From Acidimicrobiia bacterium (GTDB taxonomy: Bacteria; Actinomycetota; Acidimicrobiia; Acidimicrobiales; Aldehydirespiratoraceae): a DNA stretch of 64,000 nt. Shown here in pieces: positions 1 through 64,000 of the stretch (position 1 is its first letter; every line of letters starts with the position of its first letter). Made by a program: the position numbers and the translations under genes. The notes below the pieces were generated by a model. The model saw nothing but the letters and a program-made list of their open reading frames with translations. It was not told the origin of the DNA and ran no database searches. The DNA is taken from positions 1,403-65,402 of the forward strand of contig JAJEDD010000027.1 of assembly GCA_022821685.1 (NCBI GenBank), in the 5' to 3' direction.

Positions 1-874
1 TGACCCACGGATCCTCGCGGCTGTACATGTACGGGGCGGTGACCGCGTGCAGATACTGGCGGGACGCCTCCGGTGAACCGCCGCTGGCCGTCACCACCCG
101 GGCCCACATCACCCGAGCGGCCCGCAGGGCGGCGATGGTGACGAACTGCTCGGCCGTGGCCGGAAGGCAAAAGCCGATCAGCCCAGCTGCCGCGTCCACG
201 GGTATCCCCACCTCGCCCAGGACTCGCAAACAGTCGATGCCCACCGCCGTGGCCCAGCCCAGAGTCTGTGCCTCGGTCGCGCCCGCATCGGCGTAGCGCA
301 CCGCATCGACGGCGAAGAGTCGCACTCCCGGCGAGACCGCCACGCTGGCCGCGGCGGCGAGGTCGTTTGGGCAGCCCCCAATCGGATCGAGGCCGAGACT
401 GCTTGTAGCCGCGAGCGCCACACCCCGCCTCCGCGCGGCGGCAGCAAGGGCCTCGGCCGCGGCCAGATCGGCGTGAGGGGCCAGCGCGACCGGCGTGGCG
501 GCCATGTCGATGCCGGAGAGCACCCGGTCGAGCACATCCGCATCGACATCGACATCGGCGGCAAAGTCGAGTTCCACCGAGGTAACGCCGCCCGCCAAGT
601 CGTCCTCGATCCGCTGCTGGACCTCACTGAGACCGTCCGCAGTCGCGGCGACAACACGGTGGCGCTGGCGGATGTCCCAGCCCCGCTCCGTTCGCCGGGG
701 ATCGGCCGCCGCGGCAGCCGCGGCGGGACGGTCCGGGCCTGCGGTGTACAGGGGCTGTATCTCGATGCCGTCGCGGGTGGTGCTGATGAGATCGGCCAAC
801 TTCCGGCCCCGCAGGGTCCGCTCCGCCTCGGCCCGCCAATCGTCGCGGCCGGCGGAATCAGAGGCCGAGCGCAT
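1..874 (-). CDS. methylmalonyl-CoA mutase family protein, small/beta-subunit-like (N-terminal 291 codons; 3' end beyond left edge)
   Basis: Not in the ORF track because it is open-ended. My translation from ATG 874-872 is stop-free to nt 1: MRSASDSAGRDDWRAEAERTLRGRKLADLISTTRDGIEIQPLYTAG...RYADAGATEAQTLGWATAVGIDCLRVL...EQFVTIAALRAARVMWARVV. The W..E..L.G...T..GI.I.PLYT and IAxLRAAR..WA patterns are MCM-family hallmarks. Confidence 0.55.
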   Translation of the reverse strand, partial: MRSASDSAGRDDWRAEAERTLRGRKLADLISTTRDGIEIQPLYTAGPDRPAAAAAAADPRRTERGWDIRQRHRVVAATADGLSEVQQRIEDDLAGGVTSVELDFAADVDVDADVLDRVLSGIDMAATPVALAPHADLAAAEALAAAARRRGVALAATSSLGLDPIGGCPNDLAAAASVAVSPGVRLFAVDAVRYADAGATEAQTLGWATAVGIDCLRVLGEVGIPVDAAAGLIGFCLPATAEQFVTIAALRAARVMWARVVTASGGSPEASRQYLHAVTAPYMYSREDPWV

Positions 875-906
875 AAGCGAGCGAATCCGGCCCGCAGAGA
901 CGAGGC
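859..906 (-). repeat. partial copy (terminal ~45 bp) of the dispersed intergenic repeat family
   Basis: cagaggccgagcgcataagcgagcgaatccggccc aligns with ..agaggccgagcgaataggcgagcgattccggccc.. of full copies (40921-41060, 36129-36262). It overlaps the predicted MCM start codon. Confidence 0.5.
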
Positions 907-922
907 TTCGAGCTTGGGGTCA

Positions 923-1720
923 TCACATTGTGAAGCGGAGGCTACGGGCGGCTTGCTCGCCCCAGTGAGCGTCGCCGCTCCAGCAGATCGAGCCGTCGTC
1001 GATCTTGGTCTGCGGGTCAATGCGCCCGCAGGCGAGCATGATGAACGTCAGCGAGTCGGCGGTGAGCACCACATCGGGCGCCTCCAGCGAGCCTGGGTCC
1101 ACCGCCCGGGCCCGGCCGTCCACCACCACCGCCATCTGGCGCTCGACCGGGCCGGTGATATCGGCCCGCAGGCTCATGCCGTCGGGCAGGCCGACCCGCT
1201 TGCCCATGATGTAGCCGATCGAGCGCTCCACCTGATCGAAGGCGATCTCGGCCGCGGGACCGCCGTCGTCGGTGGCCCGCCCCAGCGGGATGGCGCAGTC
1301 GCGCACATGGACCCACAGGTCGAATATGCGGATGGCGAGGAAGTCTCCGTAGGTCTGCACCCCCACCGGCGTCCACGAGGGGCGCTCGACGTCTGCGTCG
1401 CTCAAGGCAGCCAGATCGGCTCGGCGGCCGTCGAAGATCTCCGCAACCCGGGCCGCGAACTCCGCCGACGACATGGCCGCGGCGGCCTCGGTGAGGGCCT
1501 GCATCCTCTCGAACGCAGGCAGGTCGTCGGTGCTGATGGCCCAGCCCCGGATGGCATCCTCCACTCCGACGGCATGGCCGATGGCCTGGCGCACCGTCCA
1601 GTCGGGGCACAGCGACGGCACCGCCCACTCCTCGTCGGAGAGGTCGGCACACAAGCCCGCGATCTCAGCGAAACAGGCTTCGGTAGTGTCGATGAGAGAC
1701 TGTCGTATGTGAGAATGCAT
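923..1720 (-). CDS. DinB-like / mycothiol-dependent maleylpyruvate-isomerase family protein
   Basis: 265-aa ORF. The N-terminal LSDEEWAVPSLCPDWTVRQAIGHAVG fits the W..PS.C..WTVR....H metal-binding pattern of the DinB_2/TIGR03083-type family. Confidence 0.65.
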   Translation of the reverse strand: MHSHIRQSLIDTTEACFAEIAGLCADLSDEEWAVPSLCPDWTVRQAIGHAVGVEDAIRGWAISTDDLPAFERMQALTEAAAAMSSAEFAARVAEIFDGRRADLAALSDADVERPSWTPVGVQTYGDFLAIRIFDLWVHVRDCAIPLGRATDDGGPAAEIAFDQVERSIGYIMGKRVGLPDGMSLRADITGPVERQMAVVVDGRARAVDPGSLEAPDVVLTADSLTFIMLACGRIDPQTKIDDGSICWSGDAHWGEQAARSLRFTM

Positions 1721-1811
1721 GAGGCATCATATGCTCGTGGAGCGGAGCGGCCGTCGGATTGCCGCGACGGTGGACGGCTTCGTTCAGGGGCTGGGATCGT
1801 GCAATGCCCAG

Positions 1812-2882
1812 CTATACCGTCATATAGGCAAGTACCGCTGCATCGAACCTGCGTTCGGGCTTCAATTCATGCTCACCGCCTCCAATGATCAGATCGCCCA
1901 GCACATGGTGGGACAGAACCGGTTCGGACAAGCGCGGGTGGTCGAGGTACCGGATGCTCTTGCGGCCGGCCAGTGCAAAGGACTTGTCGGTCTGGTGCCC
2001 CAGCGGCATCCCCTTGTAGATGTCGGAGTACGAGTAGTCGCCCGTGCTCAATAGGTCATAGAGACCCCTGACATGACGGGCCACCTCTCTCAGCGGACGC
2101 GACACGCTGTCGCTGCCATCGGAGGACTCAGCGACGGGTACCCGCATGATGGCAGCATCGGACCACACGAACACGTCGAAGCACTGCTCGGCCAACACGA
2201 ACGACTGGCCCTGGGTCCGCCACAGCGGCTGGATCAAGAATGGTCGCTGCAATCCGCGCTCAACAACCACGCGTAGTGCGCTGTCAAGAGCAGTGCGCAG
2301 CACAGCGGCGCGCTGGGCGATCTCCGTGGCGTTGTCCCATCCGGTGACCCGGTTGTACGCCTGACGCAGATGCTTGACTACCTCCGCACACGCTTCGGCA
2401 TCATCGGCCAACCGGTCAGCGAGGCTCATCATTGCGTAGGCAGAGCTGACGGGCCTCATCACCATCTCCGGTGCCCACCTGTCGGGTGGCTCCCCGGCAG
2501 TAGAACTGTCGGGCACAACTGTCAGCTTGACCTCCAGCGGACGCAACGGCTCGTCTTCGGCGCTCACTACCAAGTCGATGTTGTCCACCGCATCGCGGCA
2601 GTAGTTCGCGTATGGCTCGAACGCCGTTTCGAAACGATAATGACAGTTTGCCGAGATAGGGCCGATCACATCGGCCATCGTCCATTCGCTGTCGCAAGCG
2701 ACAATCCCCTCACCGCGCTCGACCACGGCCACGGGCGAAATGTCCTCGTCGCGCATGTATAGGCACAGCGCCAACGGGAACGTTGAGTTGAACTGATTCT
2801 TGCCCCAGAGACTCGATCCGTAGCGTGTCGAGTTCGCTTCCGTGATGCCGTACAGGGCTGGGCTACCGGTCGAGGGCATCAC
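1812..2882 (-). CDS. type II restriction endonuclease (family uncertain; N-terminus reminiscent of HindVP/HgiDI-type enzymes, from memory only)
   Basis: The 356-aa ORF start overlaps the stop of the upstream C5-MTase by 20 nt. It has a PD-(D/E)xK-like signature, NIDLVVSAEDEPLRPLEVKL. GC is lower than its surroundings (spot counts 53-57% against ~68%). Confidence 0.55.
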   Translation of the reverse strand: MMPSTGSPALYGITEANSTRYGSSLWGKNQFNSTFPLALCLYMRDEDISPVAVVERGEGIVACDSEWTMADVIGPISANCHYRFETAFEPYANYCRDAVDNIDLVVSAEDEPLRPLEVKLTVVPDSSTAGEPPDRWAPEMVMRPVSSAYAMMSLADRLADDAEACAEVVKHLRQAYNRVTGWDNATEIAQRAAVLRTALDSALRVVVERGLQRPFLIQPLWRTQGQSFVLAEQCFDVFVWSDAAIMRVPVAESSDGSDSVSRPLREVARHVRGLYDLLSTGDYSYSDIYKGMPLGHQTDKSFALAGRKSIRYLDHPRLSEPVLSHHVLGDLIIGGGEHELKPERRFDAAVLAYMTV

Positions 2883-3768
2883 GGACCGCGGTTCCCACCC
2901 GCGCTGCCAGCTGCACCGGCACGGCGTTTCCGATCAACAGCTCGGTGTCGGCGTTGCGGTCACCGCCATCCCACATCCACTCCCCGGGGAACGTTTGCAC
3001 ACGACCCCTCTCACGGGTCGTCAGCGGCCGGACCTGGGAGGGCGGAGCACTGTCGAGGCGGTTGCCGGCGTAGTTCGGAGGAACGGGGCGGTTCACGCCG
3101 CGCACCGTTGGCGACGGCTCATGCACCGAGAAGACCGAGCGTCGGGAGTAGTTGCGAGGGTGGCGGTAGTAGTACTCGACATCGATCTCGTCGCCCATGT
3201 ACTGCTTCACCGTGAGACGGTGAGACGACTTGGCTCTGTCGAGACTCTGCTCGAAGCGCTGCCCTCCCTCACCGTTGCCGCGGTAGCCGAAGGCGAAGAA
3301 CCGCTGACGGCGCTGGGGAACCCCGAACCAGCTGGCGTCAAGCACCGCCTCCACCAGCGAGTATCCCGCATCTGCGACGGTGCGACGCATCTGCTGGTAC
3401 GTCGCGCTGAGCCTTACCTGCGGAACGTTCTCCATCAAGAACGCAGGCGGCTTGCACCGCGACACGATCTGCCCGAAGGCAGTGGTGAGGTTGGCTTGCT
3501 CAGCCTCGACCCGCTTCCCCGCCGTCGAGAAGTCCTGACAGGGTGGCGCCCCAGCAAGCAGCGTCGGATCGATGCTCGCGATCCGCCCGGCAGCCGAGGC
3601 CACATCCATCAGGTCGAGCGGCACGACATGGGGGGCGATATTGCGCTCATAGGTATCGAGCGCTCGGGGCCAGCAGTCGTACGCCTCCTCGACGACGAAC
3701 CCCGCTTCGATCAGGCCGGCCGAGAGTCCGCCACAACCGCAGAACAAGTCCACCGCGGTGACCGTCAC
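2863..3768 (-). CDS. DNA (cytosine-5)-methyltransferase
   Basis: Motif I DLFCGCGG, motif IV PPCQDFS, motif VI ENV, motif VIII QRRQRFF and motif X GNAVP appear in canonical order. GTG start at 3768. Confidence 0.95.
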   Translation of the reverse strand: MTVTAVDLFCGCGGLSAGLIEAGFVVEEAYDCWPRALDTYERNIAPHVVPLDLMDVASAAGRIASIDPTLLAGAPPCQDFSTAGKRVEAEQANLTTAFGQIVSRCKPPAFLMENVPQVRLSATYQQMRRTVADAGYSLVEAVLDASWFGVPQRRQRFFAFGYRGNGEGGQRFEQSLDRAKSSHRLTVKQYMGDEIDVEYYYRHPRNYSRRSVFSVHEPSPTVRGVNRPVPPNYAGNRLDSAPPSQVRPLTTRERGRVQTFPGEWMWDGGDRNADTELLIGNAVPVQLAARVGTAVRDALDR

Positions 3769-4108
3769 GTCGACACCATCACAGTCGCGAGCACTTGTCC
3801 ATCATCGGTTGCGACCCTAGCGGTCGCTCGGCTCGCAGCCCGACATTTCGACTCTGTGAGGCAGTCGGCTTGGGTCGGATCAGTCAGGCCGGGAAGCGTC
3901 ATGGGCACCATGATTGCCGAGGGGTGTGACAGGCGTAGGGTGGTCGAGCTGCGTAGAAGGCAGACATCGTGGCGTTGCGAGGCATCGGGGTCGCCGCAGC
4001 GGATCAACCGGCAATCCCGCCGCCGAGCGTGTTGCCTATGCTCTCCTGCGCTGGTCCAGAGCATGGGACCGACAAAGCACCACCGCAAAAATCCGCCGGA
4101 GAAACGCC

Positions 4109-5323
4109 ATGACCACCACTGAAGCCTCCGCCGCCAGCGACGAGCAGAGCCACATCGCCACCGAGGCCGTGGGCGGGTTGCTAGCCGCCCACGACCCCGC
4201 AGAAGAGAGCCGGATCGAGTTCCGGGGCCACCAGTACGACACCGGGCTGGCCTGGGTGCACCATCCGCCGGGCTTCGGCGGGCTCGGCGTGTCCCGCCGA
4301 CTCCAGCACACCGTGGACCAGAGGCTGCGGGCCGGGGGCGCCCAGCCCGCCGACCCGTCCACGTTCTTCATGATGCTGGTCGGTCCGACCATCGTCACCC
4401 ACGGCACCGACGACCAGAAGCGCCGCTATCTGCGCCCCATGTTCACCGGCGAGGAGCGGTGGTGCCAACTGTTCAGCGAGCCCGGCTCCGGGTCGGACTT
4501 CGCCGGGCTGGGCACCCGGGCCGAGCGCGACGGCGACGAGTGGGTGGTGAGCGGCCAGAAGGTGTGGACCACGCTGGCCCACGTCGCCGATCTCGGAATG
4601 CTGGTGGCCCGCTCCAACCCGGAGCTGCCCAAGCACAAGGGGCTCACCTGCTTCGCGCTCGACATGCGGGCCCCCGGCGTGGAGGTGCGCCCGCTGCGCC
4701 AGATCACCGGCGAGGCCGAGTTCAACGAGGTGTACATGACCGACGTGAGGGTGCCCGACGCGGCCCGGATCGGCGCGGTGGGCGAGGGCTGGCGGGTGTC
4801 GCTAACCACGCTGATGAACGAGCGGAGCGCCATCGGCGCGGCCGGCACCGCCAGGCAGGGCCCGCTCGACGCCCTGGTGGGCGCCTACCGCAACATGGAT
4901 CCGTCGGTGCGCACCAAGGCCCACCGCGACGAGGTGATGCAGCTCTGGGTGCGGGGCGAGGCCCTGAGGCTCACCAACCTGCGGGCCGCCCAGAACGCCA
5001 GGGCCGGAAACCCCGGTCCCGAGGGCTCGATAAGCAAACTGGCGCTGGCCGAGTTCAACCAGGCGCTCACCGCCAAGGTGCTCGACCTCGAGGGTGCGGC
5101 CGCGATGGTGGACTACGACTACGAGTTCCGCCGTCCCACCGCGGCGTCGGTCGACAGCAAGTTCGGCGACGCCCACCACCTGTTCCTGAGGGCCCGAGCC
5201 AACTCCATCGAGGGCGGCACCAGCGAGATCATGCGCAACATCCTCGGCGAGCAGGTGCTGGGCCTGCCCGGCGAGCCCAGGGCGGACAAGGAGATCCCCT
5301 GGCGCGACGTTCCCCGCAACTAG
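4109..5323 (+). CDS. acyl-CoA dehydrogenase
   Basis: ORF 3914..5323 trimmed to ATG 4109 (MTTTEAS...). It contains LFSEPGSGSDFAGLGTRAERDGDEWVVSGQKVWTT and the C-terminal IEGGTSEIMRNILGE. Confidence 0.9.
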   Translation: MTTTEASAASDEQSHIATEAVGGLLAAHDPAEESRIEFRGHQYDTGLAWVHHPPGFGGLGVSRRLQHTVDQRLRAGGAQPADPSTFFMMLVGPTIVTHGTDDQKRRYLRPMFTGEERWCQLFSEPGSGSDFAGLGTRAERDGDEWVVSGQKVWTTLAHVADLGMLVARSNPELPKHKGLTCFALDMRAPGVEVRPLRQITGEAEFNEVYMTDVRVPDAARIGAVGEGWRVSLTTLMNERSAIGAAGTARQGPLDALVGAYRNMDPSVRTKAHRDEVMQLWVRGEALRLTNLRAAQNARAGNPGPEGSISKLALAEFNQALTAKVLDLEGAAAMVDYDYEFRRPTAASVDSKFGDAHHLFLRARANSIEGGTSEIMRNILGEQVLGLPGEPRADKEIPWRDVPRN

Positions 5324-5357
5324 CCCAAGCACCCCGGCAGCGAACGGAGCCGATGCC

Positions 5358-6218
5358 ATGGCAATGCCGACCGATGTGGGGATCATCGACACGATGATCG
5401 GCTTCCCAGCCGAGGACTTCGAGCACTACGAGTTCATCCGCAAGCAGCTCAAGGACGCCGAGTCGGCCAGCTTCGACTTCCCGGTGGAGCACTTGTTCAA
5501 GGGGGTGCCCAAGGAGCAATACGGCGCAACCGACCCGATCGGGCTGACGCTGGGCGAGATGGACGCCTGCGGCGTCGAGTGGGGCCTGATCGGCTGCGAG
5601 GGCGCGGTGAACCGCAAGGCCCTGACCGACCATCCCGACCGGTTCGCAGCCATCTGCGGGGCCGACGCCAACGACGTGATGGGCGCGGTGCGCAAGATCC
5701 GCCACTGCAAGGAGGCCTACGACATCCGGGCGGTGGGCACCTTCCCGGCCGGCTGCTTCCCGCAGATCCCCATCGACGACGCCAAGTGGTATCCGGTGTA
5801 CGCCGTCTGCTGCGAACTCGACATTCCCGTGTTCGTGTGCGCGGGGGTGCCCGGACCCCGACTGCCGATGGACTGCCAGCACGTGGAGCGCCTCGACCGG
5901 GTGATGTACGACTTCCCGGAGCTGACGCTGGTGACCCGCCACGGCTGCGAGCCCTGGGAGGACCTAGCCGTGAAGCTGATGCTGAAATGGCCAGGCCTGC
6001 ACTACTCCACCTCGGCGTTCGCGCCCAAGCACTACCCCTCCGCCATCATCGACTACGCCAACACCCGGGGCGCCGACAAGATCATCTACGCCGGCTACTT
6101 CCCCATGGGCCTGTCACTGCGGCGCATCATGGGCGAGATGCCCGAGGTCGGCTTCCGCGACGCCGTGTGGCCCAAGTTCCTGCGGGAGAACGCGGCCCGA
6201 GTCCTCAAGATCGACTGA
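5358..6218 (+). CDS. amidohydrolase-2 (TIM-barrel metal-dependent hydrolase) family protein
   Basis: 286-aa ORF with ...VFVCAGVPGP..., ...LVTRHGCEPW... and ...KIIYAGYFP..., typical of the ACMSD-like amidohydrolase family. Confidence 0.7.
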   Translation: MAMPTDVGIIDTMIGFPAEDFEHYEFIRKQLKDAESASFDFPVEHLFKGVPKEQYGATDPIGLTLGEMDACGVEWGLIGCEGAVNRKALTDHPDRFAAICGADANDVMGAVRKIRHCKEAYDIRAVGTFPAGCFPQIPIDDAKWYPVYAVCCELDIPVFVCAGVPGPRLPMDCQHVERLDRVMYDFPELTLVTRHGCEPWEDLAVKLMLKWPGLHYSTSAFAPKHYPSAIIDYANTRGADKIIYAGYFPMGLSLRRIMGEMPEVGFRDAVWPKFLRENAARVLKID

Positions 6219-6242
6219 TATGGACAGGACGGCCGCGGCCTC

Positions 6243-6602
6243 GTGGTGACGTTCGACGATGTGCGGCGGATCGGGCTGGCGCTGCCCGAGGTGACCGAGT
6301 CAACCTGGTACGGCACGCCGGGGCTGAAGGTTCGTAAGAAGGGCTTCTGCCGGTTGTGGGGCGAGCGCGAGCACCGGCGCGACAACGTGCACGACACCGA
6401 GGTGCTGGTGCTGTTCTGCGAGCTGGAGATGAAGCCCGTGCTGCTCGACAACCACCCCGGCGTGCTGTTCACAGTGCCCCACTACGACGGCTACGGCGCG
6501 GTCCTGGTGCGCATGGCCGACGCCGACATCGACGACGTGGCCGACTGGCTGGAGGACAGCTACCGGCGCGTCGCCCCGCCTACCCTCGCCTGCCAACTCT
6601 GA
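6243..6602 (+). CDS. MmcQ/YjbR-family protein (putative)
   Basis: 119 aa. LPEVTESTWYGTPGLKVRKKGFCRLW...DIDDVADWLEDSYRRV resembles the YjbR fold family consensus. Confidence 0.5.
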   Translation: MVTFDDVRRIGLALPEVTESTWYGTPGLKVRKKGFCRLWGEREHRRDNVHDTEVLVLFCELEMKPVLLDNHPGVLFTVPHYDGYGAVLVRMADADIDDVADWLEDSYRRVAPPTLACQL

Positions 6603-6629
6603 TGTCCGCGCCCGCTTGGGCCGCGGCTT

Positions 6630-7046
6630 CTAGGCGTAGACGGTGAACGCTTGGCGCCGGTCGCGGCCGAACCGGTAGATCGCGTAGTCCCGCTCGAACG
6701 CCACTGCCTCCCGTATCCCGAGGCGCTGCATGATCGACCAACTCGTGCGGTCGACGATCGAGAAGCCCTGATCACCGAAAGCGTCGTGAATCCGGGCCGC
6801 GGTCTCCAAGTCGGCTACGGAGGCCGGCTCCACTCGGGCGATTCCCATCCGGATCTCGTTCACCAGCGTCTCAGCGACGGCCGAGCCGAGACGCTTGGCT
6901 GCAAGATGCCAGGTCTCGACCAAGACATGATCGCTGGTCAGCAACCGGCCCGCAAACCTCTCCAGATGGGTTCTGGCTCGGTGGTGAGCGGTGTCGTCGG
7001 CGTCCGCCGCGGCGTACCAGGCGGACGTGTCGACGAAAACGGTCAT
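6630..7046 (-). CDS. vapC: PIN-domain toxin VapC
   Basis: MTVFVDTSAWYAAAD (PIN Asp), ...TSDHVLVET..., ...SIVDRTS... Its start has a 4-nt overlap with the upstream antitoxin gene. Confidence 0.85.
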   Translation of the reverse strand: MTVFVDTSAWYAAADADDTAHHRARTHLERFAGRLLTSDHVLVETWHLAAKRLGSAVAETLVNEIRMGIARVEPASVADLETAARIHDAFGDQGFSIVDRTSWSIMQRLGIREAVAFERDYAIYRFGRDRRQAFTVYA

Positions 7047-7291
7047 CGTGTTCGTTCTAGCCAGTGCGCCTCGACTGCATCGGCGACCGTGTCCTTCCCC
7101 TCAGCCGCGATGTCGCTGCCGCCCGAGCGGCCGAGGCAGAAGACGGCGGATACGTCGCCGCGGTTGTCGGCCCGCCCGAGATCGTGCTCGACAACCCGCC
7201 GGATGTACTCGGCCATGCTGATCCCCAGGTCGGCAGCCTTCTTCTTGGCTAGCGCATGCTGTTCGGGCTCAAGCGCAATCTGTGTCCGCAT
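7043..7291 (-). CDS. vapB: ribbon-helix-helix antitoxin (VapB-type)
   Basis: 82 aa. MRTQIALEPEQHALAKKKAADLGISMAEYIRRVV fits the CopG/RHH pattern. Translationally coupled to vapC. Confidence 0.7.
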   Translation of the reverse strand: MRTQIALEPEQHALAKKKAADLGISMAEYIRRVVEHDLGRADNRGDVSAVFCLGRSGGSDIAAEGKDTVADAVEAHWLERTR

Positions 7292-7317
7292 GGTGTCACA
7301 TCATAACGGCACCCTAG

Positions 7318-7446
7318 CCTCTGTCGGGCGGCAGCTACCCGCTGGAGGAGATCCACGCCGCGCGGCAGGCCTTCGCAGACAAGCGCCACGTCGGCAGCCT
7401 GGTGATCGTCGTCGGGGCCGCACTCGCCGATGCAGCTGCGGGCTGA
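7318..7446 (+). pseudogene. C-terminal remnant (42 codons) of a zinc-type alcohol dehydrogenase / quinone oxidoreductase (MDR) gene
   Basis: My translation reads PLSGGSYPLEEIHAARQAFADKRHVGSLVIVVGAALADAAAG*. It resembles the MDR C-terminus (..PLE.I.EA...L..G.H.GK.VL.V). An in-frame TAG at 7315 sits directly upstream and there is no N-terminal part. Confidence 0.3.
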
Positions 7447-7462
7447 TCTAGGGCACGTTGAG

Positions 7463-7801
7463 CTAGAGAACGCGGCGCATGGCGTCGCGGGCTCGCTCCT
7501 CGGCCACCCGCTTGCGGCCGACGATGGGCGTGGTGGGCGCGAATCCTGCCTCGGCCCGCTCCGACTCGCTCTCGCCGCCCCAGAAGCCCAGCTCGCGATT
7601 GCGGCGGGCATAGTCGCGGCACGACATCAGCACCACGCACTGCTCGCATATCGACCGGGCCCGGGCCTCTCGGCGCACCCTGGCCTCGGGTCGCTCCGCG
7701 AACGGGGCGAAGAAAAGGCTGCTCTCGCCAGCGCAGCGGCCGTGCTCCATCCACGATGTGGACCCCAGAGGCGCAGCGACCGTCTCGTAGGCTTCGAGCA
7801 T
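7463..7801 (-). CDS. WhiB-family transcription factor
   Basis: ORF trimmed to ATG 7801. It has the four Cys pattern C-x29-CEQCVVLMSC and the GFWGG turn. Confidence 0.85.
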   Translation of the reverse strand: MLEAYETVAAPLGSTSWMEHGRCAGESSLFFAPFAERPEARVRREARARSICEQCVVLMSCRDYARRNRELGFWGGESESERAEAGFAPTTPIVGRKRVAEERARDAMRRVL

Positions 7802-7905
7802 CGGTATACAATTTAGCAGCGGTATACAATCTGCGCAAGGCGAATGTAAGACAATTTGCAAACGACCCCATGTAGGGCCTAATTACAACCCGATGTAGGC
7901 CTAAT
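7802..7905. promoter_or_regulatory. AT-rich whiB upstream region with short repeated motifs
   Basis: cggtatacaat occurs twice (7802-7812, 7820-7830). An ACAATYTGC-like motif occurs three times (7808, 7826, 7851). Two copies of atgtagg(g)cctaat (7870-7883, 7893-7905) contain the palindrome TAGGCCTA. Confidence 0.35.
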
Positions 7906-8240
7906 CCAGGACTGCGCCTGAGACGATTCTGTCGTCGGGGCTCCAACACACTCCGCACTCGTCGAAGCGCTCGGCCACCTCGGCGAGGGGCCGGGTTGCG
8001 GTCCAGGCCTGCATGGCCGCCACCAGCGAGTCCCTCTGGCATCCGCTGATGGCCACCGCGTACAGGCGCCGGCCCTCGGAGGTGGACAAGCTCGGCGCCG
8101 AGCTGGGCCAGGGCCATTCCTCCCGAGGGTGCGGCCACAAAGGCTGAGCCTTCGACGACGCGCATGCCGTCGAGGAGAGCACGGCCGATCACCAGCGCCA
8201 AGCTAACCAGCAGGGAGCCATGGCATGAAGGCGCGGGCAC
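7901..8240 (-). pseudogene. collapsed family-III CoA-transferase (CaiB/BaiF-type) remnant
   Basis: One frame gives the N-terminal motif LLDGMRVVEGSAFVAAPSGGMALAQLGAE. A different frame gives a C-terminal-like RDSLVAAMQAWTATRPLAEVAERFDECGVCWSP. About 300 central codons of a normal enzyme are missing. Confidence 0.4.
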
Positions 8241-8249
8241 ACTGAAACC

Positions 8250-9464
8250 GTGAGTGGGGGCGTGCGCAAGTCACTTGGAGACCGGACGGACAGTCAGACG
8301 AGTCCGACCCGCGCGGGCGAGGCCGCCGGGGGCGTGCGATGCATGTTGATGCGAGGCGGGACGTCGAAGGGGGCCTACTTCTGCCGGGGGGACCTGCCCG
8401 ACGATCCGGCCCAGCGCGACGACCTCATCCTGCGCATTGTCGGCTCGCCGGATCCCCGCCAGATCGACGGCATCGGCGGTGCCCATGCGCTCACCACGAA
8501 GGTGGCCGTGGTTGGCCCGGCGACAGCCGCGAGTGCCGACGTGGACTACCTGTTTTTGCAGCCCTCGGTGGACGAGCCCCTCGTCAGCGACGCCCAGAAC
8601 TGCGGCAACATGCTGGCCGGGGTGGGGCCGTTCGCAGTGGAGCGGGGCCTGGTGTCGGCTGCCGGGGCCGTGGCCAGGGTTCGGATCCATATGGTGAACA
8701 CCGCATCGGCAGCCACCGCCACCTTCGGGCTGCGCCACGGCCTGCCCGACTACTCCGGGCCGGTCTCCATCGACGGGGTGCCCGGCACGGCCGCGGCGGT
8801 GAGGCTCGACTTCGAGGATGTGGCCGGAGGCTCCTGCGGCGCGCTGCTCCCCAGCGGCCGGCTCGTCGACTCAGTGGCCGGAGTGGCCTGCACCCTGGTC
8901 GACAACGGGATGCCAACGGTGGTGATGAGGGCAGGCGACCTGGGCGTGACCGGCTACGAGGACTGCGCCACCCTCGAGGCCGACGCCGCGCTGCGAGCCC
9001 GGCTCGAAGAGATGCGAGCCGCCGCTGGACGCCTGATGGGCCTGGGCGATATGACCGCCTCCACGGTGCCCAAGATGACCCTGGTGGCACCGCCCCGCAC
9101 CAACACCGGGGACATCTGCACCCGGACGTTCATCCCCCACCGCTGCCACGAGGCCATCGGCGTGCTGGGAGCGGTCTCGGTCGCTACCGCCGCAGTGCTG
9201 CCCGGCGCGGTCGGCCATGAGCTGCTGCCCGACGCCGATGGAGCCGAGCCTCCCTCCCGGTCGGGAGGCATGCCGCCAACCTCCAGCCGCGCCGAACCCG
9301 CTCGGATCGATCGCACTGTCACGCTGGAGCATCCCACCGGCACCTTCGCAGCTGCGGTGAGCCTGACCCTCCGGCTCGGCACCGCGCCCGAGGTTCACAG
9401 CGCGGGCATCATCCGCACCGCCCGCAAGCTGTTCGACGGCCTGGTGTTCCCCCGGCCCGGCTGA
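8250..9464 (+). CDS. PrpF / 4-oxalomesaconate tautomerase (GalD)-family isomerase
   Basis: CMLMRGGTSKGAYF near the N-terminus, NCGNMLAGVGPFAVERGL, VDNGMPTVVM and PKMTLVAPP. Confidence 0.8.
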   Translation: MSGGVRKSLGDRTDSQTSPTRAGEAAGGVRCMLMRGGTSKGAYFCRGDLPDDPAQRDDLILRIVGSPDPRQIDGIGGAHALTTKVAVVGPATAASADVDYLFLQPSVDEPLVSDAQNCGNMLAGVGPFAVERGLVSAAGAVARVRIHMVNTASAATATFGLRHGLPDYSGPVSIDGVPGTAAAVRLDFEDVAGGSCGALLPSGRLVDSVAGVACTLVDNGMPTVVMRAGDLGVTGYEDCATLEADAALRARLEEMRAAAGRLMGLGDMTASTVPKMTLVAPPRTNTGDICTRTFIPHRCHEAIGVLGAVSVATAAVLPGAVGHELLPDADGAEPPSRSGGMPPTSSRAEPARIDRTVTLEHPTGTFAAAVSLTLRLGTAPEVHSAGIIRTARKLFDGLVFPRPG

Positions 9465-9476
9465 AGGCAGGCGAAG

Positions 9477-9632
9477 TTGATCCGGGACTCATCAGGTTGC
9501 CGCGGTTTCATTCCCGCTCTTGTTCGCTGCGCTCACGGGCCGCCCAAACCCCGGCGTCACAGCCCACGGCCTCGCCCGTATAGCCGGACTCGCTCACCTG
9601 CCCGCTCGGCCTCTGAAAGCAGGCGAAGTTGA
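9477..9632 (+). other. 51-codon relay ORF through the repeat element (duplicated TTG start to a TGA overlapping the real ligI-like TTG)
   Basis: My translation is TTG 9477 ... AGT TGA, with TGA 9630-9632 overlapping TTG 9629-9631. The frame is open across the whole element. It is below the ORF-track size cut-off. Confidence 0.35.
9484..9612 (+). repeat. dispersed intergenic repeat, long variant, flanked by a 23-bp direct repeat
   Basis: Core ttcattcccgctcttgttcgctgcgctcacgggccg. Flanks are ctgaaggcaggcgaagttgatcc (9461-9483) and ctgaaagcaggcgaagttgatcc (9613-9635). Confidence 0.85.
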
Positions 9633-10501
9633 TCCCGCCGAGCATTCCGCCGCCGCATCCCGATCCGCATCCACCGGCCGCGTTCGCGCCGCCGCCGGGG
9701 GCCTGCGATGCCCACTGCCACGTCTTCGGGCCGGCGCACCGCTTCGGCTTCGCGCCCGGCCGCACCTACACGCCGCCCGACGCCGGAGTCGAGCAGCTCG
9801 AGGCTCTGCACGAGCGGATGGGCCTGAGCCGGGCGGTGCTGGTGCAGGCCAGCTGCCATGGCACCGACAACTCGGCCATGGTCGATGCCCTGCAGCGGGC
9901 GCCGGGCCGCTACGGCGGGGTAGCCATGATCGACGAGTCCTGCGAAGACTCCGAGATCGACCGGCTGCACGATGCCGGCGTGCGGGGCGCCCGATTCAAT
10001 TTCGTCAGGCACCTCGGGGGCGGCGATCTTGGGGCCCTCGAGCGCACCACCCGAAGGGTGGCACCCCGGGGCTGGCACATGGTGGTGCACCTCGACGCCG
10101 CCGATCTCGCCGAGTTCTCCAGCGTGCTGCTCGGCCTGCCGTGCCCGTTCATCGTCGATCACATGGCCCGGGTGCCGGCGGCCGGTGGCATCGACCAGGC
10201 CCCGTTCGCGGCGCTGCTGAAGCTGATGGAACACGAGCGGGCCTGGGTCAAGATCTCCGGTGCTGAGCGGCTCACCGACGGCGGGCGCCCTCCCTACGAC
10301 GACGTGGCCCCGCTGGCCCGAGCCCTCATCGCCGAGGCTGGCGACCGGGTTCTGTGGGGCACCGACTGGCCCCACCCGAACGTGGGCCACATGCCCGACG
10401 ACGGCGACCTGGTGGACCTGCTGGCCACCTTCGCTCCCGACGAGGAGGACCGCAACCGGATCCTCGTCCACAACCCGGAGCGCCTCTACGACTTCAGCTG
10501 A
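9629..10501 (+). CDS. LigI-like amidohydrolase (2-pyrone-4,6-dicarboxylate lactonase family)
   Basis: PGACDAHCHVFGP, ...GARFNFV... and ...LWGTDWPHP... TTG start as in the ORF track. Confidence 0.75.
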   Translation: MIPPSIPPPHPDPHPPAAFAPPPGACDAHCHVFGPAHRFGFAPGRTYTPPDAGVEQLEALHERMGLSRAVLVQASCHGTDNSAMVDALQRAPGRYGGVAMIDESCEDSEIDRLHDAGVRGARFNFVRHLGGGDLGALERTTRRVAPRGWHMVVHLDAADLAEFSSVLLGLPCPFIVDHMARVPAAGGIDQAPFAALLKLMEHERAWVKISGAERLTDGGRPPYDDVAPLARALIAEAGDRVLWGTDWPHPNVGHMPDDGDLVDLLATFAPDEEDRNRILVHNPERLYDFS

Positions 10502-11570
10502 CGCCGGCCTCCAGGCGGGGGTAGACGCGCCGGGCGTTGCCTTCGAAGATCTTGGCCCGAGCGGCATCGTCGAGGCTGGCGTTGTCGATGTAGCGGCGGG
10601 TGTCGTCGTAGTGGTGGCCGGTGGAGGGATCGACGCCGCGCACCGCGCCCACCATCTCCGACGCGAACACGATGTTGTCGACCGGCACCACGTCCAACAG
10701 CAGGTCGATGCCCCGCTGGTGGTACACGCAGGTGTCGAACCAGACGTGCTCCAGCAGCCCATCGAAGTCCCAGCCGGAGTCCTGGGCCATGCCTCTGAAG
10801 CGGCCCCAGTGGTAGGGAACGGCGCCCCCGCCGTGGGGGATCACCAGCCGCAGTCCGTCGAAATCGGCCGCGAAGCCGGAGGTCAGCGCCTGCATGAAGG
10901 CGGTGGTGTCGGCACCGAGGTAGTGCGAGCCGGTGGTGTGGAAGTTGTCGTTGCAGGATGCGCTCACATGGATCATGGCGGGCACGTCGAGCTCGCACAG
11001 TGCCTCCCACAGCGGCTGCCAGTAGCGATCCCAGAGGGGCGGCCCGCTCCAGTGCCCGCCGCTGGGATCGGGGTTGACGTTGCAGCCGACGAAGCCCATC
11101 TCCTCCACGCAGCGGCGCAGCTCCCGCACCGAGGCGTCGATGGGCGCCCCCGGCGACTGGGGCAGCTGGGCCGCGGGAGCGAAGTTGGACGGATACAGGT
11201 CGCACACCCGCCGGATCAGCTCGTTCTGGTGCTGCGACCAGAACCTGGAGGTGTGCTGGTTGCCGATGTGGTGGCCCATCCAGCTGGCCCGGGGCGAGAA
11301 GATCGTGAGGTCGGTGCCCCGCTCGCGCTGGAAGGCAAGCTGCGCGCCCTCCAGGCTCTCGCGGATCTCGTCGTCGCTGACCGCGATCTCGCCCTTGGCG
11401 CCCACATGATCGGGTTCGGCGGCCACCGCCGCCTTCTGGGCCTCGCGCCACTGCCCCACCGCGGCCGGGGCAGTGGTGTAGTGGCCGTGACAGTCGATGA
11501 TCACCGTTGGCGATCTTACGAGAGGGTCCGGCGAGGGAGTGACGCTGGGCGAGTGGACGGGCAGCGGCAC
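10494..11570 (-). CDS. LigJ-like amidohydrolase (4-oxalomesaconate hydratase family)
   Basis: VIIDCHGHYTTAP, PAMIHVSAS and VIPHGGGAVPYHWGRF. The start is uncertain (alternative GTG at 11504). Confidence 0.7.
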   Translation of the reverse strand: MPLPVHSPSVTPSPDPLVRSPTVIIDCHGHYTTAPAAVGQWREAQKAAVAAEPDHVGAKGEIAVSDDEIRESLEGAQLAFQRERGTDLTIFSPRASWMGHHIGNQHTSRFWSQHQNELIRRVCDLYPSNFAPAAQLPQSPGAPIDASVRELRRCVEEMGFVGCNVNPDPSGGHWSGPPLWDRYWQPLWEALCELDVPAMIHVSASCNDNFHTTGSHYLGADTTAFMQALTSGFAADFDGLRLVIPHGGGAVPYHWGRFRGMAQDSGWDFDGLLEHVWFDTCVYHQRGIDLLLDVVPVDNIVFASEMVGAVRGVDPSTGHHYDDTRRYIDNASLDDAARAKIFEGNARRVYPRLEAGVS

Positions 11571-11590
11571 GCGGTGCGTGAGTCGCTGCG

Positions 11591-11941
11591 CTACCGCGAA
11601 GGGTGCACCCTCCGTGGCAGCATCAGCTCATATCGGCCATCGGGGCCGAACATCACGAACTCCCCGAGCCTCAGCACGTCAAGACCAATCAGCATCTCCG
11701 CCCCCAAGACCTCAGGAACGGCGTAGGCACGAACCGAGATTGGATCGGGCGGTCTCTCCTGTCCCGCGCCCAACTGCAGCGTCAAGAAGTAGATGGCGCT
11801 CGGGCTCTCGCCCGACGCGGTGTTCAGCGTGGTGTGCCGAACCGGTTCCAGCAGAAGACGGTCGGCAGTCCCGGCGCGGATGCATGTCAGCTGGGCAGCC
11901 GTATCGATGACGCCCTGAAGATGAAACGGCGGAGGCGCCAT
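11591..11941 (-). CDS. retropepsin-like aspartic-protease-domain protein (putative)
   Basis: 116 aa. VIDTAAQLTCI (D-T-G/A-A type active-site loop) and MLIGLDVL, as in bacterial retropepsin-like domains. GC is lower than the flanks. Confidence 0.4.
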   Translation of the reverse strand: MAPPPFHLQGVIDTAAQLTCIRAGTADRLLLEPVRHTTLNTASGESPSAIYFLTLQLGAGQERPPDPISVRAYAVPEVLGAEMLIGLDVLRLGEFVMFGPDGRYELMLPRRVHPSR

Positions 11942-12053
11942 GCGCTCCTCCAGGCGGTATCGCTCCAGCTCGTCGCCATGCAGGCTGACCTCAACGTCGA
12001 CGATCGGTCCCCTTGGTCCGACACTTCCGACTATGCGAGAATAGTCGGATTCC

Positions 12054-12326
12054 TTAGCAATGATCGGCCAACACCGCCCACGGAACGCTGATCACGCGGT
12101 CCTGCTCCAAGACCTCCGTGATCATGAAGCGCCTGCCAATAGTGCTTCGGAAGCCAGCAGAGCACGCCTGATGTTCATCATCGAAGCACCCCACATACTC
12201 GGCCCGACGACGCCCGTCATTGGGCTGAACGAATAACGCCCAGCGTCCCTCGTCGGTCACGAGCAGTTCAGCACGCCGCTTCTCGAAGGCTCGCGCCAGC
12301 TTGTCCAAGATCGGATCAGGAGTCAT
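12054..12326 (-). CDS. small hypothetical protein
   Basis: 90-aa ORF upstream of, and co-directional with, the retropepsin-like gene. I recognise no motif with confidence. Confidence 0.35.
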   Translation of the reverse strand: MTPDPILDKLARAFEKRRAELLVTDEGRWALFVQPNDGRRRAEYVGCFDDEHQACSAGFRSTIGRRFMITEVLEQDRVISVPWAVLADHC

Positions 12327-12387
12327 GCCGCATTATGGCATGTTCAGCAGGCTAGAGGGTAGATTGTTTCAACAATTTTCAGTCTGT

Positions 12388-13872
12388 TTAGGAGAGCCAG
12401 TTTATGGCTTGGATCTCGGTGTATGCCTCTATGCCCCACTTGCCCCGGTCTCGGCCGATGCCCGACATTTTGAAGCCGCCGAAGGGAGCGTACAGGTGGG
12501 GCTGCACCGTGTTGAGGGCCACGTTGCCCGACTCCAGTTGGCTGCCGATCTCGTAGGCCCGCTTGGCGTCGCTGGCGTACACGTAGGAGAACAGCCCGTA
12601 GCACGAGTCGTTGGCCAGCGCCACGGCCTCGTCGTCGTCGTCGTGGGCCAGCACCACCACCACCGGGCCGAAGGCTTCGTCGCGCACCACGGCCATATCG
12701 GGCTTCACGTCCACCAGCAGGGTGGGGGCCACGAAGCAGCCGGGCCGGTGGGGCCGCCGCCCGCCACACACCGCGGTGGCGCCCGCCTCAAGCCCGCTGG
12801 AGATGAACGCCTCCACCCGGTCGCGGTGGGCCTCGGTGATGACCGGGCCGACGATGGTGTCGGGCGCACGACCGTCGCCCACCTTCATGCGGGCGGCGAA
12901 GGCCTGGAGCGTCTCGGTGGTCTGATCGAGGAGGCTGCGGTGGCAGATCACCCGGGTGGGGGCGGTGCAGATCTGGCCCGAGTGGAGCCTCCAGGTGGTG
13001 GCGATGCCCGTGCAGGCCGCGTTGACGTCGGCGTCCTCGGTCATGATCAGCGCGCCCTTGCCGCCCAGTTCCATCAGCACCCGCTTCATGGTGGCGGCGC
13101 CGTCGGCGTGGATCCGGGCGCCCACCTGCGTCGAGCCGGTGAACGACACCATGTTCACCTCCGGGGAGGCCACCAGGGCCGCGGGAGCCTCCGGTCCGGC
13201 GCCGGTGACGATGTTGACGACGCCGTCGTCGAAGCCGGCCTCGGCCACCGCCTCGCCCAGCAGCAGCACGCCGAGGGGGTCCTGCGGGGCGGGCTTGATC
13301 ACCACTGTGTTGCCTGCGGCCAGTGCGGGGGCGATCTTGCCGGCCACGCTCACCAGCGGCATGTTGTAGGGGGTGATGCAGGCCACCACCCCCACCGGAT
13401 GGCGCTTAACCGTGGCCGCCATCAGCCCGGCGGGACCCAGCGCCCCCGCCTCGGCCCCGACGGGAGCCACGTCAGCGTCCGCGTTGATCGGCGTCGCGTA
13501 GTAGCGGAACCGCTCGATCATGGGCCGGCCGACCTGCAGGCCCCTGGCGACGGAGGTCACCGAGCCGGTCTCGGCCTGCACCAGATCGAGCCACGACGGG
13601 GCCATGCGCTCGATCACGTCGGCCAGTCGGGCCAGCCGGTTGCCCCGCTCGGCGGGTGTCCGCGACCGCCACACACCGAGCGCCCCGCGGGCGGCGGCGG
13701 CCGCGTCCTCGGCCTGGGCTGCGGTGGCCTCGGGGGCGTGGCCCACCACCGCCCCGTCGTTGGGGTCGATGACGGGATAGGTGCCAGCGGCCGGGTCAAC
13801 CCACTCCCCGCCGATCAGCAGCTTCCAGGCCCGCTCGGCATCGATGCCGATGTCGTCGCGGTCGCAGGCCAC
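12388..13872 (-). CDS. NAD(P)-dependent aldehyde dehydrogenase
   Basis: FTGSTQVGARI, ELGGKGALIM and GQICTAPTR (catalytic Cys). Confidence 0.9.
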   Translation of the reverse strand: MACDRDDIGIDAERAWKLLIGGEWVDPAAGTYPVIDPNDGAVVGHAPEATAAQAEDAAAAARGALGVWRSRTPAERGNRLARLADVIERMAPSWLDLVQAETGSVTSVARGLQVGRPMIERFRYYATPINADADVAPVGAEAGALGPAGLMAATVKRHPVGVVACITPYNMPLVSVAGKIAPALAAGNTVVIKPAPQDPLGVLLLGEAVAEAGFDDGVVNIVTGAGPEAPAALVASPEVNMVSFTGSTQVGARIHADGAATMKRVLMELGGKGALIMTEDADVNAACTGIATTWRLHSGQICTAPTRVICHRSLLDQTTETLQAFAARMKVGDGRAPDTIVGPVITEAHRDRVEAFISSGLEAGATAVCGGRRPHRPGCFVAPTLLVDVKPDMAVVRDEAFGPVVVVLAHDDDDEAVALANDSCYGLFSYVYASDAKRAYEIGSQLESGNVALNTVQPHLYAPFGGFKMSGIGRDRGKWGIEAYTEIQAINWLS

Positions 13873-14028
13873 CGCACGAGCCTACTTCCGGGCCAGAGCC
13901 CGAGCCGCCCGCGAGCGAAGCGCCAGGAGCGGCAGTGGCGCCGCCGCAACTCGACGGATCTCGCATCTGTGAGCGCTCGGTCCTAGGGTTGTGGCCGTTG
14001 CGCCCCAGCACACCCACAAGGAGCCGAG

Positions 14029-15231
14029 ATGCCTGAAGCCGTGATCGTCGCCACCTCCCGCACCCCCATCGGCCGAGCGGTGAAGGGATCGCTCACCGAA
14101 GCACGGCCCGACGACATGTCGGCGTTCATCATCGGCGACGTGCTGACCAAGGTGCCGGGCCTCGACCCCGCCGAGGTGGAGGACGTGATTTGGGGCATCG
14201 GCCAGCCCGGCGGCGAGGGCGGCTACAACATCGCCCGGGTCGCCTCGATCCTGGCCGGGGTCAACGCTCCGGGCGTGACCGTCAACCGCTACTGCTCGTC
14301 GTCGCTGCAGACCATCCGCATGGCCGCCCACGCCATCAAGGCCGGAGAGGGCGACTGCTTCGTGGCCGGGGGCGTGGAGACCGTGTCCCGCTATGTGAAC
14401 GGCAGCGCCGACAACGGGCCGCACAACGACCAGTTCTCCGACGCGGAGGGCCGCACCGTCGGGCGCGCCGTCGAGGGCTCCGAGTCGTGGACCCCGCCGC
14501 AGGGCCTGCCCGACATCTACATCGCCATGGGCCAGACGGCCGAGAATGTGGCCCAGTACAAGGGCGTGTCCCGCCAGGCCCAGGACGAGTGGGGCGTGCG
14601 CTCGCAGAACCGGGCCGAGGCGGCTCGCAGCCGGGGCTTCTTCGAGCGGGAGATCACCCCCTATCCGCTCTCCGACGGCAGCGAGATGCGCCGCGACGAC
14701 GGCATCCGGGAGGGCGCCACCCTCGAGGGCGTGTCGCAGCTGCGGCCGGTGTTCCGCCCCGACGGCACCGTCACCGCGGGCAACTGCTGCCCCCTCAACG
14801 ACGGCGCGGCCGCGGTGGTGGTGATGTCCGATGCCAAGGCGACCGAAGTGGGGGCCAAGCCGCTGGCGAGGATCGTGGCCACCGGCGTTTCGGCGCTCAA
14901 CCCCGAGATCATGGGGCTCGGCCCGGTGGACGCCTGCCGCCAGGCCCTGGACCGGGCCGGCATGACCATCGACGACATCGACCAGGTGGAGATCAACGAG
15001 GCCTTCGCGGCCCAGGTCCTGCCCTCGGCCGACGATCTGGGCATCGACTACGACAAGCTCAATCCCAACGGCGGCTCCATCGCGCTGGGCCACCCCTTCG
15101 GCATGACCGGCTCGCGCATCATGTGCACCCTGCTCAACGGCCTAGAGGACGCCGACCACACCATCGGCCTCGAGTCGATGTGCGTGGGCGGCGGCCAGGG
15201 CATGGCCATGATCGTCGAGCGCCTCAACTAG
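14029..15231 (+). CDS. acetyl-CoA C-acyltransferase (thiolase)
   Basis: NRYCSSSLQTI (active Cys), GNCCPLNDGAAA and CVGGGQGMAMIVE. RBS aaggag lies upstream of ATG 14029. Confidence 0.95.
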   Translation: MPEAVIVATSRTPIGRAVKGSLTEARPDDMSAFIIGDVLTKVPGLDPAEVEDVIWGIGQPGGEGGYNIARVASILAGVNAPGVTVNRYCSSSLQTIRMAAHAIKAGEGDCFVAGGVETVSRYVNGSADNGPHNDQFSDAEGRTVGRAVEGSESWTPPQGLPDIYIAMGQTAENVAQYKGVSRQAQDEWGVRSQNRAEAARSRGFFEREITPYPLSDGSEMRRDDGIREGATLEGVSQLRPVFRPDGTVTAGNCCPLNDGAAAVVVMSDAKATEVGAKPLARIVATGVSALNPEIMGLGPVDACRQALDRAGMTIDDIDQVEINEAFAAQVLPSADDLGIDYDKLNPNGGSIALGHPFGMTGSRIMCTLLNGLEDADHTIGLESMCVGGGQGMAMIVERLN

Positions 15232-15273
15232 CGCCCGGGGTCATCCGCCGCCGAACCAGCGCCTGCTCCAGGA

Positions 15274-15357
15274 GCGGGCGCGAGTTGGCACAGGCCCGTC
15301 GCGCCGCAGCGGGGTCATTCCGCTCTCGTTCGCTGCGCTCGACCCTCTGCGGGCCGC
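15274..15357 (+). repeat. truncated copy (left half) of the dispersed intergenic repeat
   Basis: ..gcagcggggtcattccgctctcgttcgctgcgctcgaccc.. aligns to the family core. Confidence 0.6.
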
Positions 15358-15403
15358 AATCGAGGATTGACGCGACCGCGGGGTGCTGAGAAATTAGCGT
15401 CGC

Positions 15404-17335
15404 GTGCCGATCATGTTGCCGTTGCCCCGCCGCCCCCGTTGCTTTGCCGCGTGCGTTTGCCTCTTGTTGCTGGCCGCCGCGTGCTCGGGCAGCGAGCCCC
15501 GTCCGAGCTTCACGGGAGAGCGCGCCGTCTCGACTAGCACCGCGGCTACCACGACACAGCCGACCGACCCGCCTTCCACAACCGGGACAGCGGCGGCCGG
15601 TGAGGCCGGAATCGCACCGGTGCCGGTTCCGGTCTCGACCTCGACTGTTCCGTTCCAGGCTTCGGTGACACCACCGACCACCTCTGCCGCACCGGAACCG
15701 CCGCCCCGGGACTGCCCGCCCGGCACCGCCGACGATCTCCGCCTGGTTGACACGTCGCCGGAGTCGGCCAGCATCGAGATCTCGAGGGCGGTCTACGACT
15801 GCGCCCACGAGGCAGGCCTGGCTCCTGCCGACGATCTGGCCGCCATCGCCGCGCTGGCGTCCCATGAGATCGACGGCCCGCTGCTGTTGGCGGAGGCTGA
15901 CCTGAGCGACGCGCTGCTCGAGGAACTGGAGCGCTTGGCGCCGGAGCGAGTGATGGCGGCCGGCATCGACGAGCTACTCGCGCTGGAGGCGCTGTCCGAC
16001 TTCGAGGTTGAGCATGTGGACGCCAGCCAGGCGAACACTGGCACGCAGGTCGACCCCGAGCAGCAAGACGCCAACGAGCAAGGGGACAACGCCGCGCCAG
16101 CAGACACCGCGCCCGCCAACGGAGAGCAGACGAACACCGCCGATGATGCGGACACCGCCGATCCGACTAATGGCACCGGTGAATTGAGCGATGCCAACCC
16201 GGCGAACGATGCCGATGAAGCGGACACCGCCGATCCGACTAATGGCACCGGTGAGATGCACGACACCGAAGAGACGACGCCCGCCGTACCGGTGGACGGA
16301 GACGGGCGGCCGCTCCATGACCGGGTGTGGATTGTCGATGCGATGGACGCGGCGGCGCTGGCCGCGGTTGCCGGTCGGGTCGGGGTGGGGGTGGTGGCCG
16401 CCACCGACGATCTCAGAGCCTTGCCGCAAGCAGCCCGCGAGGCGATAGCGGCCGCGTCCGAGGTGGAGGTGCTGGCCGACCTGGGCGACGACGCCGCCTG
16501 GCAACTGGATGTCGTCCGCCGCGGCGAGGAATTGCCGGGCGGCGGCCTGCTGTTGTTCGAGCGGGGCGACGAGCACCCCCAGCGCCGTCTTGTGGCTGCC
16601 TACGGCCATCCCTCAACGGGGGCTCTCGGCGTGTTGGGCGAGCAGGGCCCCGAGAAGGCGGTGAAGCGCCTGGAGTCCATAGCCGAGGGCTACGGTGCCG
16701 ACGGATCAGAGGTGCTGCTCACCTTCGAGATCATCGCCACCGTGGCCTCCGCCTCCGCGGGCGCCGACGGCGACTATTCGAGCTCGACCGCCCACGAGGC
16801 GCTCCGACCCTGGATCGAGGCCGCGACAGCCAACGGGGCGTACGTGGTATTGGACCTGCAGCCGGGAAGGTCGGACTTCCTCTCGCAGGCCAAGCGCTAT
16901 GAGGAGTTCCTGCGCCTGCCCAATGTCGGGCTCGCCCTCGATCCAGAGTGGCGGCTCACACCAGACCAGGTCCACTTGAGACAGGTCGGCACCGTGGACG
17001 CAGCGGAGATCAACCGGGTGGTGGACTGGCTGGCCGGGATCGTCAGAGAGGAGGCCCTTCCCCAGAAGCTGCTGATCGTTCACCAGTTCCGATTCTCGAT
17101 GATCACCAACCGCGAGCAGATCAAGACGCCCCCAGAGCTGGCGGTGATGATCCACATGGACGGCCAGGGATCCCTCGGCGCCAAGTACAACACCTGGAAC
17201 GCGCTGACCGGCCTGCCCGACGCCGACCGCTACTACTGGGGATGGAAGAACTTCTACGACGAGGACAGCCCGATGGCCACCCCCGAGCAAGTGCTAGAGC
17301 TGTCCCCAGAGATCCTGTTCGTCTCATTCCAGTAG
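15404..17335 (+). CDS. secreted lipoprotein with an acidic repeat region and a conserved C-terminal domain of unknown function
   Basis: Signal peptide with lipobox LLLAAACSG. There is an Asp/Thr/Ala/Asn-rich tract, and the C-terminal ~270 aa are well ordered (VVLDLQPGRSDF...LIVHQFRF...). Confidence 0.7.
   Translation: MPIMLPLPRRPRCFAACVCLLLLAAACSGSEPRPSFTGERAVSTSTAATTTQPTDPPSTTGTAAAGEAGIAPVPVPVSTSTVPFQASVTPPTTSAAPEPPPRDCPPGTADDLRLVDTSPESASIEISRAVYDCAHEAGLAPADDLAAIAALASHEIDGPLLLAEADLSDALLEELERLAPERVMAAGIDELLALEALSDFEVEHVDASQANTGTQVDPEQQDANEQGDNAAPADTAPANGEQTNTADDADTADPTNGTGELSDANPANDADEADTADPTNGTGEMHDTEETTPAVPVDGDGRPLHDRVWIVDAMDAAALAAVAGRVGVGVVAATDDLRALPQAAREAIAAASEVEVLADLGDDAAWQLDVVRRGEELPGGGLLLFERGDEHPQRRLVAAYGHPSTGALGVLGEQGPEKAVKRLESIAEGYGADGSEVLLTFEIIATVASASAGADGDYSSSTAHEALRPWIEAATANGAYVVLDLQPGRSDFLSQAKRYEEFLRLPNVGLALDPEWRLTPDQVHLRQVGTVDAAEINRVVDWLAGIVREEALPQKLLIVHQFRFSMITNREQIKTPPELAVMIHMDGQGSLGAKYNTWNALTGLPDADRYYWGWKNFYDEDSPMATPEQVLELSPEILFVSFQ
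16148..16254 (+). repeat. in-frame tandem duplication, 72-bp period, inside the lipoprotein gene
   Basis: gcggacaccgccgatccgactaatggcaccggtga occurs at 16148-16182 and 16220-16254, encoding ADTADPTNGTGE twice. Confidence 0.9.
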
Positions 17336-17348
17336 CAATTCGGAGGAG

Positions 17349-18155
17349 TCACCGATCCTCCGGGCGAGGCTCGAGGCGAGTAGTCACCGCTCCGAGACCT
17401 CCCAGGTCGGCAACCACAGTCTCGCCGCCCGCCAGGGGGTGCATCGGCCCGAGTGCCCCCGTCATCACCACGTCGCCCGCCTTGAGCGGTGTGCCGCGGG
17501 CGCACATCGTGTCGGCGAGCCAGCGGGCCGCGTGCAAGGGGTGGCCGAGGCAGGCCGCGCCCTCCCCGGTCGATACCTCCGCACCGTCGATCCGCATCGA
17601 CATGGCAACGGTCCTCAGGTCCACGCGGTCGAGCGGCACAGGCCGACCGCCGAGCACATACACGCCGCAACTCGCATTGTCGGCCACGGTGTCGACGATG
17701 CGAATGTCCCAGTCGACGATCCGGCTGTCGACCACCTCGATCGACGCGAGCGCGTACGCGGTGGCGGCGATGATGTCGTTGAAGGAGTGCTCACCTCGGT
17801 CGAGGTCGTGTTCGAGCACGATGGCGACCTCGGCCTCGGCGCGGGGCTGAATGAGGCGCCCCGCCTCGATCTCGACGCCGTCGCCGTACTCCATGTCGAC
17901 GAACAGCGTGCCGAAATCGGGCTGATCGACCCCGATCTGGTCCATCACCGCCTTGGAGGTGACCCCGATCTTGCGCCCGCAGATGCGACGCCCCGCCGCT
18001 ACCGCGGCAACCGTGTTGTGATCCTGCACCGCGTAGGCCACGTCGATGTCGTCGTGGGTGCCGAGAATCTCCCTCACAGGGGCACACGGCACCCGCGAAT
18101 CGGCAGCATCTCGGAGCGCCGCGGCGGCCCTGGCCACAAGAGCGTCGCCGGTCAT
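17349..18155 (-). CDS. 2-keto-4-pentenoate hydratase family enzyme (MhpD/XylJ-like)
   Basis: 268 aa. ...GRKIGVTSKAVMDQIGVDQPDFGTLF..., ...EAEVAIVL... and ...DTVADNASCG... Confidence 0.85.
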   Translation of the reverse strand: MTGDALVARAAAALRDAADSRVPCAPVREILGTHDDIDVAYAVQDHNTVAAVAAGRRICGRKIGVTSKAVMDQIGVDQPDFGTLFVDMEYGDGVEIEAGRLIQPRAEAEVAIVLEHDLDRGEHSFNDIIAATAYALASIEVVDSRIVDWDIRIVDTVADNASCGVYVLGGRPVPLDRVDLRTVAMSMRIDGAEVSTGEGAACLGHPLHAARWLADTMCARGTPLKAGDVVMTGALGPMHPLAGGETVVADLGGLGAVTTRLEPRPEDR

Positions 18156-18412
18156 TGGCCTGGTGCCGGGTGCCCGCCGGGGTTGGTTTGGCGGGCTGCA
18201 GCTCCCGCCTCCTCGGCCAGGCGGGCCTGCTTGTCGGCCAGCAGTTCACCGCCGGTCATGAACTCGGTATTGGAGAACTCCGAGATCCAGACGCGCACCG
18301 ATTCGCGGGGTGCGCCGATGTGCTCGGCCATGGCCTCGGTGATCGCATCCATCAGGGCGCGCTTCTGTTCAGGGCTGCGACCCTCGGCCATATGCACATT
18401 CACTAACGGCAC
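18152..18412 (-). CDS. 4-oxalocrotonate tautomerase family protein
   Basis: MPLVNVHMAEGRSPEQKRALMDAITEAM has Pro-1 after Met and the tautomerase fold pattern. It has a 4-nt overlap with the downstream hydratase. Confidence 0.75.
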   Translation of the reverse strand: MPLVNVHMAEGRSPEQKRALMDAITEAMAEHIGAPRESVRVWISEFSNTEFMTGGELLADKQARLAEEAGAAARQTNPGGHPAPGQ

Positions 18413-18439
18413 GACGTCACCTGATCCCTGTTCGAGCCT

Positions 18440-18567
18440 ACGCGGGCAAGTAAGAGCCGGTCCGTCGCAACGGGGTCATTCCCGCTCTTGTTCGCTGCGC
18501 TCACGGGCCGCTCGGGCCACGGCCTCGCCCGTATGGGCCGGAATCGCTCACCCATGCGCTCGGCCTC
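18440..18567 (+). repeat. dispersed intergenic repeat, short variant
   Basis: gtcattcccgctcttgttcgctgcgctcacgggccgctcgggccacggcctcgcccgtatgggccggaatcgctc.. Its right end supplies the last ~6 codons and the stop of the 18548..19339 gene. Confidence 0.85.
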
Positions 18568-19339
18568 TCACCGAAACCGAGCCGAGATGGGAGTAGCGGG
18601 CGCACACCCGGGTTCCAGCGGCCAGCGGCTTGGCGTCGGTGGGGGCGCCTGCCAGGATGGTCCAACCAGCCTGCAGCCTCTGGCCGTGCTTTCCCAGGTG
18701 GTTGGCGAGCATGGCCACGCACCCGGCCGGATCGCCGAGCAGCGCAGCTCCGGCCGCGGTGGCCACGACTTCACCGTCCACTTCAAGGACACACCCAACG
18801 GTGGTGAGATCGGCGTCGCGGGGGCCGATGGCGCCAGACCCAATCGCGACTCGTGCCGCCGAGGTGTTGTCGGCGACGACATCGCTGAGCTTGAACGAGA
18901 ACGCCTCGTAGCGCGAGTCGATCACCTCGATGCCGCCGGTGACGGACTCCGTGGCATCGAGGACGTCCCCGCTGGTGAGGCCTGGGCCCGCGAGGTCGTC
19001 GCCCAACACGAACACGAACTCGGGTTCGCAGCGAGGGTGAATGAGCCCGCTGAGGTCGACCTCGCCGGAGTCGTCGAGGACCGACGACTCGAGCACCCAG
19101 CCGTACACCGGCTCGCTGACACCCATCTGCTCCTGCTTGGCTGCCGATGTCAGACCCAGCTTGGCGCCCGCGAGTGCATCACCCCGGCCGAGCCGAAGCT
19201 CCAGCAGCGCCGCCTGGATGGCGTAGGCGTCGTCGATGCTGAACTCGCCGACCTGCTTGGTGATGGCCGTCACCGCCGAGCAGTCGTCGGCGGCGGCGAG
19301 CAGGTAAGACGCCCACTCAGCGTGGTCGATCGATGTCAC
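18548..19339 (-). CDS. 4-oxalocrotonate decarboxylase / 2-oxopent-4-enoate hydratase family enzyme
   Basis: 263 aa. ...GAKLGLTSAAKQEQMGVSEPVYGWV..., ...EPEFVFVL... and ...DVVADNTSAA... Confidence 0.8.
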   Translation of the reverse strand: MTSIDHAEWASYLLAAADDCSAVTAITKQVGEFSIDDAYAIQAALLELRLGRGDALAGAKLGLTSAAKQEQMGVSEPVYGWVLESSVLDDSGEVDLSGLIHPRCEPEFVFVLGDDLAGPGLTSGDVLDATESVTGGIEVIDSRYEAFSFKLSDVVADNTSAARVAIGSGAIGPRDADLTTVGCVLEVDGEVVATAAGAALLGDPAGCVAMLANHLGKHGQRLQAGWTILAGAPTDAKPLAAGTRVCARYSHLGSVSVRGRAHG

Positions 19340-20592
19340 GGTCGCTCCAGATCCTCGCGGGCCGCCGCGGCCTCGATGTGCAGCTGCTTCATCTCCTCGG
19401 CGATCGGGCTGTAGCGCATCGAGCCGTCGTTGATCCAGTCGATCGCGAATCCGGCGCCACGGCCGAACTTCGACCGTTCGAGCGGCAGCTTGATCACGTC
19501 ATGGGGCTCCCGAACGACCGCCACCGGATCCTCGCCCCGCCCGACCGCCTGAATCGCTTCCTTGAACATGCGCCGACAGGCCAGCACCCCTACGTCACTC
19601 TTGGTGATCCTCTCGTTGACCCGGTCGGCAACCGGGCCCTGGGTGACCCACGCCATCACGTCCTGGCCCTCGATGTAGTCGACGATGTGGCGGCCGCGCT
19701 CGTCGATCCACTGATACTCGTAGTCAACAACAGGCAGATCGTCGTCGAGCTCCAGCCCGTCGGGGGCATGGACCGTGTAGAACAGCGCCCAAGTGTGGGT
19801 GTCATCGACCGGCACGCGGATCTGCATCTGATACACGCCGTTGCCGCCGACCCACATCTTGTAGGGGAAGACGAGCGGATGGCCGATCTTCCAGTCGTCG
19901 CTGTCCTCGGACTGGCCCTCAAGCAGGCGCCGCTTGATGATCCCGTGATCGAAGGGGTCGAACGCCACCTTCGCATGCTTGTTGGCCACGAACGACTCCG
20001 GCATCGGAGTCCCCTGCTGGCGGGCGATGAACTCGAAGTAGTTGCCATGGAGCGCCTCGACATGGTACGGATCAACGGCGTTCTCCATGATCTGAAGCCA
20101 GTTGCACGGCAGCAGGCTGTGGCCGACGTCCCGGTAGCCGCTCATCACGTAGGCCTCGTAGCGGGGAAGCTCCGGCGCGGGACCGTCGCCGACGTAGGCC
20201 CACACCATCCCGCCCAGCGCCTGCGCGGAGCCGGACCGAACCCCGCACCCGGCCCTGAACTTCGCTGACGAGTCCGGCTCGGCGAGGATCTCGACGCATT
20301 CCCCGGACGGGTTGAACAGCCAGCCGTGGTATCCGCAGCGCAAGCCGGCATCCTCGACGATCCCGTAGGTGAGCGACGCGCCGCGGTGCGGACAGCGCTC
20401 GTCCACGATCCCGTACTCGCCGGACGGGGTCTTGAACAACGCCCAGTTCTCGCCCAGGAGGCGCACCTCCTTGACGGGGAACTCGTCGAGCTCCCGCACG
20501 AACGCGACCGGGTACCAGTAGTGCCGCAGCACGTCGCCCATGGGCGTGCCGGGACCTACCTGGGTGAGCTCGTCGTTCTCTTGCGGTGTCAT
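19336..20592 (-). CDS. Rieske [2Fe-2S] / mononuclear-iron aromatic oxygenase, alpha-only (phthalate-family-like)
   Basis: Trimmed to ATG 20592, with aaggggg upstream. The Rieske motif is CPHRGASL...CGYHGW and the iron site is NAVDPYHVEALH. Confidence 0.9.
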   Translation of the reverse strand: MTPQENDELTQVGPGTPMGDVLRHYWYPVAFVRELDEFPVKEVRLLGENWALFKTPSGEYGIVDERCPHRGASLTYGIVEDAGLRCGYHGWLFNPSGECVEILAEPDSSAKFRAGCGVRSGSAQALGGMVWAYVGDGPAPELPRYEAYVMSGYRDVGHSLLPCNWLQIMENAVDPYHVEALHGNYFEFIARQQGTPMPESFVANKHAKVAFDPFDHGIIKRRLLEGQSEDSDDWKIGHPLVFPYKMWVGGNGVYQMQIRVPVDDTHTWALFYTVHAPDGLELDDDLPVVDYEYQWIDERGRHIVDYIEGQDVMAWVTQGPVADRVNERITKSDVGVLACRRMFKEAIQAVGRGEDPVAVVREPHDVIKLPLERSKFGRGAGFAIDWINDGSMRYSPIAEEMKQLHIEAAAAREDLERP

Positions 20593-20623
20593 GGTGAAGG
20601 CCCCCTTCGAGGACGGCGTTGAG

Positions 20624-22417
20624 TCAGTCGAGGATGGTGACGGTGCCCGAGGATCCATCGACCCGGATCCGGTCACCGGTGCTGATCGTGTTGGTCCCGA
20701 AGCCGGTTCCGGTCACAGCCGGGACGCCGTACTCGCGGCACACGATGGCGGCGTGGCTCATCATTCCGCCGATGTCGGTGACGCAGGCCCGGATCTTGGG
20801 GAAGACCGGGGCCCAGCTGGGCGCCGTGATCGGGGCGACGAGGATCTCGCCCTCCTCCAGTTCGCCCACATCGGCGGGGGAGAAGACGAGGCGGGCGACC
20901 CCCTCGGCCACACCCGGCGACGCGGCCATGCCGGTGATGCCATCGGCGTCGGCCCCCGCGCCCAGCCAGGAAGCCACCGACTCGCTGGTGATGCCCCACA
21001 ACATGATGGTGAAGGGCTCGGTGATGACCTCGGGCGGCTCGCCGAGCGCCTTCGGCGCCTGCCACTGCGACAGCTTGGCGTGGATGGCGCGACGCCTCTC
21101 CACAACCGGCCCCCACTTGGCCGCGCTCATCGTGGGGGAGTTCACGGCCCAGTTGGCGTAGTAGTCCCACAGGATCTGGTCGACCTCGTCGGGGCGCACG
21201 AACAGAAGATCGTCATCGTGGGCGAGCAGGCCGTCCTTGGCCAGGGTGGCGCCGAGCTCACGGACCTTGCGCCACACGACCGACATCGCCCAGTGCTCGA
21301 TGTAGAAGTTGTGGTTCTCGACGTAGGGGAACACAACCCGTGCGAGACCGAGCTTGGAGTCGAAGGCCTCCCGGTCTTCGTCACCGTTGAGCAGATCGCG
21401 ATACTCCGCCACGACCCGGTCGCGCTCGGCGGTGATGGCCTCAATCGGCCGGGTGATGTCCTCACCGGCCTCGATCTTGGCGATGTAGTCGCGGATGAAG
21501 CCGTAGGGGACCGACCGCTCCTCCTTCCAGATCTTGTCGAAGTGGTAGAAGCCGTTCCCGGACGTGAAGTTGAACCACGGATCCTCCACCGCATCCCAGG
21601 CGGCCTGCCATTCGGCGCCCGGGCCGCCCTCGAGCGACACGTTCTCGGGGTCGTCGAAAGCGCGGGCGATGCCTAGGTCGACCGCCTTCTGGGCGAGCAC
21701 CTTGAGCTCCTCGTTGGGGCGGAACAGGTCCACCTCGACGCCGGCGACCATCTTGGCGATCCCGAGATCGGGAATCGAGGGGAACGCCTCCTTGCAGAAG
21801 CCGAAGAAGTCCAGGTAGGCGGCGTAACCGAGGTTCAGGAACTCGAAGTGGTAGTTCCAGGCCTCGAGAACCAGATCGCGGAACTGGTGATACGACTTCA
21901 GCAGCTCGAAGCCACTGCCGAGACCGATGCCGCCGGTCACAACCTCGAGATCCTCCATCTCGGGCAGCGGGTTGAAGTCGAGCGCCTCGATGCGGGCGAT
22001 CGTGTCCTTGACCTTGCCCAGCCACTTGTCGTACAGATCGTTCCAGTTGCCGAAATAGAACCCGGCTCGCTCCATGAACTGCGGCACACGGTCCGCGATC
22101 TTCGACGGATCGACGCCGACCGGCGACAGGTACGCATAGCCGTAGAGGACTCGGAAATCGACGCCGTCGGCGGGCGGAATCCGGTAGTGCCGGCTGTTCA
22201 TCTGGCTCAACGAGGCGAGAGCGACCTCGAAGAAGTACGAGTCCCAGGGCGTCATTGCGTGACCCCAGTGCATCGAATCCCAGAACCAGAAGCGGTCGTC
22301 CTCGTACTGCCGCCGGGCCGCGCCGAACGACGCGGACGGGGAGTACAGCTCCTCCCAGCCCTCGACTCCTTCGGGTCCTTCGACCTCGAACGGGCTCTCA
22401 AAACGATTGGTGGACAT
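20624..22417 (-). CDS. PEP-utilizer (phospho-histidine swivel) domain protein with a ~480-aa uncharacterised N-terminal region; PpsA(phenylphosphate synthase)-like architecture
   Basis: The C-terminus reads GMAASPGVAEGVARLV...ILVAPITAPSWAPVF...TDIGGMMSHAAIVCREYGVPAVTG. No PEP/pyruvate TIM-barrel domain is visible. Confidence 0.8.
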   Translation of the reverse strand: MSTNRFESPFEVEGPEGVEGWEELYSPSASFGAARRQYEDDRFWFWDSMHWGHAMTPWDSYFFEVALASLSQMNSRHYRIPPADGVDFRVLYGYAYLSPVGVDPSKIADRVPQFMERAGFYFGNWNDLYDKWLGKVKDTIARIEALDFNPLPEMEDLEVVTGGIGLGSGFELLKSYHQFRDLVLEAWNYHFEFLNLGYAAYLDFFGFCKEAFPSIPDLGIAKMVAGVEVDLFRPNEELKVLAQKAVDLGIARAFDDPENVSLEGGPGAEWQAAWDAVEDPWFNFTSGNGFYHFDKIWKEERSVPYGFIRDYIAKIEAGEDITRPIEAITAERDRVVAEYRDLLNGDEDREAFDSKLGLARVVFPYVENHNFYIEHWAMSVVWRKVRELGATLAKDGLLAHDDDLLFVRPDEVDQILWDYYANWAVNSPTMSAAKWGPVVERRRAIHAKLSQWQAPKALGEPPEVITEPFTIMLWGITSESVASWLGAGADADGITGMAASPGVAEGVARLVFSPADVGELEEGEILVAPITAPSWAPVFPKIRACVTDIGGMMSHAAIVCREYGVPAVTGTGFGTNTISTGDRIRVDGSSGTVTILD

Positions 22418-22480
22418 GTCTCCTCCTGGGTATTGCGGTCGTGGTCTCGGTGGTTGGTCGACTTGAGGTGGGTGCGGCGG

Positions 22481-23572
22481 TCATCGTGCGTCTGGGGGGT
22501 CAGACTTCTTGTGAAGCGGCGACACGAGCGTCGAGACGATCGACGCCATCGTGTCGGTTCCGCCCCGGTTGAGCGGCTGCGTCTGCCGGCGCGACCAGAC
22601 GGTCTCGGGGCGACTCTGCAGCATCAGCACGTTCTCGCCCTCGGGCAGGTGCCGATCGATCGCCCACTCGACGTCTTGTGGGCAGCCATAGTGCTTCTCG
22701 GCCCGGCGGGCGAGTTGGGCGATTGCGACCAGCTCCGCATCGGACACCGACGCCTGAGCCTGACGGTCAACCTCGATCTCGACCTTCTCGACTACGCCGT
22801 CATCGGTGAGGCGATACTCCATGTGCTTGTGAGAGATCTCACGCTTCACCACCTCGTGCAGGACCTTGTCGACCAGGAAGTTGTCCGGGGTCACCTCACC
22901 GGACACGACAGCCTCGCCGAGCCCCCACGATGCGTCGATCGCCACCTGCGAGCGATCGCCATTCGACGGGTTGAGGGTGAAGGCCACCCCCGACGAGATC
23001 GGATCAACCATCTTCTGCACGCCGACCGACATCCCGATCCCCCGGTGGAGGTACCCCATCTGATGGCGGTAGGCGATGGCGCGGTCGGTGAACAGCGACG
23101 ACCAGCATCGCCGCGTGTGCTCGATCACCGACTGCACCCCGCAAATCCACAGGTACGTGTCCTGTTGCCCGGCGAAACTGGCGTCGGGGAGGTCCTCCGC
23201 GGTGGCCGACGATCGCACCGCGACGGGCAGGTCCGCGAGGTCGCAATGCGAGCACAGGTCCTCATAGGCGCGGCTCAGTGCGTCGACCACTTCCGCCGGC
23301 ACGGGGACGCTCTCGATGCGGCCGCGAATCCGGTTCGCCACCTCCGCGTTCTGCGCGAGATCATCGTGGTCGAGCTGTCGGAGCATGCCGTTGACGTCGT
23401 CGACGAGATCCTGGTGGCTCCAGATGATGCGGTAGGCCTCCGTGGTCAGCGCGAAACCGGGCGGCACCGGCATCCCGGCGCCCATCATCTCGCCGAGGCT
23501 GGCGTTCTTGGCGCCCACCAGCGGCTTCTGCTCGGGCTCATAGCGGTCGTACCACACGATGAACTCGGTCAT
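22481..23572 (-). CDS. PEP/pyruvate-binding ATP-grasp (PPDK_N-type) protein; PpsB-like
   Basis: Trimmed to ATG 23572 (alternative 23656). It contains LVGAKNASLGEM, VAVRSSATAEDLPDASFAGQQDTY and QDVEWAI. Confidence 0.8.
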   Translation of the reverse strand: MTEFIVWYDRYEPEQKPLVGAKNASLGEMMGAGMPVPPGFALTTEAYRIIWSHQDLVDDVNGMLRQLDHDDLAQNAEVANRIRGRIESVPVPAEVVDALSRAYEDLCSHCDLADLPVAVRSSATAEDLPDASFAGQQDTYLWICGVQSVIEHTRRCWSSLFTDRAIAYRHQMGYLHRGIGMSVGVQKMVDPISSGVAFTLNPSNGDRSQVAIDASWGLGEAVVSGEVTPDNFLVDKVLHEVVKREISHKHMEYRLTDDGVVEKVEIEVDRQAQASVSDAELVAIAQLARRAEKHYGCPQDVEWAIDRHLPEGENVLMLQSRPETVWSRRQTQPLNRGGTDTMASIVSTLVSPLHKKSDPPDAR

Positions 23573-23648
23573 GGACTCGCTCACCAGCCTCGCGGTGAAG
23601 GAGCGGACGGTCGGCAGCGCCTCGGCCCAGTCGATGATCGGACAGGCC

Positions 23649-24770
23649 TCACACATCGCATGGGCCTGCCCCTGAGCCTGGCGGCGCGGCGTCGCGGAAG
23701 CCGGCCCAGTCGTCGTGGACCGACCACTGCGGGAGCTGATCGATGTCGGGCACCTTCACCTCCTGCACACGATTGCGGTAGGCGACCGTCGCATCACGGC
23801 CGCCCGCCGTCCACGATGTGTCTTCGAGGAGCTTCACCCGGACATGTTCGGTGTTGTAGGGCTCACCGGGGTCGTAGCCGAGCGCCGACACGGCGAAAGC
23901 TCGAATGCAGCCCGAGTGCGAGCTGATGGCCAGGCGGGCGCCGGGGAACTCCGCGGACAGGCGATTGATTCCCGCCCAGAACCGCCGCACCGTCATCGAC
24001 GGCGGCTCGAAATGGACGAGCGGGATCGTCAGCCAGTGCTGGATCGGGTCGCCCCCGCCCTGTTGGGTTCGCCAGAACCGGTCCATCTCCACCAGCCAAA
24101 GCGGGCGATCCCCCGCTGCCGTGCGCTCATGGCCCTCGAGCAGGGCGCTGTACTGGCGGAACGCCGCGGTCACATCCTTCAAACCGTCGGGAGCGACGAA
24201 CTGGAAGTTACGGAATTCGGCGGCAGGCTCGGGCTCGACGACGATGACGGTTTTCTCGTACTGCGCGATCCCGTCAACGAGACCGCGGTGAATCTGTTGC
24301 GCGGTCTCCGCGGCCCGGTTGGTGGCCGCATGCCGGAACACGATGGTTTCACCGGACTTGATCCGCCGGGCCAGCGTCCGCCCGTAGGTGTGCGCCTGCC
24401 ATACGCCCTGCGGCGTGAGCCCGGAGTCCGTCGAGTAGCCCTGGGTCTCGCCGTGGCGGATGAGGTACACGTCGTTGAGGACCTGCCGGACGGCCGACGG
24501 CGGCGCGGCGACCTCCTTGTTGCGGTTGTCCTCGGTCAGCGCCTGTTGCGTCGCGAGGTCGGAGCGTTGCCAGAGGGGGGCGTTGGGCTGCGGCGGCGCG
24601 CCGCGGCCGCGGAACCGCTTCAGGTAGATCGGCAGGCTCGACGGGGAACCGTCCTCGTCGGCCGTCTCTTCGGGCGGCGGCCGTCGGTGACGCTCGCGGA
24701 ACCGGGCCAGGTACAGCGGAGCGTCAAAGCGGTCGCTGCGCTCGGGTGGCCGGCTGCCGTTGTCGGTCAT
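23649..24770 (-). CDS. histidine-phosphatase-fold protein with an N-terminal Arg/Pro-rich extension
   Basis: Trimmed to ATG 24770, since the longer ORF overlaps the dioxygenase gene. It has the RHG motif VYLIRHGETQGYS and a later ...ISSHSGCIRA... (His). The extension contains the duplicated PLYLARFRER / PIYLKRFRGR. Confidence 0.7.
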   Translation of the reverse strand: MTDNGSRPPERSDRFDAPLYLARFRERHRRPPPEETADEDGSPSSLPIYLKRFRGRGAPPQPNAPLWQRSDLATQQALTEDNRNKEVAAPPSAVRQVLNDVYLIRHGETQGYSTDSGLTPQGVWQAHTYGRTLARRIKSGETIVFRHAATNRAAETAQQIHRGLVDGIAQYEKTVIVVEPEPAAEFRNFQFVAPDGLKDVTAAFRQYSALLEGHERTAAGDRPLWLVEMDRFWRTQQGGGDPIQHWLTIPLVHFEPPSMTVRRFWAGINRLSAEFPGARLAISSHSGCIRAFAVSALGYDPGEPYNTEHVRVKLLEDTSWTAGGRDATVAYRNRVQEVKVPDIDQLPQWSVHDDWAGFRDAAPPGSGAGPCDV

Positions 24771-24828
24771 GCTCGGTCTCGGCTCCGATCCGGGCCGGTG
24801 CGCCGGGCCGTGCGGGCACCGTGTCGCC

Positions 24829-25749
24829 TCATGAGTGCACCGACATGAATCTCTGATCGACCTGTCCCCGGTACGAGAAGATCGCCCTTCCCATTTCCGC
24901 CTCGGTCCAGGTGGTCGGCTCGTCGTCGGGGTCGAACTGGTAGCCGCCGGTGAACACCTCGTTGCGGTTTCCAGCCGGATCGAAGAAGTACAGGCCGCAG
25001 CCCCGGGTGGCGCCGTGCCGGGTGGGGCCGGCATCGATCGGCACGCCGTGGTAGGTGCAGACGTCGGCGGCGGTGCGCAAGTCGTGCCACTCGTCGACCC
25101 AGTAGGCGAGGTGATGGAAGCCGCCGTCGGGTCCGGTCAGGAAGGCGACATCGTGAGCGGTGTGGCTGCGCTCGAGGAAAGTGACCAGTTGATGCCCGTC
25201 GTCGGCTAGGACCTGCTCGGTCAATCGAAACTCCAGCACGTCTTGGAAGAACCGCGTGACCCCGTCGACGTCTTCGCAGAGCAGGAAGATGTGGTCCACA
25301 CGAGGCGGGTGGATGCCGACGAGATGGTCCGGGGCGGGAGGCGGGTTGATCACCGGGAGGCCGTTGCCGACCTGCGCCATCCCGCATTCGAGGTCGACGA
25401 TGTGCCCACTCGGCGCGAGGAATCGCGCCGTCGTGCCCGATCCCTCAGCCAATTCGCCGGGCTCGAACCACTCCACCGCGAGCCCAGCCGCCACAACCCG
25501 CTCGGCCAGCCGGTCGAGCTCGGCTGAAGCAACCACCTTGAACGCCAGGTTGTCGAGCCCGTAGGTGGGTGCCTTGCGGAGGATGAGCGAATGATGCTGG
25601 TGCTCGTCCCAGCCCTTCAGGTACGCCCGCTCGGGCTCTTGGCCGGTGACGACCAGCCCGACGACCTCTGCGTAGTAGGCGAGCGCCAGTTCAAGATCAG
25701 GGACGCGCACCGTTGCGTGCGAGAGCCGCAGAATCCCCGGCGACGTCAT
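24829..25749 (-). CDS. type I extradiol (catechol 2,3-) dioxygenase, paralogue A
   Basis: 306 aa. RVDHIFLL, HDVAF, FHHLAYW, PTRHG, LYFFDPAGNRNEVF (His/His/Glu and catalytic residues in the XylE-like order). Confidence 0.9.
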   Translation of the reverse strand: MTSPGILRLSHATVRVPDLELALAYYAEVVGLVVTGQEPERAYLKGWDEHQHHSLILRKAPTYGLDNLAFKVVASAELDRLAERVVAAGLAVEWFEPGELAEGSGTTARFLAPSGHIVDLECGMAQVGNGLPVINPPPAPDHLVGIHPPRVDHIFLLCEDVDGVTRFFQDVLEFRLTEQVLADDGHQLVTFLERSHTAHDVAFLTGPDGGFHHLAYWVDEWHDLRTAADVCTYHGVPIDAGPTRHGATRGCGLYFFDPAGNRNEVFTGGYQFDPDDEPTTWTEAEMGRAIFSYRGQVDQRFMSVHS

Positions 25750-26666
25750 GTGTGCACCGTTGCGAAGCGCTCGTTGAGCACGCCCTCGTAGTAGAAGACG
25801 GCACGCCCGGCTCGGTCGTCGGTCCAGGTGATGGTCGGGAAGTCCGGATCGGGCCGGTAGCCGCCGGAGAACACCTCGTTGCGGGTGCCCATCGGATCGA
25901 AGAAGTAGATCGTGCTGCCGCGGGTGAGGCCGTGGCGGGTGGGGCCGACATCGATGGTCACCCGGTGGTACGCCAGGAGGTCGGCAGCCCGGCGGACATG
26001 GTCCCAGTCGTCGAGCCAGAACGCGAAGTGGTGGAGCGCTCCGTTGGGGCCGCTTACGAAGGCGATGTCGTGGGGCTTCGCCGAGCGCTCCAAGAAGGCG
26101 ATGGTCTGATGCCCGCCGCCGTCGAGGAGTTGCTCGGTGAGCCGGAAGTCGAGCACGTCCTCGAAGAAGCGGGCGGCCTCTGCCACTTCCTCAGCATGCA
26201 CCAGCAGGTGGTCGATGCGCGGCGGTGCGATCCCTCGCGGGTCGGCCACGATTGGGGGCGGATTCAGCAACGGCAGGCGCGAGCCGACCTTCTCGACGTC
26301 GTAGACCAACTCCATCTCGTGGCCGGAGGGAACTTCGAAGCGGATCGACTCGCCCTGCCCGACCTCCTCGTTGCGGCTGACGCGCCGCACCGGCGAGCCG
26401 GCCCGCTCGATGCGGGTCTCGAAGGCATCGATGTCGCCGGGATGATCGACCTTGAAGGCGAAGCGGTCGATGCCCACCCGAGTGTCGTGACGAATCGCCA
26501 GGCAGTGATGGTCCCGCTCGTCCCAAGCCTTGAGGAAGACCCGCTCACCGGTCTCGTCGGCGACTCGCCCGCTGATGTCGAGGCCCATCACCTCGGTGTA
26601 GTACGCGGTGGCCAGTTCAAGATCCGGTGCCGTGATGTCGACATGGCTCAGACGCAGAACCCCCAC
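25746..26666 (-). CDS. type I extradiol (catechol 2,3-) dioxygenase, paralogue B
   Basis: 306 aa. RIDHLLVH, HDIAF, LHHFAFW, PTRHG, IYFFDPMGTRNEVF. ATGA overlap with paralogue A. Confidence 0.9.
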   Translation of the reverse strand: MGVLRLSHVDITAPDLELATAYYTEVMGLDISGRVADETGERVFLKAWDERDHHCLAIRHDTRVGIDRFAFKVDHPGDIDAFETRIERAGSPVRRVSRNEEVGQGESIRFEVPSGHEMELVYDVEKVGSRLPLLNPPPIVADPRGIAPPRIDHLLVHAEEVAEAARFFEDVLDFRLTEQLLDGGGHQTIAFLERSAKPHDIAFVSGPNGALHHFAFWLDDWDHVRRAADLLAYHRVTIDVGPTRHGLTRGSTIYFFDPMGTRNEVFSGGYRPDPDFPTITWTDDRAGRAVFYYEGVLNERFATVHT

Positions 26667-26741
26667 GCCGGCGACAGTAGCGGCGGCCCTTCCGGCCGGG
26701 CCAGCAACATCCCGTATAGCGGGAAGAACTAGGCTTCGACC

Positions 26742-27509
26742 GTGTCCCGCAACCGCCTGAGGACCGTGGCCAGCGCCGCCACAGTGCTCAAGACATTCAC
26801 GGCGTCCCGGCCGGACTGGGGTGTGTCCGATCTAGCGGCGCATCTCGGCAAGTCCACGTCGTCGGTGCATCGCATCCTCAGCACCCTCGCCGACGAGAAG
26901 TTGCTCGAGCAGGATCCCGAAACGGGGCGCTACAAGCTGGGGCTGGCGCTCTTCGACCTCGCGGCGGCGGTGCCGTCGCAACGCACACTGCAAGAGGCGG
27001 TGCTGCTGCCGATGACCGACCTGCGCAACACAACCCGCGAGACCGTCCAAGTCGGCGTGCTCGACGGTCGCCACGTGGTGTATGTCGAGCGGTTGGACAG
27101 CCCCCACAGCCTCCGGTTCTTCAGTGAGTTCGGCCGCCGCGCCGACGCCCATTGCACTTCGACGGGCAAGGCGCTGCTGGCGTACACGCCGACCTCGCGC
27201 CTCGACCGGCTGCTCAAGGGCTGGGATCTGCCCCAGCGCACCGAGCACACGATCATCGCTCACAGTGCCTTGCGAGCTGAACTGAAACGCGTGCGTCGGA
27301 GGGGATTCGCAACCAACCGGCACGAGTCGGCAGTCGGGGTGGTCTCCATCGCCGCCCCGATCCGGGACCAGAGGCGGACGACCGTGGCCGCCATCAGCGT
27401 GGCCGGTCCAGCCGAGCGGTTCGACGAGCACCAAGACTCGATCGCCCAGGCGGTGACCCACGCCGCCCTCGCAGCCTCGCGCCGCCTCGGATTCACCGTC
27501 GCCGCGTGA
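26742..27509 (+). CDS. IclR-family transcriptional regulator
   Basis: wHTH region DLAAHLGKSTSSVHRILSTLADEKLLEQD followed by an IclR-type effector domain. Divergent from the dioxygenase operon. Confidence 0.9.
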   Translation: MSRNRLRTVASAATVLKTFTASRPDWGVSDLAAHLGKSTSSVHRILSTLADEKLLEQDPETGRYKLGLALFDLAAAVPSQRTLQEAVLLPMTDLRNTTRETVQVGVLDGRHVVYVERLDSPHSLRFFSEFGRRADAHCTSTGKALLAYTPTSRLDRLLKGWDLPQRTEHTIIAHSALRAELKRVRRRGFATNRHESAVGVVSIAAPIRDQRRTTVAAISVAGPAERFDEHQDSIAQAVTHAALAASRRLGFTVAA

Positions 27510-27584
27510 TGAGTTGTTCCCGCACTGCGGGACGCGGGGTGCCGGCGAGGCACGGATCGGCAATAGTGTGCACGCGACGAACCG

Positions 27585-28244
27585 ATGACCAACCGCAGCT
27601 ACGACATCCTCCTGCTCGACTTCGGCGGCGTGTGCCTCCTCAATCCCGTGGAGCTGCACCACGTCACCGAGGACCAGCTCGGGCTCCCGCCGGGGACGCT
27701 GAGGTGGATGGGGCCGGTTGACCCCGCCACCGATCCAGACTGGCAGGCCATGGCCGCTGGCAACGGCGTGACAGAACGCGAGTACTGGGAGAGGCGCGCC
27801 GCCGAGATCGGGGAGTTGGCGGGAGTCGAATTGACGCTGACGGCCTATATGCGGCTGATGTTCGACCCGCCGCGCTCCGAGCTCATTCGCCCCGAAGCAT
27901 TAGCCGTCGCCAGCCGAGCCAAGGCCGCCGGCCTCGGAGTCTCGGTCCTGTCGAACGACCTGCGCACATTCCATGGCCGTGTGTGGGAGCACGGCGTGGA
28001 GTTTCTCCAAGGCGTCGACCACATCATCGACTGCTCCGACACGAACATCTTCAAGCCCGATCCGAGGGCCTACGAGCGGGCCATCGAGATCGTGGCGACC
28101 TCGCCTGAACGAGTGCTGTTCATTGACGACCAGCAGCAGAACGTCGCCGGCGCCATCGGGGCCGGGCTCGCCGGCCGGTGGTTCGATATCGCGAACGCGA
28201 AGCAGGCCTGGCACGAAGTCGCGGCCACCCTCGGACTCGAATGA
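27585..28244 (+). CDS. HAD-superfamily hydrolase-like protein with atypical motif I
   Basis: YDILLLDFGGV (D-x-G instead of D-x-D), VLSND, K-P-D and FIDDQQQNV. Confidence 0.7.
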   Translation: MTNRSYDILLLDFGGVCLLNPVELHHVTEDQLGLPPGTLRWMGPVDPATDPDWQAMAAGNGVTEREYWERRAAEIGELAGVELTLTAYMRLMFDPPRSELIRPEALAVASRAKAAGLGVSVLSNDLRTFHGRVWEHGVEFLQGVDHIIDCSDTNIFKPDPRAYERAIEIVATSPERVLFIDDQQQNVAGAIGAGLAGRWFDIANAKQAWHEVAATLGLE

Positions 28245-28308
28245 GCCGCCCAGCCCCCATGCCGCCAGCAAGAACACGCGCGGAGAGCGACACCATGACC
28301 CCAGCACC

Positions 28309-29100
28309 ATGATCGACAACGACACGGTTGACGCAATCGCCCACGAACTGCGCCGGGCCGAACTCGACCGCGGCTGGTGCGCGCTTCCGTCGGAGAGGAT
28401 CAGCGGCCTGACGTGGGCTGATGCCCGAGCGATCGCTCGACGGCGAGACGCCCTGCGCCTCGATGACGGCGACACGCTCATCGGGTACAAGCTCGGGTGG
28501 ACGTCGCAAGCGATGCGCGAGGCCCTCAACATCGACCGCCCGAACTGGGGAACCCTCTGGCGCTCACAGGTGCTCGACGGCCAGCTCGACCTCGGCGAGC
28601 TGCGTCACCCGAAGGCGGAGCCCGAGATCGTCTTCATTGCCGCGGAGCCGATCGACAGTCCCTCAGTCACCGCCGACGACATCGGCTCGCTGGCCGAGGG
28701 CTGGGCACTGGGCATCGAGGTGGTGGATCCGCGGTGGGCGTCGTACGACTTCACCTGGCTCGACAACACCGCAGACAACTCGTCGGCGGGCAGAGTCGTC
28801 GTCGCCGGCGCGGCGGTCGACGGCCCGGCCGACCAGCAAGATCTTGTGGACGCGGCCATCGAGTTCTCCGACGGGACCACCACGAGACGCGGCCGCGGGA
28901 GCGCCGCCATGGGTTCGCCCGCGGCGGCGGTGGCCTGGCTCGCTCAGTCGCTCGCGCAGGAGGGCGAGCGCATCGAGAAGGGCCAGTGGGTGTTCACGGG
29001 CGGATTGACGGCCCCGTTCGATGTCGCGGCCGGAGGCCTCTACACGGCCCGATCCCCAAGACTGGGCAAGGCTCAGCTGTCGGTGCGCGGCAGTACGTGA
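28309..29100 (+). CDS. 2-keto-4-pentenoate hydratase / 4-OD family enzyme (third paralogue)
   Basis: ORF 27973..29100 trimmed to ATG 28309. It contains ...GYKLGWTSQAMREALNIDRPNWGTLW..., ...EPEIVFIA... and ...LDNTADNSSAG... Confidence 0.8.
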   Translation: MIDNDTVDAIAHELRRAELDRGWCALPSERISGLTWADARAIARRRDALRLDDGDTLIGYKLGWTSQAMREALNIDRPNWGTLWRSQVLDGQLDLGELRHPKAEPEIVFIAAEPIDSPSVTADDIGSLAEGWALGIEVVDPRWASYDFTWLDNTADNSSAGRVVVAGAAVDGPADQQDLVDAAIEFSDGTTTRRGRGSAAMGSPAAAVAWLAQSLAQEGERIEKGQWVFTGGLTAPFDVAAGGLYTARSPRLGKAQLSVRGST

Positions 29101-29112
29101 CCTGCCTTGCCC

Positions 29113-29583
29113 TCAGGGCCCGATGACTCGCTTCTCGATCTCGCTCCAGCAGGCCGCGGCGCGGTCGGCATCGAACAGCAGCGCCTCCATGCCGGCCGCA
29201 CGAGCCCCGGCGACGTTCTCGGGCTCGTCATCGACGAAGAAGACCTGATCGGCTGAGCTGTCGGTCACCATGAGTGCCCGTTGGTAGGCACGGCGGTCCG
29301 GCTTGAGCACACCGTTGTCGGAGCAGGCGATGATGTGGTCGACCTCGGCTAGGAGCGGCACTGATGTCGCCCAGGACCGGTCGATCTCGTTGCTGAGGAT
29401 CGCGACGCAGATCCCGGCCGCCCGGGCCCGGGCCACAACCGGGCGGCACTCGGGTCGTGTGGTGTCGTGCTCGGCAACCAGAGGCGAACAGCCACCGGTG
29501 TCCTGCCCGGCCACGACCTCTTGGGGGCTCAGGGTGCACACGCCGCCGTAGTCCAACAGGAGCACGCCGATGTCGCGCATCAT
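29113..29583 (-). CDS. short HAD-like protein with atypical motif I
   Basis: GVLLLDYGGV, ILSNE, LKPD and FVDDEPENV. Its start has a 4-nt overlap with the upstream ATPase gene. Confidence 0.6.
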   Translation of the reverse strand: MMRDIGVLLLDYGGVCTLSPQEVVAGQDTGGCSPLVAEHDTTRPECRPVVARARAAGICVAILSNEIDRSWATSVPLLAEVDHIIACSDNGVLKPDRRAYQRALMVTDSSADQVFFVDDEPENVAGARAAGMEALLFDADRAAACWSEIEKRVIGP

Positions 29584-30923
29584 TGCTGCCAGAGAGTCGC
29601 GACGGGTGCGGACCAGATGGTGCCGCCGCCGGTGTCGCTAGAGGCTGGCGAGAGGATCGTCGGTCGTCTGGGGCCGGTGTGGAGCACTACGCCACCGGCG
29701 AAGCGGTCCCCAAGCTGGTCGCGAAGCCATAGCAGGTGCCGGGCCTCGTTCAGCCCGGCGCGGTCGCCAGCCTTGACCTCTACACCGACCACGCCCTGCA
29801 GGCCGCCGTCGAGCACGAAGTCCACCTCCTGACCGCCGTCGCGGCGGAAGTGGCGCAGCCGATAGCCCGCCACCGTGGGATCGTGCTCGGACCGGAGCTG
29901 CGCGGCCACGAACGTCTCCATCAACCGGCCTCGCAGGTCGCCGCTGCGACCGATCGCCCAAGCGTCGGCGTCCCACATCGCGGCGGCGAGTCCGGCGTCC
30001 ACCAGCAGTCGCTTGGGAGACTTCTGCACCCGGCTGACCCCGCCGGGAATGAAAGCCGGAGCCTCGCAGGCCAGGAAGGTTCGCTCCAGCAAAGCCAGAT
30101 ACTCGCGGCCAGTGGCCCGAGTGATGCCGCTCTGCGCGCAGAGCCGCGTCAATGGCATGACCCGGCCACTGTGGGACGCATAGACGCGAGCGAACTCGAG
30201 CAGCTTGACCCGGTCCTGGCGCCCGAGCAGAGAGTCGACGTTGAGGGTCTGATCGACGCGGGCTCGAAGCGCGGCCGCTCGCAGCGGCTTGGACGACATG
30301 GCCATGGGCCTCGGGTAACCGCTCACGAGGGCCATCTCGATGTAGTCGTTGGTGTTGAACGTCGACGCGGCGTCGCCGAGATCACCGGCCGCGAGCCTGT
30401 CGAACAGCGGGGCAGCGACCGTCTGTTGCTTCTCCGCCTCCGTCAGCGGGAACATGTCGAGCGGCACGACCCGCCCGGTGCTCGGCAGTTGGCTGGCCTG
30501 CGTCGAGCGGAACGAGCCGGTGATTATGAACAGCCCGTTCTCGGCGGGTGCCCGGTCGACGATGCGTTTGACCGTCCACAGCACCTCAGGCGCCTGCTGC
30601 CACTCGTCAATCAATATCGGGGTCTCGCTCGCCTCGAACGCAGCCTGGGCGTCACGCTGGAGCAGCTCCGCGTCGTTGGGGTCGTCGAGGTAGAAGCAAG
30701 TGCCGGCATGACGCTCGGCCGTGGTCGTCTTGCCGCAGCCTCTGGGGCCGCGCAGCTCGACCGCAGGCACGGCGGCCAGCATGTCGCTGAGCCGCCGGTC
30801 GACAAGCCGCGGGATGTAGGCCCCGGACGGCGATGCTTCAAGCCGCTCGCCGAGAGTACGGCTCGGCGCAGCCCGGTCACCGCTCGCCCGAGCGGAACCC
30901 TCAAGGTCGTGCCCGCTCTTCAC
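29580..30923 (-). CDS. AAA-ATPase (AAA_14-type) with DUF4143 and a C-terminal PD-(D/E)xK-like module, paralogue 1
   Basis: Walker A GPRGCGKTT, Walker B ILIDEWQ, and the C-terminal EVDFVLDGG...VGVEVKAG. GTG start at 30923. Confidence 0.8.
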   Translation of the reverse strand: MKSGHDLEGSARASGDRAAPSRTLGERLEASPSGAYIPRLVDRRLSDMLAAVPAVELRGPRGCGKTTTAERHAGTCFYLDDPNDAELLQRDAQAAFEASETPILIDEWQQAPEVLWTVKRIVDRAPAENGLFIITGSFRSTQASQLPSTGRVVPLDMFPLTEAEKQQTVAAPLFDRLAAGDLGDAASTFNTNDYIEMALVSGYPRPMAMSSKPLRAAALRARVDQTLNVDSLLGRQDRVKLLEFARVYASHSGRVMPLTRLCAQSGITRATGREYLALLERTFLACEAPAFIPGGVSRVQKSPKRLLVDAGLAAAMWDADAWAIGRSGDLRGRLMETFVAAQLRSEHDPTVAGYRLRHFRRDGGQEVDFVLDGGLQGVVGVEVKAGDRAGLNEARHLLWLRDQLGDRFAGGVVLHTGPRRPTILSPASSDTGGGTIWSAPVATLWQQ

Positions 30924-30932
30924 GCAGTCAGA

Positions 30933-31024
30933 CTATCCAGTTTTCGGATGGGTGTCTGCGCGGTTTACGGGCACATTCTTGCGCGATTTCCGGGTGACTT
31001 CCTATCCGGTTTCTCGGATGGCCT
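30933..31024. repeat. 4-unit ~23-bp tandem array abutting the paralogue-1 start codon
   Basis: The units are ctatccagttttcggatgggtgt, ctgcgcggtttacgggcacatt, cttgcgcgatttccgggtgactt and cctatccggtttctcggatggcct. Units 1 and 4 are alike and palindromic (ATCCG..CGGAT); units 2 and 3 are alike. Confidence 0.75.
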
Positions 31025-31056
31025 CTACTCGACAACTAACTGTGGCCGGGGGCTCG

Positions 31057-32088
31057 TCAGCCTTGGCCGCCTGAGGCTTCCTTCACTGAGGCTTTGCCGG
31101 CTGATATCCACGGCATCATGGCTCTCAGCTCCTGGCCCACTGCCTCGATGGGGTGATCGTGGCCGGCGGCCTCCAGGCGCAGGAAGTTGGACCGGCCGCC
31201 CCGGCTCTCGGCCACCCACTCCTTGGCGAACGAGCCGTCCTGCACCTCAGTCAGGATCTGGCGCATCTCGGCTCGCACCGCGTCGTTCACGATGCGCGGC
31301 CCCCGGGTGAGGTCGCCGTACTCGGCGGTGTCCGACACCGAGTAGCGCATCCCGGAGATGCCCTCCTCGTACATGAGGTCCACGATCAGCTTCAGCTCGT
31401 GGAGGCACTCGAAGTAGCAGATCTCGGGCTGGTAGCCGGCATCGACCAGCGTCTCGAAGGCGGCTTGCACCAGCGCGGTGGTGCCCCCGCACAGCACGGA
31501 CTGCTCGCCGAACAGGTCGGTCTCGGTCTCCTCGGTGAAGGTGGTCTCGATCACTCCGGCCCGGGCCCCGCCGATGGCGTCGGCGTAGGCGAGGGCCAGC
31601 GGCAGCGCCGAGCCCGACGCGTCCTGCTCGATGGCCACCAGGCACGGCACCCCGCCACCCTCGACGTAGGTGCGCCGCACCAAATGTCCTGGCCCCTTGG
31701 GGGCCACCATGCACACGTCCACCGAGTCGGGCGGCTCGATCAGCCCGTAGCGGATGTTGAAGCCGTGGGCGAAGAAGATCGCCTCGCCCGGCTGCAGGTT
31801 CGGGGCGACGTGCTCTGTGTAGATGGCCCCCATCTCGGTGTCGGGCATGAGCATCATCACCAGATCGGCCTCGGCGGTCGCTTCGGCGATAGACCGGACC
31901 TCGAGCCCGGCCTCCTGCGCCTTCGCGGCCGACGACGAGCCGTCGCGCAGGCCGACGCGCACGTCGATCCCCGACTCCTTGAGGTTGAGCGCGTGGGAAT
32001 GGCCCTGCGAGCCGTAGCCCAGCACCGCCACCCTCCGGCCGGCGATGGCCGACCGGTCGACGTCGGATTCGTAATAGATGTTGACCAC
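31057..32088 (-). CDS. ilvC: ketol-acid reductoisomerase
   Basis: [21 protein letters not shown], ...FAHGFNI... and ...[11 protein letters not shown]... Confidence 0.97.
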
Positions 32089-32148
32089 GAGAACCTCTCC
32101 TATGTCGGGTTGCGAATGGGATCGTAGGACAGGCCCGGCGTGAACCCC

Positions 32149-32661
32149 TCAGAGGCCCAGCAGGCGCAGGGCCACCCGGCCGGTGCGCTGGAGCTGCACG
32201 ATCCCGAAGGCTCGCAGACGCTCCTCGAACTCGTCGAGCCTGTTGGGTCGGGCCGCCAGCGACAGCATCATCTGCGACTGGTCGGCGTCGAGCACGTAGG
32301 CCCGGAAGTCGTCGATCAGCTCCAGCAGCTCGTGGCGGCGCTCGCCGGAGTCCACCGCCACCGTCACCAGCATCAGCTCGCGCTCCACCGACTCTGTGGG
32401 GCTCAGCTCGCTGATCTCCACCACGTTGATGAGCTTGTCGAGCTGCTTCACCACCTGATCCAGCGGCGCCGAGGCCACGTCCACAGTGAAGGTGATGCGG
32501 CTGAAGCGCTCATCGGCGGTGGGGGCCACGGCCAGCGACTCGATGTTGAAGCCGCGCCGGGCGAACAGCCCCGCCACCCGGGCCAGAACGCCCGGCTTGT
32601 TCTCCACCGTGGTGACGATGGTGTGGAACTGGACGGCATCGGACACGGCGGGAGAACTCAT
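32149..32661 (-). CDS. ilvN: acetolactate synthase small (regulatory) subunit
   Basis: 170 aa. The ACT-domain start is HTIVTTVENKPGVLARVAGLFARRGFNIESL. Confidence 0.95.
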   Translation of the reverse strand: MSSPAVSDAVQFHTIVTTVENKPGVLARVAGLFARRGFNIESLAVAPTADERFSRITFTVDVASAPLDQVVKQLDKLINVVEISELSPTESVERELMLVTVAVDSGERRHELLELIDDFRAYVLDADQSQMMLSLAARPNRLDEFEERLRAFGIVQLQRTGRVALRLLGL

Positions 32662-32692
32662 AGTTGAGAGGGGTCGGACACGGCGAGAAAAC

Positions 32693-34426
32693 TCATCGCT
32701 GCGACGGGTCTACGACGATGTCGGAGTTGGACTGGCCCGCGGGGACCATCGGATAGACGTTCTCCTCCGCGGCGCTGCGGAACTCCAGCACCACGGGACG
32801 GTCGTCGATCTCGTTGGCCTTGGCGATGGCCGGGGCCACCTCCTCGGGGGCCTCCACCCGCATGGCGACGCAGCCCATGGCCTCGGCCCACTTCACGTAG
32901 TCGGGGACCTCGTGGGAGAGGTACACCTCGCTGTAGCGCTCTTCGTAGAACATCTCCTGCCACTGGCGCACCATGCCCAGGTAGGCGTTGTTGAACAGCG
33001 CGACCTTGATGGGGATGCGCTCGGTCGAGGCGGTGACCAGCTCCTGGGCGGTCATCTGGAAGCAGCCGTCGCCATCGACGGCCCACACCATCCGGTCGGG
33101 CATCCCGACCTTGGCCCCGATGGCGGCCGGCACCGAGAAGCCCATGGTTCCCAGCCCGCCGGAGTTGATCCAGGTGTAGGGATGGTCGAAGCGCCAGTAT
33201 TGGCTGGCCCACATCTGGTGCTGGCCCACCCCCGAGGTGACGATGGTGTCTTCGGGGGTCGAGTCGCGCAGCACCTCCAGCACGTACTGGGGCTTGAGCA
33301 GCTCGCCCGGCTCGGACTGCTCATAGACGAGCGGGTAGCGCTCCTGCCAGCCGCTGATCTGCGAGCGCCACTGTTGGCGATCGGCCTGGGTGCCGCGGCC
33401 CCCGCAGGCTCGCACCGCCTCGACCAGGTCGCCGATCACCAGCTTGCAGTCGCCCCGGATGGCCACGTCGGGGGTGCGGACCTTGCCCAGCTCGGCCGCG
33501 TCGATGTCGACGTGGATCACCTTGGCGTCGGGGGCGAAGCCGTCGAGGCGCCCGGTCACCCGGTCGTCGAATCGGGCGCCCAGCGCGATCAGCAGGTCCG
33601 AGCTCTGCATGGCGGTGACCGCGGTGTAGTTGCCGTGCATGCCGGGCATGCCCAGGCAGAGCTCGTGGCTGTCGGGGAAGCAGCCCCGGGCCATGAGCGT
33701 GGTGACCACCGGAACGTCGATCAGCTCGGCCAGAGCGATCAGCTCGGCCGCGGCCCGGGCCTTGAGGATCCCGCCCCCGGCGTAGATCACGGGACGCTCG
33801 GCGGCGCAGATCAGCTCGGCCGCGGCCTGCACCAGCTCGGGATCGCCGACGGTGGCGGGGCGGTAGCCGGGCAGCTCCATGAGGTCGTCGGTGGGCTCGT
33901 ACCAGGTCATGGCCGAGCGCGGGTTGCGGGGGTCGACGATGTCTTTGGGGATGTCGACCAGTACCGGGCCGGGACGGCCGGTGGTGGCGATGTGGAAGGC
34001 CTCGTGGACGATGCGGGGGATGTCCTGGGCCTCGGTCACCAGGAAGTTGTGCTTGGTGACCGACAGGGTTATGCCGGTGGTGTCGCACTCCTGGAAGGCG
34101 TCGGTGCCGATGGCGGCGTAGGGCACCTGGCCGGTGATGCACACCACCGGAACCGAGTCCATGTAGGCGTCGCACAGCGCGGTCACGGCGTTGGTGGCCC
34201 CGGGGCCGGAGGTGATCATCATCACGCCGGGGCGCCCGGTGGCGTGAGCGTAGCCCTCGGCCATGTGGCCCGCGCCCTGCTCGTGGCGCACCAGGATGTG
34301 GCGGATCGGCGACTCGATGATCGGGTCGTACACGGGCAGGATGGCCCCGCCAGGCAGCCCGAACACCACGTCGGCGCCCTCGCATTCGAGGGTCTTGACT
34401 AGGGCCTGTCCGCCGTTCATGTCCAT
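32693..34426 (-). CDS. ilvB: acetolactate synthase large subunit
   Basis: Trimmed to ATG 34426, with ggagg upstream. It contains GGQALVKTLECEGADVVFGLPGGAILPVYD and the ThDP motif GLGTMGFSVPAAIGAK...DGDGCFQM. Confidence 0.97.
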   Translation of the reverse strand: MDMNGGQALVKTLECEGADVVFGLPGGAILPVYDPIIESPIRHILVRHEQGAGHMAEGYAHATGRPGVMMITSGPGATNAVTALCDAYMDSVPVVCITGQVPYAAIGTDAFQECDTTGITLSVTKHNFLVTEAQDIPRIVHEAFHIATTGRPGPVLVDIPKDIVDPRNPRSAMTWYEPTDDLMELPGYRPATVGDPELVQAAAELICAAERPVIYAGGGILKARAAAELIALAELIDVPVVTTLMARGCFPDSHELCLGMPGMHGNYTAVTAMQSSDLLIALGARFDDRVTGRLDGFAPDAKVIHVDIDAAELGKVRTPDVAIRGDCKLVIGDLVEAVRACGGRGTQADRQQWRSQISGWQERYPLVYEQSEPGELLKPQYVLEVLRDSTPEDTIVTSGVGQHQMWASQYWRFDHPYTWINSGGLGTMGFSVPAAIGAKVGMPDRMVWAVDGDGCFQMTAQELVTASTERIPIKVALFNNAYLGMVRQWQEMFYEERYSEVYLSHEVPDYVKWAEAMGCVAMRVEAPEEVAPAIAKANEIDDRPVVLEFRSAAEENVYPMVPAGQSNSDIVVDPSQR

Positions 34427-34472
34427 GGTGGCCTCCGGGGCGGTGGATGGTGGTGGGGGCCGCACGCGAAAC

Positions 34473-34491
34473 GACCTCCCTGGGGGAGGTC
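34473..34491 (-). terminator. putative attenuator hairpin in the ilvB leader
   Basis: On the transcribed strand GACCUCCC-CCA-GGGAGGUC (perfect 8-bp stem) is followed by GUUUCG, ~46 nt upstream of the ilvB ATG. Confidence 0.4.
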
Positions 34492-34526
34492 TGCGCACGA
34501 TCGGTTGGGGCGGCGAGCGCGCGCTG

Positions 34527-34550
34527 TCAGGCCAGTACTTCCACGAGCAT
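34527..34550 (-). CDS. candidate ilvB leader peptide MLVEVLA
   Basis: ATG CTC GTG GAA GTA CTG GCC TGA is enclosed by the 8-bp inverted repeat cgctgtca/tgacagcg (34522-34557). Four of seven codons are Val/Leu. Confidence 0.3.
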   Translation of the reverse strand: MLVEVLA

Positions 34551-34635
34551 GACAGCGTCGTTCACGGCGCCAAGTATGGCCGCGGATTCGCTGGGAGGCA
34601 ACCAAGAGGCCGAGCGCGCCCCATAGCCTCGCGCA

Positions 34636-35961
34636 ATGTTCCCGCGGCTGCGCTGGACCGGCGACGACACCGAGATCTGGCGGCTGGCGTGGCCGGCGCT
34701 GGGGGCGCTGGTGGCCGAGCCGCTGTATGTGCTGGCCGACACCGCCATCGTGGGCCGCCTCGGCACCCCCCAACTCGGCGGACTGGCGGTGGCCTCGTCG
34801 ATCCTGCTGAGCGCCCACGCCATGTTCATCTTCCTCGCCTACGGGACGACGGCCGCGGTGGCCCGGCTGCTGGGAGCGGGCCAGCACCGGCGGGCGGCCC
34901 ACCAGGCGGTGCAGAGCATCTGGCTGGCGCTGGCCGCGGGGGTCGTGCTGGCGGTGGTGGGGTTTGCTCTGGCGCCGGCCCTGGTGGACGCCCTCGGCGG
35001 CGACGACCCCGCTGTGCTCCACAACGCCCGCGTGTACCTGCGCATCTCGCTGTTCGGCCTGCCGGCCATGCTGGTGATGCTGGCGGGGGTGGGCTACCTG
35101 CGGGGCGTGCAGGACACCAAGCGGCCCTTCGCGGTGGCTCTGGGCTCGGCGGTGGGGAACTTCCTGCTCGAGGTGGTGCTGGTGTACGGGTTCGACCGGG
35201 GCATCGGCGCCTCGGCGCTGTCGACGGTGATCGCGCAGACCGCGGCGGCGGCCACCTTCGTGTGGTGGATCCGCGGTGCGGTGGCCCGCCACGGCGTGGG
35301 CCTGCGACCCGATCCGGCGGTGATCCGGCGCTTGGCGGTTGCCGGCTGGGACCTGTTGATCCGGACCTCGGCGCTGCGGGCCGGCCTGACCGTCACGGTG
35401 GCGATGGCGGCCCGGATCGGCACCGACGACCTGGCCGCGCACCAGATCGTGTTCGAGGTGTGGACGGTGCTGGCCCTGCTGCTCGACGCGGTGGCCATCG
35501 CGGGGCAGGCCCTGATCGGTCTGGCCCTCGGCGCGGGCCGGGCCGACCGGGCTCGGGCGCTGGGGCAGCGCATGATCGGCTGGGGCGCGGTGGCGGGAGT
35601 GATGACCGGCGCGATGGTGCTGGCGCTGTCGCCGGTGCTGCCCCGGGTGTTCACCTCCGACGCCGCGGTGGTGGCGCTGGCCGGCTTCCTGCTGCTGCAC
35701 GTCGGCTTCGCGCAGCCCGCGGCGGGGGTGGTGTTCGCCCTCGACGGGGTGCTCATCGGCGCCGGCGATCTGCGCTTCCTGGCCGTGTCGATGATCGGCG
35801 CGGGCGCAGTGCTGGCGGGCGGCGGGCTGCTGGTCGTGGCCGCCGGGGCCGGCATCGGCTGGCTGTGGGCCGCGCTCCACGCCTGGATGGCGACCCGCCT
35901 AGTGCTCATGCTGTGGCGCTTCTCGGGCTCAGCCTGGCAGATAACCGGCGCCGACCGCTAG
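34636..35961 (+). CDS. MATE-family efflux transporter (DinF-like)
   Basis: 441 aa, hydrophobic throughout. The N-terminal EIWRLAWPALGALVAEPLYVLADTAIVGRLG is typical of MATE proteins. Confidence 0.85.
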   Translation: MFPRLRWTGDDTEIWRLAWPALGALVAEPLYVLADTAIVGRLGTPQLGGLAVASSILLSAHAMFIFLAYGTTAAVARLLGAGQHRRAAHQAVQSIWLALAAGVVLAVVGFALAPALVDALGGDDPAVLHNARVYLRISLFGLPAMLVMLAGVGYLRGVQDTKRPFAVALGSAVGNFLLEVVLVYGFDRGIGASALSTVIAQTAAAATFVWWIRGAVARHGVGLRPDPAVIRRLAVAGWDLLIRTSALRAGLTVTVAMAARIGTDDLAAHQIVFEVWTVLALLLDAVAIAGQALIGLALGAGRADRARALGQRMIGWGAVAGVMTGAMVLALSPVLPRVFTSDAAVVALAGFLLLHVGFAQPAAGVVFALDGVLIGAGDLRFLAVSMIGAGAVLAGGGLLVVAAGAGIGWLWAALHAWMATRLVLMLWRFSGSAWQITGADR

Positions 35962-35993
35962 AAGCGGCGCCCGGAACCCCGACCTGACAATCC

Positions 35994-36089
35994 GACAATC
36001 TGTACAAGAACCCTCCTGTGAATCTGTACAAGAACCACCCTGCGATTCTGTACAAGAACTACCCCGACAATCTGTACAAGAACCACCCA
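35994..36089. repeat. 4 x 24-bp perfect-period tandem array
   Basis: The units are gacaatctgtacaagaaccctcct, gtgaatctgtacaagaaccaccct, gcgattctgtacaagaactacccc and gacaatctgtacaagaaccaccca. The invariant core is tctgtacaagaac, with palindromic TGTACA. Confidence 0.95.
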
Positions 36090-36128
36090 GCGAACTTCCG
36101 CTTTGTCTCCAATGGTGCGGCAAGGGCC

Positions 36129-36262
36129 TAGAGGCCGAGCGAATAGGTGAGCGAATCCGGTTCATACGGGCGAGGCCGTGGCCCGAGCGGCCGTGAGCGC
36201 AGCGAACAAGAGCGGGAAAGACAACCTTGCGACGCGACGGGCTCTCACCTATTTGCGCTCGC
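36129..36262 (-). repeat. dispersed intergenic repeat, short variant
   Basis: tagaggccgagcgaataggtgagcgaatccggttcatacgggcgaggccgtggccc..gtgagcgcagcgaacaagagcgggaaag.. Confidence 0.85.
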
Positions 36263-36284
36263 TCTTACGGGATCAGCGATGCGT

Positions 36285-37616
36285 TCAGGCCCATAGCACT
36301 GATAGCGGTGCCGACCAGATTCGGCCCCTACGCGCATCATCGAGGGGACGGGGCCTGCGACGGCCCGTGTGCAGCAGTACGCCGCCGGTGAAGCTCTCCC
36401 CGAGCAGTTCTCTCATCCAGAAGAGGTGGCGGGCTTCGCTGCGCCCGCCGTGCACGCCCACCTTCACCTCCACCGCCACGACGCCATTGACTCCTCCGTC
36501 GAGCACGAAGTCGACCTCGCGGTCGTTGCGACGCAGATGCGCGAGCCGGTACCCGGCTGCCGATGCCGAAGCCTGGACTCGCAGCTGGGCCGCTACGAAC
36601 GTCTCCAACAGCCGACCGCGCAGATCCGCGTTGGCGCAGATGGCAGCCGCGTCGGTGTTCCAGGCAGCGGCCAACAGTCCGGCGTCGACCAACAGACGCT
36701 TGGGAGCGCGCCGCAGATGGCTGATCCTGTTGGTGTGATACGACGGGGCGTCGGCCACCAGATAGGTGCGCGACAACAGGGTCAGATACGCATCCGCAGT
36801 GTTGCGGGAGATGCCGACCTCGTCGCAGAGCCGCTGCAGCGGCACCACGCCGGCCGAATGGAGGGCGTAGCAGGCGAAGAACTCGGCCAGCTTGGAACGG
36901 TCATGGCGCCCGATCAGGCCATCGACGTTGATCGTGCCGTCGATGCGGCTGCGCAGCCGCGCTCTGCGGGCCTCCGGATCCCCCTCGTCCATCGTGGCGG
37001 GATACCCGCTCTGCAAGGCCAGGTCGATGTAGTCGTTGACGGAAAGGTCAGTCTCGTCGGTCTCCAAGTCGAGGCCCTCGAACAGTCGCCGAATAAGCGA
37101 CACCGATGCTGTGCCGCGCCGTTCGGCGACGCTGAATGGGAACATGTCGATTACTTCGCTGCGTCCCGTGAGCGGCATCTGCTCACGGTCGGCGCCGCGC
37201 ACCGACCCGGCGATGATGAACTGGCCAGGCAACGCCGAAGAGTCGACATGGGCCTTCACCGCCCACAGCACCTCGGGTGCCTCCTGCCATTCGTCGATCA
37301 GCAGAGGCGCAGGTTGGCCGAGCAGCACCGAGCCCGGATCCTCGCGGACAGCCGCAGCGGTGTGAGGATCCTGCATGACCAGCACCGCCCCTGCCTGCTG
37401 CAGAGCAGTGGTGGTCTTGCCCACGCCGCGGGGTCCGCGCAACTCGACCGCAGCCGAACGCGACAACGCCTGTTCCAATTGCACATCGGCCAGCCTTGAG
37501 ATGTAGGGCTCGCCGCCCCCCGGCGCGGCCGAGGTGAGCGCGGGCAGCGCGCTCTGCAACCTCACCGCGCGGTCACCCGCGGTCACTCGAGTTCCCTCCG
37601 CAGGCACAATCCCCAT
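36285..37616 (-). CDS. AAA-ATPase (AAA_14-type) with DUF4143 and a C-terminal PD-(D/E)xK-like module, paralogue 2
   Basis: GPRGVGKTT, LLIDEWQ and EVDFVLDGG...VAVEVKVG. It is colinear with paralogue 1 over its full length. Confidence 0.8.
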   Translation of the reverse strand: MGIVPAEGTRVTAGDRAVRLQSALPALTSAAPGGGEPYISRLADVQLEQALSRSAAVELRGPRGVGKTTTALQQAGAVLVMQDPHTAAAVREDPGSVLLGQPAPLLIDEWQEAPEVLWAVKAHVDSSALPGQFIIAGSVRGADREQMPLTGRSEVIDMFPFSVAERRGTASVSLIRRLFEGLDLETDETDLSVNDYIDLALQSGYPATMDEGDPEARRARLRSRIDGTINVDGLIGRHDRSKLAEFFACYALHSAGVVPLQRLCDEVGISRNTADAYLTLLSRTYLVADAPSYHTNRISHLRRAPKRLLVDAGLLAAAWNTDAAAICANADLRGRLLETFVAAQLRVQASASAAGYRLAHLRRNDREVDFVLDGGVNGVVAVEVKVGVHGGRSEARHLFWMRELLGESFTGGVLLHTGRRRPRPLDDARRGRIWSAPLSVLWA

Positions 37617-37663
37617 TGCCGATCCTCTGATCAGCCCGATGGCCGCTCATGCCAATATTCTAC

Positions 37664-37757
37664 AGCTTGCGCGTTCTGAAGGCTCCAACTTGAGTATTTT
37701 GAAGGCTCTAACTTGCGCGTTCTGAAGATCGTTACTTGCGCGTTTTGAAGGCTCGCC
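37664..37757. repeat. 4-unit ~23-bp tandem array upstream of ATPase paralogue 2
   Basis: The units are agcttgcgcgttctgaaggctcc, aacttgagtattttgaaggctct, aacttgcgcgttctgaagatcgtt and acttgcgcgttttgaaggctcgcc. A TAGAAT -10-like hexamer (37657-37662, minus strand) lies between the array and the start codon. Confidence 0.85.
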
Positions 37758-37800
37758 TTGATGGTGCTAGCCAAGGCTGGACACGGGCGGGCGATGGGGT

Positions 37801-39258
37801 CTACTGATCGGCGTGCTGCTCTAGGAGGCGGTTTATGGCGGCGCCGTCGGCTTTGCCTTTGGTGGCTCGCATGACTTGGCCGGTGAGGAAGCCGGCCAGC
37901 TTCTTGCGCTCGGTTTCGTCGCCGGCGCGGTAGCGGTCCCAGGCGTCGGGGTTGTCGGCGATGACCTCCTCGAGGACCGCGGCCAGGTCGTCGCCGGCCA
38001 TGGCCTCGAAGCCCCGGCGCCGGGCGATCTCGTCGGGGGCACCGCCCGCTTCGGCCATCTCGGCCAGCACCTGCTTGGCCTGGGTGGCGGTGAGCTGTCC
38101 CGCCGTCTCCATGGCGACCAGGGCGGCCAGACCGTCGGGGGTGACGCGCGACCAATTGTCGGTGGCCAGGTCGTTCACCACCCGGGTGGCGGTCACCGCC
38201 GGGTCGGCTCCGGCCGCGACAGCGGCCCGCACCAGCCGGTCCTGGTTCCGCTCCACCAGCACGGCGGCATCCGCGGCTCCCACCCCGCCCACGGCGATGA
38301 GTTCGGCCCGACGGGCGGCGGGCAGCGGTGGCAGCGCGGCATCGATAGCCGCGACCGTGTCGGCCTCTGGAGCCAGCGGCACCAGGTCGGGATCCTGGAA
38401 GTAGCGGTAGTCCTCCGCGTCCTCCTTGGAGCGGCCCGGCGTGGTGCGCCCCCGCGCCTCGTCCCAGTGGCGGGTCTCCTGGCGGGGCCGTTCACCGCTG
38501 GTCCACAGCTCCACATGGCGCTGGGCCTCGTAGACGATGGCCCGGCCGAGGGACCGCAGCGAACTCAGGTTCTTGATCTCGCAGCGGGTGCGGAGCTCGT
38601 CGGCGCCGGCGGGGCGGACCGACACGTTGGCGTCCACCCGCATCGAGCCCTCCTCCATCCGGGCGTCGGACACGCCGACGGCCAGCAGCACGGCCCGCAG
38701 CTCTCGCACATACGACCGGGCCTGCTCGGCGGTGCGGATGTCGGGGCGGCTGACGATCTCCACCAGCGGAACCCCGGCCCGGTTGTAGTCGACCAGCGCA
38801 TAGTCGGCGTCGTGGATGCGCCCGCCGCCGCCGATGTGGGTGGTCTTGCCGGTGTCCTCCTCGATGTGGGCCCGCTCGATGCCGACGGTGTGGCCGTCAA
38901 CCAGCTCGAGGCGGCCGTCGATGCTGGTGGGCTGGTCGTACTGGGAGATCTGGTAGTCCTTGGGCATGTCGGGGTAGAAGTAGTTCTTGCGGGCGAACAC
39001 CGCCCCCTGCACCTCGCATCCCAGCGCCCGGCCCAGGCGCATGGCGAAGCTAACCGCGGTGGCGTTGGGTACCGGCAGCGAGCCCGGCAGGCCCAGACAC
39101 ACCGGACACACGTTGGTGTTGGGCTCGTCGCCGAAGCGGTTGGCGCAGCCGCAGAACAGCTTGGTGGCCGTGCTCAGCTCCACATGGACCTCCAGGCCCA
39201 CCACCAGCTCCCAGCCCTCGGCCAGCGCCTGCTCCCGGCCCGTCGCAGCCGGGCTCAT
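37801..39258 (-). CDS. gatB: Asp/Glu-tRNA(Asn/Gln) amidotransferase subunit B
   Basis: Trimmed to ATG 39258. It contains WELVVGLEVHVELSTATKLFCGCANRFGDEPNTNVCPVCLGLPGSLP. Confidence 0.97.
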   Translation of the reverse strand: MSPAATGREQALAEGWELVVGLEVHVELSTATKLFCGCANRFGDEPNTNVCPVCLGLPGSLPVPNATAVSFAMRLGRALGCEVQGAVFARKNYFYPDMPKDYQISQYDQPTSIDGRLELVDGHTVGIERAHIEEDTGKTTHIGGGGRIHDADYALVDYNRAGVPLVEIVSRPDIRTAEQARSYVRELRAVLLAVGVSDARMEEGSMRVDANVSVRPAGADELRTRCEIKNLSSLRSLGRAIVYEAQRHVELWTSGERPRQETRHWDEARGRTTPGRSKEDAEDYRYFQDPDLVPLAPEADTVAAIDAALPPLPAARRAELIAVGGVGAADAAVLVERNQDRLVRAAVAAGADPAVTATRVVNDLATDNWSRVTPDGLAALVAMETAGQLTATQAKQVLAEMAEAGGAPDEIARRRGFEAMAGDDLAAVLEEVIADNPDAWDRYRAGDETERKKLAGFLTGQVMRATKGKADGAAINRLLEQHADQ

Positions 39259-39314
39259 CGGGCACCTCCGCCAGATGGCGCAGCCTGCGTCCGGCCGGGA
39301 GCAGGCCCGCTCAT
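39255..39314 (-). other. relay mini-ORF 2 (19 codons, [19 protein letters not shown])
   Basis: Its ATG overlaps the stop of mini-ORF 1 (ATGA), and its TGA overlaps the gatB ATG (ATGA). Its C-terminus copies the GatA C-terminus APSGGGAR. Confidence 0.4.
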
Positions 39315-39385
39315 GAGGCACCTCCGCCAGCGGCTGTCGTGCCACCCTGGGAGTGCTGCCGACGGCCCGCGGCAGCCGGGCTCAT
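39311..39385 (-). other. relay mini-ORF 1 (24 codons, [24 protein letters not shown])
   Basis: Its ATG overlaps the gatA TGA (ATGA). Its first 5 residues copy the GatB N-terminus MSPAA. Confidence 0.4.
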
Positions 39386-40857
39386 CGGGCACCTCCGCCA
39401 GATGGCGCGGCCTGCTCCAGCACAGCCGCGGCCCGCAGCAGTATCGGCTCCGACAGGGCCGGACCCATGAGCTGCACCCCCACCGGGAGGCCGTCGTCGC
39501 CGCTGCCGAAGGGCACCGACACTGCCGGATGGCCGGTCAGGTTCGCCGGGATCGTGCACACGTCGTTCAGGTACATCAGCAGCGGGTCGGCGGTTTTTGC
39601 CCCCAGCTCGAACGCGGTGGTCGGCGTGGTGGGGCCCAGCAGAACGTCGACATCGGCGTAGGCCGCGGCGAACTCCCGCCGCATCAGCGTGCGCACCCGC
39701 AGCGCCTTGCCGTAGAAGGCGTCGTAGTAGCCCGCCGACAGCGCGTAGGTGCCCAGCATGATCCGGCGCTTGACCTCGGCCCCGAAACCGGCGGTGCGGG
39801 TGTTGACGTTCATCTCGGCGGCGTTGGCCGCATCGACCCGCAGCCCGTAGCGCACACCGTCGTAGCGGGCCAGATTGCTCGACGCCTCGGCCGGCGCGAT
39901 CAGGTAGTACGCCGACAGGCCCAGCACCGCCGACGGCGCCGACACCACCGAGATCGACGCGCCCGCGGCCTCCAGGGCGGCCGCGGCGGTGTCGACCCTG
40001 GCGATGACGTCGGCCGCCACACCCTCTACCGCCGAACCGGCCGCACCCTCCACCCTTGTGCTGCCGGCGCACAGCTCGGCCAGCACCCCGACCCGCAGGC
40101 CGTCCACGCCCCGCTCCAGGCTGGCGGTGACAAGCTCGCGGGGGCTGTCTATCGAGGTGGAGTCGAGCGGGTCGTGGCCCGAGATGGCCTCGTAACAGGC
40201 TGCCGCGTCGGCGACGGTGGCCGCGATGGGGCCGATCTGGTCGAGCGACGAGGCGAAGGCCACCAGCCCGTAGCGCGACACCCGACCGTAGGTGGGCTTG
40301 AGGCCGACCACGCCGCACAGCGCGGCGGGCTGGCGAATCGACCCGCCGGTGTCGGACCCCAGCGCCAGGGGCGCGAATCGGGCCGCCACCGCCGCAGCCG
40401 AGCCGCCGCTGGAGCCTCCCGGCACCCGGCTGGTGTCGTGGGGATTGCGGGTGGGACCGAAGGCGGAGTTCTCGGTGGAGGAGCCCATGGCAAACTCGTC
40501 GAGATTGGTCTTTCCCACCACGACCGCGCCGGCGGCGCGAAGCCGCTGAACCACGGTGGCGTCGTAGGGCGGATGCCAGCCCTCGAGCATCCGCGACGAG
40601 CAGGTGGTGGGAACGCCCCGGGTGCAGAGGTTGTCCTTGAGCGCCACGGGCACGCCGGCCAGCGGCCCGACCGGCTCGCCCCGAGCCAGCGCCGAGTCGA
40701 TCCTGGCGGCATCGGCGCGGGCCTCGGCGGCCAGCACCAGGTTGAAGGCACCGATCTCGCCGTCTCGTTCGGCGATGCGGTCCAGATGCTCCTCCACGAC
40801 GGCCGCGGCGCTGCGTTCCCCAGATTTGACCGCAGCCGCAAGCGCAAGGGCGCTCAC
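39382..40857 (-). CDS. gatA: Asp/Glu-tRNA(Asn/Gln) amidotransferase subunit A
   Basis: [24 protein letters not shown] and the amidase signature [16 protein letters not shown] start at 40857. Confidence 0.97.
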
Positions 40858-41090
40858 GTCGCCGTCCCTTGTGTCAGCGGCAACTCGAACCGGCCGCCGG
40901 CGAGCGACCTTGCCGTCTCGGGGCTAAGAGGCCGAGCGAATAGGCGAGCGATTCCGGCCCATACGGGCGAGGCCGTGGCCCGAGCGGCCCGTGAGCGCAG
41001 CGAACAAGAGCGGGAATGACCCCGCTGCGACGCGAGGGGCTTGCACCTACCCGCGCACGCTCTAGGCAACCGGGCTGTCCGACGGCTCAC
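40854..41090 (-). other. 78-codon relay ORF spanning the repeat element between gatC and gatA
   Basis: Listed in the ORF track. Its GTG (41090-41088) overlaps the gatC TGA (41089-41087), and its TGA (40856-40854) overlaps the gatA GTG (40857-40855). Confidence 0.4.
40921..41060 (-). repeat. dispersed intergenic repeat, short variant, full length (reference copy)
   Basis: gggctaagaggccgagcgaataggcgagcgattccggcccatacgggcgaggccgtggcccgagcggcccgtgagcgcagcgaacaagagcgggaatgaccccgctgcgacgcgaggggcttgcacctacccgcgcacgc. Confidence 0.9.
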
Positions 41091-41422
41091 GGTGCCTCGC
41101 CCAGGATGGGCGGCACCCGGAACTGGCCGCTGTCGACCGACGGCGCCTGGGCCAGCACCTCGTCGCGCTCCAGCGACGCCCGCACCTCGTCGGCGCGCAT
41201 CACGTTGACGAGTGGATGGGGATGCGATGTCGGCTCGATGTCGGTCACGTCGAGCGCCTCGACATCGGCGGCGTGGTCGAGCACCGCCGAGAGCTGCGCA
41301 GCCAGCTCGTCGAGTTCCTCGTCGCGGAAGCGCAGACGGGCCAGCCGGGCCACATGGGCCGCCTCTGCGCGGGTTATCCGGCCGGACACGTCGGAAGGAT
41401 AGGCCGCTCGCTCTAGCAGCAA
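41087..41422 (-). CDS. gatC: Asp/Glu-tRNA(Asn/Gln) amidotransferase subunit C
   Basis: ITRAEAAHVARLARLRFRDEELDELAAQLSAVLDHA...L. The start is uncertain: TTG 41422 from the track, or GTG 41389 giving MSGRITRAE... Confidence 0.85.
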   Translation of the reverse strand: MLLERAAYPSDVSGRITRAEAAHVARLARLRFRDEELDELAAQLSAVLDHAADVEALDVTDIEPTSHPHPLVNVMRADEVRASLERDEVLAQAPSVDSGQFRVPPILGEAP

Positions 41423-41540
41423 GCGCGGATTGACGGTGGGGTCTCGCGCCGCAGCGGGTCTTTCCCGCTCTTGTTCGCTGCGCTCACGGGCCGCCCAAAC
41501 CCCAGCGACACAGCCGACGGCCTCGCACGCTCGGCCTCAG
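41423..41540 (+). repeat. dispersed intergenic repeat, long variant with an internal deletion
   Basis: ..gcagcgggtctttcccgctcttgttcgctgcgctcacgggccgcccaaaccccagcgacacagccgacggcctcgcacgctcggcctca. The kinase stop codon (41537-41539) lies in its right end. Confidence 0.8.
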
Positions 41541-43351
41541 GAGTCGGAGTCCTCGCTCTCGGGTTCGAGGTCCTCGGCTTCGTCTGCTGGGGGCTCAGGC
41601 TCGGGTGGCGGCACGGGGCCCAGCGAGACCAGTACTCGCACCGTGCTGCCTATCGGCACCGCCGAGCCGCTGGCCGGGCGGAAGCCGATCACGCTTCCCT
41701 CGGCCACGTCGTCCGAGAACTCCAGCACGACCCGCGGCGCCAGCCCTGTGTCGTCCAGCGCGTCGGCGGCGTCCCCCGGCTCCAGGCTCTCGGGCACCGC
41801 GGGAACCGTCCGATCAGCCGGGCCGTCCGACACCAGCAGCTTGACCTCGCGGCCCGGCTCCAGCTCGTAGACGCCCTCAGCGACGTCGAGGCCGACCACG
41901 TTCCCAGACGGCACCACTTCATCGTGGACCGGCGTCGTGCCGCCCAGACCCAAACCGGCGGCGTCGAGCTCCGCGGCGGCGTCGTTCACCGTCATGCCGT
42001 ACAGCCCGTCGAGATCGGCGAGCGGCACCAGCGGCTCGCCCAGCGAGACGAACACGTCCAGCGTCGCACCTTCGGCCAGCGTGGCGCCGGCCGCGGGCTC
42101 GGTGCCGACGATCTCGCCCCGCTCGGTGCCCGCGGCGCGAACCAGGATCTCGTTGGCCTCCCAACCCATGTCGGCCGCAGCCGACACCGCCGCCTCACCG
42201 GTGTGGCCCGCGAGCTCGGGAACGGTGGGATCGGACTCGCCGAGCCAAACCCAGACCCCGCCCGCGGCGGCGCCCGCCACCAGCATGGTGGCCAGCGCCA
42301 GCCCCGGCCAGCGTCGGCGAAGCACGTCGTCGTGGGGGATGGCCGAACGCTCCGACACGGTGGGGCCGACCTGCTCGAAGGCCTCGGTGCTGTCGGCCGG
42401 GGGCGGACCCTCGTCGCTGGGCGGGGCCTTTGCGACAGCCAGCGGGAGCGGGTCGGGGCGCGGCAGCAGCGACGCCACCCGCAGCAGTTCCGATGCCAGC
42501 TCGGAGGCGGTCAGCCGTCCGATGGGGTCGGCCGCGATGGCGCGCTCCAGCACGGCTTGGAGCGGACCGAGGGCGGTGATGGGAATCGGGTCCGAGCCAC
42601 CGACGTCAACCGTCAGCTCTCGGGCGCCGGTGACCGCCTCGCACAGGACCAGGGCCAAGTCGTGAACGTCCTGGGCCTGCTCGATCCGGGAGTGGCTCAG
42701 CGCCCCGCCACCGGGATCGGCGGCATCACGGCTAGCCGGGTCGGCGCCCTCGGGGCCATCGCGCAACTGGGGGCCGGCATCTCGCGCCACCGCGGGATCA
42801 TCCCCGCTGTGGTGTGCCGCGCTCGCGGGCTGCTCCTCCCCGAGGGCCACCGCCAGACCGAGGTCGGAGATGTAGGGCCTGGAGCTGGAGTCGAACAGGA
42901 TGCTGGCAGGCGTGAGGCCGAGATGGGCCCGACCGTCGCGGTGGACGTTCACCAGTGCTCGTGCAGCCTCCAGCCCGACCATGAGCGCCTGCGACGGAGT
43001 GAGCCGATATCCCTCCCGCAGCACCGCGGCCAAGCTGCCGCCGGTGAGGTACTCCGTCACCGCGTAGGGCTGCGGCTCGAGGCCCCAGTCGTACACCGGC
43101 AGCACCCGAGGATGGCTCAGCGCGGCGGTCGCACGCATCTCGTCGGCGAAGCGCTCAGCGAAGCCGGCCCGCTCAGCGGCGTCGGCCCGCAGGATCTTGA
43201 GCGCCACCCGCCGACGCAGCGCGAGATCCTCGGCCACGTAGACGCGTGCGTTCGATCCCTCGCCCACGAACTCCAGCAGCCGGTAGCGGCCACCGAAGGC
43301 CCGGCTGGCGTCCTGGCTGGCGATCACCGTCGCCACGGTACCGCCCGACAC
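41537..43351 (-). CDS. PASTA-domain Ser/Thr-kinase-like protein, predicted pseudokinase
   Basis: GEGSNARVY and VALK are present. However, the catalytic loop reads HLGLTPASIL instead of HRDxKPxN, DFG is DLG, and APE is absent. It has one TM segment and three PASTA-like repeats. Confidence 0.8.
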   Translation of the reverse strand: MSGGTVATVIASQDASRAFGGRYRLLEFVGEGSNARVYVAEDLALRRRVALKILRADAAERAGFAERFADEMRATAALSHPRVLPVYDWGLEPQPYAVTEYLTGGSLAAVLREGYRLTPSQALMVGLEAARALVNVHRDGRAHLGLTPASILFDSSSRPYISDLGLAVALGEEQPASAAHHSGDDPAVARDAGPQLRDGPEGADPASRDAADPGGGALSHSRIEQAQDVHDLALVLCEAVTGARELTVDVGGSDPIPITALGPLQAVLERAIAADPIGRLTASELASELLRVASLLPRPDPLPLAVAKAPPSDEGPPPADSTEAFEQVGPTVSERSAIPHDDVLRRRWPGLALATMLVAGAAAGGVWVWLGESDPTVPELAGHTGEAAVSAAADMGWEANEILVRAAGTERGEIVGTEPAAGATLAEGATLDVFVSLGEPLVPLADLDGLYGMTVNDAAAELDAAGLGLGGTTPVHDEVVPSGNVVGLDVAEGVYELEPGREVKLLVSDGPADRTVPAVPESLEPGDAADALDDTGLAPRVVLEFSDDVAEGSVIGFRPASGSAVPIGSTVRVLVSLGPVPPPEPEPPADEAEDLEPESEDSDS

Positions 43352-43404
43352 AGCCCCGACCGGGCCTCTCCCGCCCGCTCAAGCCAGTACCGTGACCGAT
43401 TGGG

Positions 43405-43881
43405 ATGTCAAGCAACGGACGCGGCCCCGAGCAGTCGCCGGCCCCTCGCAGTTCTCTGCGGGTGCGGGTGGGCATCGCGGCGCTGGTGCTGTTGGGGGTC
43501 TTGGGGTTCGTCGTGGCCGCCCTGATCGGGTCGAGCGACGACGACGCCGACAGTGCGGTCACTGCCAGCGGGGCCGTGGAGCGGGTGATCCCGAGCCCGG
43601 GGGACGAGGTGCTGCAGCAACAGCAGGTGGCCGTGGTCCTCGATGCTCGCTACCGGCTGTCGTCGCTAGTCGTATATGCCAGCGAGCAGGCCGGCAGCGG
43701 CATCGACGTGACCGCTGAGGTCAATCACATCGAGGGCCTGAACCGATTCGAGTTCAACCCCGGCGAGGGCCAGCTCATCGAGGCGCTGTCGCCCGACACC
43801 AACTGCGCGGTGGCAACCTTCGTGCTGATTGCCCGACCCGAGGAGGCCGACACCGCCCGCTGGTGCTTCGAAGTGTCCTGA
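43405..43881 (+). CDS. membrane-anchored hypothetical protein
   Basis: 158 aa. There is an N-terminal TM helix, VGIAALVLLGVLGFVVAALIG, followed by a soluble domain. I recognise no motif. Confidence 0.5.
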   Translation: MSSNGRGPEQSPAPRSSLRVRVGIAALVLLGVLGFVVAALIGSSDDDADSAVTASGAVERVIPSPGDEVLQQQQVAVVLDARYRLSSLVVYASEQAGSGIDVTAEVNHIEGLNRFEFNPGEGQLIEALSPDTNCAVATFVLIARPEEADTARWCFEVS

Positions 43882-44077
43882 TCCTGCGGCGCAGCACTCC
43901 GCGTGCCACGACTCGTATGGAAGCGCGATGAGGAACAGTGCCGCATGTTGCAGTGGCTTCTGCGCTGGCCCCAAAGAAAGCCCCGCCAGTGCACCACCGA
44001 CAAGCGATGGTGGACGGCGGGGAAGATTGATGACTGTCTAGCGCATCATCGCTAGTAGCGCAACCACAGTGGCATCA

Positions 44078-44396
44078 CTAGCGCCGGTAGTCAAAGGAAT
44101 CGTGAACTGCGTCATAGTCGCGCTGACCGAGGCGATGCTCCCATCTGAGGTAGCTCCTCTGCGGCTGTCGCCTGCCTCCTCCGGTCCAGGCAGCGGTTTC
44201 GCACGCCACGCCCGACGCGTGCGCGCGCTCCAGTGCCGGCAACAGATCGGAATCTCCTGAGAACAACACGACGATATCGAAGAAGGGGATCGACGTACTG
44301 CTCGCTCTTGATCTCCCACGGTTGACCGGTGCGATAGTCAAGGGGCCGTGTCCGCACATCTAGGGCCGTGTAGTTCAGTGACCCTGGTCTGGCCTG
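44078..44396 (-). pseudogene. truncated, frameshifted NYN (LabA-like) domain gene
   Basis: Frame 1 reads FDIVVLFSGDSDLLPALERAHASGVACETAAW...WEHRLGQRDYDAVHDSFDY. The upstream part (..LDYRTGQPWEIKSEQYVD..) is in another frame. The N-terminal half is absent and the remnant abuts the MTase 3' end. Confidence 0.5.
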
Positions 44397-44404
44397 TCAG
44401 ATGC

Positions 44405-45916
44405 TCAGGCTTCGCCGCAGGCCAAGGCTCTCAGCAACTTCAAGTCCTTAGGATCTTCCATCTCGATGACGGCGTGGACCGGCTTGTCGGGTCCGGTCAC
44501 TGCCTGAAGGGCGCGATGCCCGGCGCTGTTGGTGGCGGGCCGGTCGGTGGTGAGCAGCACCAGCGGCTGGTCGCAGCCAGCCGTGTGGAGGACGGACGCC
44601 CGACCGATCGCCTTCCACAGGGTGTCAGTGCGACGAAGCCCGGGCCGTTGGGTGACGCTGAAGGCACCCGACACGTCGAACAGCCATCGCCGGCCCTGGA
44701 GGTCGACAGCGGAAAAATTGACTTCGACGCCGCAAGAGAAGGAGACCTTGTCACGGATCCGTTCGAAGCCGCACTTCTCCAGGACTTTCCGGGCCTTCTC
44801 CTGCGCCTTGCGGCCTTCGAGCACAGACCGAGCCTGAAAATCTTCGCCCGGCGAAGGATGAGCTCCGTTGGCGGACACCGGTGAGGTGGAGGTTGTCCTG
44901 CGAGCATCCTCACCCAAATCCTCGAACAGGCTGGACTGGCCGTTTGCACTCGTCGATTCCCACCGCGGGGGGCTTGTGCCTTCGAGGCCGCTCTCCCTTT
45001 CTCTGGCGATGCGCTGTTTGGCTAGTTCGATGTAGCCCTCATCGGTATCGAAGCCGACGTAATGGCGGCCGGTGCGGACCGCGGCGACTGCCGTCGTTCC
45101 CGATCCCATGAATGGATCTAGCACGAGATCTTGCTCATAGGTGTAGAGGTCGATTAGTCGCTCCGGCAAGGCGACTGGGAACGGTGCGGGATGTCCCACC
45201 CGGGTAGCCGATTCGGTTGGGATTTTCCAGACATCGACCGTGGCGTCCATGAACTCGTCGGCGTTGGTTGTCGGACGAGAAGGCAACTCTCGATCAACCC
45301 TGTAGGACGGGGACAGAGCCCGGTCGAATCGGCCCTTGGACGCGATCACGATGCGCTCGGTCAGATCTCGGAGAACCGGGTTGGTCGGCAATTCGAAGCT
45401 GCCCCAAGCGCAGTTCCCGCCCGCTCCCTCGGCCTTTTGCCAGATCACCTCACCCCGCAGCAACAAACCCAGGTCGTCCTGGAGGATTCCAATCACATCC
45501 GAAGAAAGCGAGCGATACGGACGGCGTCCGAGATTAGCGACGTTGACAGCAATACGGCCCCCCGGCTCGAGCTTGCGGCTGCACACGTCCAACACGTCTC
45601 GAAGCATCTGCAGATAATCCTTGTAGCTGGCCGGGACATGGCCCTCCCCGACTGCCTGCTCGTACTCCTTGCCTGCGAAGTACGGCGGAGAGGTAACGAC
45701 TAGCGCGACCGAATTGTCCGCTACCTGCTCGTCGCTCATCCGTCGGGCGTCGGCCACCCAGAGACGGTCCCGGCACGCAGGCGGCGTGATGTGGTCTTCG
45801 TTGCTGGTTTCCGGCACCGGAAACCGTTCGTAGAACGCTGAAGAGTCGTGGCCCTCCCGTCGGCCCACACCGAAGCTGGATGTGGCCGTGGCCGCGCGCT
45901 GGGTCAAGAGGCTCAC
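44405..45916 (-). CDS. beta-class N4/N6 DNA methyltransferase with an extra ~150-aa C-terminal domain
   Basis: Motif IV VVTSPPY precedes motif I LDPFMGSGTT (beta order). SPPY favours N4-cytosine. The C-terminal domain (GRKAQEKARKVLEKCGFERI...VNFSAVD...WLFDVSG) is unassigned. Confidence 0.85.
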   Translation of the reverse strand: MSLLTQRAATATSSFGVGRREGHDSSAFYERFPVPETSNEDHITPPACRDRLWVADARRMSDEQVADNSVALVVTSPPYFAGKEYEQAVGEGHVPASYKDYLQMLRDVLDVCSRKLEPGGRIAVNVANLGRRPYRSLSSDVIGILQDDLGLLLRGEVIWQKAEGAGGNCAWGSFELPTNPVLRDLTERIVIASKGRFDRALSPSYRVDRELPSRPTTNADEFMDATVDVWKIPTESATRVGHPAPFPVALPERLIDLYTYEQDLVLDPFMGSGTTAVAAVRTGRHYVGFDTDEGYIELAKQRIARERESGLEGTSPPRWESTSANGQSSLFEDLGEDARRTTSTSPVSANGAHPSPGEDFQARSVLEGRKAQEKARKVLEKCGFERIRDKVSFSCGVEVNFSAVDLQGRRWLFDVSGAFSVTQRPGLRRTDTLWKAIGRASVLHTAGCDQPLVLLTTDRPATNSAGHRALQAVTGPDKPVHAVIEMEDPKDLKLLRALACGEA

Positions 45917-46045
45917 ATCGTCACGGGGGCGCAGGAGCGGCTCCCGCTCCGCCTCGGTATCGATGGCAAACGCCTCTGAATCACAGGTCCGAACCTACAT
46001 CGCCCATGGGACACGATGGGGGAGGGGCTAGCTCGATCCCGGCCT

Positions 46046-48142
<2,097 letters not shown>

Positions 48143-48236
48143 CTACATCTGGCCCCAGTTGCACAACGGCACGAGGACTCGAGTGTCCGCAGCGACGCCG
48201 TGGGGCATTCTTGCCCCGACTGGCAGAGCGGGCATA

Positions 48237-48358
48237 GCGGCCGAGCTTGCGAGGCCGTGGGCTGTGTTGCCGGGGTTTGGACGGCCCGGGCGCGAAGCGA
48301 ACAAGAGCGGTAATGACACCACTGCGACGCAACCGGCTTGCACCTACCCGCGAACGCG
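48237..48358 (-). repeat. dispersed intergenic repeat, long variant (diverged)
   Basis: gcggccgagcttgcgaggccgtgggctgtgttgccggggtttggacggcccgggcgcgaagcgaacaagagcggtaatgacaccactgcgacgcaaccggcttgcacctacccgcgaacgc. Confidence 0.8.
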
Positions 48359-48427
48359 CTTGGGGACTGCCCGGTGGCACACTTGCAGGCCGTGCGAGCT
48401 GCTGAACGAACCCAGGGGAGGGCCGCG

Positions 48428-49291
48428 ATGTGGCTGCGTGCCGCGGCGGCAGCGGCCTGGCTGGCGGTCGGAGCAGCAGCACTGCTAGCCGATGTGGTCC
48501 ACACCGGGCTGCGGCCCGACGACGAAGCGGCTCACAACACGGTGATCGCAGCCATGTGGCTTGCCTATGCCCTGGTGCTGGCGGCACTGCTGCTGCCCGG
48601 AGCCCGCGCCCTCACCGTGGCCCGGATCGGCGTGTCGGCGGGTGCGGTGGAACTGGCGGCTGCCGCCGCCTCCTCAGGCGAGCCGGCCGGCTGGGTCGGG
48701 CTGGTTTCTGGGCTGATCGGCACCGTCGTCGTGCTGCAACCCGCCTACGCCGATGCTCAGGTGGACGCGGCGAGCTACGGCGACGAGCGACGCTTCCTGC
48801 TGCGTCCGCCCGCGCCGGTCCTCGTTGCCCTGGTTGTGCCGACATGGGCGGTGTCGGTGGCCGGCGTGGCCGTCGGGCCGCTGCTGCTGGCCGGGCGTGG
48901 CTGGGCGGCGGGGATCGTCGCCGCCGCGGTGGGCCTGCCCGTCGCCGCGTTCGCGGCCCACACCCTTTATCGGCTGGCCCGGCGCTGGCTGGTGTTCGTC
49001 CCCAACGGGCTGGTGGTGCACGACCACCTGGCCGTGGCCGAGCCCCTGCCGCTGAGCCGCCGCGGCATTCATTCCATCGGCCCGGCGCCCGCCGACACCG
49101 CCGCGGCCGACCTGACCGCGCAGGCCCTGGGCATGGCCTTGGAACTGCGCCTCTCCAACCCGGTGACCGCGGCGGTGATGACCGGCCGCAACCGCAGCGA
49201 GCCGCGCACCGTCACCGACGTACTGGTGTCGCCCAGCCGCCCCGCAGCCGTGCTCTCCACCGCCCAGCGCCGCGGCCTCAAGCTCGCCTGA
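48428..49291 (+). CDS. polytopic membrane protein of unknown function
   Basis: ORF 48338..49291 trimmed to ATG 48428, because the upstream part lies in the repeat element. It has several Ala/Leu/Val-rich helices followed by a soluble C-terminal part. Confidence 0.5.
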   Translation: MWLRAAAAAAWLAVGAAALLADVVHTGLRPDDEAAHNTVIAAMWLAYALVLAALLLPGARALTVARIGVSAGAVELAAAAASSGEPAGWVGLVSGLIGTVVVLQPAYADAQVDAASYGDERRFLLRPPAPVLVALVVPTWAVSVAGVAVGPLLLAGRGWAAGIVAAAVGLPVAAFAAHTLYRLARRWLVFVPNGLVVHDHLAVAEPLPLSRRGIHSIGPAPADTAAADLTAQALGMALELRLSNPVTAAVMTGRNRSEPRTVTDVLVSPSRPAAVLSTAQRRGLKLA

Positions 49292-49343
49292 CACGCGGGG
49301 CCGAGCGGACAGCCGGTACACTGATGCATCATGGTGCTATGAT

Positions 49344-49580
49344 GTGATGATGCGAACGACGATTGACATACCAGCCGACCTGCACGCGCTGGCCCGTGAA
49401 CTTGCCCATCAGCAGCGCAAGACCTTGAGCCAGGTCGTCACCGAATGTATGCGGCGAGGACTCGGTGTTGATGATGAGAGCAGGCTGACGGTCAGTGTGT
49501 CTCCCTCAGGATGGCCAACGGTCACGCTGGGGCGACCGATCACGGCCGAGGATGTCAGGGCCCTAGAGGACGAGTGGTGA
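49344..49580 (+). CDS. vapB: type II antitoxin (VapB-like)
   Basis: 78 aa, MRTTIDIPADLHALARELAHQQRKTLSQVVTECMRRGL. It is preceded by the inverted repeat catcat-N6-atgatg (49327-49344). Confidence 0.7.
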   Translation: MMMRTTIDIPADLHALARELAHQQRKTLSQVVTECMRRGLGVDDESRLTVSVSPSGWPTVTLGRPITAEDVRALEDEW

Positions 49581-49596
49581 GAGCACGAGAGAGCCG

Positions 49597-49995
49597 GTGA
49601 CCACGGCGCTGGCTGACGGCAATGTCCTTATCGCGCTGACGGTAACCGACCACATCCACCATCGGGGGGCGCGGGAGTGGGTTGCGAGCCATTGCGACCA
49701 ACTGGCCACCTGTCCGATCACTCAGGGAACTCTGTTGCGGTTCTTGCTGCGGACGGAGGTGGGCGCAAACGGCGCCCTCGAAGCCCTGATCCAGATTGTC
49801 TCGCTGCCCCGACACGTCTTCTGGCCCGACGAGATCGGCTACGACGCGGCGGTTCTCAGGGGAGTGGCCGGACACCGTCAGGTCACCGACTCATATCTCG
49901 TCGCGCTGGCCAAACACTTCGGGGGATCGCTGGTGACCCTGGACAAGGCGCTGGCGGCCGTCCATCCCGACACGGTCGAGCTGATCGCCACCTGA
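49597..49995 (+). CDS. vapC: PIN-domain toxin VapC
   Basis: LADGNVLIAL (PIN Asp), ...CPITQGTLLRFL... and ...QVTDSYLVALA...LVTLD. Confidence 0.8.
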   Translation: MTTALADGNVLIALTVTDHIHHRGAREWVASHCDQLATCPITQGTLLRFLLRTEVGANGALEALIQIVSLPRHVFWPDEIGYDAAVLRGVAGHRQVTDSYLVALAKHFGGSLVTLDKALAAVHPDTVELIAT

Positions 49996-50011
49996 CGGCT
50001 CGCAGCGGGGC

Positions 50012-50160
50012 GGCTAAGGGGCCGAGCGAATAGGCGAACGAATTCGGCCCATACGGGCGAGGCCGTGGGCTGTGGTGCCGGGGTTTGGGCGACCCGTGAG
50101 CGCAGCGAACAAGAGCGGGAATGCCCCCAGTGCGACGCGACTGGCTCTCACCGATTTGCA
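50012..50160 (-). repeat. dispersed intergenic repeat, long variant, full length
   Basis: ggctaaggggccgagcgaataggcgaacgaattcggcccatacgggcgaggccgtgggctgtggtgccggggtttgggcgacccgtgagcgcagcgaacaagagcgggaatgcccccagtgcgacgcgactggctctcaccgatttgca. Confidence 0.9.
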
Positions 50161-50166
50161 GGCCCT

Positions 50167-51375
50167 CTAAGGAACCTCGGCCCTTGTCGAGCGGGTGGCG
50201 GTGCCGCCTCCCACTACGACATCGCCCGCGTAGGCGACCACGCTCTGGCCGGAGGCAACCTTGCGGCGGGGCTCGGCCCAGTACACCGCGGCACCGTCGG
50301 AGTCGATGGTGGCCTCCGCCGCGGTGCCGTGGGCCGAGGTCTGCACCAGCACGGGGCCGTCCACAGGTCCGTGCGTCCAGCGCCAGTCCTGCAGCGGCGT
50401 CGCCGAGCAGTCGAGCTCTGACCGGCTGCCCACCGTCACCGTCGACGACTCGGGGTGGACATCGAGCACATAGCGGGGCGATCCCCCGCCCATCGCGCCG
50501 AGGCCGCGGCGCTGGCCGACCGTCACCAACTCCAGCGCCTCGACGGTGCCGACCTGGCGGCCCGCAGTGTCCACCACCCGGCCCGGACGCATCGGGATGC
50601 GCTCATCGAGGAACTTGCGGCGACCGGCCGCGGCGGTGATGAAACACACGTCCTGGCTGTCGGGCTTGGCCGCCGTGACCAGACTCCGGGCCTCGGCCTC
50701 GCGCCGCACCTCGTCCTTGGTCGTCTCCCCCACCGGCAGCAGCAGCCGCTCCAGCACCGAAGTGCCGAGCATGTGCAAAACGTAGGACTGGTCCTTGGCG
50801 GCATCGGCGCCCCGGGCCAGCCGGGGTCCGGCCGCGGTCGAGACGATGCGGGCGTGGTGGCCGGTCGCCACCCGGTCGAAGCCCAGCGCGTCGGCCCGGC
50901 GCAGCAGTCGGTCGAACTTGATGTGCCGGTTGCACTCCACACAGGGATTGGGGGTGAGGCCGGCGGCATGGTCGGCGGCGTACGGGGCCACCACATGGCG
51001 CTCGAAGTCGTCGCCGAAGTTGAAGACGTGGTGCTCGATGCCCAACTCGTCGGCCGCCCAGCGGGCATCGTCCACATCGGACACCGAGCAGCAGCCGGTG
51101 TCGCTGGGTCCGCCCCAGAGCTTCATGGTGACTCCCGCTACGTCGTATCCCGCGTCGAGCAGGCGGGCCGCGGCCACCGATGAGTCCACCCCACCCGACA
51201 TGGCCACCAGCACCCTCGGGCCTCGAGCCCCGCCGATGCCGCCGGTTCCGTCCGCCCCGGCCGCTTCGCGAGGCGCGGACCGACCGCTCACACCGGCACC
51301 GCCGGTTCCGTCCGCCTCAGCCGCTTCGCGAGGCGCGGACCGCCTGATCGCGCCAGTGCCGCCGGTTCCGTCCAT
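50167..51375 (-). CDS. mnmA: tRNA 2-thiouridine(34) synthase
   Basis: PP-loop VAMSGGVDSS and CVECNRHIKFD. ATG 51375 would add a 54-aa repeat-containing extension; alternative starts are GTG 51213 and ATG 51201. Confidence 0.93.
   Translation of the reverse strand: MDGTGGTGAIRRSAPREAAEADGTGGAGVSGRSAPREAAGADGTGGIGGARGPRVLVAMSGGVDSSVAAARLLDAGYDVAGVTMKLWGGPSDTGCCSVSDVDDARWAADELGIEHHVFNFGDDFERHVVAPYAADHAAGLTPNPCVECNRHIKFDRLLRRADALGFDRVATGHHARIVSTAAGPRLARGADAAKDQSYVLHMLGTSVLERLLLPVGETTKDEVRREAEARSLVTAAKPDSQDVCFITAAAGRRKFLDERIPMRPGRVVDTAGRQVGTVEALELVTVGQRRGLGAMGGGSPRYVLDVHPESSTVTVGSRSELDCSATPLQDWRWTHGPVDGPVLVQTSAHGTAAEATIDSDGAAVYWAEPRRKVASGQSVVAYAGDVVVGGGTATRSTRAEVP
51231..51374. repeat. 60-bp tandem repeat, ~2.4 copies, at the iscS-mnmA junction
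   Basis: Units at 51241-51300 and 51301-51360 both begin gccggttccgtccgcc..gccgcttcgcgaggcgcggaccg, with a partial third unit at 51361-51374. On the minus strand they read in frame as DGTGG.G...RSAPREAA.A. Confidence 0.9.
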
Positions 51376-51376
51376 G

Positions 51377-52549
51377 TCAGCCTCCGTCGAAGCGGTCGAG
51401 GCGTGCGACGGACTCCGCGATGACCTCGACGGCCTGCTCCACGTCGGAGGCGGCGCTGGTGTGGCCGAGCGACAGCCGCAGCGACCCCAGGGCCACTTCG
51501 CGGGGCACCCCCATGGCGGCCAGCACATGGGACGGATCCTGGGCGCCGCTGGAGCACGAGGAGGCGGCCGAGGCCCGCACCCCGGCCGCGTCGATCAGGA
51601 ACAGCAGCGCCTCGCTCTGAACCCCGGTGATGCACACGTTGGCGATGCCGGCCGCGATGTGGCCGCGGTCGCTCCCGCAGGGCGCGGCCGAGACTGTCAA
51701 CCGGTCGCCGAGCCGGTCGGCGAGGCCGTCGATCAGGGCATCGCGCAGGACGCGGAGCCGCTCGACGCTGCCCTCGCGCTGCTCGACGGTCTCAGTCAGC
51801 GCCGCCGCCAGCGACACCGCTCCGGCCACATCGGGAGTTCCGGCCCGCCGGCCCCTCTCCTGTCCACCCCCGACGATCAGCGGGTCGAGCTCAACGCCGT
51901 CTCGCACGACCAGCACACCGGTCCCGACGGGGGAGCCCACCTTGTGGCCGGTCACCGACACGAGGTCGTAGTCGGCCGTCTCCGCGGCCACATCGATCCA
52001 GTTCACCGCCTGCACTGCGTCGGTGTGCAGCAAGGCGACGGGAGCCAGCTCGCGCACGACGCCGGCCACCTCTCGAAGCGGCGTGATCGATCCGGTCTCG
52101 TTGTTGACTGCGATCACCGACACCACCGCCACGTTGCCGTCGCGGGCTCGCAGCACCTCGGCCAGCGCGTCGAGGTCGACGATGCCCCGCCGGTCAACCC
52201 CCACCATCACGCCGCCGGAGCGCTCCACCGGATCGTGCACCGCGTGGTGCTCGGCCTCAGTGGTCACCGCCACCGCGTCAGGCCCTCGGAGCCCGAGAGC
52301 GCCCCGCACCGCCATGTTGTCGGCCTCGCTGCCACCCGAGGTGAACACGATCTCACCGGGACGGGCGCCAAGCGCGGCAGCTACCTGCTCGCGGGCCCGG
52401 TCCAGCGCCCGACGGGCCTCACGGGCGGCCAGATGCGACCCGGTGGGGTTGGCGTGGTGCCGGTCGGCCGCGGCCAGCCAGGCGTCTCGGGCCACGGCCC
52501 GCAGCGGCGTGGATGCGGCGTGGTCGAGATAGACCTCGCGCTCAGACAC
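51377..52549 (-). CDS. iscS: cysteine desulfurase (IscS/NifS family)
   Basis: YLDHAASTP, FTSGGSEADN, SVTGHKVGSPVGTG (PLP Lys) and the C-terminal SSCSSG active-site Cys loop. Confidence 0.9.
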   Translation of the reverse strand: MSEREVYLDHAASTPLRAVARDAWLAAADRHHANPTGSHLAAREARRALDRAREQVAAALGARPGEIVFTSGGSEADNMAVRGALGLRGPDAVAVTTEAEHHAVHDPVERSGGVMVGVDRRGIVDLDALAEVLRARDGNVAVVSVIAVNNETGSITPLREVAGVVRELAPVALLHTDAVQAVNWIDVAAETADYDLVSVTGHKVGSPVGTGVLVVRDGVELDPLIVGGGQERGRRAGTPDVAGAVSLAAALTETVEQREGSVERLRVLRDALIDGLADRLGDRLTVSAAPCGSDRGHIAAGIANVCITGVQSEALLFLIDAAGVRASAASSCSSGAQDPSHVLAAMGVPREVALGSLRLSLGHTSAASDVEQAVEVIAESVARLDRFDGG

Positions 52550-52641
52550 CCAGTCATCCTACGGAACAAGCACTGCGGCGGACCTGAAGCCCACCAGCAG
52601 ACACGGCCAAGGCCATGTGGCCGGCGGCTACTGGGCGGCGG

Positions 52642-53541
52642 CTACTGGGCGGCGGCGATCACCGACCCGGCCACCAGCAGCGCCGAGAGCACCACGCCCA
52701 GCGACACCGTTGCCCACCTCGGCGCGTTGCGGCGCTCCAATGCCAGCATCAGCGCGCCCATGACCGCGCCGGCGATGAGCCCGCCGAAGTGGCCGCCTAT
52801 CGACACCCGCGGGACCAGCAGAGTGAAGACGAGGTTGATCATCAGCAGCGGAGCCAGCGGCGAGCGCCAGATGCTGCCGCCGACGGCCCGTTGAACCAGC
52901 ACGGTGGCGCCCATCAGGCCGAACACGGCCCCCGAGGCCCCCACCGTGGGCGAACTCGGCGACACCAACAGCACTCCGAACGCACCGCCGAGCAGCGACA
53001 CTGCGAACAGCGACAGGAAGCGGGCCCGACCGAACCCGGCCTCGAGAATTTGGCCGAGGATCCACAGCACGTACATGTTGAAGGCCAGATGGAAGATGCC
53101 GTCATGGAGGAAGGCGGAGGTGACCAGCCGGTAGTACTCGCCGGTGTCCACGCCGATCAGGCGGAGCTCGAAGCCGTCGAAGAGCCGGGCCCGGGCGAAC
53201 AGGCCACCGTCGATGAGCAGCCCCTCGTTAAGCCGGGTGATGCCCCGGGCCGAGCCGCTGAGCACGATCGAGTACAGGAAGGCCAGCCCGTTGAGCCCCA
53301 GCAGGACCTGAGTGACTATCGGGCGCGAGGGGCCTGCAGCCATCAGGGGCCGAGCGGTGATCGAGGGTGCGCCACGCGGCGCCGCGCACTCCGGGCAATG
53401 GAAGCCGACCGACGCCTGATGCATGCAGTCCGGGCAGATCAGGCGGTCGCAGCGCTGGCAGCTCACTCCGCCCCGCCGGTCGGGATGCCGATAGCAGCGG
53501 CGCTCGGGGAGCCGGGGAACCACCTCCGGCGTGTCGCTCAC
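52642..53541 (-). CDS. rhomboid-family intramembrane serine protease with an N-terminal zinc ribbon
   Basis: CYRHP...CQRCDRLICPDC...CPEC, then HLAFNM and GASGAVFGLMGA (catalytic Ser), with a later His in GGHFGGLIAG. Confidence 0.85.
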   Translation of the reverse strand: MSDTPEVVPRLPERRCYRHPDRRGGVSCQRCDRLICPDCMHQASVGFHCPECAAPRGAPSITARPLMAAGPSRPIVTQVLLGLNGLAFLYSIVLSGSARGITRLNEGLLIDGGLFARARLFDGFELRLIGVDTGEYYRLVTSAFLHDGIFHLAFNMYVLWILGQILEAGFGRARFLSLFAVSLLGGAFGVLLVSPSSPTVGASGAVFGLMGATVLVQRAVGGSIWRSPLAPLLMINLVFTLLVPRVSIGGHFGGLIAGAVMGALMLALERRNAPRWATVSLGVVLSALLVAGSVIAAAQ

Positions 53542-53585
53542 GGCCCGGTCTTCGCTCGCTCTTCGCTCGCCTGTTCGCTCGACCG

Positions 53586-53897
53586 CTAGAGCGAGACGAA
53601 GGCCTCGCTCATGCCCAGGGCGTTGACCTCGACCACCTCGGTCACGCCGGGCACGCGGTCGCGCATGATCCGCTCGATGCCCGCTTTGAGGGTCTGGGTG
53701 GACGCCGGGCAGGTGACGCAGGCGCCGTGGAGCTCGACGGTGACGACCCCGGTGGCCTCGTCGACCTCGACCAGGTCGATGTCTCCCTCGTCAGCCTGAA
53801 TGGCGGGCCGGATGATCTTGATGATCTTCTCCACTTCGGCCCGCACGGCCCCAGTCTCGCAGCACCCGCCCCCAACTCCGACCCGCTGGCCCGCCAC
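53586..53897 (-). CDS. NifU C-terminal (Nfu-type) Fe-S scaffold domain protein
   Basis: IRPAIQADEGDIDLVEVDEATGVVTVELHGACVTCPAS. The start codon is uncertain. Confidence 0.75.
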   Translation of the reverse strand: MAGQRVGVGGGCCETGAVRAEVEKIIKIIRPAIQADEGDIDLVEVDEATGVVTVELHGACVTCPASTQTLKAGIERIMRDRVPGVTEVVEVNALGMSEAFVSL

Positions 53898-54021
53898 CGC
53901 TACTCCTGAAAGACACTGGAAATGATGTTTGAACCTATTTCATAGTTGACTAGCTTCGGCCGCGCACATGACGGCGGATCACGTGCGACGGGTTCGAGAG
54001 GTGCTGACGGAGATCAGCTAG

Positions 54022-54687
54022 ATGCCCGAATCGACTTCACTGCTGCAGGAACCGCTCTATCGGATTGCGGACGTGGACCGCCTGCTGGGAACCCCGAGAG
54101 GCACCGCGCGCGGCTGGATAGACGGCTGCCGCCGAGGGCGCCGCAGCCCTGTGATCCGTAACGAGCGGACCGGATCAGACAGGGTGACGTGGGGCGAGTT
54201 CGTCGAGGCTCGCATGATCGCCGAGTACCAGGACCGCGGGGACGTCGTGTTCGGACTCAGGCCCGTGATCGCCGCCCTGCGTGAGACGTTCCGCGAGCCC
54301 TATCCGCTCGCCATCGCCCGTCCCTTCCTCGACGCCGAGGGCCGGAAGGCGGTTCTGGACGTTCAACGCGGCCTCAACCTGGATTCCGGCCTCTGCCTTG
54401 TGGTACCCAACGGCCGAACCGTTGTTCTCTCGCCTGAGGTGGCGCAATTCACGGACGTCGCCAGATTCGGCGCCGCCGGTGTCGTCAAGCGGATCGTGCT
54501 CGAAGGGGCCATCGTCGCCGACCCGGAGTACTCCGCGGGTCGGCCAACGATTGCGGGGCGCCGCCTTCGGGCCGACGTCATCGCGGAAGCCGTGGCCGCA
54601 GGCGAGCGCCGGAGCGAAGTCGCAAGGATGTGGGACATCTCCCCCGCGGCCGTCGACGATGCCGTCCGCTTCTTGAGCCTTGCGTGA
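54022..54687 (+). CDS. DUF433-domain protein (antitoxin-like) with an N-terminal HTH-like region
   Basis: The C-terminal ADPEYSAGRPTIAGRRLRADVIAEAVAAGERRSEVARMWDISPAAVDDAVRF matches the DUF433 pattern (DP....G.P.I.GTR). Confidence 0.6.
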   Translation: MPESTSLLQEPLYRIADVDRLLGTPRGTARGWIDGCRRGRRSPVIRNERTGSDRVTWGEFVEARMIAEYQDRGDVVFGLRPVIAALRETFREPYPLAIARPFLDAEGRKAVLDVQRGLNLDSGLCLVVPNGRTVVLSPEVAQFTDVARFGAAGVVKRIVLEGAIVADPEYSAGRPTIAGRRLRADVIAEAVAAGERRSEVARMWDISPAAVDDAVRFLSLA

Positions 54688-54841
54688 GATCTGGGGCATC
54701 TTCGTAGACGAGAACCTCCTACCCGTCGGCCGCGCCCTCGATGAAGCAGGAACCGCGCTCTATCCCGGCCACCCCGCCATTCCCGAGCTGCCCAGAGGAA
54801 CGGTGGACACGGCGATCTTCGCTATGCGGCCATTTGGATGA
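54680..54841 (+). pseudogene. truncated DUF5615 (Mut7-C/PIN-like toxin) N-terminal fragment, 53 codons
   Basis: My translation from TTG 54680 reads MREIWGIFVDENLLPVGRALDEAGTALYPGHP...*. FVDENL is the family N-terminal signature, but full-length members are about twice as long. It overlaps the DUF433 stop and the convergent ASCH 3' end. Confidence 0.35.
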
Positions 54842-55322
54842 GCCGGTCGCCGGTCCTGGAGTCGACGTAGGAGAAGCTCTGGGGCGGGCGGAAGCCTCTC
54901 GGCTCTGCTCGCAGATCTTGGAGCGTGACCAGCTGCGTGAAGGCTCGCGGCTGGACCAGCGTAAGGGCGGTGCCCACGTCTGCGCCCTCGAAGTACTCGT
55001 GGAACTCGTGGTAGGTCAGCCCTGCCCCGGAGCCGTGCTCTCGCCACAGGGTCGCGAGAGCCAAGGACTGGACGCTGGTGATGATGCAGGTGCCGAGGAG
55101 CGCCCGCACCGGGGAGGCCGCATACAGGAGCGCCCGTGTCGGGACCACGATCTTCGGTTCGGTGCGTCGCAGCTCGACGGTCTTGACGCCCGCGAGGATG
55201 GCTTCTGCGAATCTCGGCTTGAGCGACAGCACAACCATCCGGTCTGGATCGAGTCCGGACATTTCAACCGTCATTGCTTCCCACCCCCTCTTCGCGGAAT
55301 CGACGGACTGCTTCCTCATCAA
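54822..55322 (-). CDS. ASCH (PUA-like) domain protein
   Basis: VVLSLKPRFAEAILAGVKTVELRRTEP fits the ASCH N-terminal pattern. An alternative start is ATG 55274. Confidence 0.6.
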   Translation of the reverse strand: MMRKQSVDSAKRGWEAMTVEMSGLDPDRMVVLSLKPRFAEAILAGVKTVELRRTEPKIVVPTRALLYAASPVRALLGTCIITSVQSLALATLWREHGSGAGLTYHEFHEYFEGADVGTALTLVQPRAFTQLVTLQDLRAEPRGFRPPQSFSYVDSRTGDRLIQMAA

Positions 55323-55387
55323 TCTGCTGGATCTCTTGGAAGAATCCTGCCTTGTTCATGCTGTCGGCCCGTGCCTGGCTCGGCCTG

Positions 55388-56770
55388 CTAGGCGAGGGCG
55401 AACAGGCGGCTGGAACTGCTGCCAGCGGGCTGGGCCGGTCGGCCATCGTCGACCTCCTTGGCGAAGTCGTCACGGGGACGGCCGGAGCTTCCGACAGGTT
55501 GGCGGTATTCGGCGATCCGGTGGCCGGCCGGGGCCGGGTCGCGGGCACGTGCCGGACCGTAGGCAACCCGATCGTCGGGGGGCCGCAGGATGTGCTCCCC
55601 GTTGTGGGAGTGGATCTTCCAGCGGTGGTGATGGATCCGGTTGTGGCAGTCCCAGCAGACCGGGACCATGTTGTCGAGGCGGGTGGATCCGCCCTGGGAA
55701 ACGGGCTTGATGTGGTGGATCTGGCACAGCGCCGGGTGCGCCGCGCAGTGGAAGCAGCCGCCGTAGCGGGCGAAGAGAATCTGGCGCTGAGCCTTGGTGG
55801 CGGTGCGCACCGAGTGGGTCCGCCAGATGGGGTTGCCCTCCCGGTCGTAGACAAGGCCGGTGAACTTCGCGTTGCAGGCAAACTGCTCAAGAACGTCGGA
55901 CGGCAGCCGTGCACCGTCGGCGAGTTCGGCGACGAACTCGCCGGTGCGGTCGTCGACTTGCGCTACCACGCAGATGTCGGCGAAGGGCATGCCGTTAGCA
56001 GCGGCCTCGCCGGGGGTGGAGGTGAGGCTTTCCAGCGCGTCGGCCATGCACTGGTCGAAGGTGCGCCGCTGGTCGCGGTTGCCATTGGCGGCACCCTTCT
56101 TGTCGCAATCGTGCATGCGGCGGGCCTCAGCTTCGAGCCGGTTGTGGATGCGCTTGCCGGTGACGGCATCGAGTTCGCCGTAGAGGTGCACCATTCCGTC
56201 GTCGCCGTCCCACATTCGCAGGCGGCGCCTCGATCGCTGGCGAGCGTGGTCGGCCGCCCCGCCGTCGCCCTGGCGGTCGGTTGCCCACCGGCGGGCCTCC
56301 TTGGCGAACTGCTCGGGCCGCATCGTTTCGGCTTTGGCCAGCAATTCGCGATCTGATTCGACATCTGCGGCGCTGGTCTTGTCGACGGCCTCGGCTAGGC
56401 GCTTGGCGTTGGCCGTCGACACCCGACCGTCAGCCACCGCATCGCGAAGCCTCTTGGTCTTGCTCAACGCCTCGGCTGTCTTGACCTGGCTGCGGGCCTC
56501 GTGCCTTGACAGACCCGCGCTGGCGGCTAGCACTTCCGCACCGCCGTCACCGTGACGCTCACGGCCTGCCACCGCAGCCGCAGCCGAGACCTGGAACGCA
56601 GTGTTCACGCCAGCGATGATCTTCGAGATCTCCAGTCCCTCAAGCAGTTCCGGGCACGAAGCCGCCCCTTCATCGGCGCAGGCCAGCATCTCCTTCACGG
56701 CGGCCTCGGCCCGTCGAGCGGCTTCGATCAGCATGGATACATCATCCCACAGAGGTGTGACATCTATCAA
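55388..56770 (-). CDS. DUF222 + HNH endonuclease (actinobacterial 13E12-type)
   Basis: A long helical DUF222-like N-terminus is followed by the HNH core CQIHHIKPVSQGGSTRLDNMVPVCWDCHNRIHH. Confidence 0.85.
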   Translation of the reverse strand: MIDVTPLWDDVSMLIEAARRAEAAVKEMLACADEGAASCPELLEGLEISKIIAGVNTAFQVSAAAAVAGRERHGDGGAEVLAASAGLSRHEARSQVKTAEALSKTKRLRDAVADGRVSTANAKRLAEAVDKTSAADVESDRELLAKAETMRPEQFAKEARRWATDRQGDGGAADHARQRSRRRLRMWDGDDGMVHLYGELDAVTGKRIHNRLEAEARRMHDCDKKGAANGNRDQRRTFDQCMADALESLTSTPGEAAANGMPFADICVVAQVDDRTGEFVAELADGARLPSDVLEQFACNAKFTGLVYDREGNPIWRTHSVRTATKAQRQILFARYGGCFHCAAHPALCQIHHIKPVSQGGSTRLDNMVPVCWDCHNRIHHHRWKIHSHNGEHILRPPDDRVAYGPARARDPAPAGHRIAEYRQPVGSSGRPRDDFAKEVDDGRPAQPAGSSSSRLFALA

Positions 56771-56828
56771 GCATTTACATCAGATGCTCTGCTATTTCTT
56801 AGCTCGGCCTATCATGTCAGGACGGGAC

Positions 56829-58460
56829 CTAGAGCGACAAGTCGATTCCGGCATGGAAGGCGAGGTCATACAGCAGGCGTTCGGCATCTTGGAGCATTGT
56901 GGCGACTTCTTGGATGGGGTCGGGGTTGACGTTCTCGTCCGCTAGGACTTGCCGGTAGTCCGAGCCCTTGCGGTGTGCGGTGACCTTGCTGCGGAGGCGT
57001 TGAAGCCGTTTCAGGAACACTGTGTCGCGCTCAGCCCACGGGTACTGCTCCTGGAGCATCCAGCGCTGCAACTTGGCGATGCCCTTGTCGCCGGGCTGCC
57101 CGTCGGGGAGCCGCTCCTGAATCTCCTTCTCGTTGAGGGCGTCGACCAATAGCTTGGCTAGGCCCATGACTTGGCTCTCGAACTCAGGCTGGCTGCCATC
57201 GAGTGGGATACGGAGCCGTTGAAGGACATGGGCGTCCTCGGGCTCTGGTTCTCTGAAGAGCGCCCATCCGAATTGCTCCCGCCACTTGCTGTTGAACCGT
57301 CTGTAGGCCGACTTGAACCGCAGGTCCGGCGCCTGCGAGGTGGTCCACTGACCCAAGAAGGACCGTCTGATCAGCGTGCTGCTCGGCCCTCGCGTCGGGA
57401 CGACGTTGAAGGTCTGCCAATGGGGCCGCTCCGACTCGGGGAGGTCTCGCCCCAGGTCTCCCAGGAAGACCATCACTTGATCGCGAAGGTCGAGGTCGAG
57501 ACGGATCCCCCATAGGCCGCCACACGACAGGCTGCTGCCCTCTATGGAGTATCTCTCGGGCTCCTCGTAGTAGCGCTTCAGCACCGCCCGACGGAAGAAG
57601 ACCGGGGTCAGGTGGTGGGGGGCTTCGGGGTTCTTGCCGAAGTAGCTGCCCAACTGCTTCGGGTCGCAGGTGTGCTTGATGGGCTCGCCGTCGGTGTCCT
57701 CATCGATTATGAACTCCTGGTAGGTCTCGTCCCGGCGCTCGAACGGCCAGACGCCGGCCTTCTCCTGAGGAGGCGCAGGGACCACCTTCGTGCCATCCAG
57801 CATCGAACAGGGCCGCTGCCTGTCGTACCTGACGTCCGCGACATGGACGCTGACACTCACGTCGTCCCGGTCGTTGACTGAGACGATCTCACCCATCGGG
57901 GCCACCTCGTCGGGGTCGTCAACGTATTGGTAGGAGCTGATGCGGAGCACCAGATCCAGTTGCTTGGCGGCCTGGAACTGTCGCAGCAGCGGGGTGCGAA
58001 CCCGCACACTCTCAGTACCGATCTCCGCGGCCAGTTCATCGAAGCCATCATCGCGGACCTTGAAGAACGCCGTCCCGGTCTCGTCGCTCCACAGGTTGTG
58101 GTACAGCCGGAACTCCTCGCTGAGTTGCGGCCGCATCGGTGGGCGCACCCCGTAGTGATCCTGGTGTATGACCAGAGGCTCGAAGCCCTTGTCGTCACCG
58201 TATCTCTCATACTGGGTCCGCTCACCGGCGCCGAAGCCCGTCTGGGAGAAGCCCGGAGCCCCGAAGTCGATGCGGGGCAGCCGGTTGATGTCAGCGAGGA
58301 TGGCTCGCCTCAAGCTCGGTGGAGCGAGCATGCTCCACCGCAACACATCCAGATCGCCGTCCTTGGAGGACTCGTAGAGCACTGTCCACGGGCCACCCCC
58401 AGCGCTGTCAAATGCTCGCCGCACGGCACGCTGCTCAAGGACGCTTTGCGCATCGCTCAT
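56829..58460 (-). CDS. hypothetical 543-aa protein, no recognisable domain
   Basis: ORF 56829..58577 trimmed to ATG 58460, with RBS aaggag 8 nt upstream. The composition is globular and non-biased. It is divergent from hsdM. Confidence 0.7.
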   Translation of the reverse strand: MSDAQSVLEQRAVRRAFDSAGGGPWTVLYESSKDGDLDVLRWSMLAPPSLRRAILADINRLPRIDFGAPGFSQTGFGAGERTQYERYGDDKGFEPLVIHQDHYGVRPPMRPQLSEEFRLYHNLWSDETGTAFFKVRDDGFDELAAEIGTESVRVRTPLLRQFQAAKQLDLVLRISSYQYVDDPDEVAPMGEIVSVNDRDDVSVSVHVADVRYDRQRPCSMLDGTKVVPAPPQEKAGVWPFERRDETYQEFIIDEDTDGEPIKHTCDPKQLGSYFGKNPEAPHHLTPVFFRRAVLKRYYEEPERYSIEGSSLSCGGLWGIRLDLDLRDQVMVFLGDLGRDLPESERPHWQTFNVVPTRGPSSTLIRRSFLGQWTTSQAPDLRFKSAYRRFNSKWREQFGWALFREPEPEDAHVLQRLRIPLDGSQPEFESQVMGLAKLLVDALNEKEIQERLPDGQPGDKGIAKLQRWMLQEQYPWAERDTVFLKRLQRLRSKVTAHRKGSDYRQVLADENVNPDPIQEVATMLQDAERLLYDLAFHAGIDLSL

Positions 58461-58783
58461 GAGGATCGTTCTCCTTGCGGTCAGGGGGGTACCATGCGCC
58501 AACCTAACGAAGCAGTAGGACATCTGAGGGGCGCAGTCGGGGCACGGCCGCTGCCAGCCTCTGCGTCTCAGCGGCAACCTGCTCTGAGCGCCGATTGAGC
58601 GTACGTCACCCCAGCCCGTAACGGCACACGAGGTAGGCGCTCAACGCGGCTTGGTTCTCGGGTCGCCATGCCTCCAAGCGTCTTGCCTCCCCATGACATC
58701 CGGTTCTCCGGGTGTTCCACGATCAATCCGGTGGGTCGCCAGGGGCGGAGGGTCTCTTGGCAGTTGCCGAAGGCTGGGACACA

Positions 58784-60358
58784 ATGGAGCGGCTACGGGA
58801 AGGAGAGGGCGTGGCGACTGATCTCGGCGAACTGCAGAGCAAGCTCTGGGAGGCGGCGGACCAGCTTCGGGCCAACTCCGGGCTGAAGGCATCGGAGTAC
58901 GCCTCGCCGGTGCTGGGGCTCATCTTCTTGAGGTATGCCGACGAGCGGTTCGCCCAGGCGTCGCAGTTGGTGGGTCCGGGGTCTGCTCGCCGGCCGACCG
59001 GGCCGGAGGACTACCAGGCCATCGGAGCGCTGTACCTGCCGGAGGAGTCCCGGTTCGAGGGGCTGCTCGACCTGCCGGAGGGCGCCGACATTGGCAAGGC
59101 CATCAACCAGGCCATGGGCGGCATCGAGGTCTACAACCCCGACCTTCAAGGAGTCCTGCCGAAGGACTACTCCCGCATCCCCGACGACATCCTCGCAGAG
59201 CTGCTGCGACTCCTGAGGGCACTGCCGGAGGCGATCGAGGGCGACGGGTTCGGCCTGATCTACGAGTACTTCCTCGGCAAGTTCGCCTTCTCAGAGGGCC
59301 AGAAGGGCGGCGAGTTCTTCACTCCCACGTCGATCGTGCGGCTCATCGTGGAGATCCTCGAACCCTTCCACGGCAAGATCTACGACCCTGCTTGCGGCTC
59401 CGGCGGCATGTTCGTGCAGTCGGCGCATTTCGTTGAGCGCCACCGCCGCGACCCCGGCCAGGAGCTGTCGATCTATGGCCAGGAGAAGACCGGCGACACC
59501 GTCCGTCTCGCCAAGATGAACCTCGCCGTGCACGGGCTCGGCGGCGACATCCGAGAGGGCAACACCTATTACGAGGACCTCCACGACTCGGTCGGCAAGT
59601 TCGACTTCGTTATGGCCAATCCGCCCTTCAACGTCAACAAGATCGACAAGACGAAACTCGAGGACGACCCCCGGTTCCTGTTCGGCCTGCCGAAGCCCGA
59701 CAACGGCAACTACCTCTGGATCCAGACCTTCTACTCCGCTCTCAACGACACCGGAAGGGCGGGGTTCGTCATGGCCAACTCCACCTCCGACGCGCGAGGC
59801 AGCGAACTCGACATCCGTCGCAAACTCATCGAGGACCGCAGCGTCGACGTGATCATCGCCACCGGCACAAACATGTTCTACACCGTCACCCTCCCCGTGA
59901 CGCTCTGGTTCCTCGACCGCGGCAAGAAGCACACAGACCGAGCCGACCAGATCCTGTTCATCGACGCCCGCGAGATCTACAACCAGATCGACCGAGCGCA
60001 CCGTGACTGGACCCCTCAACAAGTCGAATTCCTCGCCAATATCGTCCGCCTCTGGCGGAGCGAGGAGCCTGAGTTCAACACCGGCAGCGGGGAAATGGTG
60101 CGGACGACGTTTCCCGATCTGACATACTCCGATGTGGCTGGCATTTGTGCTGCTGCGACGACCGCGCAAGTCAAGGAGCAAGGCTGGAGCCTCAATCCGG
60201 GGCGGTATGTCGATATTGCCCCTACCCGACTCGACGAAGCCACATTCGTCGCGACATTCACGGACCTGCATCGTGAGTTCGTCGAGCTCAGTGGTGCTGC
60301 CTATGTACTGTCAGGTCAGGTATCCAAGATCGGTCAGGCGATCACCGAGGATGGTTGA
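58784..60358 (+). CDS. hsdM: type I restriction-modification system methyltransferase subunit
   Basis: Trimmed to ATG 58784. It has the N-terminal HsdM_N pattern LWEAADQLRANSGLKASEYASPVLGLIFLRY, motif I YDPACGSGGMF and motif IV VMANPPFN. Confidence 0.95.
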   Translation: MERLREGEGVATDLGELQSKLWEAADQLRANSGLKASEYASPVLGLIFLRYADERFAQASQLVGPGSARRPTGPEDYQAIGALYLPEESRFEGLLDLPEGADIGKAINQAMGGIEVYNPDLQGVLPKDYSRIPDDILAELLRLLRALPEAIEGDGFGLIYEYFLGKFAFSEGQKGGEFFTPTSIVRLIVEILEPFHGKIYDPACGSGGMFVQSAHFVERHRRDPGQELSIYGQEKTGDTVRLAKMNLAVHGLGGDIREGNTYYEDLHDSVGKFDFVMANPPFNVNKIDKTKLEDDPRFLFGLPKPDNGNYLWIQTFYSALNDTGRAGFVMANSTSDARGSELDIRRKLIEDRSVDVIIATGTNMFYTVTLPVTLWFLDRGKKHTDRADQILFIDAREIYNQIDRAHRDWTPQQVEFLANIVRLWRSEEPEFNTGSGEMVRTTFPDLTYSDVAGICAAATTAQVKEQGWSLNPGRYVDIAPTRLDEATFVATFTDLHREFVELSGAAYVLSGQVSKIGQAITEDG

Positions 60359-61544
60359 CGCGTATCACTGGCCGTGGGTCAAACTCGGGGAGGTACTGAC
60401 CTTCTGGGGAAGTGGGGCCACACCCCGCGGAGGAAAGAACTCCTACAAGGCCTCTGGCATCCCCCTAGTGCGCTCCATGAACGTCCACGATCTACGTTTT
60501 GAGAGGTCCGCTCTCGCCTTCATTGACGAGGAGCAGGCGAGGGAGTTGGATCGCGTCGAGATCAGGAAGAACGATGTTCTGCTCAACATCACCGGGGCAT
60601 CCGTTGCGAGGTGTTGCCTTGCGGGGGCTTCAGCCGTAGGTGGACGGGTGAATCAGCATGTAATGATCCTGCGTGCGGACCCATCCGTGGCTGATGCACG
60701 ATGGCTTGCACTGGCACTCGCGGGGCCCTGCAAAGGCAGGCTGTTGGCCATCGCAGGCTCAGGCGCCACGCGGGAGGCGCTCACAAGATCTGATGTCGCA
60801 GACTTCGCGATCTCTCTGCCATCGATCGGCTACCAGCATCAGATCTCGGAGGTCCTGGATTCCTACGACCGACTTCTTGAGAACAATCGGCGGCGGATTG
60901 AGATTCTGGAGGAGATGGCACGGTTGTTGTATCGGGAGTGGTTCGTGCACTTCCGGTTCCCGGGGCATGAGAACGTCGAACTACTCGACTCCGACCTCGG
61001 CCCAATGCCTGAGGGGTGGACGGACCGTCGGCTGGGTGAATTCCTGGAACTCTCATACGGCAAGGCTCTGAAGTCCGATGACCGAAAGGACGGGCCCAAT
61101 GCCGTCTATGGCTCGGGAGGGCAAGTTGGCTGGCACGACAGAGCCCTCGTGTCAGGCCCCGGGATCGTGGTTGGGCGAAAGGGCAACGTCGGCTCTGTCT
61201 ATTGGTCCGATCGTGACTTCTTCCCAATTGACACCACCTACTACGTTGAATCGGCCCTGCCGCTCCGGTTCCTCGACCAGTTGCTGCGGACGCTCAAGTT
61301 CATCGACTCACATGCTGCCGTACCTGGGCTCTCTCGCGATCAGGCGTACGGGCTAGTTGTTGCCGAGCCGACCAGCGACCTGATGTCGCAATACGACACT
61401 GCTGTACGACCAATGTATAGCTTGCGGCAAGTCCTCTTAGACCAGGCCGCCATCTTGCGAAAGGCCCGGGATCTACTGCTGCCTCGATTGGTCTCTGGTG
61501 AGTTGGAGGTGTCGGAACTTGACTCGGACTTGGTGGCGGTGTGA
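60351..61544 (+). CDS. hsdS: type I restriction-modification system specificity subunit
   Basis: Trimmed to ATG 60351 (8-nt overlap with hsdM). Two TRDs are separated by the conserved helix ...LLENNRRRIEILEEMARLLYREWFVHFRFPG... and closed by ...ILRKARDLLLPRLVSGELEV. Confidence 0.9.
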   Translation: MVDAYHWPWVKLGEVLTFWGSGATPRGGKNSYKASGIPLVRSMNVHDLRFERSALAFIDEEQARELDRVEIRKNDVLLNITGASVARCCLAGASAVGGRVNQHVMILRADPSVADARWLALALAGPCKGRLLAIAGSGATREALTRSDVADFAISLPSIGYQHQISEVLDSYDRLLENNRRRIEILEEMARLLYREWFVHFRFPGHENVELLDSDLGPMPEGWTDRRLGEFLELSYGKALKSDDRKDGPNAVYGSGGQVGWHDRALVSGPGIVVGRKGNVGSVYWSDRDFFPIDTTYYVESALPLRFLDQLLRTLKFIDSHAAVPGLSRDQAYGLVVAEPTSDLMSQYDTAVRPMYSLRQVLLDQAAILRKARDLLLPRLVSGELEVSELDSDLVAV

Positions 61545-64000
61545 GTCCGTCGGGGCTGACTGAGGATGAGCTGGTTGAGCAGCCTGCGTTGCGGTTGTTG
61601 TCGCAGTTGGGGTGGGAGGTGGCGTCGGGGTTCGAGGAGGTGTTGGGGCCGGCGGGCACGCTGGGTCGTGATTCGCAGTCGGAGCCGGTGCTCGCTCATC
61701 GGCTCGATGAGGCGCTACGTGCTTTGAATCCTGGTCTTTCTGATGCGGTTCTGTCGGAGGCCGTTGAGCAACTGCTTCAGGATCGGTCGGCGATGGATCG
61801 GACGAGGGCTAACCGCGAGGTGTACCGCCTGCTGCGGGAGGGGGCGAGGGTCGAGTCCGTCGGCGGTGATGGGAGCCGTCGGACGGTCACGGTGCGGTTC
61901 GTCAACTGGAACGCGGCGGACGAGAACGACTGGCTGGCGGTTTCGCAGTTCTGGATCGCGGGCGACATGTACAAGCGGCGGGCCGATGTGGTGCTGTTCG
62001 TCAACGGGATCCCGCTGGTGTTCATCGAGTTGAAGGTGTCGCACAAGAACGTCCGTGACGCCTACGACGCCAACCTGAGCGACTACCGCGACACGGTCCC
62101 GCACCTGTTCTGGTCCAATGCGTTCGTCATCCTCTCCAATGGAGCTGACACGCGGGTCGGTTCGACGTTCGCCTCCTGGGGCCACTTCGCGGAGTGGAAG
62201 AAGATCAACTCCGAGGGCGAGCAGGGTGTCGTCTCGCTTGAGACTGCACTGCGGGCGACGTGCGACAGGCATCGACTGCTCGACCTGGTGGAGAACTTCG
62301 TGGCGTTCACCGAACGTCCGGGCGGGCTGGTGAAGGCGTTGGCCAAGAACCACCAGTTCCTCGGGGTGAACAACTCACTGGACGCGCTGCGGGAACTCAA
62401 GCAGCGTGAGGGCCGGCTCGGGGTGTTCTGGCACACCCAGGGGTCGGGCAAGTCGCTGTCGATGCTGTGGTTCACCCAGAAGGTGCTGCGCAAACAGCCC
62501 GGCAACTGGACCTTCGTGCTCGTCACCGACCGCAAGGAACTCGACGAGCAGCTCTACGAGGACTTCACCGACTCCGGGGTGATCACTTCCGGCCAGCAGG
62601 TCCACGCCGATACATCGGCGCATCTGCGGGAGCTGTTGGGTCAGGACCACCGATACGTGTTCACGCTGATCCACAAGTTCATCCCACCCAACAGGGGCCA
62701 GCGGATGCCGGTGCTGTCCGAGCGCGACGACATCGTGGTCATCACCGACGAGGCCCACCGCTCCCAGTACGACACGCTGGCGGCCAACATGCGCCTGGCG
62801 CTGCCCAACGCCTCGTTCCTCGGGTTCACCGGCACACCGCTCATCGTCGGCGAAGAGGAGACCCGCCGGGTGTTCGGCGACTACGTGTCGATCTACAACT
62901 TCCGGGACTCCATCGCCGACGGCGCCACCGTCCCGCTCTACTACGAGAACCGCACACCGGAACTGCAACTCACCAACGAGGACTTCGACGACGAACTCGA
63001 CGACCTCCTGGAGGAGGCGACCCTCGATGATGCCCAGGAGAAGGCGGTGGCGCGCCGCTTCTCCCAGCAGTACGAGCTGATCACCCGACCCCAGCGCCTC
63101 AAGGAGATCGCAGCCGACCTCGTCCATCACTTCGTGAACCGTGGCTTCAGGGGCAAAGCCATGTACGTGGCCATCGACAAGGCCACCGCGGTGCGCATGT
63201 ACGACCTGGTCGATGCTGAGTGGGCGCGCTACCTGACCGAGCTCGAAGCCAAGTTGGCAGACACGCCCGAGTTGGAGCGCCCGCATCTGGAGTCGCTGAT
63301 CGACTTCATGCGCACCACCGACATGGCCGTGGTGGTGTCACAGGCCCAGAACGAGATCGCCGACATGGCCAAAGCCGGTCTCGACATAGCCAAGCACCGC
63401 AAGCGGATCGTCAACGAGGACCTCGACTCCAAGTTCAAGGACCCCGACGATCCGTTCCGGCTCGTGTTCGTCTGCGCCATGTGGCTCACCGGATTCGACT
63501 CGCCGTCGACCTCGACGGTGTACCTCGACAAGCCCATGCGCAACCACCTGCTGATGCAGACCATCGCCCGGGCCAACCGGGTATTCGGTGACAAGGACAA
63601 CGGCCTCATCGTCGACTACGTGGGCGTGTTCCGGAACCTCGAGAGGGCCCTCGCCATCTACGCCGCCGACCGGGCCGGGGCAGATGTCGACTCGCCGATC
63701 CGGCCCAAGGACGACCTCATCGCCGAACTCGAGGCCGCTCTCGCAGAGATCACCGAGTTCTGCGAAGCGAACGATGTCGATCTTCGCGACCTTGAGGCCG
63801 CGCAGGGCTTCGAATTCGTCGCTCTGCAGAAGGCGGCCGTGGAGGCGCTGCTCATCGACGAACAAACCCGCCGCCGGTATGTGTCCCTGGCCCGGCAGGT
63901 CCGCAAGACCTTCAAAGCGCTGCTGCCGGATCCACAGGCGATGGCGGTCACCCACCGCGTCGCTGTGATCCGCTCGATCGCGTCGAAGATCGAATCCTCC
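61541..64000 (+). CDS. hsdR: type I restriction enzyme R subunit (first 820 codons; 3' end beyond right edge)
   Basis: Not in the ORF track because it is open-ended. The GTG start overlaps the hsdS TGA (GTGA). It has the nuclease motif [19 protein letters not shown], Walker [13 protein letters not shown] box ITDEAHRSQ and FTGTP. The frame is stop-free to nt 64000. Confidence 0.9.

Follow-up and report, generated by a model that had tools for sequence, protein, structure and literature searches.

Several described families of bacterial repeats bear comparison with the one treated here. The Correia elements (NEMIS) of Neisseria are MITEs of about 100–155 bp with inverted repeats, a high copy number and a short T/A-containing duplication. 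BOX elements of Streptococcus pneumoniae are built from two pairing end modules and a middle module of about 45 nt that occurs in variable tandem number. MIRUs consist of direct repeats arrayed in tandem along the direction of transcription and have neither inverted repeats nor a target duplication, and REPs are palindromes of 20–40 nt, likewise without target duplication, that are moved by a Y1 enzyme. MITEs derived from IS5-family insertion sequences (IS) of the IS1031 type have a eukaryotic counterpart in the Tourist MITEs of PIF/Harbinger, with their TWA duplication; the IS1031 group is characterized by GAG termini and by its length range. A single ORF and a three-nucleotide insertion site have been described for this group in a study of actinobacterial IS (PMC2516522).

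The repeat family described below was found in 64,000 nucleotides of a contig from an Acidimicrobiia bacterium, the whole of which is referred to as the window; loci from other genomes and from metagenomes are given with an L number. The repeats very probably represent a non-autonomous MITE mobilized in trans by a DDE transposase, which is encoded by an IS5-family IS of about 1 kb. The MITE, which has a length of about 125–165 bp and no coding content, is a real but ordinary genomic parasite and is unusual only for its strongly conserved middle segment.

Copies in the Window and Anatomy of the Element

The initial annotation, made from the letters of the window alone, reported a dispersed family with at least nine copies, all of which were recovered by repeat finding, BLAST and nhmmer. 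The window contains 9–10 copies of about 125–150 bp each as well as fragments, which bring the count to 9–12 and cover together with the copies about 1.3 kb or approximately 2% of its length. The 35-nt core recognized in the same annotation has five matches in the window with three or fewer mismatches, compared with none expected from 100 dinucleotide-preserving shuffles. Two length variants had also been noticed; they differ by a 15-nt indel 3′ of the core, and a second indel of about 27 nt is present in the copies that start at 41416 and 48238.

Copy boundaries are given here without the flanking 3-nt duplication. Full-length copies of the short variant lie on the reverse strand at 40928–41062 (flanks CTA and TTA), between gatC (41087–41422) and gatA (39382–40857), and at 36131–36264 (flanks TAA and TAG), within a 1.86-kb segment that is missing from related genomes; another, on the forward strand at 18434–18567, is 96% identical over 106 nt to the copy at 40928–41062. 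The long variant is represented by a full-length copy at 50018–50167 (reverse strand) and by a copy with a diverged 5′ repeat at 9465–9613 (forward strand), and these two have retained perfect target duplications, TTA/TTA and TGA/TGA, respectively. In the former, the TAG stop codon of mnmA (50167–51528) is made up of the duplicated 5′-flank TTA and the first G of the element; in the latter, the first 19 nt recur after the 3′ end and produce a 22-nt direct repeat (9462–9483 and 9614–9635). A long core variant with a shortened 3′ arm occurs at 41416–41538 (forward strand), between the start of gatC and the stop codon of a PknB-like kinase gene (41537–43351), and, as a diverged copy, at 48238–48361 (reverse strand), in the divergent region between ligA (46046–48133) and a gene encoding about 300 aa. 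The gene gatC is bracketed by two copies, which split it from the PknB-like kinase gene on one side and from gatA on the other.

Incomplete copies are also present. A truncated copy that comprises the 5′ half of the element (5′ repeat and arm together with the first half of the core) is located at 15272–15357 on the forward strand, downstream of the stop codon of the gene at 13987–15231, and a degenerate copy, absent from the list in the initial annotation, occupies a divergent intergenic region at 13891–13987 on the reverse strand (E 9e-5 and E 1e-7 in profile searches). A 3′-arm fragment (854–906, reverse strand) lies just downstream of the stop codon of the gene at 923–1726. Two further stretches, 34603–34640 and 53540–53585, had been proposed as possible fragments, and both proposals hold: the first contains a 23-nt remnant on the reverse strand (34603–34625, AAGAGGCCGAGCGCGCCCCATAG) that keeps the terminal 12–13 nt, and the syntenic locus L080 has a copy without recognizable 5′ arm at exactly the site where the window keeps only this remnant; the second contains a probable 3′-end fragment on the forward strand (53562–53589) with 85–88% identity over 25–28 nt. 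On the basis of codon-position G+C analysis and Pfam assignments, every window copy lies between genes or just reaches a stop or start codon, in agreement with the earlier description, and many of them lie within a few bases of such a codon. A weak match inside the PknB-like gene (42761–42850) was judged to be due to chance, since orthologues have equal length at this place.

The alignment of 72–75 full-length copies revealed sharp element boundaries. Between two flanking TNA trinucleotides, the element consists of the 5′ inverted repeat GAGCGTGCGCGGATAGGTG followed by an arm of about 30 nt, a core, a variable part of 10–50 nt and the 3′ end CGCCTATCCGCTCGGCCTC; the core comprises 54 nt (TCCCGCTCTTGTTCGCTGCGCTCACGGGCCGCTCGGGCCACGGCCTCGC). 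The absence of obvious terminal inverted repeats, as stated in the initial annotation, is contradicted by folds and by the aligned copies: the reverse complement of the 3′ end (GAGGCCGAGCGGATAGGCG) resembles GAGCGTGCGCGGATAGGTG, so that the element is bounded by inverted repeats, imperfect and about 20 nt long. In the fold of the copy at 36124–36268 the two ends pair over about 15 bp, and 5′ ends pair better with their own 3′ ends than with 3′ ends taken from different copies (−20.0 vs. −18.95 kcal/mol), a value reached in 5 of 5000 permutations.

With the boundaries placed at GAG...CTC, 17 of 74 copies have the same 3 nt on both flanks (6.0 expected; maximum of 15 in 2000 shuffles), compared with only 0–4 copies at shifted boundary offsets, and 16 of these 17 are TNA (TTA 6, TAA 5, TCA 4, TGA 1). 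As the middle base of TNA varies between copies and agrees within each copy, the flanks are the signature of a staggered cut and not a fixed motif or part of a longer palindrome; a perfect duplication is kept in only 23% of the 74 copies. The terminus on the 3′ side overlaps a stop codon by 1–3 nt in 19 of 73 cases. Head-to-tail dimers with a common central TNA occur at L051, L095, L030, L011, and L005, and the 5′ end is repeated after the 3′ end at 9462–9635 in the window as well as at L009 and L064; these arrangements fit insertion beside existing ends, and dimers that share their target are behavior typical of IS-type elements.

Other forms of the element include copies without a recognizable 5′ arm (about 15–20%) and short forms of about 65 nt, which recur across different genomes. 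Cores without a following 3′ end were checked as possible IS copies and turned out to be truncated or diverged MITEs. Concerning coding capacity, a frame of 27 codons that runs through the core (MFAALTGR...) is not kept across the variants, and neither the 46-nt unit that is tandemly repeated at some loci nor the indels between copies have lengths in multiples of three.

Distribution, Insertion Sites and the Probable IS5-Family Partner

Further copies abound in related genomes: an exact 25-nt piece of the core is present in more than 114 stretches from at least 46 species-level Acidimicrobiia assemblies in a collection of species-representative genomes. Among the matches listed, all core-bearing stretches belong to Acidimicrobiia MAGs, several of them with sponge-study labels, and include Ca. 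Aldehydirespirator and Ca. Poriferisodalis; the host families, Ca. Aldehydirespiratoraceae and Ca. Poriferisodalaceae, are two different families of Acidimicrobiales. The core had no match in a viral contig collection, and plasmid and phage collections yielded no relevant match to the element. A literature search retrieved no paper with the element sequence and none on Poriferisodalis or on MITEs in sponge Acidimicrobiia, and the family appears to be undescribed so far. A MITE common to several genera that live together in sponges is consistent with mobile DNA passing between members of the sponge microbiome. The repeat is also of practical concern in that it disturbs gene calling through spurious ORFs, gene ends built from the repeat and split operon junctions (e.g., gatC/gatA).

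Polymorphism of the insertion sites, a point raised in the initial annotation, is evident around gatC. GatC homologs gave access to five syntenic loci (L115–L119) in which the neighboring genes are 83–89% identical to those of the window. In each of the five, gatC runs directly into gatA with an ATGA overlap, and in four of them (L116–L119) the kinase gene and gatC are separated by an empty spacer of 22 nt. Since these junctions are empty in the related loci, both gatC-flanking copies of the window are insertions. Over about 80 kb, no copy is present in L116–L119 and two in the fifth locus, compared with five in the syntenic part of the window, and the copy at 48238–48361 is absent in L119. 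Copy number differs sharply between close relatives and could therefore be of use as a strain marker. At several window copies the element is embedded in additional, unassigned sequence and not in a clean empty site, and no empty site was obtained by reconstruction at L107/L023 and L014/L009, where the flanks are not homologous.

A partner transposase was sought in several ways. Among the first 114 loci, inverted-repeat matches 0.4–4 kb apart corresponded to ordinary genes between two MITEs; 84 ORFs, taken from stretches that lack typical codon usage, were scanned against Pfam, with no transposase among the families listed, and an all-against-all BLAST of the loci for repeated IS-sized segments returned only synteny. 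A metagenome scan with the 17-nt repeat GAGGCCRMGCGGATAGG gave mostly matches other than the MITE. Many paired matches to the arm profiles were 960–1010 bp apart, and 15 complete insertion sequences of 957–1008 bp were found among the metagenome matches. Their inverted repeats are GAGGCCGCGCGGATAGG and GAG(G/C)(C/G)T(C/G)(A/C)GCGGATAGG, the latter with GCCAATAGG as a variant of GCGGATAGG, and in two of the 15 one inverted repeat is exactly GAGCGTGCGCGGATAGG, the 5′ consensus of the MITE. The 3-nt flanks of the IS are identical in 10 of the 15 copies, and all of these are TNA. For instance, the complete IS of L244 (2421–3378) begins with GAGGCCGCGCGGATAGGCG, ends with CACCTATCCGCTGACGCTC and is flanked by TAA on both sides; L240–L242 contain three insertions of a 968-bp IS with an identical 281-aa transposase and identical displayed ends, each flanked by TAA.

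The IS carries a single ORF of 280 aa that encodes an IS5-family transposase (NF033580, 155 bits, cut-off 110) and also matches the Pfam families DDE_Tnp_1 (55 bits, cut-off 23) and DUF4096. The MITE corresponds to this IS at both termini: its 3′ end matches the transposase-proximal inverted repeat (IRL) in 18 of 19 positions and its 5′ end matches the inverted repeat beside the transposase stop codon (IRR) in 17 of 19, and a short ACCGCTG motif, about 35 nt in from the IRR end, is common to both. When the IS transposases were compared by tblastn with the Acidimicrobiia loci and the 64-kb window, the window proved to contain no member of this transposase family and one strong match was obtained elsewhere, in L059, an Acidimicrobiales chromosome where the IS is located 1.2 kb from a MITE and has an end that reads TTA followed by GAGCGTCAGCGGATAGGTGGG. 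Transposase homologs with 74–86% identity are annotated as IS5 family transposases of Ca. Poriferisodalis or Acidimicrobiales; moreover, the MITE-bearing sequences OZ220724.1 and OZ220472.1 also carry the IS, and one cluster of homologs is found on OZ220472.1. The co-occurrence of MITE and IS is thus established in Acidimicrobiales genomes of sponge symbionts and not within the window itself. The IS resembles the IS1031 group in length, number of ORFs, target length and GAG ends, features that make it a putative member of this group.

The family accordingly displays the attributes by which MITEs are recognized: the elements are small (MITEs stay below about 600 bp) and non-coding, end in terminal inverted repeats, have a duplication of fixed length (3 nt) and are dispersed and polymorphic, being present or absent at the same site in different genomes, and an autonomous element with matching ends and the same duplication exists in the lineage. 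The transposase would recognize both ends of the MITE, as copies of the IRR and IRL of its own IS, and would cut a TNA trinucleotide with a 3-nt stagger, as a result of which TNA would be duplicated on both sides of the element. Because at a G+C content of about 68% TNA is mostly found in stop codons or intergenic sequence, such a target would also account for the accumulation of copies at gene ends and operon junctions and for their closeness to stop codons. We infer a mobilization of the MITE by the IS5-family transposase and a continuing activity of the element.

The Conserved Core and Rival Explanations

The conservation pattern of the element is unlike that of a textbook MITE, in that the 5′ repeat is weak and the core is better conserved than either end. 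Over 72 copies, the mean pairwise identity is 58% in the 5′ repeat, 55% in the rest of the 5′ arm, 94% and 92% in the two halves of the core (range for the core, 92–95%), 39% in the variable part of the 3′ arm and 83% in the 3′ repeat. Apart from the window and L115–L119, all loci were chosen because 25 nt within the core matched exactly; ascertainment does not fully account for the conservation, since only the first half of the core was in the search pattern and the other 30 nt, outside it, are conserved as well. In an orthologous trio in which both flanking genes are homologous (L026, L067, and L094), the 54-nt core and the last 19 nt of the element are identical in all three, and the adjoining element sequence is scrambled or, in L094, replaced outright. 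The core has no detectable similarity to the IS, the interior of the MITE being unrelated to it beyond about 20 nt at each end and ACCGCTG.

At some loci a unit of 44–46 nt, which consists of the last 10 nt or so of the 5′ arm and the first part of the core, is repeated in tandem. L114 contains 36.2 perfect copies of a 46-nt unit, and smaller arrays are found at L090, L047, L065, L083, and L073; most copies of the element have a single unit flanked by inverted repeats. The most likely origin of the arrays would be slippage at the short GCTCGGG direct repeats on either side of the unit, or unequal exchange between these repeats. Those with a 46-nt unit could serve as VNTR loci for uncultivated sponge symbionts.

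The uniformity of the core, a segment unrelated to the IS that outdoes the transposon ends in conservation, may reflect either a requirement for it, be it in cis or on the part of the host, or gene conversion between copies with nothing but the core in common. Its identity relative to the repeats and the variable arm, extending to the 30 nt outside the search pattern, the behavior of the orthologous trio, the lack of relationship with the IS and the occurrence in two Acidimicrobiales families all speak for a 54-nt core that, in an element that is also mobile, is itself functional (a binding site for a host or transposase-associated protein, or a short RNA or regulatory module spread by the MITE) and is kept constant by that function and not by transposition. 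Such a reading is nevertheless unlikely: most loci were selected by the exact 25-nt match in the core, Rfam gave no match, a structure that is stable or covaries was not found, sites resembling promoters or terminators are absent, the orientation of the copies is unrelated to the neighboring genes, and gene conversion among hundreds of core-sharing copies would give the same pattern without function. A similarly low probability is assigned to its extended form, in which the core is a functional module (for instance a protein-binding or RNA-level signal) that the MITE has carried to hundreds of positions between genes and that is held constant in two families even in vertically inherited copies; if true, this would amount to a MITE-borne regulatory or genome-organizing network specific to sponge-symbiont Acidimicrobiales. 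The conserved internal sequence and the position of the copies between genes might also suit a set of genes for small, structured non-coding RNAs or of RNA elements that regulate in cis, one of the readings offered in the initial annotation, yet this is very improbable in view of the results obtained. Rfam gave no match at gathering or permissive thresholds for the window, the two gatC-flanking copies or the L114 array, MFE z-scores of three copies against shuffled sequence range from −0.6 to +0.2 on both strands, and RNAalifold on 72 copies yields nine invariant pairs with zero compensatory changes; in addition, copies occur in both orientations relative to neighboring genes, and RNA genes do not as such have inverted repeats or target duplications. 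A 5′-arm hairpin with apparently covarying stems was dropped as a candidate, its mean z-score (−0.31) making it no stabler than shuffles.

Many copies begin within a few nucleotides of a stop codon, one lies inside the gatCAB operon and tandem arrays exist, all of which could be expected of a non-mobile intergenic signal selected by the host, such as a terminator, an mRNA stabilizer or a MIRU-like operon spacer. Even so, the TNA target explains the nearness to stop codons, at the same junctions related genomes do without the element, a scan of the element for promoters and terminators detected no such sites, including no terminator-like stem with a T-run, and orientation relative to neighboring genes shows no bias across 132 copies (46 co-oriented vs. 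73 divergent with respect to the upstream gene on the 5′ side); a signal of this kind is hardly to be expected here. Hardly any weight at all can be given to a REP/REPIN moved by a RAYT (Y1/HUH) transposase or to a palindromic element derived from IS200/IS605. The element is indeed short, G+C-rich and intergenic, with some internal dyad symmetry and unequally conserved ends, but the flanking TNA, variable between copies and the same on both sides, is a staggered-cut duplication and not a fixed cleavage motif, the ends match the inverted repeats of an IS5-family element of the DDE type, whose insertions show the same duplication, and no hairpin is stable beyond shuffled controls. From the suggestion in the initial annotation of a REP/MITE/MIRU-like element or a small structured RNA, the MITE is what remains, with a MIRU-like character in the minority of loci where the core is expanded in tandem; REP elements of the RAYT type do not fit on account of the target duplication and the DDE-type partner.

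Comparison with Known Systems

The MITE, very probably moved by an IS5-family transposase, shares individual traits with each of the systems introduced above. REP and REPIN elements are likewise short, G+C-rich, intergenic and very numerous, whereas their defining features are not those of the present repeat, which has a target duplication and, as partner, a DDE enzyme. MIRUs are similar, as judged by description, in their occurrence in Actinomycetota, in having, at some loci, units of about 46 nt arrayed in tandem and in their location between operon genes near stop and start codons, but they differ in their basic form, which here is not a series of operon-oriented tandem units but a single unit with inverted repeats and a duplication and without orientation bias. 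The modular design with an expandable middle is shared with BOX elements, as illustrated by the 46-nt unit repeated 36 times in L114; the sequence and the host phylum are unrelated, most of the copies described here contain only one unit, and a partner has been identified for them that encodes a transposase and has matching ends.

Correia elements are similar in size, in the existence of length variants due to internal deletions, in their high copy number and in insertion beside genes. They duplicate TA and have well-conserved repeats of 26 bp, in contrast to the TNA duplication, the weak 5′ repeat and the internal position of the best-conserved part in the family from Acidimicrobiia. The likeness to the IS1031-type members of the IS5 family comprises the 3-bp TNA duplication, the GAG...CTC termini and inverted repeats that match the ends of the MITE in 17–18 of 19 positions, along with a partner IS of about 0.96–1.0 kb that has a single DDE transposase of about 280 aa. 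The MITE differs from this partner in its interior, which is unrelated to that of the IS, and shares with it about 20 nt at each end and the ACCGCTG motif.

Core conservation and tandem arrays of the MITE

The 54-nt core of the MITE, the short non-coding repeat family with imperfect terminal inverted repeats, is flanked by a 5' arm and a variable 3' arm. Three orthologous copies occupy a divergent intergenic region in three species (L026 6150–6560, L067 570–980, and L094 5310–5720). The copies of this trio share 100% identity in the core and over their terminal 19 nt, whereas the L094 copy carries unrelated sequence in place of the variable 3' arm. On sequence comparison, this combination of an identical core and end with a replaced arm suggests either gene conversion or selection acting on the core.

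Parts of the element are also amplified in tandem. In another MITE-bearing locus, L114, a 46-nt unit that spans the final 10 nt of the 5' arm and the first part of the core forms a perfect array of 36.2 copies within a single MITE (2341–4003); this array lies directly after a stop codon. Smaller tandem arrays occur in five further loci (L090, L047, L065, L083, and L073), and L098 contains a repeat of about 90 nt composed of the 5' arm and the core.

Isolated ends and weak matches

The 13-nt 3' termini of the MITE (CCGCTCGGCCTCT) are also found solo, without the core. Such solo termini or mini-element sites are located at L079 3899–3925, L112 2685–2697, L031 364–376, L077 7613–7625, and L001 6140–6191, the last locus containing a 45-bp mini-element made up of the two MITE ends alone. 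In some cases the solo terminus makes up the end of a gene, including its final codons and stop; in others it is placed 20–60 nt upstream of a start codon. A weak match to the 5' arm and core (nhmmer, E 1e-5) was detected in the window at 42761–42850 inside a PknB-like kinase gene, directly after a Pkinase domain that covers only positions 1–153 of the 263 in the Pfam model. It is probably a chance match, because the orthologues do not differ in length.

Insertions and duplications at gene junctions of the window

The MITE between gatC and gatA is embedded in about 90 nt of extra sequence (40858–40927 and 41063–41086) that is missing from related genomes. The whole insert measures 235 bp; at its boundaries stands a direct repeat (GTGAGC) that corresponds to the duplicated overlapping stop/start. 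The neighboring gatA/gatB junction (39229–39415), which comprises three occurrences of a unit of about 60 nt, each providing, on the minus strand, a start codon together with a Shine-Dalgarno-like motif, is 83 bp longer in the window than in the syntenic loci L116–L119, where gatA and gatB overlap; it is an operon-junction duplication without a MITE.

A larger segment of 1.86 kb (35966–37823), missing from the syntenic loci L080 and L116–L119, looks like an inserted module. It contains the MITE copy at 36131–36264 and a minus-strand gene for an AAA_14 and DUF4143 ATPase (36285–37616), which has a paralogue at 29580–30923, and a different tandem repeat marks each of its boundaries (24 nt x 3.8 at 35997–36088 and 23 nt x 3.9 at 37666–37754). 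Relative to the syntenic locus L119, an insertion of about 905 bp (49293–50197) separates mnmA from a convergent gene of about 300 aa; the insertion includes a PIN-domain toxin gene (49597–49995) with a possible antitoxin ORF upstream and a MITE copy (50018–50167). The same junction in L115, also syntenic, holds the MITE only.

The MITE copy at 9465–9613 is flanked by a 22-nt direct repeat (9462–9483 and 9614–9635, 21/22 identical), the first occurrence being the diverged 5' end of the copy itself and the second, which follows its 3' end, providing the TTG start (9629) of an amidohydrolase gene. Comparable cases of 14 nt occur at L009 6349 and L064 5880.

Other genes in the window and in OZ220472.1

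ARAGORN called an 80-nt tRNA-Pro(GGG) on the minus strand (21554–21633) within a long high-GC3 ORF (20624–22480), and Rfam at the gathering threshold returned no tRNA across the whole window; the call is doubtful. An N6/N4 DNA methyltransferase gene (44405–45916) has a local G+C of 0.63 compared with about 0.69, and shares only about 71–73% identity with its orthologues in L115–L119, a divergence that marks it as a putative fast-evolving or exchanged component of a restriction-modification system. In OZ220472.1, the IS5-family insertion sequence of L242, whose ends match those of the MITE, is directly adjoined by a second DDE transposase gene distinct from its own (DDE_Tnp_1_4, 443 aa; L242 3492–4823). 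HipA and PIN toxin genes lie around it; mobile and toxin-antitoxin genes are clustered in this region.
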